Below, in pieces: positions 1 through 64,000 of a DNA stretch of 64,000 bases. This DNA comes from Trypanosoma brucei (taxonomy: Eukaryota): contig AL929603.2 of the NCBI GenBank assembly GCA_000002445.1, positions 640,001 through 704,000 of the forward strand, written 5' to 3'. The number at the start of each line of letters is the position of its first letter. Positions within the stretch are counted from its first letter, which is position 1. The position numbers and the translations under genes are program-made. The notes under the pieces were generated by a model, which saw nothing but the letters and a program-made list of their open reading frames with translations, had not been told where the DNA came from and did no database searches.

Positions 1-1278
1 AAACTTTCGCCCGCTGATTGCCCGACCTACACCTCAACATTGTTATCGGCGGAAGGAAGCACCACCGAGAATCTCAAATATAATCACCGTGGTCCCACCA
101 CCACTTTCAGCGCTACAGCTTCTAATCCCATCATCTTTCCCAATTAATATCCCCCTTACTCAAATATGCATCCCCCTGGGGCATGCCATCGTAATAGATA
201 ATATAAACCTTACCCCTCCACATCAGAAATGGAGGCATCATCCAAGTTATATCCCATGTTACAACCCACCCTCCTCATCCTCACAGGACATATCGTTTGT
301 TATCCAACCAGCAAGAGCGCAATATTCTCTCATGTCCCCCTTTTGTTTCTGGTCAGTCCAACAGTTGCAAAACTAACAAATTTCGACCCCGTATTCTTGT
401 GGTCGAGGAATGGAACAAAGCATATGCAACGCTCACTGAAAGCGGCATGACGCCACACTAGAGAAACTATACCAGCATCGATAGTAGTCAAACACTGGGT
501 GGGATAATAACAGCCAACATGTGCATCCAAATAACCCTTTTTCCTCCTATGCAAGCCTAAATCAGCCAACAGAAAACAAGAGGCAGCGCAATGATAACAA
601 AGGAAGGTTAGGGGGCACCACCTGTACATAACGAGAGCAGCAGCAAGCAACGGTAAAGGAAGGAGGTTGTGATGCTGCCAAATAGTTGGGAGCACTCAAC
701 AGCAGAAAATAAAACAAGAAAAGGTAAACAAAATGAAACGGTAAGAAAATGAAGAAAATAATAAGTAAGGTGCTCTGGAAGAAAATAAATATAATATGTA
801 GAGTACAACATTATGACTAAAGAACGAAACTACGAGAAAATAAAACACCATTGACATGGAGGAAAGTTAGACATCAAAAGAAAAGCACCAGCGGCCACAC
901 AGTGCGAGCACACGGGTAAGCTGAGTTTGCGTCTATTTGCACAATACGTGCTTTGACTTCCAAAGACGGACACAAGTGCGCGCTGATTTCATGAGTGAGG
1001 AACGAAGTGGTGTTGCAGATTTATAACAAAAGTCACAGAGGAGAAATAATAGGGTGGTAATATAAATAAAAGGGTAAGTTACGGCACCGAGAGTGACTTT
1101 TCACAATTTCTTGGAAAGTAGAAATAAAAGGAGCAATGCTCCGTACAACAATGTTGAGGTGCTGATGCAAAGGAAAACAACATATTCATGTATTTGTTAA
1201 GGGAGAAAAGTAATAAGAATTCGTTTTCAATATTATTGCACGGCCCACCTGACATTAGTGCCAACGATACGAGCCGCG

Positions 1279-3237
1279 TCAGGACCTCTTGGGCGCGATC
1301 CCGTTGCCCTCCGCATTGGGTGTCACATCGCTGTCCCCTTCACAGACAGTTTCTTTCCCCTCAGGGGAAACATCAGCCGCCACCTTCCTCACGGGTTTGC
1401 CGTCTCCATCCAACTCCTCGTCCATGCGAGCATCGGGGAGAAGAGTAAAGATGAGAGGGATCTGAATGCACGGTGCCACGAAGCCGGAAATGAGCACAAG
1501 CCACTTTACATTGGCGAAGTCACATGGCACCAGTGTTTTCACAGGCAGAGCATATTCCATTATAACTGACCCAAGGGAACTACCCACCGTGCTACCGAAA
1601 TTGCTCGATGCAGCAAGAATAGCGTACACAGTACTCTCGCTTCCACGAGGACACAACCGTGAAAGAATAATGGTTAACGGCATCCAGTTCATCATCCCGA
1701 TCACAGGAGATATGACGACATCGCAGCAGAAGTAAATCAAGTAGTCACTGACGTATGGCCGGTTCCATCGCATCACTATAATGAAGTCGAAGATGTTGGA
1801 GACGATGAGGAACACCAGTGTCAAGAAGTAAGTCATCCGATAAGTCTTTTTTGAAAGGAAGTAATTGAACAGCACGACACCCAGAGCTGAAGTGACACTT
1901 CCAACTGTTCCACCAACAGTCTGCAGGAAAAAAAGACTGAAGTGAGGTCCACCCGGATTGCAATCGGGTCCGCTCAGGAAGAACGGGGTGACAGCACCAC
2001 CAAAAGACACCGTAGACGCATTGTTCAAGTAACTGAACAGATTCACCTTCGCGACCGCCCACGACAGCGCATAGAAATTGAAAGAGCAGTGCCCCACGGA
2101 AACGACAGCCGCGGCAATGAGTAAATGCAGCCTCGATCCAAACAAGGAGGTTATGGCAACACCAACAACAAAGAATGCTATTAGCACGCTGTATATTGTC
2201 TCACGCTTGTTGCGCTCAAGGACCTCTTCGTTCATCTGGAACACACCGCAGCAGCACTCACGAGGCTCCCTGAACACAAATGGCTTCACAGCTGCCTCAC
2301 CGCCGTCAGCGTTAGGCCCCGCCACCGGCTCGCTGTTTGTCACTTGGCGCTCCACCATCCCACCATTTACGTCAATTGGATCATTGTCATCAGCCACCGG
2401 AGGGGTGTCCTTAGCCTCTTTTAACTTCTGCTCGTGGAGCACATGGGCATCGATGTACCGCTCCTCACGGTTGGGCAGTTCACCAAACCAATTGAACAGG
2501 AAGAATGGTGCCACCAGCAGCTGGACAGCGCTACCTATCATGGGAGATATCTGCGGTATGCCAGCGTCACCCAAAGGACCAACAATAACGGAAACAAAGA
2601 GACCAGCCAGGATAATGAACCACCAAACCCAACTCACCAGAGCAGGCCCTGGACCAGGCACACGGCGCATCATCCGGCTGTATAGTCCCTGCGATAGAAT
2701 GTCCGTACATGCCCTGCTGAGCCCAGAGAAGAAGAGGAACACGGAAGCAATTGCTGCACTCGATGGCTGCGCTGGGAGCAGAGCAAAGCCAAGGGAGAAT
2801 GCGGGACCGACGAGATTCGCCACAAACATGTACCACCGTTTGGTATAACCGAAGAACGGGAATATGTCGCTGATAGCAGCCAAAAGAGGCTTCACAGACC
2901 ACCCCATGCCGGCGATGTTAGTTAGCCGCTGGTAGACAAGACCCTCGACAGTGAAACGGTTCAAAAACATCGCAATAATGGATCCACCAACAAGTCCGTC
3001 AGCAAGACCCTTACACAAGAAATACGATAATCCAATGGAAAGCACGGGCTTAGGACCATAGCCCTCAGCTGCCTCCCCGAACAAGGGGATGTGCCGAAGA
3101 CACGGAACCTTGTTGAACAGGGCCCGTGCCTCGGGGTGCACAAACGTTGCCTCCTTAGATTCCTCACTGTGTAGCTCAGCGACGAGTACGGCATCACCAC
3201 CCCGCGCATCGAACGAACCATCTTCCTGTCGACCCAT
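1279..3237 (-). CDS. Pteridine / folate-biopterin transporter (FBT/BT1 family), 652 aa, copy 1
   Basis: A 652-aa ORF with many hydrophobic helices (e.g. VLSIGLSYFLCKGL, WWFIILAGLFVSVIVGPLG, IYSVLIAFFVVGVAITSLFG). Its length and cytosolic N-terminal tail are typical of trypanosomatid FBT transporters, to which ESAG10 is related. A purine-rich plus-strand stretch (a pyrimidine tract on the coding strand) lies ~60-100 nt upstream of the ATG. Family assignment is from memory and not searched. Confidence 0.8.
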   Translation of the reverse strand: MGRQEDGSFDARGGDAVLVAELHSEESKEATFVHPEARALFNKVPCLRHIPLFGEAAEGYGPKPVLSIGLSYFLCKGLADGLVGGSIIAMFLNRFTVEGLVYQRLTNIAGMGWSVKPLLAAISDIFPFFGYTKRWYMFVANLVGPAFSLGFALLPAQPSSAAIASVFLFFSGLSRACTDILSQGLYSRMMRRVPGPGPALVSWVWWFIILAGLFVSVIVGPLGDAGIPQISPMIGSAVQLLVAPFFLFNWFGELPNREERYIDAHVLHEQKLKEAKDTPPVADDNDPIDVNGGMVERQVTNSEPVAGPNADGGEAAVKPFVFREPRECCCGVFQMNEEVLERNKRETIYSVLIAFFVVGVAITSLFGSRLHLLIAAAVVSVGHCSFNFYALSWAVAKVNLFSYLNNASTVSFGGAVTPFFLSGPDCNPGGPHFSLFFLQTVGGTVGSVTSALGVVLFNYFLSKKTYRMTYFLTLVFLIVSNIFDFIIVMRWNRPYVSDYLIYFCCDVVISPVIGMMNWMPLTIILSRLCPRGSESTVYAILAASSNFGSTVGSSLGSVIMEYALPVKTLVPCDFANVKWLVLISGFVAPCIQIPLIFTLLPDARMDEELDGDGKPVRKVAADVSPEGKETVCEGDSDVTPNAEGNGIAPKRS

Positions 3238-5276
3238 CGTCAGCTTTTATGACCAATGCTTAGCTAACATTCACGAGCCACACACAAAACAATACGAAAA
3301 ACAAAGAGGTGAGAAGATATGTTGAGGAATCAAATAATAAAAGAAACGCACACACGAACCACAGGGCACCAACGTTTCAACAACACCGTGCCTCAGCATA
3401 ACTATGGCACACCAAAACCTCGCACACACAAATACACAAACACGTACTTGCGCATCGGGACATCAACCAACTCTGCGAAGTTAACATTAGAGTCGATTTC
3501 CACAGCCCCTTCCTGTCTCCAGAGGGTCCTTACAGCAACCATGATTAAACGACAAAGCGTCCCTCCACAGATATAGGGAAAATTAGGTAAATATCTGCAG
3601 TAGTCCATTTATAGCACGTTCATTCTTCACATGTCAGTTAGTGGGGGAAAGGTAACATGTACGTGACGGCCGGTCCTATTATCAAGAAGTAATAGAAAAG
3701 GCACTACATACGCGTAGCCACACAACTCATGATGTGAGGATATGCAACAACACTATGATTAGCAAAAATGATACAGGCATTCGCGAACTGACTCTTATGC
3801 CACGAAACGCCCATACACACCGAAACTGCAGGAGACATTCTGTTGCTGCTAGCCCCACGGTGGATGATGGGCCATCTCACACTCCCACAACTGTGCCTTA
3901 ATGTACAACACGGAAAGTACAGCAAGAAGACGCAGCGGCCACCAACTCTTTCGCAACGTTGCGTAACCACGTTGATATCCTCTCGGATCAGCAGAAAACT
4001 TTCGCCCGCTGATTGCCCGACCTACACCTCAACATTGTTATCGGCGGAAGGAAGCACCACCGAGAATCTCAAATATAATCACCGTGGTCCCACCACCACT
4101 TTCAGCGCTACAGCTTCTAATCCCATCATCTTTCCCAATTAATATCCCCCTTACTCAAATATGCATCCCCCTGGGGCATGCCATCGTAATAGATAATATA
4201 AACCTTACCCCTCCACATCAGAAATGGAGGCATCATCCAAGTTATATCCCATGTTACAACCCACCCTCCTCATCCTCACAGGACATATCGTTTGTTATCC
4301 AACCAGCAAGAGCGCAATATTCTCTCATGTCCCCCTTTTGTTTCTGGTCAGTCCAACAGTTGCAAAACTAACAAATTTCGACCCCGTATTCTTGTGGTCG
4401 AGGAATGGAACAAAGCATATGCAACGCTCACTGAAAGCGGCATGACGCCACACTAGAGAAACTATACCAGCATCGATAGTAGTCAAACACTGGGTGGGAT
4501 AATAACAGCCAACATGTGCATCCAAATAACCCTTTTTCCTCCTATGCAAGCCTAAATCAGCCAACAGAAAACAAGAGGCAGCGCAATGATAACAAAGGAA
4601 GGTTAGGGGGCACCACCTGTACATAACGAGAGCAGCAGCAAGCAACGGTAAAGGAAGGAGGTTGTGATGCTGCCAAATAGTTGGGAGCACTCAACAGCAG
4701 AAAATAAAACAAGAAAAGGTAAACAAAATGAAACGGTAAGAAAATGAAGAAAATAATAAGTAAGGTGCTCTGGAAGAAAATAAATATAATATGTAGAGTA
4801 CAACATTATGACTAAAGAACGAAACTACGAGAAAATAAAACACCATTGACATGGAGGAAAGTTAGACATCAAAAGAAAAGCACCAGCGGCCACACAGTGC
4901 GAGCACACGGGTAAGCTGAGTTTGCGTCTATTTGCACAATACGTGCTTTGACTTCCAAAGACGGACACAAGTGCGCGCTGATTTCATGAGTGAGGAACGA
5001 AGTGGTGTTGCAGATTTATAACAAAAGTCACGGAGGAGAAATAATAGGGTGGTAATATAAAAAAATAAAAGGGTAAGTTACGGCACCAAGAGTGACTTTT
5101 CACAATTTCTCGGGAAGGATAAATTAAAAGAACAATGCTCCGTACAACAATGTTGGAGTGCTGATGCAACAAAAACAACATATTCATGCGTTTGTTAAGA
5201 GAGAAAAGTAATAAGAATTCATTTTCAATATTATTGCACGGCCCACCTGACATTAGTGCCAACGATACGAGCCGCG

Positions 5277-7235
5277 TCAGGACCTCTTGGGCGCGATCCC
5301 GTTGCCCTCCGCATTGGGTGTCACATCGCTGTCCCCTTCACAGACAGTTTCTTTCCCCTCAGGGGAAACATCAGCCGCCACCTTCCTCACGGGTTTGCCG
5401 TCTCCATCCAACTCCTCGTCCATGCGAGCATCGGGGAGAAGAGTAAAGATGAGAGGGATCTGAATGCACGGTGCCACGAAGCCGGAAATGAGCACAAGCC
5501 ACTTTACATTGGCGAAGTCACATGGCACCAGTGTTTTCACAGGCAGAGCATATTCCATTATAACTGACCCAAGGGAACTACCCACCGTGCTACCGAAATT
5601 GCTCGATGCAGCAAGAATAGCGTACACAGTACTCTCGCTTCCACGAGGACACAACCGTGAAAGAATAATGGTTAACGGCATCCAGTTCATCATCCCGATC
5701 ACAGGAGATATGACGAGATCGCAGCAGAAGTAAATCAAGTAGTCACTGACGTATGGCCGGTTCCATCGCATCACTATAATGAAGTCGAAGATGTTGGAGA
5801 CGATGAGGAACACCAGTGTCAAGAAGTAAGTCATCCGATAAGTCTTTTTTGAAAGGAAGTAATTGAACAGCACGACACCCAGAGCTGAAGTGACACTTTC
5901 AACTGTTCCACCAACAGTCTGCAGGAAAAAAAGACTGAAGTGAGGTCCACCCGGATTGCAATCGGGTCCGCTCAGGAAGAACGGGGTGACAGCACCACCA
6001 AAAAATAACGTAGACGCATTGTTCAAGTAACTGAACAGATTCACCTTCGCGACCGCCCACGACAGCGCATAGAAATTGAAAGAGCAGTGCCCCACGGAAA
6101 CGACAGCCGCGGCAATGAGTAAATGCAGCCTCGATCCAAACAAGGAGGTTATGGCAACACCAACAACAAAGAATGCTATTAGCACGCTGTATATTGTCTC
6201 ACGCTTGTTGCGCTCAAGGACCTCTTCGTTCATCTGGAACACACCGCAGCAGCACTCACGAGGCTCCCTGAACACAAATGGCTTCACAGCTGCCTCACCG
6301 CCGTCAGCGTTAGGCCCCGCCACCGGCTCGCTGTTTGTCACTTGGCGCTCCACCATCCCACCATTTACGTCAATTGGATCATTGTCATCAGCCACCGGAG
6401 GGGTGTCCTTAGCCTCTTTTAACTTCTGCTCGTGGAGCACATGGGCATCGATGTACCGCTCCTCACGGTTGGGCAGTTCACCAAACCAATTGAACAGGAA
6501 GAATGGTGCCACCAGCAGCTGGACAGCGCTACCTATCATGGGAGATATCTGCGGTATGCCAGCGTCACCCAAAGGACCAACAATAACGGAAACAAAGAGA
6601 CCAGCCAGGATAATGAACCACCAAACCCAACTCACCAGAGCAGGCCCTGGACCAGGCACACGGCGCATCATCCGGCTGTATAGTCCCTGCGATAGAATGT
6701 CCGTACATGCCCTGCTGAGCCCAGAGAAGAAGAGGAACACGGAAGCAATTGCTGCACTCGATGGCTGCGCTGGGAGCAGAGCAAAGCCAAGGGAGAATGC
6801 GGGACCGACGAGATTCGCCACAAACATGTACCACCGTTTGGTATAACCGAAGAACGGGAATATGTCGCTGATAGCAGCCAAAAGAGGCTTCACAGACCAC
6901 CCCATGCCGGCGATGTTAGTTAGCCGCTGGTAGACAAGACCCTCAACACCGAGACGATCCAAAAACATCGCAATAATGGATCCACCAACAAGTCCGTCAG
7001 CAAGACCCTTACACAAGAAATACGATAATCCAATGGAAAGCACGGGCTTAGGACCATAGCCCTCAGCTGCCTCCCCGAACAAGGGGATGTGCCGAAGACA
7101 CGGAACCTTGTTGAACAGAGCCCGTGCCTCGGGGTGCACAAACGTTGCCTCCTTAGATTCCTCACTGTGTAGCTCAGCGACGAGTACGGCATCACCACCC
7201 CGCGCATCGAACGAACCATCTTCCTGTCGACCCAT
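5277..7235 (-). CDS. Pteridine / folate-biopterin transporter, 652 aa, copy 2
   Basis: It differs from copy 1 at about 6 residues (e.g. FLDRLGVEG vs FLNRFTVEG; NNASTLFFGG vs NNASTVSFGG) and has the same length and frame. Confidence 0.8.
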   Translation of the reverse strand: MGRQEDGSFDARGGDAVLVAELHSEESKEATFVHPEARALFNKVPCLRHIPLFGEAAEGYGPKPVLSIGLSYFLCKGLADGLVGGSIIAMFLDRLGVEGLVYQRLTNIAGMGWSVKPLLAAISDIFPFFGYTKRWYMFVANLVGPAFSLGFALLPAQPSSAAIASVFLFFSGLSRACTDILSQGLYSRMMRRVPGPGPALVSWVWWFIILAGLFVSVIVGPLGDAGIPQISPMIGSAVQLLVAPFFLFNWFGELPNREERYIDAHVLHEQKLKEAKDTPPVADDNDPIDVNGGMVERQVTNSEPVAGPNADGGEAAVKPFVFREPRECCCGVFQMNEEVLERNKRETIYSVLIAFFVVGVAITSLFGSRLHLLIAAAVVSVGHCSFNFYALSWAVAKVNLFSYLNNASTLFFGGAVTPFFLSGPDCNPGGPHFSLFFLQTVGGTVESVTSALGVVLFNYFLSKKTYRMTYFLTLVFLIVSNIFDFIIVMRWNRPYVSDYLIYFCCDLVISPVIGMMNWMPLTIILSRLCPRGSESTVYAILAASSNFGSTVGSSLGSVIMEYALPVKTLVPCDFANVKWLVLISGFVAPCIQIPLIFTLLPDARMDEELDGDGKPVRKVAADVSPEGKETVCEGDSDVTPNAEGNGIAPKRS

Positions 7236-9279
7236 CGTCAGCTTTTATGACCAATGCTTAGCTAACATTCACGAGCCACACACAAAACAATACGAAAAAC
7301 AAAGAGGTGAGAAGATATGTTGAGGAATCAAATAATAAAAGAAACGCACACACGAACCACAGGGCACCAACGTTTCAACAACACCGTGCCTCAGCATAAC
7401 TATGGCACACCAAAACCTCGCACACACAAATACACAAACACGTACTTGCGCATCGGGACATCAACCAACTCTGCGAAGTTAACATTAGAGTCGATTTCCA
7501 CAGCCCCTTCCTGTCTCCAGAGGGTCCTTACAGCAACCATGATTAAACGACAAAGCGTCCCTCCACAGATATAGGGAAAATTAGGTAAATATCTGCAGTA
7601 GTCCATTTATAGCACGTTCATTCTTCACATGTCAGTTAGTGGGGGAAAGGTAACATGTACGTGACGGCCGGTCCTATTATCAAGAAGTAATAGAAAAGGC
7701 ACTACATACGCGTAGCCACACAACTCATGATGTGAGGATATGCAACAACACTATGATTAGCAAAAATGATACAGGCATTCGCGAACTGACTCTTATGCCA
7801 CGAAACGCCCATACACACCGAAACTGCAGGAGACATTCTGTTGCTGCTAGCCCCACGGTGGATGATGGGCCATCTCACACTCCCACAACTGTGCCTTAAT
7901 GTACAACACGGAAAGTACAGCAAGAAGACGCAGCGGCCACCAACTCTTTCGCAACGTTGCGTAACCACGTTGATATCCTCTCGGATCAGCAGAAAACTTT
8001 CGCCCGCTGATTGCCCGACCTACACCTCAACATTGTTATCGGCGGAAGGAAGCACCACCGAGAATCTCAAATATAATCACCGTGGTCCCACCACCACTTT
8101 CAGCGCTACAGCTTCTAATCCCATCATCTTTCCCAATTAATATCCCCCTTACTCAAATATGCATCCCCCTGGGGCATGCCATCGTAATAGATAATATAAA
8201 CCTTACCCCTCCACATCAGAAATGGAGGCATCATCCAAGTTATATCCCATGTTACAACCCACCCTCCTCATCCTCACAGGACATATCGTTTGTTATCCAA
8301 CCAGCAAGAGCGCAATATTCTCTCATGTCCCCCTTTTGTTTCTGGTCAGTCCAACAGTTGCAAAACTAACAAATTTCGACCCCGTATTCTTGTGGTCGAG
8401 GAATGGAACAAAGCATATGCAACGCTCACTGAAAGCGGCATGACGCCACACTAGAGAAACTATACCAGCATCGATAGTAGTCAAACACTGGGTGGGATAA
8501 TAACAGCCAACATGTGCATCCAAATAACCCTTTTTCCTCCTATGCAAGCCTAAATCAGCCAACAGAAAACAAGAGGCAGCGCAATGATAACAAAGGAAGG
8601 TTAGGGGGCACCACCTGTACATAACGAGAGCAGCAGCAAGCAACGGTAAAGGAAGGAGGTTGTGATGCTGCCAAATAGTTGGGAGCACTCAACAGCAGAA
8701 AATAAAACAAGAAAAGGTAAACAAAATGAAACGGTAAGAAAATGAAGAAAATAATAAGTAAGGTGCTCTGGAAGAAAATAAATATAATATGTAGAGTACA
8801 ACATTATGACTAAAGAACGAAACTACGAGAAAATAAAACACCATTGACATGGAGGAAAGTTAGACATCAAAAGAAAAGCACCAGCGGCCACACAGTGCGA
8901 GCACACGGGTAAGCTGAGTTTGCGTCTATTTGCACAATACGTGCCTTGACTTCCAAAGACGGACACAAGTGCGCGCTGATTTCATGAGTGAGGAACGAAG
9001 TGGTGTTGCAGATTTATAACAAAAGTCACAGAGGAGAAATAATAGGGTGGTAATATAAAAAAATAAAAGGGTAAGTTACGGCACCAAGAGTGACTTTTCA
9101 CAATTTCTCGGGAAGGATAAATTAAAAGAACAATGCCCCGTACAACAATGTTGGAGTGCTGATACAACAAAGGAAAAACAACATATTCATGCGTTTGTTA
9201 ATAGAGAAAAGTAATAAGAATTCATTTTCAATATTATTGCACGGCCCACCTGACATTAGTGCCAACGATACGAGCCGCG

Positions 9280-11238
9280 TCAGGACCTCTTGGGCGCGAT
9301 CCCGTTGCCCTCCGCATTGGGTGTCACATCGCTGTCCCCTTCACAGACAGTTTCTTTCCCCTCAGGGGAAACATCAGCCGCCACCTTCCTCACGGGTTTG
9401 CCGTCTCCATCCAACTCCTCGTCCATGCGAGCATCGGGGAGAAGAGTAAAGATGAGAGGGATCTGAATGCACGGTGCCACGAAGCCGGAAATGAGCACAA
9501 GCCACTTTACATTGGCGAAGTCACATGGCACCAGTGTTTTCACAGGCAGAGCATATTCCATTATAACTGACCCAAGGGAACTACCCACCGTGCCGCCGAA
9601 ATTGCTCGATGCAGCAAGAATAGCGTACACAGTACTCTCGCTTCCACGAGGACACAACCGTGAAAGAATAATGGTTAACGGCATCCAGTGCATCATCCCG
9701 ATCACAGGAGATATGACGACATCGCAGCAGAAGTAAATCAAGTAGTCACTGACGTATGGCCGGTTCCATCGCATCACTATAATGAAGTCGAAGATGTTGG
9801 AGACGATGAGGAACACCAGTGTCAAGAAGTAAGTCATCCGATAAGTCTTTTTTGAAAGGAAGTAATTGAACAGCACGACACCCAGAGCTGAAGTGACACT
9901 TCCAACTGTTCCACCAACAGTCTGCAGGAAAAAAAGACTGAAGTGAGGTCCACCCGGATTGCAATCGGGTCCGGTCAGGAAGAACGGGGTGACAGCACCA
10001 CCAAAAGACACCGTAGACGCATTGTGCAAGTAACTGAACAGATTCACCTTCGCGACCGCCCACGACAGCGCATAGAAATTGAAAGAGCAGTGCCCCACGG
10101 AAACGACAGCCGCGGCAATGAGTAAATGCAGCCTCGATCCAAACAAGGAGGTTATGGCAACACCAACAACAAAGAATGCTATTAGCACGCTGTATATTGT
10201 CTCACGCTTGTTGCGCTCAAGGACCTCTTCGTTCATCTGGAACACACCGCAGCAGCACTCACGAGGCTCCCTGAACACAAATGGCTTCACAGCTGCCTCA
10301 CCGCCGTCAGCGTTAGGCCCCGCCACCGGCTCGCTGTTTGTCACTTGGCGCTCCACCATCCCACCATTTACGTCAATTAGATCATTGTCATCAGCCACCG
10401 GAGGGGTGTCCTTAGCCTCTTTTAACTTCTGCTCGTGGAGCACATGGGCATCGATGTACCGCTCCTCACGGTTGGGCAGTTCACCAAACCAATTGAACAG
10501 GAAGAATGGTGCCACCAGCAGCTGGACAGCGCTACCTATCATGGGAGATATCTGCGGTATGCCAGCGTCACCCAAAGGACCAACAATAACGGAAACAAAG
10601 AGACCAGCCAGGATAATGAACCACCAAACCCAACTCACCAGAGCAGGCCCTGGACCAGGCACACGGCGCATCATCCGGCTGTATAGTCCCTGCGATAGAA
10701 TGTCCGTACATGCCCTGCTGAGCCCAGAGAAGAAGAGGAACACGGAAGCAATTGCTGCACTCGATGGCTGCGCTGGGAGCAGAGCAAAGCCAAGGGAGAA
10801 TGCGGGACCGACGAGATTCGCCACAAACATGTACCACCGTTTGGTATAACCGAAGAACGGGAATATGTCGCTGATAGCAGCCAAAAGAGGCTTCACAGAC
10901 CACCCCATGCCGGCGATGTTAGTTAGCCGCTGGTAGACAAGACCCTCAACACCGAAACGGTTCAAAAACATCGCAATAATGGATCCACCAACAAGTCCGT
11001 TGGCAAGACCCTTACACAAGAAATACGATAATCCAATGGAAAGCACGGGCTTAGGACCATAGCCCTCAGCTGCCTCCCCGAACAAGGGGATGTGCCGAAG
11101 ACACGGAACCTTGTTGAACAGAGCCCGTGCCTCGGGGTGCACAAACGTTGCCTCCTTAGATTCCTCACTGTGTAGCTCAGCGACGAGTACGGCATCACCA
11201 CCCCGCGCATCGAACGAACCATCTTCCTGTCGACCCAT
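9280..11238 (-). CDS. Pteridine / folate-biopterin transporter, 652 aa, copy 3 (the copy nearest the strand-switch region)
   Basis: It differs from copies 1 and 2 at a few residues (GLANGLVGG, DDNDLIDV, MMHWMPL, SNFGGTVG). The unique flank begins ~670 bp upstream of its ATG. Confidence 0.8.
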   Translation of the reverse strand: MGRQEDGSFDARGGDAVLVAELHSEESKEATFVHPEARALFNKVPCLRHIPLFGEAAEGYGPKPVLSIGLSYFLCKGLANGLVGGSIIAMFLNRFGVEGLVYQRLTNIAGMGWSVKPLLAAISDIFPFFGYTKRWYMFVANLVGPAFSLGFALLPAQPSSAAIASVFLFFSGLSRACTDILSQGLYSRMMRRVPGPGPALVSWVWWFIILAGLFVSVIVGPLGDAGIPQISPMIGSAVQLLVAPFFLFNWFGELPNREERYIDAHVLHEQKLKEAKDTPPVADDNDLIDVNGGMVERQVTNSEPVAGPNADGGEAAVKPFVFREPRECCCGVFQMNEEVLERNKRETIYSVLIAFFVVGVAITSLFGSRLHLLIAAAVVSVGHCSFNFYALSWAVAKVNLFSYLHNASTVSFGGAVTPFFLTGPDCNPGGPHFSLFFLQTVGGTVGSVTSALGVVLFNYFLSKKTYRMTYFLTLVFLIVSNIFDFIIVMRWNRPYVSDYLIYFCCDVVISPVIGMMHWMPLTIILSRLCPRGSESTVYAILAASSNFGGTVGSSLGSVIMEYALPVKTLVPCDFANVKWLVLISGFVAPCIQIPLIFTLLPDARMDEELDGDGKPVRKVAADVSPEGKETVCEGDSDVTPNAEGNGIAPKRS

Positions 11239-14200
11239 CGTCAGCTTTTATGACCAATGCTTAGCTAACATTCACGAGCCACACACAAAACAACACGAAA
11301 AACAAAGAGGTGAGAAGATATGTTGAGGAATCAAATAATAAAAGAAACGCACACACGAACCACAGGGCACCAACGTTTCAACAACACCGTGCCTCAGCAT
11401 AACTATGGCACACCAAAACCTCGCACACACAAATACACAAACACGTACTTGCGCATCGGGACATCAACCAACTCTGCGAAGTTAACATTAGAGTCGATTT
11501 CCACAGCCCCTTCCTGTCTCCAGAGGGTCCTTACAGCAACCATGACTAAACGACAAAGCGTCCCTCCACAGATATAGGGAAAATTAGGTAAATATCTGCA
11601 GTAGTCCATTTATAGCACGTTCATTCTTCACATGTCAGTTAGTGGGGGAAAGGTAACATGTACGTGACGGCCGGTCCTATTATCAAGAAGTAATAGAAAA
11701 GGCACTACATACGCGTAGCCACACAACTCATGATGTGAGGATATGCAACAACACTATGATTAGCAAAAATGATACAGGCATTCGCGAACTGACTCTTATG
11801 CCACGAAACGCCCATACACACCGAAACTGCAGGAGACATTCTGTTGCTGCTAGCCCCACGGTGGATGATGGGCCATCTCACACTCCCACAACTGTGCCTT
11901 GATGTACAACACAGTCTTGCCAGCTAATTTCATTGATCTTTATAGGGGATAGAGGACTGTTTTTCGGTATGAATACTAATGTTATGATATCTTCGAGTTT
12001 GTTATCTGAATAATCTATGATCTCATTTCCTGTTGCGGAATAGGAAAGTACCAACCAACGCCATAATGTACCTACGCATTACAAGAATTTATTCCATGTT
12101 TAACTTCAGTGTCGTTCTCGGGCGCACTTAAGCATTCTTGCCGTTGCCGAGTATTCGCCAAATGTAATGTGTTTGAAGTGCCTTCTCTCCCCCCTCTTAA
12201 GCTCCTTACTAGTACATGTTTTGTGGCTTTGACTGTGATGTGATTCATGGGGGGCTGTTCTTCAATTCTGTTCAGTTTCTGGTGGCATGCAGGTGTTTTT
12301 CCAGGTATGTATTGCTTATCACCTCAGTTGCTCCTACCAATGGAACGCAAATGTGCGTTGCCTTTCAGTGTTATAGATGTGTCTGTCAGATTGCATGACA
12401 CGTATGTGCTACTTTATGAACATCTCCTTTTGAAATCCGTTGGCTCCAGCACCGCTATCACCACGTCTCTTTGTAAAATGCATCATGTAGGCTCCATCCA
12501 CATGACCTCCATTGTTCACTTCCCCACCACCACCCAACCCCCTCCCTTCACCTTTGGATGTCACCGTCCCCTATTGGTTAATGGATGCATCCGTCAGTAG
12601 TGGTTTTGTGACTGCCAGAGTTGGGGTGGTTTGACGGGGGTACTCTTCATTGCATCAATCCACTTTCAGCCAACCATCGATTTGTGAGGAGGTGATTCCG
12701 CTGGATCTTTGTCCTTTCATGCACTGCGCTGAAGTTGTGAGAACTGCTGAAGCATCATCCTCAAAAAAGAAGTGGCATGTAAAAGCTGATCCCGATCGCG
12801 CACCTGCGCTGCAGATCTCGACCGACGTGAAGCTACCTAATTCTTTCACCGTGGGCCTTCCAAGGGGTGTCGATCCACTGAGCGTTCCTGCCTTTTTTTT
12901 TTCTTCCACTCAAAGGAACTGGACCTCTTGTGGTTAAACAGCTCCAGGAGAAGTCACAGCCCTTTATCAGTGTCGTTTTATTCCACCACCCCCCCCCTCC
13001 CTCCCCTGCTGCTGCGCCCTGTCGCACATCTTCCTGCTACAGTATTTACCCCCACTGCTACCCACTCTTTTTTTTTCAGCCTGTCCAAAAAGCCGTCGTG
13101 AGTCCAAACGCGTATTTTTAGCTAAGTCGGTAATGTACGCCACGTTTTCAGCGCCCCAGAGTTGTCTGCCAGTCCTCTCTATTGCGTGCGAAATGTCTGG
13201 ACCGTATTGACAGTACAGCGGGAGCTGAGAGATCTCCACAGACCACCCCGTCTCCGTCCGATATCGAAAGTCCGTGTATGTACCACCCGGCAAACCCACC
13301 TAGAAAAAAAAAAAGAAGGCCCGCAAACAAAAGATGGTAACTACCTCGTCATGCAGCGCAAATTGCGCCCCGGCGAAACAGTCTCCTCGTAGTCCTCCTG
13401 GCATATTTTTTTTCTGTTTGGGTAATGAACAGCCTTCTTCGTAGCAACCTTTTTTCCTCACGCTATTGTAAAAGGAGCTAATGGTAAAAGAAAACTACCC
13501 ATTATGCAGCGGTTGAGGCCGATACTTCCGTAACCACCCGCGTCGTTTCCTTTCGCATTTCATCCGCTTCGGAATTCGTGAACAGGGCTCCTGTCCCTAA
13601 CTCCAGCCCACTCAAGTGACAATATGTTAACGTCCCCTTGTTGCGGTACCATTCGCTACAGCTCCTCTTGAGCAGCTATCTCTCACGATGAGTGCTTCGA
13701 AGAATGCCGCTGCTGCTCTGAAGAGACGGCCCTGTCTGATCACATGTTACTTCCCAGGATTCCCCATAAAGTAGTTAATTCTTCTTTCCCTCTCTAGAGG
13801 AGCGTCTCCAACAAAAACGCCTCATTTAACAGATCGAACTAAGCCCTTAGTTGTTTGTGTCTCGGTGGGGGAACTCTATTAGGTCCTTATGTTTTTCTAG
13901 GGAACTAATTTCGATAATTTTTCGGAGTGCTCCCCAACCGATGTTGATTCTTTCCCTCACCCGATGTTGGCAAGCCAATTTTTTTCTTTCCAAACGGCGT
14001 TATCCCGCCCCATTGGCCACCCCCAACCCACACCAGCTACGGTACAATGTACTCTTTTCCGTTGTCAGAGTTTTGCCTATAAGTTTGAGTTACCACCTCT
14101 CTACAGGACATGCTTGTCCCCATCGATTGATGTTTCCGCCTAAAGACCTGCAAGAAACATCTATCCCGGTGTTCTACGTGGATCCAGTAACGCTAACAGG

Positions 14201-15599
14201 GTCACTGTGTTATGAACTGAACCGTTTTCAGTCAGTTACAGGGCTATAACGAATAAGGGAGCATTCCCCCGCCTATATCCCTAAGTTGTGCTTCCCAGTA
14301 AATCTACCGAGTTGCTTCGTTGCGAGTATTCTTTGTTTCCAAGCTTACTGTGCTCACATCGTCTTCTTCTTTGTTTTTATGATTAGCCTTTCAAAGCCCA
14401 GGAAGCTATGGACAGGACGTGACTTAAGGTCGGAACTGGAATCACCTCGAACACAGACCTTTGAAGGGGCAAGAGCCTGTAGTGGTCCGAATAACATCTA
14501 TCCATGACCTGTAGTGCTTTGTCTTAACTTTTGAGAGTTCGCTTCCCCAGACATAAACACTTTTTTTGGATTAGATTTCTTTTTAAACTGTTTCATGTCC
14601 GACCTCCGGATGTTTCCACTCGTGCTTCGCCCTCGGGTGCTGAATCCCAATATTTCCCTTTCCCCGGGTCTCAAAGTTTCTGGGGCAGGTAGTTGGTTTC
14701 CCTCTTTGTCACTTGGTCCTTCGGACCACTCGAGTAGCATGTTGATCTGTTACGCACAGCGCAGGAGCATCGGTAACACCGTGCAGTGCTCGAAGGAAGT
14801 TGCGAATTTTTCTTTTTATATTCGCTTTTTGAATTGCCTGGTGACTGGAGTCATCTTCCTTTACTTGGACCCCATACTGCTATTTCCAAATTCTCAATTC
14901 CCTGTCCGTGGGCTTGCCCTCGCCACCTACATGGCTCAGAAGTACTCATGCAGCGTGCCTTCCAGTCAAGCATGTTCTTACAGGAAACATCCTCTGGCCA
15001 AGTTGCTCTTCTCCATAGCAGAGAAGTGTGGCACGTTTTTCCCAGTTCAAATTCCCCCTTGATAGATGATGAAAACACCACACTACAGGGCGCCAGCGGT
15101 TTTTCGGATGACATTGTTAGTATGTACCCCATCGTCCCTTCACATGAGTGGATACTTTCCTCTCGCCCTGAAACCACTTTCAATCAGTTTTTCATACGCG
15201 CACACACACCAAAACCATACCTGCCGAAGACGTCGACGAGAGGCAGGGCCGCGTCGGTTTGGCAGCTGGTGCTGGGGCGGACCTGGCATCTTGGATAGCG
15301 GGACAGTCTCGCCACGGTGCGGATCGTCAGTTTTGTTGATCTTCCAGTTGTGTTTACAAAGTGGGGGTCGCACCCGCAGTTCGTCCACGAAAGACACAGC
15401 CCTAGTCGGAAAACTCGGAAACCGTGTCCGTTTCACCTTCGCTTCTTAGAGTCATTGCACAAGCCGGGCGACGAGTCGGTAAGTTACAGTTTTCGAGCAT
15501 TTGCCCTTGCGCAACCTGGTTTGATGGGGAGGTTTCATTTCCTCTCTCTTTTTTTTTTCTTTATTTGGAAGGAGGAGGATTATGTGCGAACGTGAGCCC

Positions 15600-15900
15600 A
15601 CGTATGCTCGCCTCCCGTTATGGCCCGTCAACGAGGCGAAAAATGGTCGGCGTGTCAACCGTTTTGCATTGCAGGCGCCCGCGCGCGAGTCTCCGCTGTA
15701 GTTGTTGTTATTGTTTTTGCAGAGTTCTACTCGCGCCGTCGTGAGAGTCAGACACCCGCGGCCGTAGCCGCAAGCCGCGACACAAGACACTTTTCGGTCG
15801 CAAAAGTACCGCCGCGCGGGGCAACATGGCGCGAAAAGGCGGAGCCAAGAAATCATGGAGGGTGGCTGCTGCTTAAGCGGCCGCGGTGACTGAAAGGGGT
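15600..15900. other. CpG-rich, palindrome-rich island inside the strand-switch region. It may be a structured ncRNA or another cis element.
   Basis: There is a local run of CG-rich palindromes: gcgcgcgagt...actcgcgccg (an 8-bp stem), cgcggccgtagccgcaagccgcg, gccgcgcgggg...cgcgaaaaggcgg and gcggccgcgg. This contrasts with the AT/pyrimidine-rich intergenic DNA elsewhere in the window. Confidence 0.3.
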
Positions 15901-16523
15901 GTGGTGCAACCGCGCAAATTCGGGGACTAACACCGGGGGTACTCTTGAAGCAAGCTGTTCACCACGGGCAACAACTTGAAGCACGAGTACTCGGACATGA
16001 CGTTGCATGCCGCTGAGCGGAAAGCGTGTGAGTGCCCATTTCACTGTTACCCTTTACCCGGGTATTCTTTCGCGAAGGCTCAAGCCTGCAAACGGTTGCT
16101 GCTTTATCAGCAACCTTGGAGAACCTGAAGGGAAGCTACAGTATGTACTTTGGTGCCGTCATGTGTGCCGCTGATGTTATCCTTCTACTCTCGGTATTTT
16201 GATTGGAGCAGCAGCAGTGAGCCCACATGCGCTAGTTACACGCACATGGAATTAATATGAGCTTACTAAAATAAGTGAGGTGCCCCATCTGCTAACATGT
16301 AAGGGAAATGGGTTTGCACGGACCCCTTATCCCATTCCAGTAGTAGGGGTTAAACCACACGTGTGTGCAGGAACCCGTAACTGCGTTTCCTTTGATAATG
16401 ACCCTATAAAAAGGAATAAGAAGATGGTTTAATGAGTCTAAACTCCTAAATCTGTGTGGGGAAGTGAGCGAATGATGTTAAATTGATACCCGCCTATGAA
16501 CCTGAGCTATCTCGTTGAACTGA

Positions 16524-16564
16524 ATCTCTCCTTTCTGGCATCTGTCTCTGCATCTTGTCATTAG
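16524..16564 (+). promoter_or_regulatory. Polypyrimidine tract plus AG, a putative trans-splice acceptor for the ORF at 16593
   Basis: The sequence tctctcctttctggcatctgtctctgcatcttgtcattAG lies 29 nt upstream of the ATG. Confidence 0.45.
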
Positions 16565-16592
16565 CGCTGTTGGAAACCCCCATACATCAACA

Positions 16593-17333
16593 ATGAAACA
16601 TGTTTCTGAAATGTTCATCCCTGGCATGACATTATCGCACCTTGTTTCTCCCTTGCTCAGCATGCCAACTGCCACGAATCGTTTCTACGCACTTTACGGC
16701 CATTATAGCGTGCGTGAGGGGGATAGTGATGCAACAGAAAGCTCATTGATAGTTGAGGCCGTAGTGAGAGTCGTGTTACCCCTACATGCAGCGCCGCCAG
16801 AGGAGACAAAATTTATAGGTTTTGCTTCCGTGAAAAAGTCCAGTCCACACAAACTCTCATATGAAGAGACAAGGTTGCTTCGAGGGGATACTGAACCCGC
16901 AGAGTCATTCTTGCAAAAAAGTGATCGGTCCTACCCAATGTTGCTGCTTTTAGTGACAACACCTCTCGAGGTCCCTGTAGCAAAGAGTACAAAAAAGGTG
17001 GAATACAGTGTCTTTGAGTGCAAAACAGGCTCAGCGGACTTTTCTGAAAAAGCGATACCCCTTAAGGTAGATAACATGGTCGACTCTTTTTCCGCGTTTG
17101 TCCGGCTCAGCAATTTGGGGAGTCATGCTCTGGTTCGCAAGCAGTCCTCACCACCTACGCAGAGTTCACCCTCAGCGAACGAACTCAGTTTTCAATCCTC
17201 CATTAGCCAGTTAGAAGTGGCGAGTGCTAAAAGGCAGACGCTTCTAAAGCGTTTGGCCGAAGTGGAACGACTCCTTGAGCGTAAACAAACGGGGATGCTG
17301 AGAGCAGATGAACAGAAGCCCAACCGTATTTGA
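16593..17333 (+). CDS. Hypothetical protein, 246 aa, with a C-terminal coiled-coil segment. It may be the first gene of the rightward polycistron.
   Basis: An ORF with an upstream pyrimidine tract plus AG, non-repetitive composition and a C-terminal heptad-like segment (QLEVASAKRQTLLKRLAEVERLLERKQ). I recognise no family. Confidence 0.4.
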   Translation: MKHVSEMFIPGMTLSHLVSPLLSMPTATNRFYALYGHYSVREGDSDATESSLIVEAVVRVVLPLHAAPPEETKFIGFASVKKSSPHKLSYEETRLLRGDTEPAESFLQKSDRSYPMLLLLVTTPLEVPVAKSTKKVEYSVFECKTGSADFSEKAIPLKVDNMVDSFSAFVRLSNLGSHALVRKQSSPPTQSSPSANELSFQSSISQLEVASAKRQTLLKRLAEVERLLERKQTGMLRADEQKPNRI

Positions 17334-17657
17334 GCAAGCATCCCTTGGTGGGTTTTATTTCGTCCGTCACACTGCTGAGCACTGACTTGCACCGTAATTG
17401 TATGTATATTTGTGATCGGAAGTTTTTGTTGTTTTCTTTTTTTTTTTTGCGGAGATTATGAAAGGAGGTTGTAAGGTATCCAACCAATATTTCTTTTATT
17501 GTGAGGGGTTTTGGAGTATATCTTGTTGCTGCTAATGCTAACAGAAAGATTATAATGTCTTCGCAATGCGTAATGGCCTGTGGAACACGTGAGCCGAGTC
17601 ACACGCTTTACTTTTAGCGGCTATTACCATTGGTGAGAGGTCGATGACTACACCCAA

Positions 17658-17659
<2 letters not shown>

Positions 17660-17689
<30 letters not shown>
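17660..17689. repeat. (TA)15 microsatellite
   Basis: A direct read of atatatat... Confidence 0.95.
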
Positions 17690-17691
<2 letters not shown>

Positions 17692-18814
17692 CGTAAGTCT
17701 ACCCTGCTACACCGTATGTCCTGTATGTGTTTGATTTAACAGTTAAAGTTAGCTTTTCCTGACAAGTTGTGCGCACTGGCAACAGCCACATATTCATAAC
17801 GCTTTCGAGTGTGAGGGTGTGATGTTTGGGATGAGCTTCTGATTATGTTCCTATGTAGGAGGGGGCATAAGGATGTGGTGCCTTACCTGCGCGTCCAATA
17901 TTGCCGTGGCATAGTCAAGTAGTACTTTCTTTTAGAGGTGGTTCCGCGTCACGCATGAATTTGGCAGGGCATTGTCTCCGCATTCCCTTCGTCAGCGTCT
18001 CAGATAAGCATTTCAGATTTGTATTTCCTGTGGAATACCACCACCGATGAAGAACATGTCCGAATTGCTATCCAGTCTGTTGTGTTGGCCGCATCACAGC
18101 ATTCGCAGTGTATGACGTTGGAATGCTTTTCGTAAGGAACTGGACGTAAGCCACCTGAACGTAGAACAGTGCACTTGCCTCAACCGGTTTTTTGGTAGTG
18201 GTGCCTCCGTACCCTGGCCACGCAAGAAAAGGAAAAGGCTCACGAACGTCACGTGGTTTTTGTAAAGGTACTGAAGAATAGGAGGCCACATCTAGGCATC
18301 TAAAGTGTCGTAACGTGATGGTCTTTGTCGGGTCGAGTTGGTGAGAAAGTTTGACTGGTGATTTTGGTTCCTTCGTTTTCCACAACGAATGGCATAGATT
18401 GTTTATTGTCGTGGGATATTGTGCCACTCTAACATCAGTCTAACACTGAAGCGTAAACGAAAAGATGGGCTTAAGCGGACTGGTGTGTGTGGTGTCAATT
18501 TAAGTACCGTGCATTCTAGATGGAAAGCTTTCCACCGTGTTTTTTTTTTTAACCACCAACATTAAAGCGGGAAATTATTTTCGTCGGCGTACTATATGTA
18601 CCGAGTCAAACTCAGCCACTTCATGTAGTCGTCCCCCCCCTTTGGTCTGTCACTCTGTTATGGTAACAAGAGGGGTGGCCGAAATAGGTGGTGTCTTCAC
18701 TGCCGTGAACGCAGATTGGAAGTGTTACATCAAAGTTTCCAAGGACTACTTCTGGAGCAAAAAAAAAAGAAGTTTCGCTAAATGACTACAGTATACATGC
18801 TGATATAAATACAT

Positions 18815-21800
18815 ATGCTTTTTGGGGGAAATGGTTCGCATAGCGAAATGCAATGCAGTGACGGGAAAACATGTGAATGTAGCCCTCGACTCACGAAAAA
18901 GTACACTTTTATTCCATTATGTTCAAGTCGTTTTACCATGTTGTTGTCCATCCCGGTAAGAAGTGGGTGCGAAGCAAACAGTTTAACGGTAACAAGGGAT
19001 AGAAAACATGGAACAAGTAATTGCGCTCCTCCATCAGTTGAGGTGTCACCCTGCGCATCTTCGTTTCTGGTAGGTGACGCCGCACAAATTGTTGTTTGCC
19101 TCCTGAAGTCACCGAGCGTGTACCAAATCTGTGGAACCGTTTTGTTCCGTCAACATCGAGTTGGCTCACTCGCGTGTTGCTTTGTGGAACCTGAGGGCCG
19201 GTGGGGCGACTTTGGTTGTTCAGCAGTGACAACTCTCACATCGAATGAATCTAAGAACATACACATCGGCGAGGGGAGCGATATAGTGTACTTTTCTTTT
19301 ATGTCCTCGACTGAGGTGATGGCAGTATCGTACGGGGCTTGCGTTGGGTACATGCAACTGAGCGCTGACAAACACATTATAAAAGGGAAGAGCATGCAAT
19401 TGGACGGCTTGTCAAACGTATCTTGTGCCTGTTTGGTCAATGAGCTGTCGTTATTGGTGGTACTGACCGAGAGGTATGTATGTGGAGTGGTGGATATTCG
19501 CAGCGGTTGTATTCTGGAGGTTGTATGCGACAGCATGCCGGTTAAATTAGGCATCCCGTCATCGTGCGTCCTGCTACAGCTAGGAGATAGTGGCACAATT
19601 GATATCATGGTGAACTTCCCCTCAAGTGTAGAACCACATATACTCACTTTGCGGAGAAAACAATGTGAACCCCCCTCCGCTGACGCGCAAAAGCGTGTCA
19701 AAGCCAAGCATAATTCTCACCTCAAGGATCTAACAGGTGGGCTGTGCACCAAGCGTTGCGAAGATTTTTCCCTTGTGGCATCCGTTGGGTGGGAAATGGT
19801 GAAGTTTCTAGTCATGCAAAAGGGGAAATTGCGGGGCCTCGCTAATTTTGAAAACGAAACTGGTACGCCCTTTTTCTCTGGATTTTGGGCCGGTGATCAT
19901 TTTGTTGCTATCCGTGCCGATGGTTTGGTTGTATTCCTGTCGGTTGAGTTGCACCAGGGGCACTTCGATAAGCTTGAGATTTCCACGTTGGGAAGCATGG
20001 ACCTCATATCTTGCAGCGCTGCACTCTTGTACGAACAGTCCGATCGCTTCTTTGTTTTAGCGGTGAAAAACATGGAGGCACTATGGAACAACGCATCTGA
20101 TGCAGTCTGCATATCGGATAGCAACAACGCAAGACGTATGCTCAAGTGTCATACCGCCCCTGTATGCCCGACGGGCACCGTATTGGTTGACACGGTGTTC
20201 TTTCGTGATGGAATTGCTCTGCTCACCGTCGAGTCTTCCGGAGACTGCTCAGCGACATTTTTAACTGCGTCGGGAGCCCCATCACTGCTATTGGCGAGGG
20301 AAAAAAATCCAGAAGATATTGCCAGTTGCCTGTTGTACGACCAAAGAGAAACAATTTTCGTCACGGGGCACCAAGACGGAACACTGCATGTTTGGATTAC
20401 GGTACAACTTAGACACATCGTTCATACAGGACACGCAGGGCCGGTGGACAAGGTAGTGTTACTACCCGAAGGCGGAAAACGGTGTAGTTACGGCTTCATA
20501 TCCGTCTGTACGCAACGTGGGAGCGTGGTAGTGCATCACGCCGAGACATTTGAATGTGTATGCGTGGTGCAGGCGCCAAGTGCCCCACTTACCAGTCTAC
20601 TGTGGGATCCGTCGAGTGAGTGCATGATTGCAATCAGTGGAACTCTCGGAAACCTTTGGCACGCACCCACACATTGTATTCGGTTCGCTTTTCACACTTC
20701 GTTGTGCACTGCTGAGGGCCTAAAACGACCGGATCTACTGCGGTATCCATACAGGAGTGAAGACGTGGAGGTAGATAAAATCTCCGTGTGTGGAAGAACT
20801 TATCTTTCCATCCGTGTAGATGTGGCGTCCCTTCTCGACGCACTGAGTCAGCGCGGTGCGGGTGAATTAAGACCAAGTAGCCGGATCGTGCTGTCTCTTT
20901 TATTTTCTCGACTCAGTCAAGTTATAAAGCAGTTAAGGGAGTTTGCTGGGTCTACGAATACCTCGAAGGATGGTCATGAGTTTTTTAGTCCAGTCAATGG
21001 GGTTCAGTCTGGCACGTATACATTAGCTACTTCCATTGCGTGCAAATTACTTAGCGGCTCGCGGGGATCCGCGGATCTTGAGAAGGTGATATACGGAAAG
21101 GAACTTTGTGACTCGCTTTTGAACTCAGGTTGTATTGCGGAGGTGCCGACACCCGAAGACATTATTATCCAAGCGTTTCCGCTTCTGTTAAAACTGACAG
21201 AAGTAGCACGAAAGGCAGTCCGTCAGTCCATCAGGGCAGCAATGGCTTTGCTTCCAACACAGAGGTTAAACGACCTGGTGAAAAATCTCCTCAACAGTGC
21301 CTCCAGCGACTCATCGATACGTCGTTGGTTTGGGGTGTCATATTCAACTTCAAACGTTGATGTGTGGTGCTATAGCCTGTTGATTCAGCTGACCATTGCT
21401 AGTGAGGCACCAGCAGCTGAATGTGCGGACGCAGTGTCTTCTGTGGTACAAAGCCTTCGTACGGAAACGCCGTGCTTTGCGAAGGTGCTCGTAGCCGAAG
21501 GCGAAACTCAACGCCTTCTATTTTTTTTACTCGTTCTTAGAGACTACTACGCGTACATGGCCGGAAACCTACTAACCGACTTACAACCCGTGGCTGACGC
21601 CGTGGCGACACTGGCATTCGAAGCAGATGGTAATGTTTCTGCGTCAGCAGTGAAAACCCTGCTAGTGATCACCATCACAGAAGGAAGACCTTTCATACAA
21701 GACTACCTAAATAGGTGGTATAGTACCAATGTCCACTGGAGACCCCGCCTACTTGGGTTCTTGGGAAGCCTAATTCAGGTGGCGCCTCTTCAGTCGTACA

Positions 21801-22354
21801 TTTCATTTTCAACAATGAGGGAACTGTTCCTACAGGCGTATGATCCACACAATCCCAGTAGGGTAGAGAGGGACGCGTGTGCAATGCCAGCGCTTCGTTT
21901 GATTGGTCTAGCGGTTACTTACCTTCCCAACGTTTCCTTTCAGCAGCAGCTGCAGTACCTAGCTGTAGGCAACCACGACGGTGTTGTACAGGTCATCGAT
22001 TTAAAAACAACCGGTATCATCGCCTCATTTGCCTCCCACACAGAAGCTATCCTTTGTGTCTCATATAGTAGCAACACGTCGAGCCATGACATCGCGGTTC
22101 TTGGCGAAAAAATGAATCAGGTAAAGGTGTGGCATGGAAGCCGCTCCACTGGTGTATTCGGTGCACTGTTTTCGGGCCCCACGATTGAATTTCGTCTCAG
22201 ATTCGTCGTTGATATACCACTACTCACGACATTCGATCCGGTGTCGTGTGACCTGCAGCTATTAGTTACCAAGTGCAAGCTGAAGTGGCTCTCGCCGCGA
22301 TGTGTTGAACTGTGCACACCAGTTCATGACAGATTGAGACTAACTGTTCCGTAA
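18815..22354 (+). CDS. Large WD-repeat-containing protein, 1179 aa (hypothetical)
   Basis: WD-like repeat signatures are present (GHQDGTLHVWI, GHAGPVDKVVLL, GNHDGVVQVIDLKTTG...SHTEAILCVSYS, VKVWHG). It is a long uninterrupted ORF, and a T-run pyrimidine tract lies at 18537-18552 upstream. Confidence 0.65.
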   Translation: MLFGGNGSHSEMQCSDGKTCECSPRLTKKYTFIPLCSSRFTMLLSIPVRSGCEANSLTVTRDRKHGTSNCAPPSVEVSPCASSFLVGDAAQIVVCLLKSPSVYQICGTVLFRQHRVGSLACCFVEPEGRWGDFGCSAVTTLTSNESKNIHIGEGSDIVYFSFMSSTEVMAVSYGACVGYMQLSADKHIIKGKSMQLDGLSNVSCACLVNELSLLVVLTERYVCGVVDIRSGCILEVVCDSMPVKLGIPSSCVLLQLGDSGTIDIMVNFPSSVEPHILTLRRKQCEPPSADAQKRVKAKHNSHLKDLTGGLCTKRCEDFSLVASVGWEMVKFLVMQKGKLRGLANFENETGTPFFSGFWAGDHFVAIRADGLVVFLSVELHQGHFDKLEISTLGSMDLISCSAALLYEQSDRFFVLAVKNMEALWNNASDAVCISDSNNARRMLKCHTAPVCPTGTVLVDTVFFRDGIALLTVESSGDCSATFLTASGAPSLLLAREKNPEDIASCLLYDQRETIFVTGHQDGTLHVWITVQLRHIVHTGHAGPVDKVVLLPEGGKRCSYGFISVCTQRGSVVVHHAETFECVCVVQAPSAPLTSLLWDPSSECMIAISGTLGNLWHAPTHCIRFAFHTSLCTAEGLKRPDLLRYPYRSEDVEVDKISVCGRTYLSIRVDVASLLDALSQRGAGELRPSSRIVLSLLFSRLSQVIKQLREFAGSTNTSKDGHEFFSPVNGVQSGTYTLATSIACKLLSGSRGSADLEKVIYGKELCDSLLNSGCIAEVPTPEDIIIQAFPLLLKLTEVARKAVRQSIRAAMALLPTQRLNDLVKNLLNSASSDSSIRRWFGVSYSTSNVDVWCYSLLIQLTIASEAPAAECADAVSSVVQSLRTETPCFAKVLVAEGETQRLLFFLLVLRDYYAYMAGNLLTDLQPVADAVATLAFEADGNVSASAVKTLLVITITEGRPFIQDYLNRWYSTNVHWRPRLLGFLGSLIQVAPLQSYISFSTMRELFLQAYDPHNPSRVERDACAMPALRLIGLAVTYLPNVSFQQQLQYLAVGNHDGVVQVIDLKTTGIIASFASHTEAILCVSYSSNTSSHDIAVLGEKMNQVKVWHGSRSTGVFGALFSGPTIEFRLRFVVDIPLLTTFDPVSCDLQLLVTKCKLKWLSPRCVELCTPVHDRLRLTVP

Positions 22355-23657
22355 GCGCCCCGCTTTGGACACGGGATCTCTTTGAATTTGCTCGTGCCAT
22401 CGCCCCCAAGTGAAGTTTGTTCCTGCATGAAACCGTGTATGCCAGGCGCATTCAGCGCGAAAAGGCAACTGTTGTTTCCCAAAATCAGCAAGAACACTTC
22501 AACGAGCACTCCTTGTTTTCACTAAACAGTCACCTCCATACATGCACGCGAGGCGCGTCTGTCTTCGCTTATTCGTTGTTGTTTGCTTCGTTTGGCTTAC
22601 AGGTGTTTAGTTGCTGATACAAAAAGCGACGGAATAACAGCTCTCGGTAACGGCTGCTTACTTGCCTAGCTTCACAACGGTTCGTTTCGGAAAGTGGGAT
22701 GGGGGAGGGGGGTGACGAGGCTGCTTCCCGGATCAATTATTGTTAGTGTTACCGCTAAACCCGCCTACAACCCCTAAGGATCATTAGTTGTTCCTCGATG
22801 ATGTAGCACGTTTGCTCGCCCCTAAAGGACGTAACAGCAGAGGTACTGTATTGCTAATGGTGGCACATATGCCCCCTGTATAGCAACGACTTGCGTTAAC
22901 CTGCTACGCACACGCACCTATTCCCTAACTTTTCTTTTTTATAAACCGAAGCTCAGTTGTGTAAGAAGCGAAATGGCCGGGGAAGCGGGACTTCCATGGG
23001 TGGCACGCTTCATTAACCACATCTTAACGCCCGGATCGGCCCTCTCGCCGGTGGTTTGGTGCGCGTTCAACGTTGTGATGGCCGCACTGCTCCTGTGCTG
23101 GCTACCGTTGCTTATTTCTATGCCATCGAATATACACCTCTGGGTGTTCGGCTTCCTTGGCGCCGGTCTGGCCTTCTCCACCAATTGGTTCTTCAGGGAA
23201 CTTTCCGCCAGGCCCCCAAGTGCTGCAGAAGCTACCGAGCACGAAGTTCGTGAGAAAAGGAACCAATGACACACAAAAAGGGGGTGAGAAAGGACGGGGC
23301 TAGCAGGCACTAGGGCTCTTAAAGCGTTTGTGGGAAAGCGACTGTTGGAATGTAAACGGTGCTAGGATCGATTCGGACATGTTTCCCCATGCGATACGAA
23401 TCCTTTCGCCTCTTCGCTTGCGCTCATATGGTTTTTCCAACACCCGCACCACTGGCCTGTCCGGTTTTCAAGAGTATTTTTGCGCAAAGGGCAACAGAAA
23501 TGGCAGCAACCCAAGAAACAACACAATCTCTTTTCTCATACTACCTGTTATTCCCTAACACCATGTTCACTTATTTGACTTGTTTGCTTGTTCGTTGCAC
23601 TTCGTTACGTCTCCCGTCCGCTGCCCATTAACGTTCCCCTTTCACACGTAGACTCTG

Positions 23658-26600
23658 ATGTTAACCCCGACACGGCGGCTCCCGAAGGCGCTTTCCCCCT
23701 ACGCCCAAGCGCTGAGGCACGTCGCTCTCAGGGGTGCCACCGCTTTTGGCCCGGGCGCAAAAGAGATGGAATTGGATATGCTCCGGAAAGGAACGCTGCC
23801 AGCCGACTACAGGCCACCTGTCCAAGGAAGGTGGGACGATACCATTGAGCGGTGGGCGTATGCCTGGCAGTTCCCAGCAGAAGAAGAGCAAGATGACATT
23901 ACCAAATCGGTGGAACGCAATGCGTCAGGCATGCAAGCGCTATTGGAGATTGGAAACAAGTTGCTGCGCTCGCCGCCATCTCCAGAACCCCTCTCTGGGA
24001 AAGCTTCCAAGTTGTATCCACCGGTTGGGGACATGTCGAGTGGAAATACCGCATTGCTTCCACCCAACCCCACCTACGATGTACTGGAGCAGGACGTGTC
24101 GGAGCTGATGGCAGAAGACGCAGTGGTTGTGGCTTCCCAGCCCCGTCTACGCGCAGAGGAACTCTCAGCGAAGTACAACGTTCCCATGGCTTACATCGAT
24201 GACAGCTCAGAGGCCAGTAATGCGAGTAAAAGCCTTGCCCTCGTGATGGAGGATGTCGGTTTAGAATTTACAGAGGATGGTCTTACCGTAGTCATATCTG
24301 CCCTATCGAGGCAAGGGTACGGCACCATTGGTCGAGCTATTTTTGATTTTGCCTCCACCATGGGGCTGGGGCCTTCTGCCGAGATGTACAAAGCATTGAT
24401 GAAGTACGCCTCACGACGCGGAGATGTGAACGAATCCATGGCTCTCATTGAAGAAATGAAGGGAAATGGAATTACACCCCGCATCGGCAACTGGCACGAA
24501 CTTATGTACACCTTCTACAAGGCAAAGGACTACCCTGCAGTGAGTCAAATAGTGGATAACATGAAAATGTATGCCAATATCGAACCCAATGAAGTCACGT
24601 TTGTACTTCAACTTAAAGCACTGGCCAAAGACAACTCCCAGTTGAACTCTCTCCCCGAGGCAATTCAGTTGTTTGATCAAATGGAAAATGTCTATGGCTT
24701 TATAGCGTCACGTCCCCATTATGATGCCATGATGTTTCATCTAAGTCAGAGTCCGCGACCGGAAATGAGGCTCCGGTGCGAGGAATTGGCCCACAAAATG
24801 GAGTTGATGGGGATTGTATGGAATGCCAACACATATCTTAACCTTATTCGCTCAGCCCAGGTAGTCGGTGATGTTGCGGCTGTTGAAAAGTACCTCAGTA
24901 GAATGCGCGAGGAGGGGATCCCAGCAAGCATCGGGCACCTAACATGGGCCGTTCAAGCGCACGTACAAAGCATGATACGGATAGATTACGATGCGCTGAA
25001 GGAAAAGGATGAAAGCCCCCTTCCTACTTGGCTCGAGCATCTTGAAACGTGTTTTGGTATCTACGAGCTAGTCGTCCGACGCGGATGGGTAATGCAGCTC
25101 CCCTTCGTGAACGCACTTCTTCGCCTAACCTGCCAAGCTACCATCCTTTCCATGGAGCGCACGCCAGATGAAGCAGAGACCATCGGTAGGTTCGAGGAGC
25201 AAGCCAACAAAATTTGGAATCATACATTTGACGAATGGCAACTGCAAAAGGACGTCTACAGCTACGAATGTTACATTGCGCTTCTGGCACACCAGCAGCG
25301 CATCGATGAGGCTGAGAAACTTTTTCAAGAAATGATACTAAAGAAGGATCTGTCACCGTCTAGGAGAACATATCACTGTATGATCTTCATGCACCTGTCG
25401 TCGGGTGAGGAAGGAGGAACTGCGAGGGCCCTCAGATATCTGGAGGCAATGGAGCGCGCCGGTATCCAGGTTAGGCCATCCCTTTTGAAGAAAATCGTTC
25501 GGGTAAATAACGCTGCGGGGTACAAACGAGATATGAAGCGGCGTGCGCGGCGTATCATGCAGGCGAGGGAGGAATACCTTGCTAGGAAGGCAGAGGGCGT
25601 TAGCTTCGGGGAAGGAGGGAAGGAAGGAGCTTCGAATCAAAGGGCAGATGTTGACGCGGAGGGAAACTCCATCCTAGAGCCTCTCGCTGTTTCTCCCACT
25701 TCAACGCTAGCTTGGTGGGAAAAGTGGAAGCGGGAGACCGTGAGTAAGCACGAGCTGTTTACTGAGGAGGGAGCTGACGGCACTCCAAAGGGAGAAACGT
25801 TCGAAGAAAAAAATGAAGCTCTCCGGATGATGGGCATCACGTCCTCATTTCAAACGAAGGATCTCGTCCCGCAACCCGACAGACAGAAACTGCTGCCTCT
25901 CATCAGAAGGGAAGAGGGGGAAATCGCGGGTAGCCTTTGGGCAATGGATGGTGGTGAGTTGTCGTATCCGAAGGATGGGGGCGGCCCACAAGGTTGGGGT
26001 GTCCGGCTCTGGCGTGAGCGGCAGCTTGTCAAGCGGGAATACCAGAAAGTTTTGGACGGATATCGTCCTGTTCCCCAGCTTTCAACACTTGGAAACTCTG
26101 TCCGAACGGCCGGTGACCAATTAGATATTGAGAGGAGTGGGGCGCAGACGCCTGGGGAATTGTCCGATTATCGAAACTTTCCTGATAACCGCTTTGACGG
26201 AGGTCAGCTGAAACCCGAGTCAGAGGCAGCTCCAGCAGTTCCCTTTTCCGCAGAACTGGTCTGGCAAGGGGAAGCCAATGACAAGCTCTCGCCCTACAAG
26301 TCCGACGAGGAAATTGCCCTTGAAAACGACAACACTTTCTTTTCAAGCCTTTCCAAGGAAACGGAGGGAAAGCTAAGTATAGCGGTGAAGGCGATGCAAA
26401 ACAAAGAGGAGAATTCTGTGGATGTTAGAGGAAAGGGGGTGACGAGACGTTCTAAGTTTGATTACTTGGAAAAGTGGAGAGACATGTATCGGCACGGCAC
26501 ACTGGAGGTGCCTGAGGGACCAACACTGAATTTTGGCCGCACGCCAGACGATCACAAGGAGACAATGGCAGCTTTGGTTCGCGGTTGGTATCAACGCAAT

Positions 26601-26732
26601 AGGAAGGAGCCAGCATCCGAAGAAGAACTGAAGAGGTGGAGGGTCGATGAGCAGCGAAGCAGCGAAACATCGGCCTCGCGTGCGGCGCTCAAGAAGCGAA
26701 AGCAGGTACGAAGTCGTCACAGAAATAAATAG
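23658..26732 (+). CDS. Pentatricopeptide-repeat (PPR) protein, 1024 aa, with a mitochondrial-type N-terminus
   Basis: The N-terminus MLTPTRRLPKALSPYAQALRHVALRG is Arg-rich and amphipathic. Repeated ~35-aa helical-hairpin motifs are present (YKALMKYASRRGDVNESMALIEEMKGNGITPRIGNW; TYLNLIRSAQVVGDVAAVEKYLSRMREEGIPASIGHL; TYHCMIFMHLSSGEEGGTARALRYLEAMERAGIQVRPS). The C-terminal third is charged and low-complexity. Confidence 0.65.
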   Translation: MLTPTRRLPKALSPYAQALRHVALRGATAFGPGAKEMELDMLRKGTLPADYRPPVQGRWDDTIERWAYAWQFPAEEEQDDITKSVERNASGMQALLEIGNKLLRSPPSPEPLSGKASKLYPPVGDMSSGNTALLPPNPTYDVLEQDVSELMAEDAVVVASQPRLRAEELSAKYNVPMAYIDDSSEASNASKSLALVMEDVGLEFTEDGLTVVISALSRQGYGTIGRAIFDFASTMGLGPSAEMYKALMKYASRRGDVNESMALIEEMKGNGITPRIGNWHELMYTFYKAKDYPAVSQIVDNMKMYANIEPNEVTFVLQLKALAKDNSQLNSLPEAIQLFDQMENVYGFIASRPHYDAMMFHLSQSPRPEMRLRCEELAHKMELMGIVWNANTYLNLIRSAQVVGDVAAVEKYLSRMREEGIPASIGHLTWAVQAHVQSMIRIDYDALKEKDESPLPTWLEHLETCFGIYELVVRRGWVMQLPFVNALLRLTCQATILSMERTPDEAETIGRFEEQANKIWNHTFDEWQLQKDVYSYECYIALLAHQQRIDEAEKLFQEMILKKDLSPSRRTYHCMIFMHLSSGEEGGTARALRYLEAMERAGIQVRPSLLKKIVRVNNAAGYKRDMKRRARRIMQAREEYLARKAEGVSFGEGGKEGASNQRADVDAEGNSILEPLAVSPTSTLAWWEKWKRETVSKHELFTEEGADGTPKGETFEEKNEALRMMGITSSFQTKDLVPQPDRQKLLPLIRREEGEIAGSLWAMDGGELSYPKDGGGPQGWGVRLWRERQLVKREYQKVLDGYRPVPQLSTLGNSVRTAGDQLDIERSGAQTPGELSDYRNFPDNRFDGGQLKPESEAAPAVPFSAELVWQGEANDKLSPYKSDEEIALENDNTFFSSLSKETEGKLSIAVKAMQNKEENSVDVRGKGVTRRSKFDYLEKWRDMYRHGTLEVPEGPTLNFGRTPDDHKETMAALVRGWYQRNRKEPASEEELKRWRVDEQRSSETSASRAALKKRKQVRSRHRNK

Positions 26733-27006
26733 TAAAAGTGAAAGGAAACGGAAACGGAAACGGAGGGAAGGCACAGAGGATGCACCCAGAGGGGGGAAAA
26801 GAGTGCCTCTTTTTTGTGTTATCATCACCCGCCTTATCTGCCGAAACCGGCGTGATTTCTATCTGTTATCACCATTTAAGTGACACTTTTATGTAGCTGC
26901 ATCAGTGAGCGTGGCGTGGTTACCGCCACTTGAACATGTTCGCTTCTTCCCACTTGGACTGTGGTCATTTTCTTCAGAAGTCTCAAAACCAACACTGCCC
27001 CCGAGC

Positions 27007-28215
27007 ATGACGTTTATCAGCTCCCTAATACAGGCCGTGCAGCCAGAAGTGGTGCAATGGCGACGTCACATCCATGAAAATCCGTGCCTAAGCCATAAAG
27101 AGCAACAAACAGCAGATTATGTTGAATCCATTCTGAGAAGCATGCCCGCAAAGCTTGACATCAGGCGGCTGACACCTAGTAGTGTCGTCGCTGACCTCCG
27201 CGGTGGGGCGGGTGATGGACCTACGTACGCACTGCGCGCTGACATGGACGCCCTTCCGCTGCAGGAAGAAAGTGGGGAGCCCTTCAGCTCAAAGCTACCG
27301 GGCGTGATGCACGCGTGTGGTCATGACGCCCACACAGCCATTCTCCTTGGGGCTATCAAGGTCTTGTGTCATGTAAAAGACAAAATATGCGGCACTATTC
27401 GGTTTATCTTCCAGCATGCCGAGGAGGTTATTCCAAGTGGTGCAAAGCAACTTGTTCAGCTCGGTGTGCTGGACGGCGTTAAGATGATATTTGGGCTTGC
27501 CGTTGACGTTTCCAACCCACCGGGAACAGTGCTGTGTAAGAGCGGTGTTTTAACAAGCGCATGCAACGACTTTGACATCGTGATTCAGGGGGCTAGCGGA
27601 CATGCCTCACAGCCAGAATTGTGCATTGACCCCATCGTAATAGGCGCACAGGTGGTAATGAGCCTCCAGACAATTGTGTCAAGACGTATAGGGGCACTTA
27701 CAACACCTGTGCTAAGTATAGCAACCTTTCAAGGCGGCAGGGGAGGCTACAACGTCATTCCTGACACGGTGCATCTACGTGGCACGCTGCGTTGCCTGGA
27801 TAGTGGGGTGCAGAAGCGGGTTCCGGCCATGGTGGAGGAAATCGTGGCAGGAATTACCAGTGCCCACGGCGCTAAACACACGGTGAGCTGGCTAGAGCCC
27901 AATATCGTAACATATAATAACGAAGCCGCATACGACGTTGTGAAGCGGGTTGCAGAACACGTCGTTTCCGGTATAACCTTTGTCGAGCTCCCAACGGCAA
28001 TGACGGGAGTAACGGACTTTGGTGAGTATGGTGCTGTGATACCTGGATGTCTGTTTCTTCTTGGTGCAGGGAATGAAACTAACAATTCAGTGAGCAATCA
28101 TAACTACAGCTCTCGGTTTAGGCTGAATGAGAACGTCATGGTGGATGGAGTGAGGATGTTCGTTGGGTTGATGATGACTCTTGCTGTTCCAGACGCTCCT
28201 AGTCCAGGAACGTAA
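27007..28215 (+). CDS. M20D-family amidohydrolase (aminoacylase / hippurate hydrolase-like N-acyl-amino-acid amidohydrolase), ~402 aa. The maximal ORF starts at 26905.
   Basis: Diagnostic motifs are [16 protein letters not shown] and the N-terminal (V)[11 protein letters not shown](C)LS. The family normally starts close to this motif, and a pyrimidine tract plus AG lies inside the 5' extension (26935-26990), so Met35 (27007) is the likelier start. Confidence 0.8.
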
Positions 28216-28785
28216 CGGTGGAAAGGGAATTTTTTGATCCGTTGCTTCCTGCGCTTGAGGTGCCATGCCTTGTCATAGCTCATTCGCGGGTCGCCGGTCG
28301 GTTGCGTCTCCGTTAACATGCTTCTGTTTTTCTTTCTCTCTCTTATCACTTGGTGTATGTGCGGGCGTCGCCACTTTTCCCAACAACCTTAGCAGCGTTT
28401 ACAGTGATACTGGGGAACGGACGGGTAGGTGAAACAGTGGGTGAGCAACACACTTTGTTTCGGAGCTACGCGGGTAAGCAATGAACAGGCGGGATACTCC
28501 TCGTTAAGTTCGGCCCAACAGCTCCACGTCTACCACTCCCTCTTTTCTCGGAGCACGTCCCCGCGCGTGTACATGTTTACCCACGCCTCACTTGCGTACG
28601 CACGTCGTATTATCAGTGATAATGTTTTATTGCTCTTGCTATAATTACGGTAACCTTCCACAAGACGGCGCTGCCGGACTTCCTGCGCTTACTTTCCCCC
28701 TCCCACGCTGTCCTTACGTAACCGAAAGTGAACTGCTCGTTTACCCCTTGAGGAATACAAACAAAAAAGAAAGGGAAACGGAAAC

Positions 28786-29910
28786 GTGGGAATGCGGACG
28801 TTCCTGGCACCGACTTTCCCCCGATGGTGTGGACTTTTTGCCAAATCTCCCGTCCTCCTGATGTCCATTTCAGAGACCGGACTGCAATCGGCCTTCCGTC
28901 GTGCGTGCGCTGAAGAGGGCGTGGACCTCAGGGAGGGGTTGCCAGAGGATGTTCTTGCCGCCGTCATCGCTGCCCCTGGGCAGGTCACTGTGGAGGAGGC
29001 GCGAGCGCAGCTGAACTCTTCAACGTCATTTCGGGTTGATGCGGGTCTAGTGCACTTGACCGCGGATGGTGCGCGGGAACAAAGCCAAATGGAGACGATG
29101 CTGCTAAAATTAGCGACAAAGATCCCCCCAACCGGTGTGAGCGGGGCGCAGTTTCGGGCCATCCTTGAAGACGAAGCACCGCACTTTCAGCCGTCTGCGG
29201 TGGGTGCGCTTTCACTAAAAGAGGCGGTGCAACGCTACCCTCGCTTGTTTGATGTTGAGACAGACACTACAGGTAAGTGGTTTGTGCGACCGGCTGGTGT
29301 GGGAAAAGACGGTAGGGCGTCAGTGGGGAAGAATAGCGGACCAATTAGCATTATCAATTTCTGCAGTGAGAGGGCGTTGATGGGAAACCAGGCCGACTAT
29401 GTTCCCCTCCATGTGGCTATGAGGGAGGAGAGCGTGGCGAGTGAGGGGGTGTTGAGAGACCTAGTGGATAGTGAGGAACTCAGCAAGCAACTGCAAATAC
29501 GGTTCTCAGTGAGATTGCGACCCAAACGACCAGTAACGAACGCGTTTTGTTTTGTTGATGGTGATGAAATTGGTTTGGAGGCTGTAGATGCAATATGGAA
29601 GGAAATGAATTTGTCTGACAAGTCCACTCGTCTTGTGGCTCGGCAGCCAACCTCGCGTAAACACAACAGCAGTGACATTGTCGCCCCAGCGGACATGCCG
29701 ACATACGCTGTTGTGGAGCGTAAGGCGCGGGAGTTGTCTCTCACACAGTCTGTTGTCCTTCAGGACGTTATTTACATGTGTTCGTTGAGGCAATTTTCTC
29801 TTTATGCAGACCATATAGCTAAGTTGAATGCTTTTCCGGATGCAGATGTGTATGTTTGCTGCCCGAGTAAGGTGAAGCTTGTGGCTCAGAAACAGTTTGT
29901 TCCGCTGTAA
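28786..29910 (+). CDS. Hypothetical protein, 374 aa
   Basis: A long ORF with ordinary composition whose spacing to its neighbours fits the gene density. I recognise no domain. Confidence 0.5.
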   Translation: MGMRTFLAPTFPRWCGLFAKSPVLLMSISETGLQSAFRRACAEEGVDLREGLPEDVLAAVIAAPGQVTVEEARAQLNSSTSFRVDAGLVHLTADGAREQSQMETMLLKLATKIPPTGVSGAQFRAILEDEAPHFQPSAVGALSLKEAVQRYPRLFDVETDTTGKWFVRPAGVGKDGRASVGKNSGPISIINFCSERALMGNQADYVPLHVAMREESVASEGVLRDLVDSEELSKQLQIRFSVRLRPKRPVTNAFCFVDGDEIGLEAVDAIWKEMNLSDKSTRLVARQPTSRKHNSSDIVAPADMPTYAVVERKARELSLTQSVVLQDVIYMCSLRQFSLYADHIAKLNAFPDADVYVCCPSKVKLVAQKQFVPL

Positions 29911-30281
29911 CCTCCCCTCCTTCTTGTCCTGAGAACGCGCGTAGCTGGGAGGGTTTCAGGCACTTCTTTATTTACAGGAAGAGCCTTCAAAAGGGCGGAT
30001 GGGGCATGACCGGACATCAAGACGCGGAAAAGAGGAAGCCCAACCGCGGCACTGCCCCGTCTCGCGATCTTACACAGTTCCGCGCACATGCCGACTGCAT
30101 TATTCTCATCCCCTCGTTGGGGGGCACTTTCCCTGTCCTCACTCCGTTAACTTCTGTAACAGCGGGAACTGCCGCTACCGTCGTTGTTCAACCCTCTGCT
30201 TCCCTTTGCTTCACCTAACTACGTCGTGATTAGTGTTTGTTGGGCGCCGGTGGGGTCAGGGGGGGCGCCTCCTTGCTGAAG

Positions 30282-31532
30282 ATGTTGCGTCGCCTCGGTG
30301 TACGTCACTTCCGGCGAACGCCGCTCCTTTTTGTCGGTGGGGACGGCAGCATTTTTGAGCGCTACACAGAAATCGACAACTCCAACGAGCGGCGGATTAA
30401 TGCGCTGAAGGGATGCGGTATGTTTGAGGATGAGTGGATTGCCACTGAGAAGGTTCATGGAGCGAACTTCGGTATCTACTCCATTGAAGGTGAGAAAATG
30501 ATCAGATACGCAAAGCGCAGTGGCATTATGCCTCCGAACGAGCACTTCTTTGGCTATCATATATTGATCCCTGAGTTGCAGCGATACATAACTTCTATTC
30601 GTGAGATGTTGTGCGAGAAGCAGAAGAAGAAGCTACACGTTGTGCTCATTAATGGAGAGTTGTTTGGAGGAAAATATGACCACCCTAGCGTTCCAAAGAC
30701 ACGGAAAACGGTCATGGTGGCTGGTAAGCCGCGAACAATAAGCGCCGTGCAGACCGACTCTTTTCCCCAATATAGCCCAGATCTCCACTTTTACGCATTC
30801 GACATAAAGTACAAGGAGACAGAGGATGGAGACTACACTACTCTCGTCTACGATGAAGCCATAGAGCTGTTTCAGCGCGTTCCCGGGCTCCTGTACGCGA
30901 GGGCGGTCATTCGAGGGCCAATGTCAAAGGTTGCTGCATTTGATGTGGAACGCTTTGTCACAACCATCCCCCCTCTTGTTGGTATGGGCAACTACCCACT
31001 GACGGGCAACTGGGCTGAGGGGCTTGTCGTGAAGCACTCGAGGCTGGGAATGGCGGGATTCGACCCCAAAGGTCCAACGGTGTTGAAGTTTAAATGCACA
31101 GCGTTCCAGGAGATATCCACAGACCGAGCGCAAGGGCCTCGCGTAGATGAAATGAGGAACGTACGAAGGGACTCCATCAATCGCGCCGGTGTGCAATTGC
31201 CAGACTTAGAGAGTATTGTGCAAGATCCAATTCAACTCGAAGCTTCGAAACTACTCCTTAATCATGTGTGCGAGAATCGTCTCAAAAATGTGCTATCAAA
31301 GATCGGCACGGAGCCCTTCGAGAAGGAGGAAATGACACCAGACCAGTTGGCCACACTTCTTGCCAAAGACGTCCTGAAAGACTTTCTAAAAGATACCGAA
31401 CCCTCCATTGTAAATATACCGGTACTCATCCGCAAGGATCTGACTAGGTACGTTATATTTGAGTCCAGGCGGCTAGTTTGCTCACAGTGGAAGGACATTC
31501 TGAAGCGTCAGTCTCCTGACTTTAGCGAATGA
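30282..31532 (+). CDS. KREL2: Kinetoplastid RNA-editing ligase (Rnl2-family; REL2-like), 416 aa from the second ATG. The maximal ORF starts at 30237 (431 aa).
   Basis: The nucleotidyltransferase motif [12 protein letters not shown] (a K-x-H-G-x-N lysine adenylylation site as in T4 Rnl2/REL1/REL2) is present. The size matches my recollection of REL2 at ~416 aa. The second Met begins [12 protein letters not shown], a typical mitochondrial presequence. Confidence 0.8.
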
Positions 31533-31847
31533 AAAGATATGGCTCCCCAGAGAGCGTGGAAATAATGCATGGCTGCGGAGAATTGGTGGTGGGAGGGAAG
31601 CAAAGAAAAAGAAAAGCACCTCTTGGCACGGTAAGCAGTAGCATTCTAAATCCCCCATGCCCCCCGTACGCACACGCACACCTTTGTATGCACGTCTGTA
31701 TTTACTTATCCCCACATACGTGTTTAAAAACAGACGTGCACTTCTGTTCCTTGTTTACTCACCAATTATCATATAGGCTTTGAGGTACTCTCCAAAGGGC
31801 TAGCGCTGTGGTCAGACGAGACCAGAGCGGGGTGAGAAGGGGAGCAA

Positions 31848-32660
31848 ATGCGCACGTTCAGTCGTACGGCGCGGATCACCTCGAGCGCGGCTTGCGTAGG
31901 TCGATTTGAGCACCAAGGAGTGTCGCGTGACGCGGTGCTTGCGCGGTGGAGCTTACAAGTGGTCAAACCTAACGCGATGAAGACTGGAGGCCTAATCGGC
32001 AAGGGCATGAAGTTTGCCTCCCCTCTCGGTCCCAGCGGTTGGGCGACGCGAAACAGTGGTACAGGTTCAACGGTGCTTGATGTAAACTGGGACTTGCGCG
32101 AGCGGATGGATTATTATGTGCACTACAGCGTACCCTCTACCTGGACGGTGGTGGAGCATGTGAGTGACAACAGTGTTGCAATTCAGAGCAAACCACCTGT
32201 TTGCGATAGTCCCGGAGCTGAAGGGCCAACTGTTCACGGGTTCTCTCTCAATTGCTTCGCCTACAAGCAAAAGGTCAAGGAGCCTGACTGTGAGAAGTTG
32301 CTGAGCTTGTTCTTACATCGCTTCGACGCGTCTGTCTCAAATTCATTGGCTGTTTTATCGAAGGCATCAGGCCGTGGCAACGGCGTTATATGCGGCACTG
32401 CGAAACCCGAGCAGGACATTAGCGAAGTGTTGGCTAACAGACTAGAATGTGCGGTGGCTGAGATTACGTTTACACCAGCTGTCGGGGAGCCATTAGCGCA
32501 TGGTCTCTGCCGTGCTTTTTACAACTCGAACCGTAGATTTCATTATGTCGTTGTTGTTGCAGTACCGGAAGATGAGTTCACGTTGTCAAAAGATCTTCTC
32601 ACCCATGCACTCCTCGCGGTTGTTGAGAGTCGAGTTGAGGCGGCGCCCAAAGGCACGTGA
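31848..32660 (+). CDS. Hypothetical protein, 270 aa, with an Arg-rich N-terminus
   Basis: It is the only long ORF in an otherwise uncovered gap. I recognise no domain. Confidence 0.45.
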   Translation: MRTFSRTARITSSAACVGRFEHQGVSRDAVLARWSLQVVKPNAMKTGGLIGKGMKFASPLGPSGWATRNSGTGSTVLDVNWDLRERMDYYVHYSVPSTWTVVEHVSDNSVAIQSKPPVCDSPGAEGPTVHGFSLNCFAYKQKVKEPDCEKLLSLFLHRFDASVSNSLAVLSKASGRGNGVICGTAKPEQDISEVLANRLECAVAEITFTPAVGEPLAHGLCRAFYNSNRRFHYVVVVAVPEDEFTLSKDLLTHALLAVVESRVEAAPKGT

Positions 32661-33047
32661 GTGCGCGGCACAAACGCATGCGAATGGCGGTCGTTCTGCC
32701 ACGAAAGACGCTAAAAGCCTACGATTAAAAGCATGCGAATGGCACGCTTATCGACGAAACGGACGCGGTGGTGGAGTCACGCAACTCTCTTTGTCAGTGC
32801 TTTATAACGACGTTGTGTGGTAAGGGACGCCTATTACGGGCTGGGACCGTACAGGTATCACTCTTATATCATCTCATGGGTGGGTAAATTTCGCTCTCCC
32901 ATTATATCATTTCCTCCCTCAGAGTATTGCATCATTGTTCTAGTGTGTCGTGCTCCTATAGGCAAAAAGGGGGGGAAGCATCGCGGCGCTGCGACCAGAC
33001 ATTCATCTACTGATCTCATACCTGCACATACAAAGTAAGGCTCAACC

Positions 33048-34727
33048 ATGGAGGGGACGGAGTGCGGGACCGAACAAGCCAAAAGCTCCGTTCCGCTACG
33101 CACGCACAGCAACGAAAATCTGCTAAAGTTTGACACGCACGACAAATACTCAACTGTAGCATCCGTAAAGAAAGCGATCATGCGCAGTCTTCCACCACCG
33201 AAGACGAACGTACCACCACAACCGCTGTTCACCGGTTTGTTGCGTATGGCAAAGAGCCCTAACACGCCCCTCTTGTTCCTAGCATTTGAGACTCCCGAGC
33301 ACCGCGCGGCGGCAGCTGAAATGCTGAGCACAATGTCCTTCCGCGGGAGGAAGCCATGGCATGAAGTGCCCGTAACGCCACGAGACCTACAACTCACTTA
33401 CAAAGGTGCCGGCCGCAAGCGAGAGCGGACAGAAGATGCAGAGGGCCAAAGTAAGGTGACTCAATGGGGAGGCTGCCCAATGGAAGAACAACTGCAACGC
33501 AAAAAAAAGCACTGCTTGCAAGTAATGAGAGCTATAACCCTCGGCGGGGGCAGCGAATATGAGAAACTCTTCACGGGAATTCACCCTAGCCCGCATCAGA
33601 CAGGTTACCGAAATCACGTTCAGTTTACATTTGGCTTTACGGAAGCTGGAGAAGCAACGATTGGGTTTTTGAAAGGTTCTGTAATTGATGGGATATACGC
33701 CATTGAGTCTGTCTTGGAGAAAGATATTGAAACGGTAAATCCTCTTGCAAAGTTGGTGGCAGATGCGGTCATGACGGTCTATCACTTGTTCAAACCATTA
33801 GAGAAGGGTGGGCTGGAGGTCTACGACAAAATCAAAGAGGAGGGTTTTTGGCGTCGCCTCCAGGTGAGGCATAATGTGCTCGGAGAGGTTATGGTGGATG
33901 CCGAAATGGATACTGAAAGTGTGGCGGAGGATATTGTGGCGAGTGTCAAAGCACAGCTCGTAGCTGCGTTGCAGGGCGAAACGTTGAGGAAGAAACTTTG
34001 CGCTGCGCATGGCAAAGATACGGCAAATATCGTGAGTGTGCAGTACCACCATGGGACGGGTATGAACCCTGCACCTCCTGAAGCTCCTCGGCACGTTCTC
34101 TTCGGGAGTGCAACACTTACTGAGCATCTCTTGGGGCTGCAGTTTGAACTTAGCCCCACATCCTTTTTTCAGGTGAACACAGCCGGGATGGAGCTGCTAC
34201 TGCGCGAAACCGTGGCGGTAGCGGAGCTGACCCCCGAAACGACACTATTGGACCTCTGCTGTGGCACTGGAACGATTGGAATTGCCCTGGCCAAACACGT
34301 GAAACGGGTGATTGGTATTGAGCTTGTGGAATCGGCAGTGCGTGACGCCCGCCTGAATGCTGAGCGCAACGGCGTGAGGAATGCCACGTTCAACTGTGGT
34401 CGTGTAGAGCATCTCCTGCCCAGTGTTATTAGCCAGTTGAGTCCAGAAGATCGTAAGGACATCGTGGCGATACTCGACCCACCGCGTGCGGGCGTGACGC
34501 CAACGGTGCTAAAGTGGATACGCGGAACCGCTACAATACGCCGTCTTGTGTATATCTCGTGTGAACAGAAAGCCCTACAGCGGGATTGCCCACCGCTAAC
34601 GAAACCGGCGACGAAAGCCTACAGAGAATCTCCGTTTAACGTTGTGGCAGGATTTGCTATTGATATGTTCCCACATACACCACACGTCGAAATGGTGGCC
34701 GTCCTTTCCAGAAGTAATAGCTCATAA
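33048..34727 (+). CDS. SAM-dependent RNA (uracil-5)-methyltransferase, TrmA/TRM2/RlmD family, 559 aa
   Basis: The SAM-binding motif LDLCCGTGTIG is present. The downstream DPPRAG motif and the nucleophile-Cys motif RLVYISCEQ (compare TrmA VYVSCNP) are also present, along with a long N-terminal extension. Confidence 0.8.
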   Translation: MEGTECGTEQAKSSVPLRTHSNENLLKFDTHDKYSTVASVKKAIMRSLPPPKTNVPPQPLFTGLLRMAKSPNTPLLFLAFETPEHRAAAAEMLSTMSFRGRKPWHEVPVTPRDLQLTYKGAGRKRERTEDAEGQSKVTQWGGCPMEEQLQRKKKHCLQVMRAITLGGGSEYEKLFTGIHPSPHQTGYRNHVQFTFGFTEAGEATIGFLKGSVIDGIYAIESVLEKDIETVNPLAKLVADAVMTVYHLFKPLEKGGLEVYDKIKEEGFWRRLQVRHNVLGEVMVDAEMDTESVAEDIVASVKAQLVAALQGETLRKKLCAAHGKDTANIVSVQYHHGTGMNPAPPEAPRHVLFGSATLTEHLLGLQFELSPTSFFQVNTAGMELLLRETVAVAELTPETTLLDLCCGTGTIGIALAKHVKRVIGIELVESAVRDARLNAERNGVRNATFNCGRVEHLLPSVISQLSPEDRKDIVAILDPPRAGVTPTVLKWIRGTATIRRLVYISCEQKALQRDCPPLTKPATKAYRESPFNVVAGFAIDMFPHTPHVEMVAVLSRSNSS

Positions 34728-35200
34728 CACTTGAGCTCACACATACTACGGGAACTGTTGTTTTTCTTTTTTCCTTCCCCCGTGGGGAAAGAGCCGTCGC
34801 TTTCATATTATTTTTTCGTCTTCAAGGGTAGGGCCGCGCCACCCCTTACCGCTGTTCCCGTCCTCCTCGTTTAACCGTCGAGCACTCATTGCATATTTTC
34901 TTTTCATAATAACGGTGTAATGTAAGAAGGGAAATCGAATGTTGCCCAGAGGTGGGCAGCGACGGGCATCCCTTGCGGAAACAAAACTTTGGTCTCCCCT
35001 TCTCCATACACCATACCATCATCTGCATCACAATCCTCCACGCATACGGTTTACCCCCACTTCCCCGTCCTCTCGCTCCTATGATGCGCTTATGTCTGTG
35101 CCTCGTTAGTGCGGCCACGACTAGAGAAGGAAAGGAAAGACATCTGCGTCGGCTATCTCACGTTATCACCACCGCCCTCCTTCCCCGCCAGTAGAAAGCG

Positions 35201-36454
35201 TTGAAAAGAGCGATGTCTGCGTGGGCCTCTGGAGATACACTAGAGAGGTTGAAGCTAAAGCCCGAAACTGCTCCTAGCAATAGGGGTAACGGTCGGCAGG
35301 CGTCCGCTGACGCCACGAGCAGCACCTCAGTTAAGGCAACTAGTAATGCGGATGCCGAAGGTGTTGTGCAAGCCTCCATGGCTGCAACAATAGCCTCCAC
35401 CAATAAAAACAAAAACAAGAAAGCATTGGAAGGCAAGGTATCGAAAAAGAATGCCCCTAAAAACACAGCCCACACTGCGGATGAAAAACAGCCACCCACA
35501 CAGGAACAGACAGCATCGTCCTCTGGGGGTGCGAAGCGGAACGAGCCAAAGAAAGGGGCGTCTGACTCCCGTGACTGTCCCGTTACACTTCCAAGCGACG
35601 TAGCAGAGCTTGTAGTGAATGCATTCACATTCATCGGCACCGTGCAAGCACTGAGGGCGGGAACAAGTACGGATGGAAGGGAGTCGATGCTCTCTGCGGC
35701 GGTTAGGGCACCAGAGTTCGTGCCACAACGCAGGGATTACGCCGTGCAGAACGCCACGTCGGGCAGCGACACCCAACATGTGGGCGAGCTTGCCAGTAAC
35801 GCCTACCCGATGCATCATCACCACCACCATCACCACTATCAGCTGCACCAACAACAAAAGCAACCGCAGCACACGCCGCTGGTATCGACCTCGCGGGTGC
35901 AACAACAGGAACAACCACCGTGGGCACCCTACTACAATGACCAGCAGCACCGACAGCATCACAGCGTGCACCACCATCGCCATCAGCAGCAGCAACAACA
36001 GCTAGCGTACGGTCAACCCGACTGCACGACGGGAAAGATGTACCACGATGCATACAGCCCTGTAGACTACGATATGAATCTTTGTGCTGCACCTCCGTAC
36101 TCGCGCATGTACAGCGGGTATCCCGGAATGTGCATGGGCGCCAACATGCTCCCCAACATGAGCGGTTACGGTGGACTTGCCCTCCGCCGACCTTTACCGT
36201 ACTTTCCACAGCAACAGAATCAAGTGACTGCCTACAAGTCAACCCATGTTGGCCAACAGCAGCCGTGGATGCGCAATGACAGTGGTCCGTCTAATGCTAG
36301 GAAAGGAAGTGGTGCGGGTCAATGGTATCCGGGGGGACAAGCCGGCTTTAACGATGCCTTGAGTGTGTGGAATCAGCAGCGGAACGCCGGAAACTGGGCA
36401 AGGCAGGCGGAGCAAAGTGGGCCAGCGGGAGCGCACACATCTTCCGCACCATGA
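35201..36454 (+). CDS. Low-complexity His/Gln-rich protein, 417 aa (hypothetical)
   Basis: It contains HHHHHHHHYQLHQQQKQPQH, HRQHHSVHHHRHQQQQQQ and a Gly/Pro/Tyr/Met-rich C-terminus. It is a long ORF in the same orientation as its neighbours. Confidence 0.5.
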   Translation: MKRAMSAWASGDTLERLKLKPETAPSNRGNGRQASADATSSTSVKATSNADAEGVVQASMAATIASTNKNKNKKALEGKVSKKNAPKNTAHTADEKQPPTQEQTASSSGGAKRNEPKKGASDSRDCPVTLPSDVAELVVNAFTFIGTVQALRAGTSTDGRESMLSAAVRAPEFVPQRRDYAVQNATSGSDTQHVGELASNAYPMHHHHHHHHYQLHQQQKQPQHTPLVSTSRVQQQEQPPWAPYYNDQQHRQHHSVHHHRHQQQQQQLAYGQPDCTTGKMYHDAYSPVDYDMNLCAAPPYSRMYSGYPGMCMGANMLPNMSGYGGLALRRPLPYFPQQQNQVTAYKSTHVGQQQPWMRNDSGPSNARKGSGAGQWYPGGQAGFNDALSVWNQQRNAGNWARQAEQSGPAGAHTSSAP

Positions 36455-36814
36455 GAAACGCCTCGATATAATAATAACTTAAAATACAAAAGGAAACGAA
36501 AAACAATGGATGAATATAAGTGGGGAAACAATAAAGTAGCGGAAGAGTCTAAGGAGAAAGAGAAGAAACGAGCAGGGTGAGAATGGGGGGAAAAGAGATA
36601 AATAAAACGGGTGGAGAAAAGAAGTGTTGGGAGTACCATCGCAGGAGTTTTTCAAAAGAAAAAAGGGAGCAAAAAGTAATTTGTGTTGATTTACACGTGG
36701 TGGTTTCCTTTCTTCTGTACCTGTCCTGTTCTTTTCTTCCCCATTTTAACTTTTTCACCCCTATTTGTTCATTCCTTTCGCCGACGCCAAAAGTTGTTGG
36801 ACGTAACAAATATC

Positions 36815-36860
36815 TTCCCCTCCCCCCCCCTTCCTCTTCACCTCTCACCCCCCCCCCCCA
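36815..36860. repeat. Two C homopolymers (C9-C12) in intergenic DNA, G-runs on the opposite strand
   Basis: A direct read of cttcccctccccccccc...cacccccccccccc. Confidence 0.9.
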
Positions 36861-37294
36861 ATCCCTTGTTCGCTACTTCTCTTATTGGTGATCTTCTTAC
36901 GGTATATTTTATGTATTTGTGTCACGAGTGGTGGTGAAACTGGGGTGGGGAAGGAAAGAGTGGTTCTAGGTCGATTGTTGTGATAGGGATGATTAAATAA
37001 ATAAAAGGAGGGTATGAATGAAGGAGCGGAAAAGGTTTGGAGGCAGGAACTCTTGTTTGTTTATGGGTGTTAATTGTTACCTTCAGTGTCCAAGCATGCA
37101 ACTAGTGAAGGTAGGGAAAGGAGTGGAGGAAAGTAAGGGGAAAAAACTTGGGGTTATTTTTCCATTATGAGCTAAGAAATGGTGATGGAAGATTGAATAC
37201 CCAAAGATAGGTAACATGAGAAAGAAACAGGTTTCACACGCTCATACACCCCTTCATTTCGTTTGCTTCTCCATCTTCGGCTTGCCTGCCAGCA

Positions 37295-37322
37295 CACCCC
37301 CCCCCCCACACACACACACACA
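37295..37322. repeat. C11 run followed by a (CA)8 microsatellite
   Basis: A direct read of acacccccccccccacacacacacacacaag. Confidence 0.9.
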
Positions 37323-37729
37323 AGCCCGTCATTTGGGTCTCGCTTACTCGCAAACGCTCGCTTCCTCAACCTACGCATACATACATATATATTTATACAT
37401 ATACGACACGTGTTTGTGTTTGATGTGGTTCACATCCTTGCACTCGTCTTCTTTCGTACACCCATCATTGATTACCCTCTTTTAAAGGGGAGAGTGGGTG
37501 TTGAAGGAATTGGGCTAATAAAACTTGTTGCAATGCCTGTGCGTATGTGTTTGTACACGTGCACACAGCTTCGTAAATCTCCCCCTCGCCACCCCCTGCT
37601 GGAGTGTGTCTTTAGGTCTCCAAGGAGAAAAAATAATCCTTCTTACTTGCATTCCCGTAGTAAACGGACCCAGTCAAAGGGGTACGCAGAATTAGGAACC
37701 ACGGCGTTTCCGGCGTATAACGACAGCAG

Positions 37730-38611
37730 TTGATACAGAAACGCAAGCAGCACAACACCACCTTCATGTCTGCTGAGTCCATATACCGCGATGCGGAGAA
37801 GAAGCTCAAGAAGTGGTTCTTCGTGGACTACGATGAAGCGATGGAATTGTTTGAAAAAGCCGCTGGCCGTTTCAAAGCGGAGAGAAACTACAGCCGTGCC
37901 GGCGATGCCTTCATGAAGGCACATGACTGCGCTATGAGATCTAAGAACCCCGTTGCCGCCGGACGCTTCTGTTCGGAAGCGGTGGTTATGTACCAAAAGA
38001 CCGACAGAACCAAAGCCGCGGCGCTGCTAGACATGGCCGTGCGTACGCAGATTGACAACAACAAGCTGCGTGAGGCGGCTAAACTGGAGAAGGATTACGC
38101 CGACGCGATTTACGAAGACGGGCACGGGATGGAAGCCATCACTCACTACGAAAAGGCGCGGCGGTACTTCGACGCGGAGGATTACAAATCTCAGGTGAAG
38201 AACTGTGACGTCGCCATAGCAAATATATACGGTGAGAATGATATGTTTGACAAGGCCCTAGCACTGTTTGAGCGACTCGGCAACACAAGTGCGAGTGGTC
38301 CGCTACGCCACGAAGCGAAAGAATTCTATATGCGGGCCATGCTCTGCCGTCTTGCTTCAATTGGAGAGGACAACCGAGAGGTAGGCTCTGCAGAGGCAGC
38401 GGAAGCGCTCAGCGCGTACATGAAGCGAGACCCGTACTTGAAGAATACACGGGAGGCGGAGTCTTTGCAGAAACTTTTGGAGGCAGTAGAAGAGTCGAAC
38501 GAAGAAAAGTTTGAGGATGCCGTTTCACTTCTTCAAGAACTCCGCATGCTAGACGAATGGAAAACGCACGTGCTTCTTGTGGTGAAGAACAAAATGAGTA
38601 GTCTGTTGTAG
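37730..38611 (+). CDS. Soluble NSF attachment protein (alpha-SNAP), 293 aa. An alternative start at 37766 gives 281 aa.
   Basis: The N-terminal AEKKLKKWFF...ELFEKAAGRFKAE...AGDAFMKAHD matches the conserved alpha-SNAP/Sec17 N-terminal TPR-like helices. The length is typical of the family. Confidence 0.75.
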   Translation: MIQKRKQHNTTFMSAESIYRDAEKKLKKWFFVDYDEAMELFEKAAGRFKAERNYSRAGDAFMKAHDCAMRSKNPVAAGRFCSEAVVMYQKTDRTKAAALLDMAVRTQIDNNKLREAAKLEKDYADAIYEDGHGMEAITHYEKARRYFDAEDYKSQVKNCDVAIANIYGENDMFDKALALFERLGNTSASGPLRHEAKEFYMRAMLCRLASIGEDNREVGSAEAAEALSAYMKRDPYLKNTREAESLQKLLEAVEESNEEKFEDAVSLLQELRMLDEWKTHVLLVVKNKMSSLL

Positions 38612-38806
38612 GGTGGAGTTCCACCCCTTGAAGTTGTGAGGAAGTATGGAAGGGGTCGATAGCAGGGGGACGGGCACCTCTTTTGCCATAGCTTTCTCAA
38701 CAACTTCACTGGCACACCATTCTTCGACAGAGTATTATTTTACAGTTGGCATTGCTACTTTTCTCTCCGTTTTTTTTTCCTGGCGGTAATCACGCCTTTT
38801 CGCTCT

Positions 38807-38825
38807 GCCCCGCCCCCCCCCCCCC
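38807..38825. repeat. C13 homopolymer
   Basis: A direct read. Confidence 0.9.
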
Positions 38826-39152
38826 TCTCCTTTGAAAACTGCTTGTAACGCCGCCGTCCCGTGTCTTCAGCAGGAAGTACGAGTTAGCTCAAGCCTCAGG
38901 AAGAGCTAGTTTTTTACTTTATACACCCAACTTACCACAACCAGGGAGAAAAAAACTAAAAGGACAAATGTGGTAGATCGTCTTATTCCAGTGATGCGTG
39001 AAATAACCTTTCGATCCATCCTGTTTACACTTGAGCTCCCACCATTGTATTGTATCTTCCCAACCCCCTTCGCATGATTGAGACCCCTCTCATTTATGTC
39101 TGCTTTTTTTTTTTCGTCCATCTTCGCACGCATAATTCACAAGCCATAGACA

Positions 39153-42100
39153 ATGAGGCGCACTCAGGTTCGAAATAGTCGCCTCCATGACATAAAAGAC
39201 TCACCGTCTAACGAAGCGGAAGTGCAAGCTGTGCTCGCAGCTGCCAAAGCATCAGAGGGTGATGCATGGAATGCAGTCCGTTTGCTTGCCGGCTGTGCAC
39301 GTTGCACGCTACAAGCGGGTCGTGGACACCTTGCACTTCCGCTTATAGTTGCATCTTTTGAGCTGTCACCCGAGCCCTTTAGGCAACTGGTCGGCTTACA
39401 ACAGCTGACGGTTGATGGCTCTCAACAGCAGATACTTCAGGAAATCGCCGAGAATGACGCATTCACAAAAAACGAAAGGGGGGCAAACGGCATTATGTCC
39501 ACAGTTTTGATCGTTTGGCATGGTGTGGTGGTCTCCGTTGCTCAGAATGGCAGTTGTCCAAAAGACTTCCTTCGATTTTCACACTGCATTGCGCACTTGC
39601 TCTCGCTCCTACCGGGTGCAGATGGAGTCGTTCACGAGGATCTGTCCGCGTGCTGGTTGTACAATATTATTATGTTCGCACACAAGTGTAAGTGCATGAA
39701 GGCGGTGGCACATTATCTGCTTGAAGGAATGTTGGCAGACGTTAGTGAGCTTCCAGAGGACTTGCGCGACGCAAGCACGCTTCAATCCCTCCCCTTCGCC
39801 TTCAGAAAATGGGGCGCGGCGAAGGCTTTTGTCCACGCAGGTGTCCGCAAGCACGCGGTAGCGACCATGTTTAAAAGGCTTTGTTTAGCTCTCTATACGG
39901 AGGGGTGTGACGATTTGCGGACAGTGCAGAGAGAAATCGATTCCAGGGCTCTCGCCGTGACAAATGCTCTCCAGCAGACCTTTGGCAGCGAAACATCGCA
40001 CTACATGGTAGACTTCCACCGCCCACTCCGCATGGAAGCACAACATATAGCTCTTTTGTGTCAACATGCGATGGACGAGGACCAACTCTGCACGCCGCGC
40101 GGACAATTTGGTTGTATCCGCCTAGCGTGTCTCTTGAAGAGGGCAGCAAACAAAATCATGGCTCCAACCATGAACGAGTGCAAGTTGGTGTCGCTCTCCA
40201 GTGTGGTGGCGCTCGCGTTGAGGCACCAATACATTGACATAGCAGCGGAGATACTGCAGACGGGTGTCGAAACTGTGGATCCATCTGATGAATCGCTGCT
40301 TCTGTGGGGAAAAGATTTAGAGCTCGTTCTTGCGCAAAACCTGTCGGCACACCTACCGGCGGCAGCGCAATGTCCAGTTAAGCCAGTCGAAAGGGCTCGC
40401 GACGAGGCTAGCTCTGGTGTTGACGACAAGGTGGGAGTAGGGACGGTGGGGGCACCGGAACCGACACAACTCCTCCACGAAGTTGTGCAGGGGAGTCTCA
40501 GCGACGCAGAGGCCGTGCGCGTTCTTGCACTTGCCGACGACTTAACACAACTGCTCCCGATAGGGCTGACACTCCTCCGTGGCCGAGGCACATTACAACA
40601 GCGATTGCTAGCTGACAAGATTGCCGTGCCGTTCGTCATTGGCGCCTTGGCTCGACTTGTTCAGTTGCTTGTAAATGAAGGGGACATGCCGCTCGTGAGG
40701 TGTTTTCTACCATTCATTGCTCACCTCTGTGTGGGAGTCCCATCGCGTGCCCATCTGTTATTTACGCTTCAGGCAATCGCCGCTTTTGCGAAGGGTTTCC
40801 CAGGTGACACGGGGGAGTGGGCCTCCATTGCGTCAGCTCTCAGTCAGTTCTCGCCACTACGGTCGATAGATGCGGCGCCATCCTACTGTCATACCAAGGC
40901 AATTACGACAGGGCGCACATTTGCCTCTCGGCGCCGCGTATTTGATGCGCTCCGCGTCTGTAGAAAGACACCCAAAACGATGATGCATTCCTATTGCCAG
41001 GTTCAGGTGTCTCTGCTGGGGGAGGGAGGGGGAGTTCGGCTGCTTCGCACCACCCACGTCAGGACAACGGCTGATACCCGTTGGGAAAAGGTGTTACGGA
41101 TTGAGTATCTACTGCTACAGTTAGTGGAAGAAATGAAGATCATTGAGCGACGGAACCGAGATCATTTGCGTTCGACTGATCAGGGGGAGTCTCCTTTGTG
41201 CGAAGATCTGCCAGTATCTTCGTTGCGCTCCGATATTAGTGTCGGACCCGTGTGTTGTAGCGTAGGCGGCGCACAGGATGCGAGAAAAGCACGGGAGGAA
41301 TGGTGGAACGAGCGGCGGGCGCTGGACCGATCCATCGGGGCGGTGGTCCAATCCATGCAGTCCCCGGAGGGATTTGGCTGTTGGCGGGCGGCACTGTGCG
41401 GCGAGCTTCCCGATTCCTGTCAAGTAGCCGTGTGGGACGCAACAAAAGAACTGCTCTCAGGTTTGGGTTTACCTGCGCAGCACGAGGGTGATGTATCGCT
41501 GGTGCTTGCAGCACTCCCCTTCGTGGGAGACCGGCACCCGGAGGACGGCGACTTGTTATTCAACCCGTCACACGTTGGACCCACGAATCCCTGCGGCTGC
41601 TGCGATGAAACGTTGAGGAGGCTCTCCACGGCACTTGAGCAAGAGCTGATTACCCACCTGGATGCAAAGTTAGTTAATGAACCTACTGCGTGCCGGAAAG
41701 CTTGCTTACATGTGCTCACAGCAATGCATGCCGTGATATCGGAAAAGAAATGTAACCAGCCGGTGGATCACGGGGGGGAACCAGAAAAACGGTTGACGGA
41801 CGGATGCTATCACGTGAATTTGTATGAAATCCCTCGCACACCTGTATATTTAGTTCTTGATAATGAGCTCCACTGCCTTCCCTTCGAAGGTATTGATGTT
41901 CTCCGTCACGGCAGCGTCTCTCGCGTCCCGACTGTTTCATTCGTTTCGACTTTTACGAGCACCCTTGGCCAGCGAAATGATTCCTGTCACTCAAGCGGTG
42001 ATTACATCGAAAAGGGAGGAAAAAATGCGGCTGGTTGCGCAGGAACGGTGTGCTGTGTTATTGATCCGGCGGGAGTTATGTCCAAGACATTGAGGCGGCT

Positions 42101-42632
42101 CCTCCCACTGTGCAGTCGAAAGGGCTGGGTTGTGAAATCGCACAATTCGCCGCCCTCAGCGCGTTTGCTGAGAGAAATGTACAGGGCAGGTGTGCGATTG
42201 TATGTGTATGTCGGTCACGGAAAGGGAGAGCAAATTATTCAACGCGGGGAATTGTATGAGCGCGTCCCTGATCCTGCGAATTTCCCTTCTGTGTTCTTGA
42301 TGGGCTGTAGCAGCGCTTACATGGATGGGGGACTGACGTACGATTGCTATGGTATGCCCTACGCCTTTCTGCACGCAGGGGCGCCACTCTTCGTTGGTTG
42401 TCTATGGCATGTCACAGATGGGGAAATCGACCGTCTGACAAAGCGTTTGCTGTCATTTGTTTCATACGGAGGGGGCAGTGGCGATGACTTCGGCGTTTGC
42501 CGCACCATGGCAGCTGGTGAAGCCTTGCGTCTTGCGCGCAAGTCATGCAAACTGCCCTACCTGACGGGGTGCGCCACAGTCCTTTACGGCATGAACCTCC
42601 CGCTTGGGGGTACACCGGGTGGAGCGATGTGA
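39153..42632 (+). CDS. Separase (peptidase C50), 1159 aa
   Basis: The C-terminal caspase-like catalytic dyad motifs are YVYVGHGKGEQ (His) and VFLMGCSSAYM (Cys). A long helical N-terminal region precedes them, and the size fits kinetoplastid separase. Confidence 0.8.
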   Translation: MRRTQVRNSRLHDIKDSPSNEAEVQAVLAAAKASEGDAWNAVRLLAGCARCTLQAGRGHLALPLIVASFELSPEPFRQLVGLQQLTVDGSQQQILQEIAENDAFTKNERGANGIMSTVLIVWHGVVVSVAQNGSCPKDFLRFSHCIAHLLSLLPGADGVVHEDLSACWLYNIIMFAHKCKCMKAVAHYLLEGMLADVSELPEDLRDASTLQSLPFAFRKWGAAKAFVHAGVRKHAVATMFKRLCLALYTEGCDDLRTVQREIDSRALAVTNALQQTFGSETSHYMVDFHRPLRMEAQHIALLCQHAMDEDQLCTPRGQFGCIRLACLLKRAANKIMAPTMNECKLVSLSSVVALALRHQYIDIAAEILQTGVETVDPSDESLLLWGKDLELVLAQNLSAHLPAAAQCPVKPVERARDEASSGVDDKVGVGTVGAPEPTQLLHEVVQGSLSDAEAVRVLALADDLTQLLPIGLTLLRGRGTLQQRLLADKIAVPFVIGALARLVQLLVNEGDMPLVRCFLPFIAHLCVGVPSRAHLLFTLQAIAAFAKGFPGDTGEWASIASALSQFSPLRSIDAAPSYCHTKAITTGRTFASRRRVFDALRVCRKTPKTMMHSYCQVQVSLLGEGGGVRLLRTTHVRTTADTRWEKVLRIEYLLLQLVEEMKIIERRNRDHLRSTDQGESPLCEDLPVSSLRSDISVGPVCCSVGGAQDARKAREEWWNERRALDRSIGAVVQSMQSPEGFGCWRAALCGELPDSCQVAVWDATKELLSGLGLPAQHEGDVSLVLAALPFVGDRHPEDGDLLFNPSHVGPTNPCGCCDETLRRLSTALEQELITHLDAKLVNEPTACRKACLHVLTAMHAVISEKKCNQPVDHGGEPEKRLTDGCYHVNLYEIPRTPVYLVLDNELHCLPFEGIDVLRHGSVSRVPTVSFVSTFTSTLGQRNDSCHSSGDYIEKGGKNAAGCAGTVCCVIDPAGVMSKTLRRLLPLCSRKGWVVKSHNSPPSARLLREMYRAGVRLYVYVGHGKGEQIIQRGELYERVPDPANFPSVFLMGCSSAYMDGGLTYDCYGMPYAFLHAGAPLFVGCLWHVTDGEIDRLTKRLLSFVSYGGGSGDDFGVCRTMAAGEALRLARKSCKLPYLTGCATVLYGMNLPLGGTPGGAM

Positions 42633-43131
42633 CCTCCGATCTGCCTTGTTAGCTCGGGCCCAACATTTGATATATTCACCTTTGCACGTGCATGCACACG
42701 CATGCCTGCATATGCGTGTGGTGAGAAAACGAACGGAGCCCGCATTCTTGAGTTGCACAGTTGTACGACCCACCCAACCTATCCCATACCTTCACCTGTG
42801 CGGGTGGGGGCGCATTGCTCGTCGAATCAAAAGAGGACGGCGGCGGTTTTCGTTCTCCTCCCCCCCCCTCCCGATTCCTCTGTATTGCACAACAATACGC
42901 AGTGAACATTGCGCGCACGTGGGAGTGAATATCCACTTCTGTTATCATATTGTTCATCTAGCACCCCTCTGAATCTTGATTATTTCTTCTCAACATTCTT
43001 TTGGCAGCTTTTAAATTCCCTCCGCTGTCATAATATCAAGTAATAGACAAAAAAGGAAGCGAGGCAGGTAGGTAGATAGGGAAAGGCCGATACCCACCTA
43101 CCCATCCTACCTCCCACCATCAAGGAGACGG

Positions 43132-44631
43132 ATGGCCATCGCTCCCGCCCTCCGTGATATGTTGGAGCGGAATACCATTCCACGCCGCCAACTCTTGGGA
43201 AGAAGATATCATGTAGTGACTGATATTGGCAAAGGAATGTTCAGTGAGGCTTTTCTGGTAGAGGACAAGCAGGCAGGCGGGGCACTGGCGGTGGTGAAGT
43301 CTTCAAGGATCGCGCAGGGAAATGCAGAGGGAATGAATAGGGAGCAACAGCTGCGTCTGGCCATTTCCGAGGCCCGCATTATGGCTATGTTCAATGACGA
43401 CGGCGTTGTACGACTCTTGGACTTCTGGTGCGAAGATGGAATTGATAGCATTTGTTTCTTAATGGAATATTGTGCAGGGGGGGACCTAGAGGCGTACCTG
43501 AGGCTCCGGTACCCACTTGCTGAGGGCCTTCTTCTGGTTTTCTTCGTACAGTGTCTCCTTGCTGTGGCGCACATTCACACAAAGGGAGTCATCCACCGGG
43601 ACCTCAAACCCGCCAACATATTGGTCGCAGAGGGGGACAGTGGCAATACCGTACCAACCTTAAAATTGACGGATTTCGGTCTTAGTGCCATGAACAATGC
43701 CGGCACCGCATTGGAGGAGCTCTCCCTCGTCGGCACACCACTGTACATGTCGCCCGAAGTTATACAACATGGAGCATGTGTCTTTGGAAGTGATGTGTGG
43801 AGTCTCGGTGTTGTCTTCTACCGCCTTATAACAAATGAACAGCCATTCAATGCATTGAACCAAAGGGCGTTGCACTTCAGTATCGTCAACACCCAGCCAC
43901 CCCATCCATGTAGTGTAGCGAAGCACTACTCACGCGAGCTCGGCGATCTCGTCATGGTAATGCTGGAGAAGGACATCGCGAAACGACCAACCGCGCGATA
44001 CCTCATCGCCTCGCCACTCTTTGAACGAGTCCTGCAGCGGTCCCCGTGGCGCAGTCGACCACTGCGTGGTGCCACATGTCTCTTCGTGTGTCGTACCGAC
44101 CGAACGGTAAACATCTTAGCGGAACCGCACTTTAGTGCCCCCATTGTGGCGACACTTGGCTTCGGGGAACACGTGTTTGTTTCGAATCGGTTGTGCGTTC
44201 GCACGGTGTTGAAACAGTGTAGCGTCACAGGAGCCGTGACTCGTGCCTTTACGTGGCTTCCGCCGCAGGCAAGCAACGGTGGAAATGGACGCAGTGACGG
44301 CGGTGGCGGCTCAAACCCCCATGCCTTAAACCCTTTCGAATGTTCCCACCGACCAGTCGCCAGGCCGCCGAGGACGATGCAAGTTACTGGTGAGGGTATT
44401 CTTTTGTGGTACCGTGTGGTTGGGCCGCGGGAGGGGTACTGCGCCCCGTCCGAGTGCGGGAGGAATTTGCTCTGGCATGTACATAACTACACTCCCTGTG
44501 GCCCGCTGCCCACTCATCCTGCCCCTGTGACAACGAATCTCCCGCGGCCAGTGAGCCCGGGGTCACCGGACAAGAAACAAACTTGGACCATAGGGCAAAT
44601 AATTTCATCATTGTTTGGCGCACATGGCTGA
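43132..44631 (+). CDS. NEK-family serine/threonine protein kinase, 499 aa
   Basis: The kinase motifs are HRDLKPANILV, DFGLS and GTPLYMSPE (the NEK-type activation segment), with a ~200-aa C-terminal extension. Confidence 0.85.
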   Translation: MAIAPALRDMLERNTIPRRQLLGRRYHVVTDIGKGMFSEAFLVEDKQAGGALAVVKSSRIAQGNAEGMNREQQLRLAISEARIMAMFNDDGVVRLLDFWCEDGIDSICFLMEYCAGGDLEAYLRLRYPLAEGLLLVFFVQCLLAVAHIHTKGVIHRDLKPANILVAEGDSGNTVPTLKLTDFGLSAMNNAGTALEELSLVGTPLYMSPEVIQHGACVFGSDVWSLGVVFYRLITNEQPFNALNQRALHFSIVNTQPPHPCSVAKHYSRELGDLVMVMLEKDIAKRPTARYLIASPLFERVLQRSPWRSRPLRGATCLFVCRTDRTVNILAEPHFSAPIVATLGFGEHVFVSNRLCVRTVLKQCSVTGAVTRAFTWLPPQASNGGNGRSDGGGGSNPHALNPFECSHRPVARPPRTMQVTGEGILLWYRVVGPREGYCAPSECGRNLLWHVHNYTPCGPLPTHPAPVTTNLPRPVSPGSPDKKQTWTIGQIISSLFGAHG

Positions 44632-45097
44632 GTATCTATTCCCATTCCCCTGTCCATCTGCATGCAGTCGCCACAATGGAGCATGCAAATGGTGCCAAGT
44701 CCGGGGTTTCAACTCCATCTCTGTTGAGGGGGTTGGTTGGTTTCAGTCACTCTCTTTTGTTTACTTGCTTGACCGTTTTTCATCTGATGACTATTCTTTT
44801 TTAATTTGTTTTTGTTTTCACCTTCCGCACATCCTGATTGCTATGTTTAGTAACGTGTCACTCAGTTCAGTCTGTGAGCCCGGCGTTCTGGAAAGCGGAA
44901 AGGTGGTGAGCACAATATTTTCGCAGTGAATGAGGGAAGCTACGCAACCACCGTCATTGCACACCCTCGCCACCCCCTTCTGCTTCGTACAGGCAAATGT
45001 GCAGTCAAATGCCCTGTGTCTTTGTATACCGTGTACTTCCCTTTCTTGTTGTTTCTTTTATTCCATTATTGCTTTTCAGCTCTCATCCCAGTGAGTT

Positions 45098-45109
45098 GGG
45101 GGGGGGGGG
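45098..45109. repeat. G12 homopolymer
   Basis: A direct read. Confidence 0.9.
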
Positions 45110-45284
45110 AATCAGTCTGTTACCGAACAGTGCGCCTTTACCCCGAACTAAGCTTTTTTGTTCATTTGCTATTTTCTTTGTTCAAATGAACTGCGTTTAG
45201 GATTGGTTTGTCATACTGTGTGTGAAGAAATGCAGCCCATCTCTCACACTTCTTATCGTCCCGCTTATGCTAAAACATTGTGTC

Positions 45285-45317
<33 letters not shown>
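45285..45317. repeat. (TA)16 microsatellite
   Basis: A direct read. Confidence 0.95.
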
Positions 45318-45334
45318 GCGTGTGACGCAATGCC

Positions 45335-45425
45335 GTTGCGTCTTCTTACTAGTTTACTTCTTCAACACATGTACCTCTACCCCTTTGTTTTTTGTTCTAC
45401 TATTCTTTTCCTTCCCGCCCTCTAG
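45335..45425 (+). promoter_or_regulatory. Polypyrimidine tract, a putative trans-splicing/polyadenylation signal upstream of 45536
   Basis: A direct read of cttcttactagtttacttcttcaacacatgtacctctacccctttgttttttgttctactattcttttccttcccgccctctAG. Confidence 0.45.
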
Positions 45426-45535
45426 CACCCATAGAACCCACAAACCTAGCTTGTAGGTGCATAGGTATCGGTACACGTACAAGTATATAGTACATAAGAA
45501 GGATAGAACAATAGAAACGAATTGTAACCTCGTGG

Positions 45536-46459
45536 GTGCCGATGCATGTTGTGAGTGAAATTCAGCGGCGCCCAAACAAAGCGCGCCTCAAGTCCGAGAA
45601 ATACATTGTGCACTTCTATTCTCTCTGTACACTCGTTCAACTCGTGTGTTTAATAGTTTTTGTGACTCAATTTGACATGGCCTCGAACCGTACCTTCACA
45701 AGCTCCCTGTGGGTCGAAAACCCGTTCGAGTTGGCACCGTCGCTTGTTTGGTTGTCAAAAAGATGCAGCCACAGCGTACAGAATGAGAGAGTGTTCGCCT
45801 TCACCGGCGTGTCGGTGAATATCTCCGATAAAGTCGTTGGAGTGATGTTTGCAGCCCTCGCTACGGAAATGCATGCGACGTTCTTCCTGGCTGTCACTGC
45901 GCTTCTTGTTGGTGCCATCAACCGCTATGCTGTCAAGGCGAACTTTTTTGAGTTTAAGTGGCGTAACTTCAACGTGCGGAAGGACTGTTTCTTCGCAACA
46001 GAAATTGTTCTTATCTCTGCCCTGCTCCATTCCGTCTTACTGGCGGAAGACACACATAGAATGCTCCATGATTACCTTGATCACTGCAACACGAGGTCCA
46101 GGGGCTTCTTGCCATACTGCTCCACAGTGCCAATGATTATTTTCATTACGTTTGCCTTTGCTACGTACTTTTTTGGCTTCTTTGTGTACATGTGGAACGC
46201 ATTGCCCAAGTATGGCATTATGTCAGATGAAGAGGTGGTGGAGTACAGAGAGTGGCTGCGCAGGCGAGAGGAAAGTGTGGCAGAGGTAAAACGCATGGAA
46301 GAGGAAGTCAGGCGGGCGAATACGAGGCTGCAGCTGATGTTGGAAAATGAAAAAAATATGAAATTAGGGAAGTCGACCTACCAGTCCAGGAGGCCGACAA
46401 TCCGCAGGGAGGCTTACGGAAGCAAACAGGGAGACGATGCACAGCAGTGGGGAACATGA
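45536..46459 (+). CDS. Hypothetical multi-pass membrane protein with a C-terminal coiled coil, 307 aa
   Basis: It has several hydrophobic helices (LCTLVQLVCLIVFVTQF, VVGVMFAALATEMHATFFLAVTALLVGAI, IIFITFAFATYFFGFFVYMW) and then a charged heptad segment. An upstream pyrimidine tract is present. Confidence 0.5.
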   Translation: MPMHVVSEIQRRPNKARLKSEKYIVHFYSLCTLVQLVCLIVFVTQFDMASNRTFTSSLWVENPFELAPSLVWLSKRCSHSVQNERVFAFTGVSVNISDKVVGVMFAALATEMHATFFLAVTALLVGAINRYAVKANFFEFKWRNFNVRKDCFFATEIVLISALLHSVLLAEDTHRMLHDYLDHCNTRSRGFLPYCSTVPMIIFITFAFATYFFGFFVYMWNALPKYGIMSDEEVVEYREWLRRREESVAEVKRMEEEVRRANTRLQLMLENEKNMKLGKSTYQSRRPTIRREAYGSKQGDDAQQWGT

Positions 46460-47040
46460 AGGACATCGCATGCTAACTGTAAGGCGTACTATTGAAACTA
46501 TTCCCCTCTTTCCGTTTGTTCTTCCGCAGTTTACTTGTCTCAGTTCTGCAGGCGGGGCTAGGCACATGAACGAGTGATGTCGTGGCGCACTTGCGTCTCC
46601 GTAGAAACGCAGTGCCGAGAGACAGGGATATTTGTGTTTGTCTGCATGGAGGGGTGTTGGGCAGTTCCACATACATGCACACACACACACGCAAACAGTT
46701 ATATCCTCACGTTCATCACCGCATATGTAACGGTTGGTAAATGTGCGTGTCGGACGACCGTGTATGGCCCTTGGTGTATCCTCTCACGTCCATATTAAAG
46801 GGTCTTCTAAAGTCTAAGAAGCTCATGTTTCCTGTTGTTGTTGTTTTGGAGAAGAGGCACTGTTTTGGAAACTTTAAAAGAAAGAGGCGCAAAGGCGTTG
46901 AAGTTGTATCGATACGGTGCGGAGTAAATAGAGTATAAAGCATTGAGATATACCGGAAGCAAAAAAAAAGGGGAAAATAAGCAATGAGATTTGAAAGATA
47001 GTTTTCATATACCTTCCCACGGGGTCTGCTCGCATCAAAA

Positions 47041-47200
47041 AGAGTGCCCCTTCTTTATTCCCTCTTCCTCTTCATTTGTCTACTGTTTGTCGCTATCCCC
47101 TCGAATGCATGCAAATGCCACTCGCGTCTTCCCTCGCTCACTACTCTCATTCACGCTTTATTTTTCCTCCTACCGTATTTCATCCTTTACTGCTACCGAC
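47041..47200 (+). promoter_or_regulatory. Polypyrimidine tract upstream of the CHORD gene
   Basis: A direct read of a C/T-rich 160-nt stretch. Confidence 0.4.
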
Positions 47201-47329
47201 GTGTCAGGCACATATACGCACGATCATCCGTGGCCCACTGAAGAGGCGGGGAAAACAAATCGCAACAGCAAGAGGGAAAAAATAAATTAATAAATAAAAC
47301 ACCAACATAGGCGTACCTGTCACTCACGT

Positions 47330-48253
47330 TTGTCAATGAAGGTTTATTTCACATACGAGGGCAAGGACGCCAACGGCGTTGTGGTGGACACAACTATTGT
47401 GGAGGCATACAAGTTGAAGGTGGATATCCCATCCAAATGGCTCAGTGGGCCATGCAAACAGCTGCTGCAATTTGTAGTCACAACATATAACAAGAAAGAC
47501 CCGGAGCAGCAGTTGAACCCAGAGGAACTCAGCATGTGGCTTGGTAATGTGGAACTAAAACCAACAGATATTGTGGAGAGTCGAATTAATGAGTACAACG
47601 ATATCCGTATCGTACACACACCGAAGGGACGGTCGGGACAAAATCAGCAACCAGAAGGTTCCATCATATGTACCAACTATGGCTGCGGCCAGTATTTTCT
47701 TCCAGGGGAAAATAACGACACAGCCTGCAAACACCACAAGGAGCCACCTGTCTTTCACGACATTGAGAAGTACTGGCGCTGCTGCACATCACGGCGGGCG
47801 CGCGATTGGGAAGAGTTTAAGGCGATTCCGGCCTGTTGCACGGGGCCACATAGCACAGAAAACCAAGCCGTTTCATTTGCAAGTGCCCCCGTAGCGAATG
47901 TGCCTCTCGCCTCTGGTCAAGCCGCTGCCATCACGGGGGTTAATAATGCCACAGCAGGGGCACCAGCGGAGCGCCGTACAACAGGGCCACGTGAATTCGA
48001 GGCCGCGGTACGCGAGAAGCGGCGGGATGAACCGCAGGCCGTTGTGGATGGAAAGGCAAAGTGCCGTAACTTCGGCTGCCAGCAAGAGTTTATTGTGGCA
48101 GATAACCACCCAACGGCATGCCGTTACCACAGTGAGGGCCCCGTGTTTTGGGACACATATAGGTATTGGAAGTGTTGCCCAGACAAAAAGTGTTTCGACT
48201 TTGATGACTTCGTAAAGGTTCCCGGATGCAGCGTAGGGCCGCACCTGCTGTAA
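47330..48253 (+). CDS. CHORD-domain protein (two CHORD Zn-binding domains; Rar1/Chp-1/melusin-like), 307 aa
   Basis: There are two Cys/His-rich CHORD motifs: CTNYGCGQYF...CKHHKEPPVFHD..YWRCC...CCTGPH and CRNFGCQQEF...CRYHSEGPVFWD..YWKCC...GCSVGPH. Confidence 0.8.
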   Translation: MSMKVYFTYEGKDANGVVVDTTIVEAYKLKVDIPSKWLSGPCKQLLQFVVTTYNKKDPEQQLNPEELSMWLGNVELKPTDIVESRINEYNDIRIVHTPKGRSGQNQQPEGSIICTNYGCGQYFLPGENNDTACKHHKEPPVFHDIEKYWRCCTSRRARDWEEFKAIPACCTGPHSTENQAVSFASAPVANVPLASGQAAAITGVNNATAGAPAERRTTGPREFEAAVREKRRDEPQAVVDGKAKCRNFGCQQEFIVADNHPTACRYHSEGPVFWDTYRYWKCCPDKKCFDFDDFVKVPGCSVGPHLL

Positions 48254-48303
48254 CCCAGTTCACGATCGATGATACACTTGCCGTCTTTGAGAAGCTTCTG
48301 GTT

Positions 48304-48352
48304 GTGTTTGTGTGTGTGTGCGTGCGTGCGTGCGTGTGTGTGTGTGTGTATA
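48304..48352. repeat. (TG)n/(GCGT)n compound microsatellite in the 3' flank of the CHORD gene
   Basis: A direct read of gtgtgtgtgtgcgtgcgtgcgtgcgtgtgtgtgtgtgtgt. Confidence 0.9.
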
Positions 48353-48962
48353 TGCTTGTGAAGGAGCAAGCAAATGACACAATGCCTCTGGAAACGACAT
48401 CAAAAGGCTGATTGGTGGCTACTTGTTTTAGCATGGAGGGGATCACTTGTGTAAACGAAAGTTACAGTAACACATCTGATTAAAAAATGGCGTGAACCCC
48501 AGGAAAGAAAGGAGGGATGCCCCTTAGCGTGTTAGTATTCCCGCCGGCCCTGAAATGCATTCACGACTTTACTGAGTACTTTGCTGTAAAAAAAAAAAAA
48601 AGGAGCCAGTAACACAGAGAAGGGATGTCTCGAAAGGACAGATGCGTCCACTACCGTTGCTGTGGCGCCTCACCTAATGATAAACGGGCATCGGTGCCTG
48701 CACATAGGTACGCGAAAAAAGACTTAATTACTATTGGTATTATCGTGGGCAGCGGACTCAAGCACGAAGACCGGTTCCGTGTTTATTCTTTCCTCGCCCT
48801 ATACACATCTTCCACAGCGATTTTGTGTCACTAAATGTTATCTTTCACACCCCACAATTATGTACATTTATATATTATTATTATTATTTATTTTTTCTCG
48901 TCACCTCTCCCTTCACGTGCTTACATCGCACAGCGCCGTAGGAGCACGAAAGCCCATCGCCG

Positions 48963-49487
48963 ATGGCCGACAAGCAGGAGAACTACGCACGCACAGCGAC
49001 CGTCGATCTGACGGTGCAGCACGAGAAGGCCTACCAGCGCCAGACGGCCGTCAATGAGAACATTCGCACGGCCTCGAAGAAGCACGTGAACCGCAGCGGG
49101 CACATTCGTTACTCCAAGAAGATCGGTCTCGGTTTCGCCACGCCCAAAGCTGCCATCAACGGAAAGTACATTGACCGCAAATGTCCCTTCACGAGCAATG
49201 TGTCCATTCGTGGCCGTATCCTCCGTGGCGTAGTGCACTCCACAAAGATGCGCCGTTCCATTGTCATCCGCCGTAACTACCTGCACTTCATCCGTAAGTA
49301 CCAGCGTTACCAGAAGCGCCACCGCAATATTACCGTCCACTGCAGCCCCTGCTTCGATCCGAAGCCTGGTGATGAGGTGGTGGTTGGACAATGCCGCCCG
49401 TTGAGCAAAACAATCCGCTATAACGTGCTGCAGGTCGTCTCCAAGTCCGCCGCCGATAAGATGGGGAAGAAGTTTTCCAAGAACTGA
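48963..49487 (+). CDS. RPS11: 40S ribosomal protein S11 (uS17), 174 aa
   Basis: Near-canonical uS17 sequence: [80 protein letters not shown]. Confidence 0.9.
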
Positions 49488-49688
49488 GGTTGCAGATGTG
49501 GAATCAGCGGTGTCACGCTTACGACCGCAGGGGCTGTGACGGAATTTGTCTCGGCGCTATAGTCATATGGATGAAGGAAGGAATTAGGGGCCAAAGAGAG
49601 GGGAAAGAAAGGGACGGTAGAAGCAGCAGCTGTATACCAATCGGAGTGGCGTGGTTGCACATGGTATCTCACTCACTCCAATGGGCAA

Positions 49689-49800
49689 ATGCTCTTGTTT
49701 CACGTACCCTGCACATTTTACACCCTTTCTCCTTGCTTGGTAACTCTTTCCTTTCCTCCTTTCATTTTCATTTTCATTTTTTATAACTGTTTACTTGTTG
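49689..49800 (+). promoter_or_regulatory. Strong polypyrimidine tract between S11 and the SGT1-like gene
   Basis: A direct read of ctcttgtttcacgtaccctgcacattttacaccctttctccttgcttggtaactctttcctttcctcctttcattttcattttcattttttat. Confidence 0.5.
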
Positions 49801-50154
49801 GGCCGCTGATTAGCACCGGCAATGAAAGAAACAAAAGGAGGAGGGCAACTCCGTTGGTTCTTTCTTTGCTGGAGAATCCACTACAAGTGCTCTACAGTGT
49901 CACTCGCTACAAGGCAAATTTTCTTCGAAAAGTTCCCTTGCTTACTTCCCTTTTACCTCGCCTTCTCACTTTCTGCGAAGGTTCGCTTTAACTTGCCAGT
50001 ACGCTTGTGAAGCGGTTGACGGTTATTACAAGGTTTATTATATCCCCCCAGAGTCGAAGCGAAAGCGCTAAAGCAAGCAAAGGTACATCAAGAAACAAGC
50101 TGTAAAAGCACAGGCACGGGTATATATAGATATATACACAAAAATATCTAAAAG

Positions 50155-50820
50155 ATGGACGCATCCAGTGCCGCTACAACAAAACCCTTCCAAGGCAACG
50201 TCCGCTGCGAATGGTTCCAGACCCCCTCGCAGGTCACGTTCACCTTCTACGTGAAGGAGCGTCAAAGGGGTGATGTGCGTGCAGACGTGACTGAGCAGTC
50301 ACTCACCGTTTCGATCCGCCTCGACCCCTCCGGCCGTGAATATCAGTATAATGTCGAGCGCTTCTACGCCCCGTTGGCGGAGGCGTCCGCTACTATTAAT
50401 ATCAGTGGCATGAAGGTGGAAGTTCAAGTCCGCAAGGCCGTTGAACAGCAATGGCCGACACTTGAAGCTCCGGAAGACGACGTGGTTTTGCCCAGCACCT
50501 CAGGAGGAACCCCAACAACCTCCACCATTGCTGGTCTGCCAGCCACCGCAAAGGACTTGCCGTATCCGAACAGCCGCGGCCGCGACTGGAGTGCTGTAAA
50601 ACTTGATGACGATGATGAAAAACCAGAAGGGGACCAAGCACTGAACGCGCTTTTCCAGAAGATTTACGGCAACGGCACAGACGAGCAGCGCCGGGCCATG
50701 ATGAAGTCCTTCGTGGAAAGCAACGGCACGGTGCTTTCCACGAACTGGGCTGACGTTGGAAACCGGCACGTAACCACAGAACCACCCACCGGAATGGAAG
50801 AAAAGAAGTACGAAGGCTAA
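50155..50820 (+). CDS. SGT1: SGT1-like co-chaperone with CS and SGS domains and no TPR domain, 221 aa
   Basis: The C-terminal SGS domain is almost colinear with human SGT1 (DWSAV...EGDQALNALFQKIYGNGTDEQRRAMMKSFVESNGTVLSTNWADVG). The N-terminal ~90 aa have CS/p23-like beta-sandwich character (VRCEWFQTPSQVTFTFYVKE). Confidence 0.75.
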   Translation: MDASSAATTKPFQGNVRCEWFQTPSQVTFTFYVKERQRGDVRADVTEQSLTVSIRLDPSGREYQYNVERFYAPLAEASATINISGMKVEVQVRKAVEQQWPTLEAPEDDVVLPSTSGGTPTTSTIAGLPATAKDLPYPNSRGRDWSAVKLDDDDEKPEGDQALNALFQKIYGNGTDEQRRAMMKSFVESNGTVLSTNWADVGNRHVTTEPPTGMEEKKYEG

Positions 50821-51772
50821 ACAGAATGCAGGAGGAGGCTAATGAAAGCGAGCGACGACGGGAAGGATTCAAAGTAAATGTGCAAATGCATCCCTCTTTC
50901 CCCAACCCACAACCCTCCATCCTCCACCCTCCGCCCTCCGCCATCAGGTTAATTGCAAAGGCAAAAGGGGGGTAGAAAACAGAGAACAGACATCAGTTGG
51001 GTGTGGTGGCAAAACGATAACGGGGGATCAGGGACATGGCGAAAGGGAAAGGGATTGCAGGAACACTCTCAAGGAAATTGGCGCCACGCGTGAACTATCA
51101 GCATCATCAGGTGTACTCCAATGTTCCAGAGGATAAGCTTATTGGGACCGTTTCCCATGGACGCAAGTTGCCACACTTATTATTATTATATTCACTACTA
51201 TTATTACAACTGGCACTGCCAGTTAGTCCATACTTTATCATACTTGGAAGTCCCTCACTATCGCTGTGTCACCACCTTTTCCACTGTCTCGCAAACTTAA
51301 TTTCACACTCCATGTGCACGAATTGGACTTGCATTTTCTCTGTTCTCTTCTCACCCACTAAGCCTCATACACACGTCATCAGATAGAAGGATAGAAAATG
51401 CGCCGTTACGACGATCCGCTCCGAGGGGGGTCGTCTTCTCTTAGCTGTGGTTTATTCGGTGTTATATTTGTTTATATTTGAATGTGGACACATGAATCAT
51501 ATCATACACGTCTCCATAATACCAGCCAATAAGGATCCGTATCATTTTTTTTTTCCTCGTTCCCCTGTCTCAAATGTCTCTCTTCCTTCTTTCACTTTGC
51601 CTATTTGTGCATTATCTTTTCCACTGCCCCTTTTAGTCCCTCTCCTTTGCCTGCCTTGCCCGCCCTCCCCTCCTCCGAGGGCCCTGCCGTGCCTTTTTTC
51701 TTTGCGAAAGATAGGGAATAGTTCGCGAGGTGGAGACGGATACATATATATATACGAAAAGAGCAGACTATT

Positions 51773-53398
51773 TTGCATTCGAAATTGTCTAAGCTTATGG
51801 TGCTGTCCGCCGCAATAGAGAAGCGGCAGCATCCCACAGAGCAGGGAGGAGAAGAGATGCAGTGGATGGGTTCTTCCCCGAGGTGTCCCTCATCGGTGGA
51901 AGCATGTCGCAGGATTTGCATCGGGGAAGGGTTGGCCAACAATGACGTGCGTATTAGCGGTTGGTTACTGCTCTGTGTGTCAAATACCAAAGAAGCAACG
52001 ACATCCCCATTGAGCAAGTTTGATAGCGCAGCCAACAAAGGATGCGGCACGAAACTTAACAATGATGTTGATGATGGTGACAGCAGCGGCAGCAATCGCG
52101 CAGAAGTGGGTGGCAACGGAAATGCAAGTAGCATGAAAAGCGATCTCCATGATTCTGTTAGTCGAAGCGAAGCACCAGCAGGGACGACTAACACATCCAG
52201 CTCGTCACTGAGTGAAACGCATGGTGACAGTGCCGTTGTATCGAAGCGGAAAGAAAAGCCGGTGGATGAAGATGTTGATGCGAAGGACCATGTGGAAGAA
52301 GGGTATGGAGATTCAGCACAACCGGTTGATGCCTTAGAGGAAAGTAGCACAATTTCTGACAGTTGGGGTGCGGATCTCCCAGCAAACTGCCACGCACGTG
52401 TTATAGTGGCCGATGTAAAGCGTTCTCTCTGGAAGTTGTACCCCAATGAAACTGTGCGGGAGAAAAAAAGGAAGATGCTATGCAACATCCTTGCACAAAT
52501 CCTCTCCAATAACCCCGAGCGGCACTACTACCAGGGACTGCACGAAATGGTCGGGTTTGTTATGTACGTGATGGAGGGAGCGAGGGAGGCTGACATAGTG
52601 GCCGTATGCAGCAGACTGTTGGTACAACAGTGGCGTTCCTTTAGTTGCAAACAGCTTGAAAGGTCACAGTCAATGATGTATGCCATGCATACCATAGTGG
52701 TGAAGGAGGAGAAAATCCTCGCTGAAGAATTGGAGGCTTGTAGTGTGGGACCTGAGTCGCACTACGCTATGCCATGGCTCATCACATGGTACACCCACGT
52801 GTGTGACGATGTTGAAGCTCTTAGCCGGTTGTTTGACTTTCTGGTGGCAAGTGAAGACGAGAACACTGTCATCTTTTTTACAGCGGCCCTCATGCTACAC
52901 GAAAGGGAACAAATTATTGGTATAATCAAAGAAGTTAAAAGTAGTTGCTGCGATTGTGACGACAGCGACGGAACGGCTACAGCTGAGGAAATAAATAAGA
53001 CGCTGGTGATGGCGCAAGTTTACTCCAGACTGGTGAGGTTACCGAAGGAGGTACTGAGGCGCGACAGGGCCAGAGACCTTGAAAGTATAATCCGTCGCGC
53101 CACCGTGCTACATGAAAAGTACCTAAGTTACGCGAATGACGTTCGTGGACGCTTCATGCGTAACATCGTGTCTGTTTCAACCACATCAGACAGCAGCGGG
53201 AAATGGCACCAATGCAAGCGTTGGTTGCGCTTCTCTTTGGAACGACGTTGGGTAAATGCGGGATTCATCTGCATCATTGCAATATTTGCTTTTTGGTATA
53301 GGGAGTCGACTTCAAGGGGTGTCACACTGTTGGGGAATTGGATAACTGACCTTTACACAGTGTCATGTAGCATAAGATCTTCAGTTTTCACAGTTTGA
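51773..53398 (+). CDS. TBC-domain Rab GTPase-activating protein, 541 aa
   Basis: The Arg-finger motif IVADVKRS (IxxDxxR) and the Gln-finger motif YYQGLHEMVGF (YxQ) are present with the correct spacing. The N-terminal ~200 aa are Ser/Asp-rich and low-complexity. Confidence 0.7.
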   Translation: MHSKLSKLMVLSAAIEKRQHPTEQGGEEMQWMGSSPRCPSSVEACRRICIGEGLANNDVRISGWLLLCVSNTKEATTSPLSKFDSAANKGCGTKLNNDVDDGDSSGSNRAEVGGNGNASSMKSDLHDSVSRSEAPAGTTNTSSSSLSETHGDSAVVSKRKEKPVDEDVDAKDHVEEGYGDSAQPVDALEESSTISDSWGADLPANCHARVIVADVKRSLWKLYPNETVREKKRKMLCNILAQILSNNPERHYYQGLHEMVGFVMYVMEGAREADIVAVCSRLLVQQWRSFSCKQLERSQSMMYAMHTIVVKEEKILAEELEACSVGPESHYAMPWLITWYTHVCDDVEALSRLFDFLVASEDENTVIFFTAALMLHEREQIIGIIKEVKSSCCDCDDSDGTATAEEINKTLVMAQVYSRLVRLPKEVLRRDRARDLESIIRRATVLHEKYLSYANDVRGRFMRNIVSVSTTSDSSGKWHQCKRWLRFSLERRWVNAGFICIIAIFAFWYRESTSRGVTLLGNWITDLYTVSCSIRSSVFTV

Positions 53399-53439
53399 TG
53401 TATACTCGGTCTCACCCACACATACTTCGTCATGTCATA

Positions 53440-53545
53440 TCATTCCCTCAAATTTCCCCTCCCCTCCCCTCCACCTGCTTATTGCTACTATTATTACTAT
53501 TGTTGTTTCTGCTGTTCTTGTTGTTAGCGGTACTGGTGATGGTGG
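53440..53545 (+). promoter_or_regulatory. Polypyrimidine tract upstream of the AAA gene
   Basis: A direct read of ccctcaaatttcccctcccctcccctccacctgcttattgctactattattactattgttgtttctgctgttcttgttgtt. Confidence 0.4.
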
Positions 53546-54317
53546 CGTTCTGTTCTGCCTGCTCGGCGTACTCTGAACTCGCTTCTTATATCACAGGAGG
53601 TGATGTTGAACAAAAACAAAAAAAAGTGCGCGCAGTAAGATAACTGTGTGTCGTTGCTATAGGTCTTTTATATGCGCGTAAGCTCTGAAGCAAATCACGT
53701 ACGTCTTTCATAGGTGGACGAGGGAGAGAAGGCAAGGGAGACAGGAGGAGAATGTAAATGCAAAAAGAAAAAAATTGATGTTTTCAGTGGTAATTGGATA
53801 CCCATATTAGTGCTTAGTATACTTGCATTCGTTCATTTGCTTATAGTTGTACCTATCCAGGACCGTGCCCAAGCCGGGGAAGGGAAGGGTACGATATGGT
53901 GAATCACTTTCTCATCCCCTACAGTACCATGAAAATGTGCGCACTATATCTTTCAGAAAGGCGGTAAACGCTTTAGTGAAACTATACCATCGTGCTTGAT
54001 ATAACTACTTTCCCCCCCCCGCCGCCCTCAGCACAGCTCCGCAGTTGTACTATCCATATCAACTCCTTGCTTTTATGCATAACTTTCATCTACATGCTTT
54101 TCCGCTCCTTCAAACAATTTACCATGCCGTTTTCACAAGTCTATCCCCCTTTCCTCGCCGTCTGAAGCCACTTCAAAGTCCCCGGCTCAGGCGCACTAAG
54201 AGTGAGAGGGGTTAGGGAAGGGCGTGAAGTGCTGCGAAAAGCACTGCTGGATAAGGAGCTGAGTGTACTTGTTCCAGCACGGCGGAAGAGAGAAGAGAAG
54301 AGAGGTAGCGGAACTGT

Positions 54318-56465
54318 ATGGCATACAGTGGTGCAGGGTTTCTCATTCTAAGGGCACAAATAGCATGGTGGCCACCGGCCGCAGAACTGCATCGGCACCC
54401 ACTCGACCCCAAAAGAACATTTTTCTCGGCTATCACTGATGGTGGAGTGTCTATTGGAGCGGGGAAACAGTTTGTATCCCTATCTCGGTTGGGAAAGAGC
54501 GTCGTACTTGGTGGCCGCCCCCTCATGAACTGCTCCTCCTCTCCGCCGTGCCTTCAGGTGTATGATCCATTCAGTGGTATGGAGATAACAGTTGCTTTCA
54601 AAGTTGAGGGAGGGCTTACTGAAGGAAGTAAACAATGCGTATTGGATGTTTCGACTCTCCGCGAATTTGTGAATGATGACAGAGTGAGGGTCACAGCAGC
54701 CCCACTGACAGCAGGTGTGCCGTTTCACCAGCTTCAAGAATTCCTGCAGTTAGACGAGGGTGAAGAAGAGAATGATGCCACGTGCGGAGAGCACCACGGC
54801 GGTCACAGAAATCATGACAATGGCTTTGCAAATCGTCCCGGTAATTATCATAGCTTATTTGGCGATCGGTATCTTGGGGTGGCGCTGCGGCACATCACGC
54901 ACCGGCTTAAGTGCTCTCCGCGACCCGCTGTGTGTTCGGTTCTCTTCAGCGGGGAACACGGTGTGGGTAAAACATATGCGGTGCGCCGGCTGCTAGAACT
55001 TGTGCCCCCAGTTGTTGACATTTGTGGTTGTCCCCATTTGGTGGAACGTCGGGAAATGAGCATTGCGGCGCTGCTCCTGTTGAGCGAACAGGAAGCCGTA
55101 GCCACAGTCCAGGCAGTCTTCACTCCCCCATTGGTCGAGGCGCATCATGACAGTGGAAACCGCGTTAACGGTGCTGAACCGTGTGGTGTGCTCCTGCTCG
55201 TAACTCTTGATCGGATTGACCTGTTGGTTTCCGCCGCCAACTCACTGGTGGCGCTCGTAACACACCAGTTGTGCATGGTATTGGATGAACTGCAACACGG
55301 AGTGGGTGAGGGGGGAGGACGTATAGTGGTGACACTGGCAACGGCTGAAAGTACGAAATCAATTCCAACCGCACTGCTCGCTCGTCTGGGACAACGCCTA
55401 GTGAATTTGGCGCACCCCACATTGTCAGAGCGGCTGCGTTTTATTAGGACTACTTGCAATGACGCTGATAACTTGCGATCTTACTCACCCTGTGTTCTGG
55501 AACGAGCTGCAGAAGCGTTGAGTGGTCGGACTGCCGCCGAGCTGCAGGCAATGAAAGTGGACGAGGTCCTCCAGCTGCTGGAACGTGAAGCAGCCCTCCA
55601 CCGCAAGCACGAGCCCTTCGCCAAGAACAGTGTTACCGACGTACCCGATGAGTATCGCGGGCTGGTTGGTTTGTCCGATATCATCCGCGAGGTGGAGGAG
55701 TTGGTGGTGTGGCCGCTGCAGCAGCGAAAGCTGCTCAGCCGCTGCGGTGTCCAACCCCAAAAGGGGCTTGTAGTGTATGGTCCTCCGGGTTCTGGGAAGA
55801 CGGCATTGCTGACGCGGCTGGCACGGCGACTGAAGAGTGCGCGGGTGCACGTGCTCCTAGTGGACGGACTTTCACTGATCGAGAAGGAGGTCGGGCGGAC
55901 GGAGAAGAACATTGCCTCGTTGTTTGCAGCTGCTCGGGCGACCTCACCCACGGCGCTCTTTCTTGATAATATCGATAGCCTCGCCCCACCACGTGGACGA
56001 GAGACAGGGGAGGTGTCTACCACAGCGGACCGCAGCCTCAGTACTCTGCTGACGGAAATGGACGGTATCGGAGGGGGCCACACTGGAAGTGACGTTCCTC
56101 TCGTCTTTGTCGTTGCCGCCGCATCAAACCCAGAGGCACTGGATGCAGCCATAAGTCGGCCCGGGCGGCTGGACCTTCACATTACCTTGCCTCTTCCAAC
56201 CATAGAAGCCCTCCAACAGCACATTGTGAGACGTCTGGTTGAAGCTGTGGAGGCGTGCGACGAAGCTGAGGCGATTACTGCTGACTTCATTGCTAATGTT
56301 GATGCATATGTGATGCGGTGGTTGGGCCGGTCTCCGAGCGCGACAGTGGCGGACGCCAACGACTTTGTGCGGCATATTTTGCTGCGTGTCGTAGTGGAGC
56401 CTGAAGGTGTGCCAGGGGCGAAAGATCGCCTTCTAGAATGTTTTACAAAGGTCCTTCCACTGTAG
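54318..56465 (+). CDS. Tandem AAA+ ATPase-domain protein, 715 aa. Both Walker-B motifs lack the catalytic Glu.
   Basis: D1 has Walker A GEHGVGKT and a Walker-B-like LLLVTLDRID. D2 has Walker A GPPGSGKT and Walker B LFLDNIDSL (hhhhDN in place of hhhhDE). Each domain is followed by helical lid regions. Confidence 0.75.
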   Translation: MAYSGAGFLILRAQIAWWPPAAELHRHPLDPKRTFFSAITDGGVSIGAGKQFVSLSRLGKSVVLGGRPLMNCSSSPPCLQVYDPFSGMEITVAFKVEGGLTEGSKQCVLDVSTLREFVNDDRVRVTAAPLTAGVPFHQLQEFLQLDEGEEENDATCGEHHGGHRNHDNGFANRPGNYHSLFGDRYLGVALRHITHRLKCSPRPAVCSVLFSGEHGVGKTYAVRRLLELVPPVVDICGCPHLVERREMSIAALLLLSEQEAVATVQAVFTPPLVEAHHDSGNRVNGAEPCGVLLLVTLDRIDLLVSAANSLVALVTHQLCMVLDELQHGVGEGGGRIVVTLATAESTKSIPTALLARLGQRLVNLAHPTLSERLRFIRTTCNDADNLRSYSPCVLERAAEALSGRTAAELQAMKVDEVLQLLEREAALHRKHEPFAKNSVTDVPDEYRGLVGLSDIIREVEELVVWPLQQRKLLSRCGVQPQKGLVVYGPPGSGKTALLTRLARRLKSARVHVLLVDGLSLIEKEVGRTEKNIASLFAAARATSPTALFLDNIDSLAPPRGRETGEVSTTADRSLSTLLTEMDGIGGGHTGSDVPLVFVVAAASNPEALDAAISRPGRLDLHITLPLPTIEALQQHIVRRLVEAVEACDEAEAITADFIANVDAYVMRWLGRSPSATVADANDFVRHILLRVVVEPEGVPGAKDRLLECFTKVLPL

Positions 56466-57024
56466 TGTTGCGAGTTGGTTCCAGTCTCTTCCTTACGTCC
56501 TGGTGGTTCTATACACATACTGGCCCAGTACACGTCATCGCGCCGCCTTGACCTCAACCGCGTCCACCTGATCGCCCATGTCGATCACACTTTCCTTATT
56601 GTCGATTGATCTCCACGCGTATGGCGCTATTGTTCGGACCTATTGTGTTCTCGGCTGGCCTTGTGGCTTGCTGCATTACGCACTTTTACACACCATACCG
56701 CCGCCTGGACAAGCTGGCGCATCCCGCATAACATGTGACTCGTTTGTTTTCTCATTTATGTTAGCAAGTTCTTCACTTCGAATTTTCTTTTTTTTTATGC
56801 TTTAGGTTGTGGTATCACCAGTTCATTGGTGAAATAGGTGCTCTGCAGCCAGGCCGGGGCTGGGAAGGGCAAACAAAAACTGGAAAAAAGCAAAGGGAAT
56901 TGCACGTGGAGGGGAAACCAGCTTGGCTTCGTGGGGCTCTTTCTCGTGGGTCTGCACGCGCGTATACATATATTTGACTAGCATCGTCCGTTTAAAGGAA
57001 GTTTGATTGAGGTAAGTTACAAGG

Positions 57025-60000
57025 ATGGCCGCAGTTCAGAGGAATTCTTTGAAGGAGTCACGGCTGCAGACGCGCCTAGCTGCTCGGCAACAGCAATTAC
57101 TGGCCACCTTTCAGGAAAATGTAGAGAAATTTAGCAACGAGCTTCACACGGAGCAGCAACAGAAGTTAGAGATGCTGAAGCAAAGCTTGCACGACAGTCA
57201 CGAAAACTGTACTAAAATGTTAGAACAGGAGTTACAACGTGCTGAGGCGCATCGGGTGTTCCTCCAAAAGTACGAAGGGGATTATGCGCAAGCCACCACC
57301 TCCCCTACCACTGAAGGAGCTACAATGGAACCCTTAATCGACTGCTATCACGGTGCCGGTGAAGGGTTCGCGGAAAGCAAAAAACGTATGGCTGAAGAAC
57401 GGTACCGACTTGTTAGCATGGCAGTGACTTTACGCTACTCATACCAGGAAAGGGTGGAAACCATTATCGGATGTAACGAGGGTTTACAAGAGTGTGAAGA
57501 ACGATGCCGTACGTGGCTGCAGCAAGCCCTCTTCGATGTTATACTCTCTATGGCTAAAATTGGTTATTCCAGTGTATCGGCGTCACAGGTCCTGGCACAG
57601 CGGGTGATTCACAGCAGCAACGAAAGTTTCTATAGAACACATGCAGCGTATAAGACGCTTCTTCTTCAGCTACAATCCCGAGAGCTGCTGAAACAGCGGG
57701 TGTATGCTCGTCAGATGGCGTTGCTGTACAACAACACCCTACAGAACATGGAACGTAGCAGTTCGCTTTGGGCCGCGACGCTGCTGCACACAGATTCGTT
57801 TCGTCGGCCGAAATACCGCGAAAGTCTACTGCAACACATGGGCAAGCTCATCGCTGACATGCACCGCGACGGCGTAGAGTTCCTCAATAACATCGGGTGC
57901 ATTTTGCAGTCGTTGAGGCGCGCCCGAGACCCACTGCCCAACGAGTGTGGGCAAACATGCGGTGGCACTATGCATGACGGTTGGCTGCGCGGCTTTGACG
58001 GAGGGCTCTTCTCTCCCGTTTTCGTCCCGTCTGCACCTGAAGACGTAACTGTGGAGTGGCGGGTTAAAGCTAATGTGTTGGTGCGTCATGCCATCGCTCA
58101 GGGAGTATTGGTTATGAATGAGGTGCAAGAGGCGGAAGAGCAGCTGCGCCAGGGGGCAAATGCGATCTACACACAATTGGCGCAGGTCCTGCGCTGGATC
58201 CACGAGCCTGATCCAGAAACAGGAGAAGCGCTCTCGTGGGCAACAGCATCGCTGCAGGAACGGGATGCAATCTATATCCCATTTACCACACTTAACTCTC
58301 CGCGGCTTTCTAAGTGTATGGCCGCGAATGAGGCACTTCTGACGCCATTGCTGGTGGTTATCCAAGCAGAAAGCGATTGGTTTGTCACCACTGTAGACGA
58401 GGAACTCTGTAGGTGCCAGAACACGTTGGAAAGCATTCTTCTTACAGATTCCCACAGCGTGTTGCAAATGTTTGACGGCGCAACGAAGAAACTAGGGCAA
58501 ACAGTAGAAGCGGCTGTTGGTTTCACACGCTCTCAGCTTGTTACGCTATATGAGGCACGCAAGGACCACGAAGATAACCTGCGCTACTTAGAAGAAGAGT
58601 TCACAAGTGCGCAAATGGATGTGCAAATAGCCACCACGCCACAGGCGGCAGAAAAATACTTCGTCGAGGGACTGAAAATCTTAGACCGCATTAATGTGAC
58701 GCACAGAACCTTCCACCGCAACACAGTCGAGGCGCTACAACAACTGGAAAGTGAAGGCGTGGCGGTGACGGAGCAGCAGTGTAAGGGGTTGCTACGACTC
58801 CTGGGATTAGAGAGCGAATCCACGCGGGCGCAACGCTTGAAGGAAGAACGTATTGCCGCTGCAATGGCGGCGGCCGAGGCGGCGGCGAAAAAATCTCGTG
58901 GCAAAGAGGCAAAAACATTTGAGGAATTCTACGAAGAAATGGAAGAGGCCGAGGAGGAGGCTGAGCAACCCAACTACCCAACCATTGTTGCTGATGACGG
59001 GGAGCTATACCTTGTTGTCTCAGCCACACGCCTTGTGGAGCATGGCCCGGGCGACGGACACGGGGAGCGCTCTGAGAGGTCGACTCCCCACTCCCGCACA
59101 TCAACTCCAAAGGGTCGTCTCAGAAAGACATCGAAAAGTCAGAAGGCAAAAGTCAATCAACAGTCGGCAACAAAGTTATCCGGAAATAAAAGACGCTTGC
59201 CGATGCGGGCGGCGCGCCAACACGGACATTCCGACAGCGAACCCCCTCCAGCACCGCAGCCGTCCACATCACCTGCGTTCGTGGTGGCGTATAGACAGTT
59301 GTTGGATAGGGTGCTTCAGGAGCAGTTAATTGCCGAGGAAGGTCAGCCAGGAGGTCAGTCTGAAGACACTAATGCCACCGGCTCTTCTGGAAACGTAGTT
59401 ATCGTGCAAAGGGCACAACTGTCCACCGCCGCTGTGGACGAATGGCGTGAAATGCTTCGACGCGAAGTGCTTAACTGGACGGTGCATCTGCGACAGGCAA
59501 CCGCTGAGTATCTTCGGAAGCAGTGCCTCGAGAAAAAATTGGAGGTCGATGCTGAGACAAATGAGGCACTAAGACGCAACCGTCGACGACCAGCGGCACT
59601 GCAAGCTGGTACATATGAATTGCGGGTGCGTGAGCTCCAGTGCACAATCGATTCGATTGGGAAGCAAGGCGTGCGGATAAGGCACATGCACAAGCGGTTG
59701 CTAGAGTCGTGCCGCGCGGCTCTTAACACTGAAGATGGCAGCCAAGACCCCTTTTCGCAGGACGACAGTGAAGTGGCCGATGCTAAACTGTTCGCAGAGT
59801 TGGAGAAACTTCAGGGTATGATACCTGCTGCTACCTCCGTGGGAATGCTCACAGGGCAGGAGCGTATCTTTTCAAATCTCATTAGCACAGCACTGGAACA
59901 GCGGGAAGCACACTATTCACGCACAATAGGCGGTATTGTTCAGCAGGGAGACGCTCTAGAACAGTCGATCCGCTCATATCTCCGGAGTTTCGCCGTGACC

Positions 60001-62331
60001 CTTCCCGCCGATATTGAAGAGCTCCGTCTGGCCTCGCTAGCGGAGAATGCAAAGAAGGAGGCAGAGCTTGCTGAGCTAGAAGCAAACGCTAAGGGTCAGA
60101 AAAAGGGAGGCGATCGTCCAAAGAAAAAGAAAGGAGGGAAGAAATCGGCTTCGAAGGAAGCGGTGGAGGAAAAGGCGAACAAAACGGAGGATGAGGCAGC
60201 GGATGGTGCACAAGGGGAGAAACCAAATGAAATGATCGAGTTACTGCTTGAAGCCCTCAATGAAATAGAAAGGGTCAAACAAACCATTGCCGAACGCAGA
60301 GAAATACAAATACAGCGCGTGGAGGAGGCGCGTGCCAGATACATGGCCGCGTTCCAACAAAATATTGGTGAAATGGAAACATTCTCCCAACTGCAGGAGC
60401 TTATCGCGCGACTCAAGTTGCAGGTGCACTCACTAATCGTTCAATCAGAGGCGAAGGAAGCAAAGATTGACTCCATGCTAAAGGAACTGGAAGAATTAAC
60501 CGCGGAAGAACCCACTCTACCGGCATTTACCAATAAGCTAAAAGGTGTACTAAATGGGGAGTGGGGCGATCAAACAGAGCCCACAAGCATGGGCAGCCGT
60601 GTAACGAGTGCGGAGGAATTCAGGAGTAGTAGTCCGAAAGAGGGTGAGGTTGCCCAAGTTGAAAAGTTTGTAGAGGATTCGAAGGCTGCGGAACAAGAAT
60701 TGCCCGGGTTGTTATCCGCTGCTGTGGCAGATTTGCAAAGTGAAGTCCGTGGTAGTGAAGTGGTGCGTATCCTTAAGCTTCTTGACAAGATGAGAACCAG
60801 ACTGTACGCACGCGGCCGACTCCTCGATTGTTTACAGAACGGTATAGAGCTTTTTAATGTACCCCAAGATCGATTTGTGGAAGCGCAGTCGGTCTCTCGA
60901 GCTGGAATGGGGACAGACGAGGCGCGGGCTTCAAACGCCACTCCCTCACCCAACCAAACGCCGCCAGTGTCCCGACCGCAGCGGAGGTCACGAGCAAATA
61001 CCTCAGCCTTGAAGGGGCCGGAATTGCAATACCCGCCTCTGGAACTACCCGAAGTGAAACCCATAGCAGTGCAGATGCAAGAATGGAAAGACGAAATGAG
61101 GACACAGGCAACCTCTCTGCTAGAGCCCCATTTTGCCTCCTTCCCACCACCGCTATTGCGACGACTTCCTGGAATGACAAATGGTGAGATAGAGGACGTC
61201 CTGTTAGTGTTGTACCAGCAATTTGATGGTTTGGAACAGCGCTCGCAGCAGCACGTGAAGCAGGCAGTTGGGACCTACCGGGAACAGATTGAGCGCTTGA
61301 ACTCCGTGCTGAAAAAGGTGCCCGCTCATTTGGTCGCCTCCACGTACCAAGTTTCTGCGCGAGCGCTTGAGCGGCGCGTCAAAGTTATAATGGAAGTTTT
61401 TCTGAAGCTGCACGACAAGTCCAACGCACTACGCAGGAAACACGAAGGCTCCATGCGGACAACCCTTGCATCCAATGCGAACTTTTCCAGAATGCATACT
61501 ATACGTGATGCTGAGAACATGCGGCAGGCTGAAGCACAAAGACTCATCGAAAATTTCTGGGTGCTTGTACAGCGTGAAGTGGATGAAGAGGCTTCCATGC
61601 ATTCTGGGCGGAACATCAGCGTAAACAACAGTTTCTTTGCAATAATGCGCGGTATTGTAACACCGCAGCACCTGAAGCCCCCCAGCGAGGAGCCGAAACA
61701 CAAGGGGCTGCGCCGACTTTTGCAGCTCAAAGCGCAGTTAACGATGCCTACGCCCAGGCGAGAGCGCAGGCTGCAGGAAACAATGCCGCGGCATGCACAC
61801 AACGCAGGAAAGGGTGCTGCCAATGCGGACGCCGCTGGAAAGTCATCAGAGCCTCAGGACACCACCAAGGGGCCACTGCCGCTGCTGCAAATTCCGGATA
61901 AGGAATATAACTGCGTTATTGCCGGTGATAGTCAGAAACTGCAGCTAGCCGGGGGTGGGGTCCGCGTGTCGCCAGACACCACTACCATTGCCATCCAGGG
62001 GGCGGCTGGAACATCAGCTAAACCGAATCAAGCTGCAATTATGACGCCATCAACAACGTCGGCGACGGGGTTAAGCGAAAATGAACGTCAAGGGACTGTC
62101 TCAGTTACGATTGTGGGTCCGGGAACTAAATTGCACAAAGAGGCAGCGGAGCTTACGCTGCGGTCGGTGGATCTCTTTAATCAGCGGTCAGTAGGAGCTG
62201 GCGCTGTCATCAATGGTGCATTCCGCAAGTGGACGGGGCAGGAGGAAATGTGTTCAAAGGTGTGGAAGGCCTCGTTCGCGCGCTTCAGAAAATCGGGTGG
62301 CTCAACATCACTTTTTGGTTCTTCCCGCTGA
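57025..62331 (+). CDS. Giant coiled-coil protein, 1768 aa (hypothetical), with an internal Lys-rich basic patch
   Basis: An uninterrupted 5.3-kb ORF with extensive heptad-like Glu/Lys/Gln/Leu-rich segments. It contains the patch KKGGDRPKKKKGGKKSASK at ~60100-60180. I recognise no enzymatic motif. Confidence 0.65.
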   Translation: MAAVQRNSLKESRLQTRLAARQQQLLATFQENVEKFSNELHTEQQQKLEMLKQSLHDSHENCTKMLEQELQRAEAHRVFLQKYEGDYAQATTSPTTEGATMEPLIDCYHGAGEGFAESKKRMAEERYRLVSMAVTLRYSYQERVETIIGCNEGLQECEERCRTWLQQALFDVILSMAKIGYSSVSASQVLAQRVIHSSNESFYRTHAAYKTLLLQLQSRELLKQRVYARQMALLYNNTLQNMERSSSLWAATLLHTDSFRRPKYRESLLQHMGKLIADMHRDGVEFLNNIGCILQSLRRARDPLPNECGQTCGGTMHDGWLRGFDGGLFSPVFVPSAPEDVTVEWRVKANVLVRHAIAQGVLVMNEVQEAEEQLRQGANAIYTQLAQVLRWIHEPDPETGEALSWATASLQERDAIYIPFTTLNSPRLSKCMAANEALLTPLLVVIQAESDWFVTTVDEELCRCQNTLESILLTDSHSVLQMFDGATKKLGQTVEAAVGFTRSQLVTLYEARKDHEDNLRYLEEEFTSAQMDVQIATTPQAAEKYFVEGLKILDRINVTHRTFHRNTVEALQQLESEGVAVTEQQCKGLLRLLGLESESTRAQRLKEERIAAAMAAAEAAAKKSRGKEAKTFEEFYEEMEEAEEEAEQPNYPTIVADDGELYLVVSATRLVEHGPGDGHGERSERSTPHSRTSTPKGRLRKTSKSQKAKVNQQSATKLSGNKRRLPMRAARQHGHSDSEPPPAPQPSTSPAFVVAYRQLLDRVLQEQLIAEEGQPGGQSEDTNATGSSGNVVIVQRAQLSTAAVDEWREMLRREVLNWTVHLRQATAEYLRKQCLEKKLEVDAETNEALRRNRRRPAALQAGTYELRVRELQCTIDSIGKQGVRIRHMHKRLLESCRAALNTEDGSQDPFSQDDSEVADAKLFAELEKLQGMIPAATSVGMLTGQERIFSNLISTALEQREAHYSRTIGGIVQQGDALEQSIRSYLRSFAVTLPADIEELRLASLAENAKKEAELAELEANAKGQKKGGDRPKKKKGGKKSASKEAVEEKANKTEDEAADGAQGEKPNEMIELLLEALNEIERVKQTIAERREIQIQRVEEARARYMAAFQQNIGEMETFSQLQELIARLKLQVHSLIVQSEAKEAKIDSMLKELEELTAEEPTLPAFTNKLKGVLNGEWGDQTEPTSMGSRVTSAEEFRSSSPKEGEVAQVEKFVEDSKAAEQELPGLLSAAVADLQSEVRGSEVVRILKLLDKMRTRLYARGRLLDCLQNGIELFNVPQDRFVEAQSVSRAGMGTDEARASNATPSPNQTPPVSRPQRRSRANTSALKGPELQYPPLELPEVKPIAVQMQEWKDEMRTQATSLLEPHFASFPPPLLRRLPGMTNGEIEDVLLVLYQQFDGLEQRSQQHVKQAVGTYREQIERLNSVLKKVPAHLVASTYQVSARALERRVKVIMEVFLKLHDKSNALRRKHEGSMRTTLASNANFSRMHTIRDAENMRQAEAQRLIENFWVLVQREVDEEASMHSGRNISVNNSFFAIMRGIVTPQHLKPPSEEPKHKGLRRLLQLKAQLTMPTPRRERRLQETMPRHAHNAGKGAANADAAGKSSEPQDTTKGPLPLLQIPDKEYNCVIAGDSQKLQLAGGGVRVSPDTTTIAIQGAAGTSAKPNQAAIMTPSTTSATGLSENERQGTVSVTIVGPGTKLHKEAAELTLRSVDLFNQRSVGAGAVINGAFRKWTGQEEMCSKVWKASFARFRKSGGSTSLFGSSR

Positions 62332-62809
62332 CGCGATGTAGCGAGGGGTGAGAGAAAGAAAAAATGGACTGACGCACGGGGAGAAGGGAAATACCCACCA
62401 TGTTGACGACATCGCCATTAGCCCAGTCGGTAGGCTGCAGTGGGTAGCGAAAGAAGCAGTGCCTACAAACTTTTCCTGTGAATGTTTGTGTGCACCTTGG
62501 AAATGATGTTTTTGCTGCGGTGCTAGCAGCCATCACCCAGACATTCATGCCGCTAGCGTTGGTATAAGTGGGAAAGATCAAAAACGAACAGGATAATATG
62601 GTATAGGTGCGTGTGGGACCTAACCTTGGCTACTTTGAAAAACGTTGTTGCAGTGACGCGGCAAGGGCAACTGAATGCCTATTGGGACACCACTCAAATG
62701 CTCAATGTATTCTTCTAGCGTCCGCTACACCGCTCATCCCTCAACCTCCTATCACCTTTATTCACGATCATGGTTTATGTACATTTGCTCACTCTGAACT
62801 CGTGAGGGC

Positions 62810-62970
62810 TTCATTCCTTCCCCGTTTTCCCCCTTCACACTCCTCCACGTGCACTCTGCTTTTTCACCCACGGTTATCTTCAGTGCTTACGCTTACGTTG
62901 TTCTCTCTCCTCTTACTCTTCTTCATTCCTACCCCTTGTTCAACCTTTACTTTCGTCATTACTAGTATTT
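62810..62970 (+). promoter_or_regulatory. Long polypyrimidine tract upstream of the terminal partial ORF
   Basis: A direct read of a C/T-rich ~160-nt stretch (cttccccgttttcccccttcacactcctccacg...ctctctcctcttactcttcttcattcctaccccttgttcaacctttactttcgtcatt). Confidence 0.45.
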
Positions 62971-63125
62971 TTCCACTAGCGCGCACAGGTATTGGTTAAA
63001 AATACAAACAAACCAAAGTTAAGGTTTACACCTTATATTTTGGGACATCCCTAATAGGCGCATACGCACATATATACGCAAAACCCTTCCCCTCTTCCTT
63101 ATTCCCACGAGTTCGGCTTGTCACC

Positions 63126-64000
63126 ATGACAAGTGACGGAGCTGTTAATATGGACACACTTCCAACACTGGTGAGTGAACTTGCCAGTGTCGCTGCACGA
63201 GCGAATGGCAAGGCACTTGACATGGAGGGTGGTGTTGCCTACATAAATGCGCTTCACAAACTTGAGTCCTTTGCACTTTCCACAGGTGAAGAGGAATGGA
63301 AGCCCACTCCATCCACCACATCTGCTGCGGCCGACATAATGGAACTTGCGTTGCAAAGTGCAGCGCGCGAGCCGCTTTCGTGCGTGCTGCTTCAGGCCTG
63401 GGTTGCTGTGCTCGATGCTCTACTGCAGCGTGCCTCATCAACGATTATTGACCCCCAGCCGCATGCAAAACGCCTATGGGAAAGTGCGCAACGACTGGTG
63501 AAGCTCCGCACAGCGCCAGGGAGCGATGCAGCTTTGGCAAGTGTCCTGACTTTCCTAGGGGTAATTCTACGGCGACGGCAAATACACATCGAGTGTGCTC
63601 CTCGGGGTCAGCTTCCTAGCCCTGCGAGTACTCCGGGAATTTTGTCACGGGTGGCGGCATTACAACTTGTTCCTTTGCTTGCAGCATCAGCTCTGACCTC
63701 CAGTGGTCCAAAGAAGGCCTATATTACGTGGCCATGGTTGGAATACCTTCGCAAGGCGATCACATGTAATGTGCCCGCTGTTTGTGAGACTGGCGTTCGA
63801 GCCATGGGGACGATTCTTCAAACAGGGGCTGAACCTGAGGCGAACTATATAAACGATTTCATTGAATTGCTTTTTTCGCTGGCTGTGAGTGGTAACGCCT
63901 CTGCTGCGCTGGAGAATGAACTTGGATTTTCCATTGGACGGCTGCTTGCCGCCTCACAACGGCCGGGTGGATGGTCTCACTTCGGTTCCTCGATGGCCAA
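63126..64000 (+). CDS. Hypothetical protein, 3'-partial, with an open frame running off the window end (>=291 codons)
   Basis: I read this frame manually, since it is absent from the ORF track. No stop occurs from the ATG at 63126 to position 64000, composition is helical and Ala/Leu-rich, and a strong pyrimidine tract lies upstream. Confidence 0.45.
   Translation, partial: MTSDGAVNMDTLPTLVSELASVAARANGKALDMEGGVAYINALHKLESFALSTGEEEWKPTPSTTSAAADIMELALQSAAREPLSCVLLQAWVAVLDALLQRASSTIIDPQPHAKRLWESAQRLVKLRTAPGSDAALASVLTFLGVILRRRQIHIECAPRGQLPSPASTPGILSRVAALQLVPLLAASALTSSGPKKAYITWPWLEYLRKAITCNVPAVCETGVRAMGTILQTGAEPEANYINDFIELLFSLAVSGNASAALENELGFSIGRLLAASQRPGGWSHFGSSMA

What the first reader, a model, noticed from the sequence alone, without database searches (positions are those of the whole stretch)
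1..11912. Head-to-tail array of at least 3 pteridine/folate-biopterin transporter genes at the start of a leftward transcription unit
Three 652-aa minus-strand ORFs recur with a ~3997-bp period and ~99% identity. The window begins on a unit boundary, so the true copy number is unknown and could be larger. The 83 nt at 3913-3995 occur at the copy1/2 and copy2/3 junctions but not after copy 3, which defines the array end at 11912 next to the strand-switch region. FBT-family transporters take up folate and biopterin, and ESAG10 in VSG expression sites belongs to the same family. Tandem amplification of transporters is a classic trypanosomatid route to expression-level change and drug-response variation (e.g. 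antifolates), and copy number here is likely polymorphic between strains.
Basis: partly seen in the sequence, partly recalled or inferred. Interest (0 to 1): 0.55.

Follow-up and report, generated by a model that had tools for sequence, protein, structure and literature searches.

The report
Known T. brucei pteridine-transporter gene array

Summary
Three minus-strand ORFs of 652 aa (1279-3237, 5277-7235, 9280-11238) recur every 3,995-4,003 nt at about 99% identity, and the repeat ends at 11912.

The proteins are exact matches to T. b. brucei TREU927 chromosome 1 proteins XP_001218979, XP_001218982 and XP_001218985. These are the 'pteridine transporter, putative' genes Tb927.1.2820, Tb927.1.2850 and Tb927.1.2880. 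They match Pfam BT1 (7e-116) and TIGR00788 fbt (3e-107), and the predicted structure has an MFS fold.

The array is already in the literature: as a three-gene tandem array, as a mosaic recombining array, as copy-number polymorphic, and as a target of DRBD3 and TblncRNA-23 regulation. It was not selected in antifolate RNAi screens, and its substrate remains untested.

- The array is three periods plus one extra 139-nt element, R-J-B-R-J-B-R-J-B-R. By synteny it extends only about 223 nt beyond the window start.
- One T. b. equiperdum assembly has four units.
- Relatives show a convergent strand switch just downstream, so the array is probably a complete small transcription unit.
- The chromosome 10 paralogue holds the ancestral syntenic locus, so the chromosome 1 array is derived.

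Interest is low and the feature is already known.

The parts
1..3995 (-). Repeat unit 1: body B 1-3772, element R 3773-3911, junction segment J 3912-3995
   Evidence: Self-BLAST and the repeat finder. Boundaries were read from the sequence.
3996..7993 (-). Repeat unit 2: B 3996-7770, R 7771-7909, J 7910-7993
7994..11912 (-). Repeat unit 3: B 7994-11773, R 11774-11912. It has no J, and this is the end of the array nearest the strand switch.
1279..3237 (-). CDS copy 1, 652 aa. By accession order it is Tb927.1.2820 (CAJ16453 / XP_001218979).
   Evidence: Exact sequence match. Pfam BT1 7e-116 and TIGR00788 3.4e-107.
5277..7235 (-). CDS copy 2, 652 aa. It is Tb927.1.2850 (CAJ16462 / XP_001218982).
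   Evidence: Exact sequence match.
9280..11238 (-). CDS copy 3, 652 aa. It is Tb927.1.2880 (CAJ16465 / XP_001218985).
   Evidence: Exact sequence match.
3773..3911 (.). 139-nt element R, also at 7771-7909 and 11774-11912 (0-1 mismatch). In relatives a further copy lies at the far end of the array, so the array is n periods plus one R.
3912..3995 (.). 84-nt segment J, found only between units and identical at 7910-7993. It is absent after unit 3.
951..1278 (-). Variable proximal part of the 3' UTR (equivalents about 4946-5276 and 8944-9279). 9.5% of columns vary between copies, against 0% in 1-950.
   Evidence: The published poly(A) site lies 622 nt after the stop codon (PMC2504296), which is about window position 660.
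3262..3345 (-). Pyrimidine-rich tract and candidate AG splice-acceptor sites upstream of the copy 1 ATG, repeated in units 2 and 3. Inferred, not mapped.
   Evidence: Sequence reading.
11913..16592 (.). Divergent strand-switch region between the array and the first rightward gene (16593-17333, 246 aa). It contains no tRNA, no Rfam match and only short ORFs.

Best explanation
This is the constitutive tandem array of three putative pteridine transporter genes on Trypanosoma brucei brucei TREU927 chromosome 1 (Tb927.1.2820, Tb927.1.2850, Tb927.1.2880).

The protein (shown). [quoted passage not shown]

The array (shown). Units of about 4 kb lie head to tail. The overall architecture is R-J-B repeated, closed by one extra 139-nt R. 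The copies are kept about 99% alike, yet they are mosaic. This is the pattern expected from unequal crossing-over and gene conversion between units. The same processes change copy number: three units in TREU927 and four in one T. b. equiperdum assembly.

Transcription (inferred from relatives). The array sits between a divergent and a convergent strand switch. It would then be a self-contained three-gene RNA polymerase II unit.

Expression (from the literature). Output is set by gene dosage and post-transcriptionally through the 3' UTR. DRBD3 binds and stabilises the mRNAs, TblncRNA-23 pairs with the 3' UTR, and the mRNAs rise about 4-fold in late procyclic forms.

Function (inferred, about 50% likely). 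The proteins import unconjugated pterins such as biopterin, which this pteridine auxotroph must salvage. Folate and classical antifolates enter through FT1-3 on chromosome 8.

Origin (inferred). The array is a derived paralogue of the syntenically conserved chromosome 10 gene. It arose before the T. brucei / T. congolense split.
For: Identity.
- All three proteins are exact matches to TREU927 chromosome 1 accessions, in window order.

Family and fold.
- Pfam PF03092 scores 387.9 bits over profile positions 1-430 of 432.
- TIGR00788 scores 359 bits against a cut-off of 216.
- The AF2 model has pLDDT 75 and pTM 0.75.
- All 50 listed Foldseek PDB hits are MFS transporters.

Array structure.
- define the units.
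- The IVM-t1 array is 16,136 nt, which equals 4 x 3,999 + 139.
- The same far boundary is seen in DAL972, IVM-t1 and OVI.

Mosaicism.
- Substitutions cluster in multi-nucleotide patches.
- CDS positions 238 and 286 violate the four-gamete test.
- Isoforms are shared across subspecies.
- The published PHI test gives p<0.001 (PMC2854126).

Transcription unit.
- Strand composition flips at about 11.9 kb.
- In relatives the downstream genes (ubiquitin-like, Lipase_3) lie on the opposite strand.

Regulation.
- PMC2504296, PMC4214818, PMC5879877 and PMC12008373.

Not an antifolate route.
- PMC5114424.

Origin.
- The chromosome 10 gene shares its TruD ... BT1 ... Cullin_binding neighbourhood with the single-copy genes of T. 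grayi and T. melophagium.
- The NJ tree pairs the chromosome 1 array with T. congolense FT3.
Against: - No substrate has been measured for these proteins. PMC5114424 says explicitly that biopterin transport by them remains to be established.
- Leishmania BT1, the characterised biopterin carrier, was not retrieved in either homology search. Orthology to it is therefore untested.
- In the NJ tree both Trypanosoma clades sit apart from all Leishmaniinae sequences. The name 'pteridine transporter' therefore cannot be transferred by orthology.
- The claim that the array is a complete transcription unit rests on synteny with relatives, because the sequence to the left lies outside the window. No chromatin or transcription-start data were examined.
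- The four-unit count comes from one assembly in which two copies carry 1-nt deletions. Its accuracy in this region is therefore uncertain.
- The NJ tree has no bootstrap support values.
Confidence: 0.85

Rival explanations
1. The array encodes folate/antifolate carriers, and its copy number modulates the antifolate response. This is the drug-response angle the first reader suggested.
For: The proteins belong to the same Pfam and TIGR family as the folate carriers. Some databases name close relatives 'folate transporter', for example in T. equiperdum and T. congolense FT3.
Against: Genome-wide RNAi screens with methotrexate and raltitrexed selected FT1-3 on chromosome 8. They did not select the chromosome 1 or chromosome 10 genes. 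[quoted passage not shown] The array is only 40-41% identical to FT1-3 and ESAG10 and falls in a separate clade.
Confidence: 0.07
2. The chromosome 1 paralogues have acquired a substrate other than pterins or folate. Candidates include S-adenosylmethionine, as for Leishmania AdoMetT1, or another metabolite needed in late insect stages.
For: - The FBT family includes a specific AdoMet carrier (cited in PMC5114424).
- The chromosome 1 lineage is a derived duplicate and has the longest branch in its clade.
- pN/pS between copies is 0.63-0.95.
- A near-invariant Gly96 is Thr in copy 1 and in all DAL972 and IVM-t1 copies.
- Expression is stage-regulated.
- T. congolense FT3, the closest orthologue, gave about 2-fold diminazene sensitisation when expressed in T. 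brucei (bioRxiv 10.1101/2020.07.28.224543).
Against: There is no direct evidence for any alternative substrate. The many invariant charged and structural residues of the family are retained. T. brucei must take up pterins, and no other candidate carrier is known apart from this clade.
Confidence: 0.25
3. The three copies are an assembly artefact, with the true locus holding either one copy or many more.
For: Repeats of this kind are hard to assemble. DAL972 has a 100-N gap inside the array and a 4,354-nt stretch duplicated at 100% identity. The OVI assembly holds a single unit, and its contig ends 606 nt beyond it.
Against: The three TREU927 units differ from one another at defined sites, with 12-16 nt differences in the CDS and indels in the 3' UTR. 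An independent chromosome-level assembly resolves four units with the same boundaries. Three copies are reported in independent papers.
Confidence: 0.03
4. The array is a recent, strain-specific adaptive amplification, not an old constitutive array.
For: The units are about 99% identical, and 950 nt of each unit are 100% identical. Copy number differs between strains.
Against: The array is present, with the same boundaries, in T. b. brucei, T. b. gambiense and T. equiperdum. The same isoform-defining variants occur in different subspecies. High identity is expected from concerted evolution (PMC2854126).
Confidence: 0.05

Closest known systems
T. brucei putative pteridine transporters Tb927.1.2820 / .2850 / .2880 (chromosome 1 tandem array)
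   Same: They are identical. The three window proteins match the TREU927 accessions residue for residue. Published descriptions give three nearly identical tandem genes (PMC2504296, PMC5114424, PMC2854126).
   Different: Nothing differs. Details added here are the R-J-B architecture, the four-unit variant, the convergent strand switch downstream, and the derived status relative to the chromosome 10 gene.
Tb927.10.9080 (single-copy putative pteridine transporter, chromosome 10)
   Same: It is in the same family and the same Trypanosoma clade, at 57% identity. It is also bound and regulated by DRBD3 (PMC2504296).
   Different: It is single copy and embedded in a long co-directional unit. Its gene neighbourhood is conserved in T. 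grayi and T. melophagium. It therefore occupies the ancestral locus, whereas the chromosome 1 array sits alone between two strand switches.
T. brucei folate transporters FT1-3 (Tb927.8.3620/3630/3650) and ESAG10
   Same: They share the FBT/BT1 family and MFS fold. FT1-3 are likewise a three-gene tandem cluster (PMC5114424).
   Different: They are only 40-41% identical and fall in a separate clade. FT1-3 carry folate and classical antifolates and dominate antifolate RNAi screens, whereas the chromosome 1 array does not (PMC5114424).
Leishmania BT1 (biopterin transporter), FT1/FT5 (folate) and AdoMetT1
   Same: They are founding members of the FBT family. The best Leishmania hits to the array are FT5-like proteins at 40-43% identity.
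   Different: One-to-one orthology was not shown. BT1 itself was not retrieved. The Leishmaniinae sequences cluster apart from both Trypanosoma clades. Substrate specificity therefore cannot be transferred.
Other T. brucei core tandem arrays with concerted evolution (tubulin, histone H3, hexose, adenosine and amino-acid transporters)
   Same: These are head-to-tail units with high identity, sequence mosaics and copy-number differences between strains (PMC2854126, PMC2481433).
   Different: This array is small (three or four units). It appears to make up an entire transcription unit rather than lying inside a long one.

Membership tests
Folate-biopterin transporter family (Pfam BT1 PF03092; TIGR00788; TC 2.A.71) | Full-length match to the family profile above the curated cut-off | tested here: met
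   PF03092 scores 387.9 bits (cut-off 22) over profile positions 1-430 of 432. TIGR00788 scores 359.2 bits (cut-off 216.4).
Folate-biopterin transporter family (Pfam BT1 PF03092; TIGR00788; TC 2.A.71) | Major-facilitator fold: two helical bundles joined by a central loop | tested here: met
   The AF2 model has pLDDT 75.1 and pTM 0.75, with a disordered loop at 278-322. All 50 listed Foldseek PDB hits are MFS transporters (EfpA, SV2A, SPNS2, GLUT1, PiPT, XylE, PepT), with probability 1.00 and TM-score (normalised by target length) of about 0.45-0.67. The exact number of membrane helices was not settled. No solved relative was found by sequence.
Folate-biopterin transporter family (Pfam BT1 PF03092; TIGR00788; TC 2.A.71) | Conserved family residues retained | tested here: met
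   About 118 invariant columns across 12 trypanosomatid FBT proteins are kept in all three copies. The exception is near-invariant Gly96, which is Thr in copy 1.
Folate-biopterin transporter family (Pfam BT1 PF03092; TIGR00788; TC 2.A.71) | Transport of folate, biopterin or a related compound | not testable with these tools
   The literature states that the substrate of these four genes has not been established (PMC5114424).
Biopterin transporter BT1 orthologue (Leishmania BT1) | One-to-one orthology with Leishmania BT1 by phylogeny or synteny | tested here: inconclusive
   BT1 was not among the proteins returned by either search. In the NJ tree the Trypanosoma sequences group apart from all Leishmaniinae sequences retrieved.
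T. brucei antifolate/folate carriers (FT1-3 / ESAG10 group) | High identity to FT1-3 (ESAG10 is 84-91% identical) and membership of the same clade | tested here: not met
   The array is 40-41% identical to FT1-3 and ESAG10 and falls in a separate clade.
T. brucei antifolate/folate carriers (FT1-3 / ESAG10 group) | Loss of function confers methotrexate or raltitrexed resistance | not testable with these tools
   The published RNAi screens did not select the chromosome 1 genes (PMC5114424).
Trypanosomatid tandem gene array under concerted evolution | Head-to-tail units on the same strand with near-identical coding and flanking sequence | tested here: met
Trypanosomatid tandem gene array under concerted evolution | Mosaic or recombinant copies | tested here: met
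   Four-gamete violation between CDS nt 238 and 286. Substitutions form clustered multi-nucleotide patches, and isoforms are shared across subspecies. This agrees with PHI p<0.001 in PMC2854126.
Trypanosomatid tandem gene array under concerted evolution | Copy number varies between strains | tested here: met
   Three units in TREU927. Four in T. b. equiperdum IVM-t1 (16,136 nt = 4 periods + R). DAL972 and OVI are unresolved. The literature reports the same (PMC2481433). The caveat is that these are assembly-based counts.

The most novel reading that the evidence does not exclude
The chromosome 1 array may be a Salivarian-specific, relocated duplicate of the ancestral chromosome 10 gene. It would form its own miniature RNA polymerase II transcription unit, bounded by a divergent strand switch on one side. 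On the other side would be a convergent strand switch that carries a 286-nt inverted repeat. It may also have shifted substrate or role away from simple pterin salvage, for example to a late-insect-stage nutrient or a drug-relevant cation. If so, the array would be a natural test case for locus-level control, by transcription or by gene dosage, of a nutrient carrier in an organism thought to lack gene-specific Pol II control.
Probability: 0.15. Interest if true: 0.4.

Novelty: already known. Interest (0 to 1): 0.1.

Why it matters
T. brucei cannot make pteridines and depends on salvage, so the carriers are of physiological and possible drug-delivery interest. The substrate of this array is still unmeasured.

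The locus itself is annotated in the reference genome. Its tandem structure, recombination, polymorphism and mRNA regulation are all published. The small additions made here are useful for anyone designing knockouts or counting copies, but they do not change the picture. Those additions are the unit architecture closed by an extra 139-nt element, a four-unit variant, the likely status as a self-contained transcription unit, and the derived origin relative to chromosome 10.

Tried and rejected
- Exact-protein contig look-ups with the window proteins failed, so TREU927 itself appears not to be indexed. The sequence left of the window was therefore inferred from DAL972, IVM-t1 and OVI.
- A second homology search, using a 12-sequence profile, returned the same about 35 proteins and no Leishmania BT1. 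Orthology to BT1 remains open.
- I tested whether the variant patches in copy 2 (residues 93-96) were copied from the chromosome 10 paralogue. The chromosome 10 protein reads QRFGV and copy 2 reads DRLGV, so there is no support.
- tRNA and Rfam scans found nothing in the window or in the convergent region of DAL972.
- Tandem Repeats Finder reported only an (AT)15 repeat. Its longest period is 500, so it cannot see the 4-kb units.
- A Kyte-Doolittle window count of membrane helices gave overlapping, unusable segments. I relied on the AF2 model and Foldseek instead.
- ORFs between the inverted-repeat arms gave only sub-threshold C2H2 zinc-finger matches. The retroelement idea was not pursued.
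- The assembly-artefact and recent-amplification readings were rejected for the reasons given under the rival explanations.
Full report
OBSERVATION

The window holds three minus-strand ORFs of 652 aa at 1279-3237, 5277-7235 and 9280-11238. They lie in direct repeats with start-to-start spacings of 3,995, 3,998 and 4,003 nt. Self-BLAST aligns 1-7909 with 3996-11912 at 99.2% identity. It finds no other repeat in the 64 kb.

The coding copies differ at 12-16 nucleotides and 7-12 residues. They are therefore three distinct sequences.

The junction-only segment exists, but it is 84 nt (3912-3995 and 7910-7993, identical) and not 83. After ...GTACAACAC at 11912 the sequence diverges.

IDENTITY

The three proteins are exact matches to T. 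brucei brucei TREU927 chromosome 1 entries named 'pteridine transporter, putative'. In window order they are CAJ16453/XP_001218979, CAJ16462/XP_001218982 and CAJ16465/XP_001218985. The 90% cluster holds no further TREU927 accession.

The literature names the genes Tb927.1.2820, Tb927.1.2850 and Tb927.1.2880. It describes them as three nearly identical tandem genes (PMC5114424; PMC2504296). The window is therefore a piece of TREU927 chromosome 1, and the feature is annotated.

FAMILY

- Pfam BT1 matches over its whole length (E 7e-116).
- TIGR00788 'folate/biopterin family MFS transporter' scores 359 bits against a cut-off of 216.
- An AlphaFold2 model built on a 12-sequence alignment has pLDDT 75 and pTM 0.75, with a disordered central loop at 278-322.
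- All 50 listed Foldseek hits in the PDB are major-facilitator transporters.
- No solved relative is detectable by sequence.

Membership of the FBT family is met on every sequence and fold criterion. The transported substrate cannot be tested with these tools.

ARRAY ARCHITECTURE AND COPY NUMBER

Each unit consists of a body B (3' region, CDS and upstream region), a 139-nt element R and the 84-nt segment J. In the window the order is B-R-J, B-R-J, B-R.

Three relatives were compared with the window.
- T. b. gambiense DAL972.
- T. b. equiperdum IVM-t1.
- T. equiperdum OVI.

In all three, homology continues to the left of window position 1 through J and one more R, and then stops. The whole array is therefore R-J-B repeated n times plus a closing R.

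In IVM-t1 the array measures 16,136 nt, which is 4 x 3,999 + 139. Either R pre-existed as a flanking direct repeat that served unequal crossing-over, or the terminal R is the stump of a lost unit. The data do not distinguish these.

Copy number by assembly:
- TREU927 has three units.
- IVM-t1 has four units. Copies 2 and 4 carry single-base deletions that may be sequencing errors.
- DAL972 has three annotated copies, but also a 100-N gap and a 4,354-nt stretch duplicated at 100% identity, so its count is unsafe.
- OVI has one unit next to a contig end.

Earlier comparative work on chromosome I already listed the pteridine-transporter array among the few copy-number-polymorphic arrays of the diploid core (PMC2481433).

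SEQUENCE VARIATION

Across the three TREU927 units the variation is very uneven.

| Segment (unit 1 coordinates) | Variable columns |
|---|---|
| 1-950 | 0 of 950 |
| 951-1278 (328 nt just 3' of the stop codon) | 32 of 336 |
| CDS | 20 of 1,959 |
| Upstream region and R | 3 of 674 |

pN/pS between copies is 0.63-0.95.

Across eleven copies from four genomes, substitutions cluster in multi-nucleotide patches at codons 79-80, 93-97, 410-411, 434 and 548-549. CDS positions 238 and 286 show all four haplotypes. The same patches recur in different subspecies and at different positions in the array. This is the mosaic pattern of gene conversion. It agrees with the published PHI test (p<0.001; three copies in each subspecies, two shared isoforms; PMC2854126).

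TRANSCRIPTIONAL CONTEXT

The + strand changes from purine-rich to pyrimidine-rich at about 11,900-12,000. Every supported gene from 16593 to 62331 is on the + strand. These include a WD40 protein with DUF7048/7051, a PPR protein, an M20 peptidase, an RNA ligase, a tRNA methyltransferase, alpha-SNAP, separase, a kinase, a CHORD protein, a RabGAP and an AAA ATPase.

In DAL972 and IVM-t1 the next real genes beyond the array lie on the opposite strand. They are a 403-aa ubiquitin-like protein and a 539-aa class 3 lipase. By synteny, the array is probably the entire leftward unit, closed by a convergent strand switch. This step is inferred, because that region is outside the window.

FUNCTION AND REGULATION FROM THE LITERATURE

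- Genome-wide RNAi screens with methotrexate and raltitrexed selected FT1-3 on chromosome 8. [quoted passage not shown] The authors note that biopterin transport by these four genes remains to be shown (PMC5114424).
- The mRNAs are bound and stabilised by DRBD3, and the poly(A) site lies 622 nt after the stop codon (PMC2504296).
- The mRNAs rise about 4-fold in late procyclic forms (PMC4214818; PMC5879877).
- TblncRNA-23 pairs with their 3' UTR and lowers their level (PMC12008373).
- T. congolense FT3, the closest orthologue in my tree, gave about 2-fold diminazene sensitisation when expressed in T. brucei (bioRxiv 10.1101/2020.07.28.224543).

EVOLUTION

A neighbour-joining tree of 36 trypanosomatid FBT proteins was built. 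It has no support values.
- One Trypanosoma clade holds T. grayi, T. melophagium, T. congolense 'PT' with T. brucei chromosome 10, and T. congolense FT3 with the chromosome 1 array.
- A second clade holds the T. cruzi proteins, FT1-3/ESAG10 and T. congolense FT2.
- All Leishmaniinae sequences fall outside both clades.

The chromosome 10 gene shares its neighbourhood (TruD ... BT1 ... Cullin_binding) with the single-copy genes of T. grayi and T. melophagium. Chromosome 10 is therefore the ancestral locus and the chromosome 1 array is a derived duplicate. Since T. congolense has an FT3 orthologue, the duplication is older than the T. brucei / T. congolense split.

Leishmania BT1 was not retrieved. 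The label 'pteridine' cannot be justified by orthology.

VERDICT

Four corrections apply.
1. The reference has exactly three copies.
2. The junction segment is 84 nt.
3. The array is probably a complete transcription unit and not only the start of one.
4. The antifolate link belongs to the chromosome 8 paralogues and ESAG10, not to this array.

The most likely mechanism is a constitutive array of FBT permease genes kept alike and resized by recombination between units. Output would be set by gene dosage and by 3' UTR-mediated control. The proteins probably import pterins, though that assignment is only about even odds. The feature is already known and of low interest.

Noticed in passing
Outside the window, just left of position 1. 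L001 (DAL972) 13400-13685 and 15598-15883; IVM-t1 CM010672.1 537684-537969 and 535488-535773, lying within loci L007 and L008.: A 286-nt inverted repeat sits in the convergent region beyond the array. It is 100% identical in DAL972 and 98.95% in IVM-t1. Its inner 69 nt are the first 69 nt of element R (window 3773-3841 and equivalents). The 1.9 kb between the arms carries overlapping ORFs with sub-threshold C2H2 zinc-finger matches, possibly a retroelement relic.
   Followed up: partly
window 951-1278 versus 1-950 (and equivalents in units 2 and 3): The first 328 nt of the 3' UTR are 9.5% variable between copies, including 4-5-nt indels. The next 950 nt are 100% identical in all three units. 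The copies may therefore differ in 3' UTR-mediated regulation.
   Followed up: partly
window 2950-2952 (codon 96 of copy 1): Copy 1, and all DAL972 and IVM-t1 copies, encode Thr at residue 96 through a two-base change. Copies 2 and 3 and nine other aligned FBT proteins have Gly there.
   Followed up: no
L001 5833-5932; L001 1479-5832 = 5933-10286: The DAL972 assembly has a 100-N gap inside the array. The gap is flanked by a 4,354-nt stretch duplicated at 100% identity. The published count of three copies for T. b. gambiense therefore rests on an unresolved assembly.
   Followed up: yes
IVM-t1 CM010672.1 543405-545363 and 551404-553362 (both in locus L009; the first also in L007 and L008): Copies 2 and 4 of the four-unit T. 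b. equiperdum array each have a 1-nt deletion, at CDS nt 397 (AAA to AA) and nt 454. Each truncates the ORF at residue 188. They are either real pseudogenes or long-read errors.
   Followed up: partly
window about 4560-4660, minus strand (and equivalents): A pyrimidine-rich tract followed by AG dinucleotides lies immediately after the published poly(A) position, 1.3 kb upstream of the next ATG. It could be an extra trans-splice site giving a long 5' UTR or an intergenic transcript.
   Followed up: no
window 2078-2848, 6076-6846, 10079-10849 (+); 3319-3576, 7317-7574, 11320-11577 (+); 3864-4142, 7862-8140 (+): Three sets of opposite-strand ORFs occur. A 256-aa ORF lies inside each CDS, and 85-aa and 92-aa ORFs lie in the spacers. 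The latter two are annotated as genes in other assemblies and have no Pfam hit on record there. The 92-aa ORF spans the R-J-B junction. All are probably spurious.
   Followed up: partly
window 16593-62331 (+): This is one long rightward unit of ordinary housekeeping genes. It includes a WD40 protein with DUF7048/7051, a PPR protein, an M20 peptidase, a T4 Rnl2-like RNA ligase, a tRNA U5-methyltransferase, alpha-SNAP, separase, a protein kinase, a CHORD protein, a RabGAP-TBC protein and an AAA ATPase. The whole window has no tRNA and no Rfam match. An (AT)15 microsatellite lies at 17660-17689.
   Followed up: partly
L011 (T. melophagium), L012 (T. grayi), L013 (DAL972 chromosome 10): The single-copy FBT gene lies in a conserved block: large protein, TruD, two unnamed proteins, BT1, Cullin_binding and so on. 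This marks chromosome 10 as the ancestral locus of the 'pteridine transporter' clade.
   Followed up: yes

What the first reader, a model, noticed from the sequence alone, without database searches (positions are those of the whole stretch)
15600..15900. A CpG-dense, palindrome-rich island inside the strand-switch region, which may be a small structured RNA or an initiation/origin element
This ~300-bp block is strikingly GC- and CpG-rich compared with the rest of the non-coding DNA. It contains several short inverted repeats capable of forming hairpins: gcgcgcgagt/actcgcgc about 40 nt apart, cgcggc/gccgcg, gccgcgcg/cgcg..gcgg and gcggccgcgg. Small Pol III genes (tRNA, snRNA, 7SL-like) often sit in such regions in T. 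brucei, and I could not match it by eye to a known RNA. It could also be a nucleosome-positioning, origin or promoter element.
Basis: seen in the sequence. Interest (0 to 1): 0.5.

Follow-up and report, generated by a model that had tools for sequence, protein, structure and literature searches.

The report
CpG-rich head of a trypanosome polycistron
The CpG-dense block is real, but it is not a small structured RNA: it is the GC-rich start of a Trypanosoma brucei multi-gene transcription unit, already annotated as the first spliced transcript (Tb927.1.2950), and similar GC-rich blocks sit at the same place in three other trypanosome species.

Summary
The window is T. brucei TREU927 chromosome 1, 640,001-704,000. 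The composition claim holds. 15600-15900 is the most CpG-dense 300-nt window of the 64 kb: 37 CpG against 12.6 +/- 4.3 in other non-coding DNA. It is the peak of a roughly 0.9-kb GC-rich block (15200-16100).

The hairpin and small-RNA reading fails:
- No Rfam, tRNA or B-box match.
- Folding z-scores are +0.27 and -0.20.
- No compensatory base-pair changes.
- Divergence from T. b. gambiense (3.3%) is no lower than in the flanks.
- The palindromes follow from alternating C/G.

Published RNA-seq (Kolev 2010) lists this strand-switch region as a divergent Pol II start region. It maps a spliced-leader acceptor at 15572 and a poly(A) site at 16420. The island is therefore the 5' third of the first processed transcript of the + unit, Tb927.1.2950. 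Its 89-codon ORF is frameshifted in gambiense.

The block begins at the GC-skew switch. Blocks unrelated in sequence but alike in composition lie upstream of the same genes in T. vivax, T. melophagium and T. grayi, at the skew switch in the first two. They are absent where those genes are internal to a unit.

Best reading: a composition-defined, promoter-proximal mark. The entity is already known. The CpG-island-like conservation is a modest new lead.

The parts
15600..15900 (.). CpG/GpC peak, the finding as given. 37 CpG, GC 0.60.
   Evidence: Top CpG window of the 64 kb. CG and GC observed/expected 1.39, CC 0.83, GG 0.71.
15200..16100 (.). Whole GC/CpG-rich block. 82 CpG in 901 nt, GC 0.56. 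It is interrupted by a polypyrimidine tract.
   Evidence: 100-nt CpG bins. Kept at 82-85 CpG in four T. brucei-group genomes.
15100..15200 (.). Minimum of cumulative GC skew. To the left C>G on the + strand; to the right G>C. Inferred meeting point of the two divergent transcription units.
   Evidence: The same coincidence of skew minimum and CpG block occurs in T. vivax and T. melophagium.
15538..15562 (+). 25-nt polypyrimidine tract, the longest in the strand-switch region. It is the trans-splicing signal of the first + strand transcript.
   Evidence: Followed by AG at 15570-15571.
15572..15575 (+). Spliced-leader acceptor sites of Tb927.1.2950. 15572 has 14 reads and 15575 has 1 read.
   Evidence: Kolev et al. 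2010 Table S4, sites 655572 and 655575 on Tb927_01_v4. Window coordinate = chromosome coordinate - 640,000, fixed by the Tb927.1.2980 ORF 658815-662354 = window 18815-22354.
15572..16420 (+). First trans-spliced, polyadenylated Pol II transcript of the + unit, about 850 nt. The island is its 5' third.
   Evidence: Acceptor site at 655572 and poly(A) site at 656420 (1 read), Kolev Tables S4 and S5. Listed as the first ORF of the unit Tb927.1.2950 -> Tb927.1.3320 in Table S14.
15620..15889 (+). Annotated 89-codon ORF Tb927.1.2950. Probably not a conserved protein-coding sequence.
   Evidence: ORF. A 7-bp indel in T. b. gambiense and in L002 changes the frame after about residue 52, giving 80 aa with a different C-terminus. 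Codon-usage score -4.5 to +2, against +7 to +34 in the BT1 gene and +14 to +21 in the core of the 246-aa gene. No Pfam family. No match in the syntenic loci of other species.
16565..17333 (+). Next gene, Tb927.1.2970 (246 aa, conserved hypothetical). Acceptor site at 16565, ORF 16593-17333.
   Evidence: Kolev Table S4, site 656565 with 69 reads. Orthologues in T. congolense, T. vivax, T. grayi and T. melophagium.
11405..13299 (-). Tb1.NT.32, a low-abundance novel transcript and the inferred first processed RNA of the - unit. Its start coincides with a predicted - strand acceptor site after a polypyrimidine tract (polypurine on + at 13302-13319).
   Evidence: Kolev Table S7 lists 653299 -> 651405 at 0.04 RNA per cell. 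The table labels it '+' although the coordinates descend, as they do for the neighbouring - strand transcripts. Tract and AG. The strand assignment is my inference.
9280..11264 (-). Tb927.1.2880, third copy of the BT1 (pteridine/folate transporter) array and first annotated gene of the - unit. Acceptor site at 11264.
   Evidence: Pfam BT1, E = 6.6e-116. Kolev Tables S4 and S14.

Best explanation
The island is the peak of a roughly 0.9-kb GC/CpG-rich block (15200-16100). It marks the head of the Pol II polycistronic unit Tb927.1.2950 -> Tb927.1.3320 on T. brucei chromosome 1.

Shown:
- The block lies in a divergent strand-switch region that is a catalogued Pol II start region.
- It starts where GC skew changes sign.
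- It contains the polypyrimidine tract and AG used for the first spliced-leader addition (15572).
- The CpG peak is therefore transcribed as the 5' part of the first processed RNA, which ends at the poly(A) site at 16420.

Inferred: what is kept is base composition and position, not a sequence motif, an RNA fold or the short ORF. Blocks unrelated in sequence but alike in composition lie upstream of the orthologous genes in three other Trypanosoma species. In two of them they sit at the skew switch of a divergent strand-switch region. They are missing where the same genes are internal to a unit.

Most likely mechanism, also inferred: the block acts as DNA and chromatin rather than as RNA. It would be a CpG-island-like, promoter-proximal region that helps define where the broad, bidirectional Pol II initiation zone and its special chromatin (H2A.Z/H2B.V, acetylated H4) are set up. 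The Tb927.1.2950 RNA would be a by-product of the first trans-splicing event.
For: Identity of the locus:
- The 1179-aa protein is 100% identical to a T. brucei TREU927 protein on a 1,064,672-bp contig.
- Gene order is a BT1 array on the - strand, then + strand genes.
- The coordinate offset of 640,000 reproduces ATG 15620, the AG before 15572, and the AG before 16565.

Start region:
- Kolev 2010 Table S14 lists Tb927.1.2880->2820 (-) and Tb927.1.2950->3320 (+) as 'Divergent' units.
- Acceptor sites are at 655572 and 655575, and the poly(A) site at 656420.
- The ORFs Tb927.1.2890-2940 upstream give no detectable transcript.
- The first - strand transcript starts at 13299, so both initiation zones lie between 13.3 and 15.57 kb.
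- The cumulative GC-skew minimum is at 15100-15200.

Composition: a z of about 5.7 against other non-coding windows.

Positional conservation:
- T. melophagium 1500-2100: 32 CpG per 300 nt against a locus mean of 9.5, the top window of 19 kb.
- T. grayi 1-900: 38 against 16.3, the top window of 18 kb.
- T. vivax 4800-6400: 29 against 13.2, exceeded or equalled by 0.8% of outside windows, the highest of which lie in and beyond the peptidase M20 gene.
- The skew minimum falls on or at the edge of the block in T. vivax (4701-4900) and T. melophagium (1701-1800).
- Negative controls: in two distant kinetoplastid contigs the 246-aa orthologue follows other + strand genes, and no non-coding CpG block is present.

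Not sequence, fold or protein:
- No blastn similarity between species.
- No shared 7-9-mers beyond shuffles.
- No fold signal.
- The ORF is frameshifted.
Against: - I have no nucleotide-resolution start-site, Pol II or H2A.Z data for this locus. The placement of initiation at about 15.1-15.5 kb rests on skew and on the first acceptor sites.
- The block evolves at least as fast as its flanks: 3.3% TREU927 versus gambiense, against 2.6% in the rest of the strand-switch region. CpG sites diverge about twice as fast as other sites (5.4% against 2.6% within the island). Purifying selection on the sequence is therefore not visible.
- Positional conservation rests on one orthologous locus in four species. 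The T. grayi contig begins inside its block, so a strand switch there is unverified. The T. vivax - strand ORF has no Pfam support.
- The island is not GT-rich on the sense strand (G+T 0.52), unlike the only promoter elements whose sequence I could read.
- A passive mutational origin would give the same picture.
Confidence: 0.6

Rival explanations
1. Same place, no function. The GC/CpG richness is a passive by-product of being at a transcription start zone. Open, R-loop-prone, recombination- or repair-prone chromatin could bias substitutions towards G and C, for example by GC-biased gene conversion. The composition would then itself do nothing.
For: The substitution rate in the block is not reduced, and CpG sites decay about twice as fast as other sites. 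There is no shared motif among species and no sequence similarity. The composition differs in detail between species: alternating CG/GC in T. brucei, GG-rich in T. melophagium.
Against: A block that loses CpG faster than its surroundings yet is present in four species needs a continuous input of G and C. No such bias has been shown here. The rest of the same strand-switch region (11913-15199), which is presumably also open chromatin, has CpG observed/expected 0.75.
Confidence: 0.3
2. The RNA or its product is the functional unit. Tb927.1.2950 would encode a small protein, or act as a long non-coding RNA, and the CpG richness would be incidental to that gene.
For: The transcript is trans-spliced and polyadenylated. 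The first 46 codons are identical in the four T. brucei-group genomes.
Against: The ORF is frameshifted after about residue 52 in T. b. gambiense and in L002. There is no codon-usage signal, no Pfam family and no homologue in the syntenic loci of three other species. Read support is low: 14 spliced-leader reads and 1 poly(A) read, against 69 spliced-leader reads for the neighbouring gene. There is no fold or covariation signal.
Confidence: 0.08
3. A small structured RNA gene transcribed by Pol III or processed from the precursor (tRNA-like, 7SL-like, snRNA or snoRNA).
For: Short inverted repeats are present. Inverted 6-8-mers are mildly enriched (P 0.02-0.08).
Against: No Rfam family at gathering scores, and only noise at E<=10, none of it inside 15600-15900. 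No tRNA. No B-box. Folding z-scores are +0.27 and -0.20. No compensatory change appears in 101 pairs and one pair is broken. Divergence is neutral-level, with a 7-bp indel inside the predicted structure. The orthologous blocks have no Rfam hit either.
Confidence: 0.02
4. A replication-origin or ORC1/CDC6 binding site. T. brucei ORC1/CDC6 sites and origins lie at the boundaries of transcription units, so the block could serve replication instead of, or as well as, transcription.
For: Tiengwe et al. 2012 report ORC1/CDC6 sites and origins at unit boundaries, including divergent strand-switch regions. The island is in such a boundary.
Against: About 80% of ORC1/CDC6 sites do not correspond to active early origins. 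Nothing in the sequence can be tested for origin function. The tight link to the skew switch and the first acceptor site points to transcription.
Confidence: 0.1
5. A decayed relic of a gene or of a retroelement such as ingi, RIME, DIRE or SIDER. These accumulate in strand-switch regions and carry a GC-rich 77-nt 5' hallmark.
For: T. melophagium and T. grayi have an extra 190/238-aa membrane-protein gene between the block and the 246-aa gene. It is missing in T. brucei and T. vivax.
Against: tblastn of that protein against the T. brucei strand-switch region and the T. vivax locus finds nothing. Where that gene is present it is CpG-poor and lies downstream of the block. Six-frame Pfam scans of about 14.3-16.3 kb find nothing at E<=1. 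The Pr77 5' sequence has no match in the strand-switch region. The region is single-copy within the window.
Confidence: 0.03

Closest known systems
T. brucei Pol II transcription start regions at divergent strand-switch regions (Siegel 2009; Kolev 2010; Wedel 2017)
   Same: This strand-switch region is itself on Kolev's list of divergent start regions. It has two diverging units, a first spliced-leader acceptor site just downstream, untranscribed 'unlikely' ORFs in between, and a strand-composition switch.
   Different: Published descriptions stress chromatin marks, GT-rich sense-strand elements and G-runs. A CpG/GC-rich block at the switch point is not part of the description I could read. 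Briggs et al. 2018 state that no CpG islands have been detailed in T. brucei.
GT-rich promoter elements (Wedel et al. 2017, EMBO J)
   Same: Position within a start region. GT-rich stretches do occur nearby: G+T is 0.58 on the + strand at 17350-18100, and 0.63 on the - strand at 11240-11640. The T. melophagium region shows an AC-rich then GT-rich mirror around its GC core.
   Different: The island itself has G+T of 0.52 and is made of alternating C/G. It lacks the GTGTG, T-run and G-run 10-mers of the synthetic promoters.
Vertebrate CpG-island promoters
   Same: A GC-rich, CpG-rich block of about 1 kb overlaps the start of transcription and the first transcribed segment. Initiation in T. brucei is broad and bidirectional, a parallel Kolev et al. 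drew explicitly. The block is conserved in position without sequence conservation.
   Different: The surrounding genome is not CpG-depleted (observed/expected 0.89 in the window, 0.84 in non-coding DNA). The island is therefore an enrichment above neutral, not an escape from methylation-driven decay. CpG and GpC are enriched equally. No methylation or CXXC-type reader is implied by anything tested here.
75-bp sequence-specific Pol II core promoters (Cordon-Obras et al. 2022, Cell Rep)
   Same: They are described by citing papers as two oppositely oriented, directional core promoters inside the 5-10 kb divergent strand-switch regions. This fits two separated initiation zones between 13.3 and 15.57 kb.
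   Different: The paper is not held, so I could not compare sequences. The CpG peak lies downstream of the first acceptor site, so it cannot be the core promoter itself unless initiation also occurs further upstream in the block.
GC-rich strand-switch domain at the T. cruzi centromere (Obado et al. 2005)
   Same: A GC-rich domain at a transcriptional strand switch in a trypanosome. I know it only from a title in a reference list.
   Different: That domain is 16 kb and marks a centromere. This block is 0.9 kb in an ordinary arm strand-switch region. From my own knowledge, T. brucei centromeres are AT-rich repeat arrays.

Membership tests
Small structured RNA / Pol III gene (tRNA, 7SL, snRNA, snoRNA) | Match to a curated covariance model or tRNA model | tested here: not met
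   Rfam gathering scan gives 0 hits in 64 kb. At E<=10 over 14500-17000 there are four noise hits, none inside 15600-15900. ARAGORN finds 0 genes.
Small structured RNA / Pol III gene (tRNA, 7SL, snRNA, snoRNA) | Fold more stable than composition-matched shuffles | tested here: not met
   z = +0.27 on the + strand and -0.20 on the - strand.
Small structured RNA / Pol III gene (tRNA, 7SL, snRNA, snoRNA) | Base pairs kept by compensatory changes; conservation above flanks | tested here: not met
   0 of 101 pairs are compensatory and 1 is broken, although only two haplotypes are available, so power is low. Divergence is 3.3% against 2.6% in the flanking strand-switch DNA, with a 7-bp indel.
Small structured RNA / Pol III gene (tRNA, 7SL, snRNA, snoRNA) | Internal Pol III promoter (B box GGTTCGANNCC) | tested here: not met
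   No match within 15600-15900 at <=1 mismatch. The window total of 9 is below the chance mean of 12.6.
T. brucei Pol II transcription start region at a divergent strand-switch region | Lies between two diverging polycistronic units | tested here: met
   BT1 genes on the - strand up to 11238, then + strand genes from 15620/16593 onwards.
T. brucei Pol II transcription start region at a divergent strand-switch region | Experimental evidence of initiation (5'-triphosphate RNA enrichment) | tested here: met
   Taken from the literature, not computed here. Both units are listed as 'Divergent' in Table S14 of Kolev et al. 2010. Positions of the triphosphate reads within the region are not given.
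T. brucei Pol II transcription start region at a divergent strand-switch region | First spliced-leader acceptor site of the unit immediately downstream | tested here: met
   Acceptor sites 15572 and 15575 follow a 25-nt polypyrimidine tract.
T. brucei Pol II transcription start region at a divergent strand-switch region | H2A.Z/H2B.V, H4K10ac and H3K4me3 enrichment | not testable with these tools
   No ChIP data are accessible here.
GT-rich promoter element (Wedel 2017) | G+T-rich sense strand built of GT, T-run and G-run 10-mers | tested here: not met
   G+T is 0.52 in the island and 0.53 in the block. GG observed/expected is 0.71. Compared with the published synthetic elements.
75-bp core promoter (Cordon-Obras 2022) | Sequence-specific elements of the 75-bp promoter | not tested
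   The paper is not held. Citing papers give no sequence.
CpG-island promoter (vertebrate sense) | Length >=200 bp, GC >=0.5, CpG observed/expected >=0.6 | tested here: met
   301 nt, GC 0.60, observed/expected 1.38. The criterion does not discriminate here, since the whole window has observed/expected 0.89.
CpG-island promoter (vertebrate sense) | Stands out from a CpG-depleted, methylated bulk genome | tested here: not met
   The bulk observed/expected is 0.89, and 0.84 in non-coding DNA. GpC is enriched as much as CpG.
CpG-island promoter (vertebrate sense) | Overlaps a broad, bidirectional transcription start | tested here: inconclusive
   The location at the skew switch and first acceptor site fits. 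Exact start sites at this locus are not available.
Protein-coding gene (Tb927.1.2950) | Reading frame conserved in close relatives; coding-type codon usage; homologues | tested here: not met
   Frameshift in T. b. gambiense. Codon-usage score is about 0. No Pfam family. No syntenic homologue.
Replication origin / ORC1-CDC6 site | ORC1/CDC6 occupancy and a marker-frequency peak | not testable with these tools
Trypanosomatid retroposon (Pr77 hallmark) | Pr77 5' sequence | tested here: not met
   The first 15 nt of Pr77 give 4 matches at 3 mismatches in the window, none in the strand-switch region, against 1.6 expected by chance. Only the 15-nt primer sequence was available to me.

The most novel reading that the evidence does not exclude
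Trypanosome polycistronic units may begin with CpG-island-like blocks. These would be about 0.5-1.5 kb of GC/CpG-rich DNA at the exact point where strand composition switches. They would be kept in position but not in sequence across Trypanosoma (salivarian T. brucei and T. vivax, stercorarian-type T. melophagium, and T. grayi). They would act through composition, by nucleosome or H2A.Z placement or by Pol II entry, as the long-sought determinant of where dispersed Pol II initiation zones form. The evidence here does not exclude this. It shows it for one orthologous locus in four species, with two negative controls.
Probability: 0.3. Interest if true: 0.65.

Novelty: already known. Interest (0 to 1): 0.33.

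Why it matters
What defines RNA polymerase II start regions in trypanosomes is a long-standing open question. The genes lack conventional promoters, and only GT-rich tracts and one 75-bp element have been reported.

This particular locus is already catalogued as a start region, and the island is already an annotated, low-level transcript. The finding as posed is therefore ordinary.

The by-product of the check is of some interest. A composition-defined GC/CpG block sits at the GC-skew switch, recurs upstream of the orthologous genes in three other Trypanosoma species, and is absent where those genes are internal to a unit. If this is general, it gives a simple sequence-based predictor of start regions. 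It also gives a direct experiment: replace the block with scrambled DNA, or with DNA of background composition.

Tried and rejected
- Rfam, at gathering thresholds and at E<=10, and ARAGORN found nothing relevant.
- RNA folding of both strands and RNAalifold gave no signal.
- A Pol III B-box search found nothing in the island.
- A Pr77 retroposon hallmark search found nothing in the strand-switch region.
- Six-frame Pfam scans of about 14.3-16.3 kb found nothing.
- A codon-usage scan found no coding signal in the island.
- tblastn of the extra T. melophagium/T. grayi membrane-protein gene against the T. brucei and T. vivax regions found no relic.
- blastn of the T. brucei strand-switch region against the other species' loci gave only chance matches.
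- A shared k-mer search among the four blocks found none beyond shuffles.
- A canonical G-quadruplex motif search found none in the island. Three lie on the - strand at 12522, 12989 and 14004.
- The search for homologous proteins with the whole 1179-aa protein returned only itself, probably because WD40 words swamped the candidates. With the DUF7048 region alone it returned nothing.
- The T. congolense proteins P0002 and P0006, and the TREU927 protein P0003, are not on record with contigs. The closest informative outgroup could not be fetched.
- Cordon-Obras et al. 2022 is not held.
- No paper in the library mentions Tb927.1.2950, Tb927.1.2970 or Tb927.1.2980 in its main text.
Full report
**Where the window is**

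The 1179-aa protein encoded at 18815-22354 is 100% identical to a T. brucei brucei TREU927 protein on a 1,064,672-bp contig. The 246-aa ORF at 16593-17333 is 99% identical to a T. b. gambiense protein and 54% identical to a T. congolense protein.

Three tandem BT1-family transporter genes lie on the - strand (1279-3237, 5277-7235, 9280-11238). All later genes lie on the + strand: a DUF7048/WD40 protein, a PPR protein, an M20 peptidase, an RNA ligase and others. Only its first 674 nt are repeated within the BT1 array. The rest is single-copy in the window.

**Observation check**

- 15600-15900 holds 37 CpG at GC 0.60 and CpG observed/expected 1.38. It is the highest of all 300-nt windows in the 64 kb (mean 16.9, sd 5.4).
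- Other purely non-coding windows average 12.6 +/- 4.3 with a maximum of 26. Coding windows reach at most 35.
- The enrichment extends from about 15200 to 16100, broken by a polypyrimidine tract.
Against dinucleotide-preserving shuffles the excess is marginal for 6-8-mers (P 0.023-0.081) and absent for 9-10-mers and for perfect palindromes.
- CpG and GpC are both 1.39-fold over-represented, while CC and GG are depleted. The island is made of alternating C/G, which is self-complementary by construction. That explains the palindromes.

**Is it a structured or Pol III RNA?**

No.

- Rfam gives no hit at gathering scores anywhere in the window. At E<=10 around the island there are four noise hits, none inside it.
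- ARAGORN finds no tRNA.
- There is no B-box in the island.
- Minimum free energies equal those of dinucleotide shuffles on both strands, z = +0.27 and -0.20.
- In an alignment with T. b. gambiense and a third T. brucei-group genome, none of 101 predicted pairs shows a compensatory change and one pair is broken. Only two haplotypes exist, so this test is weak.

**What published data say about this exact place**

Kolev et al. 2010 (PMC2936537) mapped splice-acceptor, poly(A) and 5'-triphosphate ends on TREU927. Their coordinates minus 640,000 equal window coordinates: the Tb927.1.2980 ORF 658815-662354 is window 18815-22354.

- Table S14 lists Tb927.1.2880->2820 (-) and Tb927.1.2950->3320 (+) as divergent Pol II units.
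- Tb927.1.2950 has acceptor sites at 655572 (14 reads) and 655575 (1 read), a 48-nt 5' UTR and a poly(A) site at 656420.
- In the window this is an AG at 15570-15571 following the 25-nt polypyrimidine tract 15538-15562, an ATG at 15620, a stop at 15889 and a transcript end at 16420. I had predicted that acceptor site from the sequence before finding the table.
- The flagged island is thus the 5' third of the first trans-spliced, polyadenylated RNA of the + unit. It already carries a gene identifier.
- The upstream ORFs Tb927.1.2890-2940 are 'hypothetical unlikely' with no detectable transcript.
- On the other side, the novel transcript Tb1.NT.32 runs 653299->651405. Its start coincides with a predicted - strand acceptor site after a polypyrimidine tract (polypurine on + at 13302-13319). 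I infer that it is the first processed - strand RNA, although the table labels it '+'.
- Both initiation zones must then lie between 13.3 and 15.57 kb.

**Is Tb927.1.2950 a real protein gene?**

Probably not.

- A 7-bp indel in T. b. gambiense and in a second genome shifts the frame after about residue 52, giving 80 aa with an unrelated C-terminus.
- The codon-usage log-odds score is about 0 in the island. It is +7 to +34 across the BT1 gene and +14 to +21 in the core of the 246-aa gene.
- There is no Pfam family.
- tblastn finds no counterpart in the syntenic loci of three other species.

**Conservation within the T. brucei group**

TREU927 and gambiense differ at 3.3% of sites in the island. 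The rest of the strand-switch region differs at 2.6% and the next intergenic region at 1.7%. Coding 300-nt bins show 1-4 changes. CpG sites diverge about twice as fast as other sites, both inside and outside the island. The island is nevertheless present in all four genomes, with 34-37 CpG. There is no sign of purifying selection on the sequence.

**Cross-species comparison**

Representatives of the DUF7048/WD40 protein led to syntenic loci in T. melophagium (L004), T. vivax (L005, L006) and T. grayi (L007). Species names come and the loci. In all of them the 246-aa orthologue lies just upstream of the WD40 gene.

| Species (locus) | Block | Best CpG per 300 nt | Locus mean | Rank in locus |
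|---|---|---|---|---|
| T. melophagium (L004) | 1500-2100 | 32 | 9.5 | top window of 19 kb |
| T. grayi (L007) | 1-900 | 38 | 16.3 | top window of 18 kb |
| T. vivax (L005) | 4800-6400 | 29 | 13.2 | reached by 0.8% of outside windows, the highest lying in and beyond the M20 peptidase gene |

- The cumulative GC-skew minimum falls on the block or its left edge in T. brucei (15100-15200), T. vivax (4701-4900) and T. melophagium (1701-1800).
- The compact T. melophagium region shows the pattern most clearly: AC-rich, then a GC core, then GT-rich.
- The blocks share no blastn similarity and no 7-9-mers beyond shuffles. They have no Rfam hit.
- As negative controls, two more distant kinetoplastid contigs (L008, L009) carry the 246-aa orthologue behind other + strand genes. 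Their intergenic DNA there is CpG-poor.
- The block therefore goes with the start of the unit, not with the neighbouring gene.
- Caveats: this is one locus. The T. grayi contig starts inside its block. The T. vivax - strand ORF is unverified.

**Mechanism**

Shown: the location, the transcription and processing, the composition, and the positional recurrence.

Inferred: the block acts as DNA and chromatin. It would be a CpG-island-like, promoter-proximal region that helps set the broad, bidirectional initiation zone. The Tb927.1.2950 RNA would be a by-product of the first trans-splicing event, as Kolev et al. argued for transcripts at start regions.

The main rival is that the composition is a passive consequence of start-zone biology, such as biased repair or gene conversion. 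The neutral-level divergence and the lack of any motif fit that equally well. The remaining rivals are less likely, for the reasons given in their entries: a small protein or lncRNA, a structured small RNA, a replication origin, or a gene or retroelement relic.

**Comparison with what is known**

- The locus is a member of the known class 'Pol II start region at a divergent strand-switch region'.
- It does not match the GT-rich promoter elements of Wedel 2017. Sense-strand G+T is 0.52 and GG is depleted.
- It resembles vertebrate CpG-island promoters in size, position and broad bidirectional initiation. It differs in that the surrounding genome is not CpG-depleted (0.84-0.89) and GpC is enriched equally.
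- Briggs et al. 2018 note that no CpG islands have been detailed in T. brucei.
- The 75-bp core promoter of Cordon-Obras 2022 could not be compared, because the paper is not held.

**Verdict**

The composition is real. The structured-RNA idea is rejected. The entity is an already annotated transcript inside an already catalogued start region. The positional recurrence of a composition-defined block at the skew switch is a modest new lead that needs a genome-wide test.

Noticed in passing
window 18815-18940: The annotated start of Tb927.1.2980 (DUF7048/WD40 protein, 1179 aa) is probably too far upstream. The main spliced-leader acceptor site (658928 = window 18928, 83 reads) lies inside the ORF. 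The next Met is residue 42 (18938). All orthologues align from residue 42 onwards.
   Followed up: partly
L004 2204-2776; L007 1051-1767: T. melophagium and T. grayi have an extra small predicted membrane-protein gene (190 and 238 aa, 56% identical, no Pfam family). It lies between the GC block and the 246-aa gene. tblastn finds no trace of it in the T. brucei or T. vivax loci, which suggests loss in the salivarian lineage or gain in the other lineage.
   Followed up: partly
window 11405-13299: Kolev's novel transcript Tb1.NT.32 is labelled '+' but is listed with descending coordinates, like its - strand neighbours NT.29-31. Its start matches a - strand polypyrimidine/AG acceptor signal at 13300-13319. 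The strand label looks like an error.
   Followed up: partly
window 12522-12546, 12989-13019, 14004-14029: Three canonical G-quadruplex motifs lie on the - strand (C-runs on +), all left of the GC-skew switch. They are on the G-rich sense side of the inferred - strand transcription. There are none in the CpG island.
   Followed up: no
window 12800-13100: This is the most divergent stretch between TREU927 and T. b. gambiense in the 8 kb compared, with 31 substitutions and 18 indel columns in 300 nt. It lies around long C/T tracts.
   Followed up: no
window 17350-18100: A GT-rich stretch on the + strand (G+T 0.58, with bins at +50 to +60 per 200 nt) lies between Tb927.1.2970 and Tb927.1.2980. 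It overlaps the novel transcript Tb1.NT.33 (17749-18828). It resembles the GT-rich start-region elements of Wedel 2017 more than the island does.
   Followed up: no
L004 1560-2150: The T. melophagium strand-switch region is very compact, about 1.3 kb between genes. It is nearly mirror-symmetric: an AC-rich arm, a GC/CpG core (GGCGGCGGCGGGCCGGCCGGGGG) and a GT/T-run arm. It would make a clean natural model of a bidirectional start region.
   Followed up: partly
window 1279-11913: The three BT1 transporter genes form 4.0-kb tandem units. Their upstream 674 nt are 99.6% identical between copies. Each spacer carries its own roughly 1.1-kb novel - strand transcript (Tb1.NT.29-31) in Kolev's data.
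   Followed up: no
tool behaviour: the search for homologous proteins returned only the query's own cluster for the full WD40 protein. It returned nothing at all for its DUF7048 region, not even the self-hit. HMMER against cluster representatives found orthologues at once.
   Followed up: no
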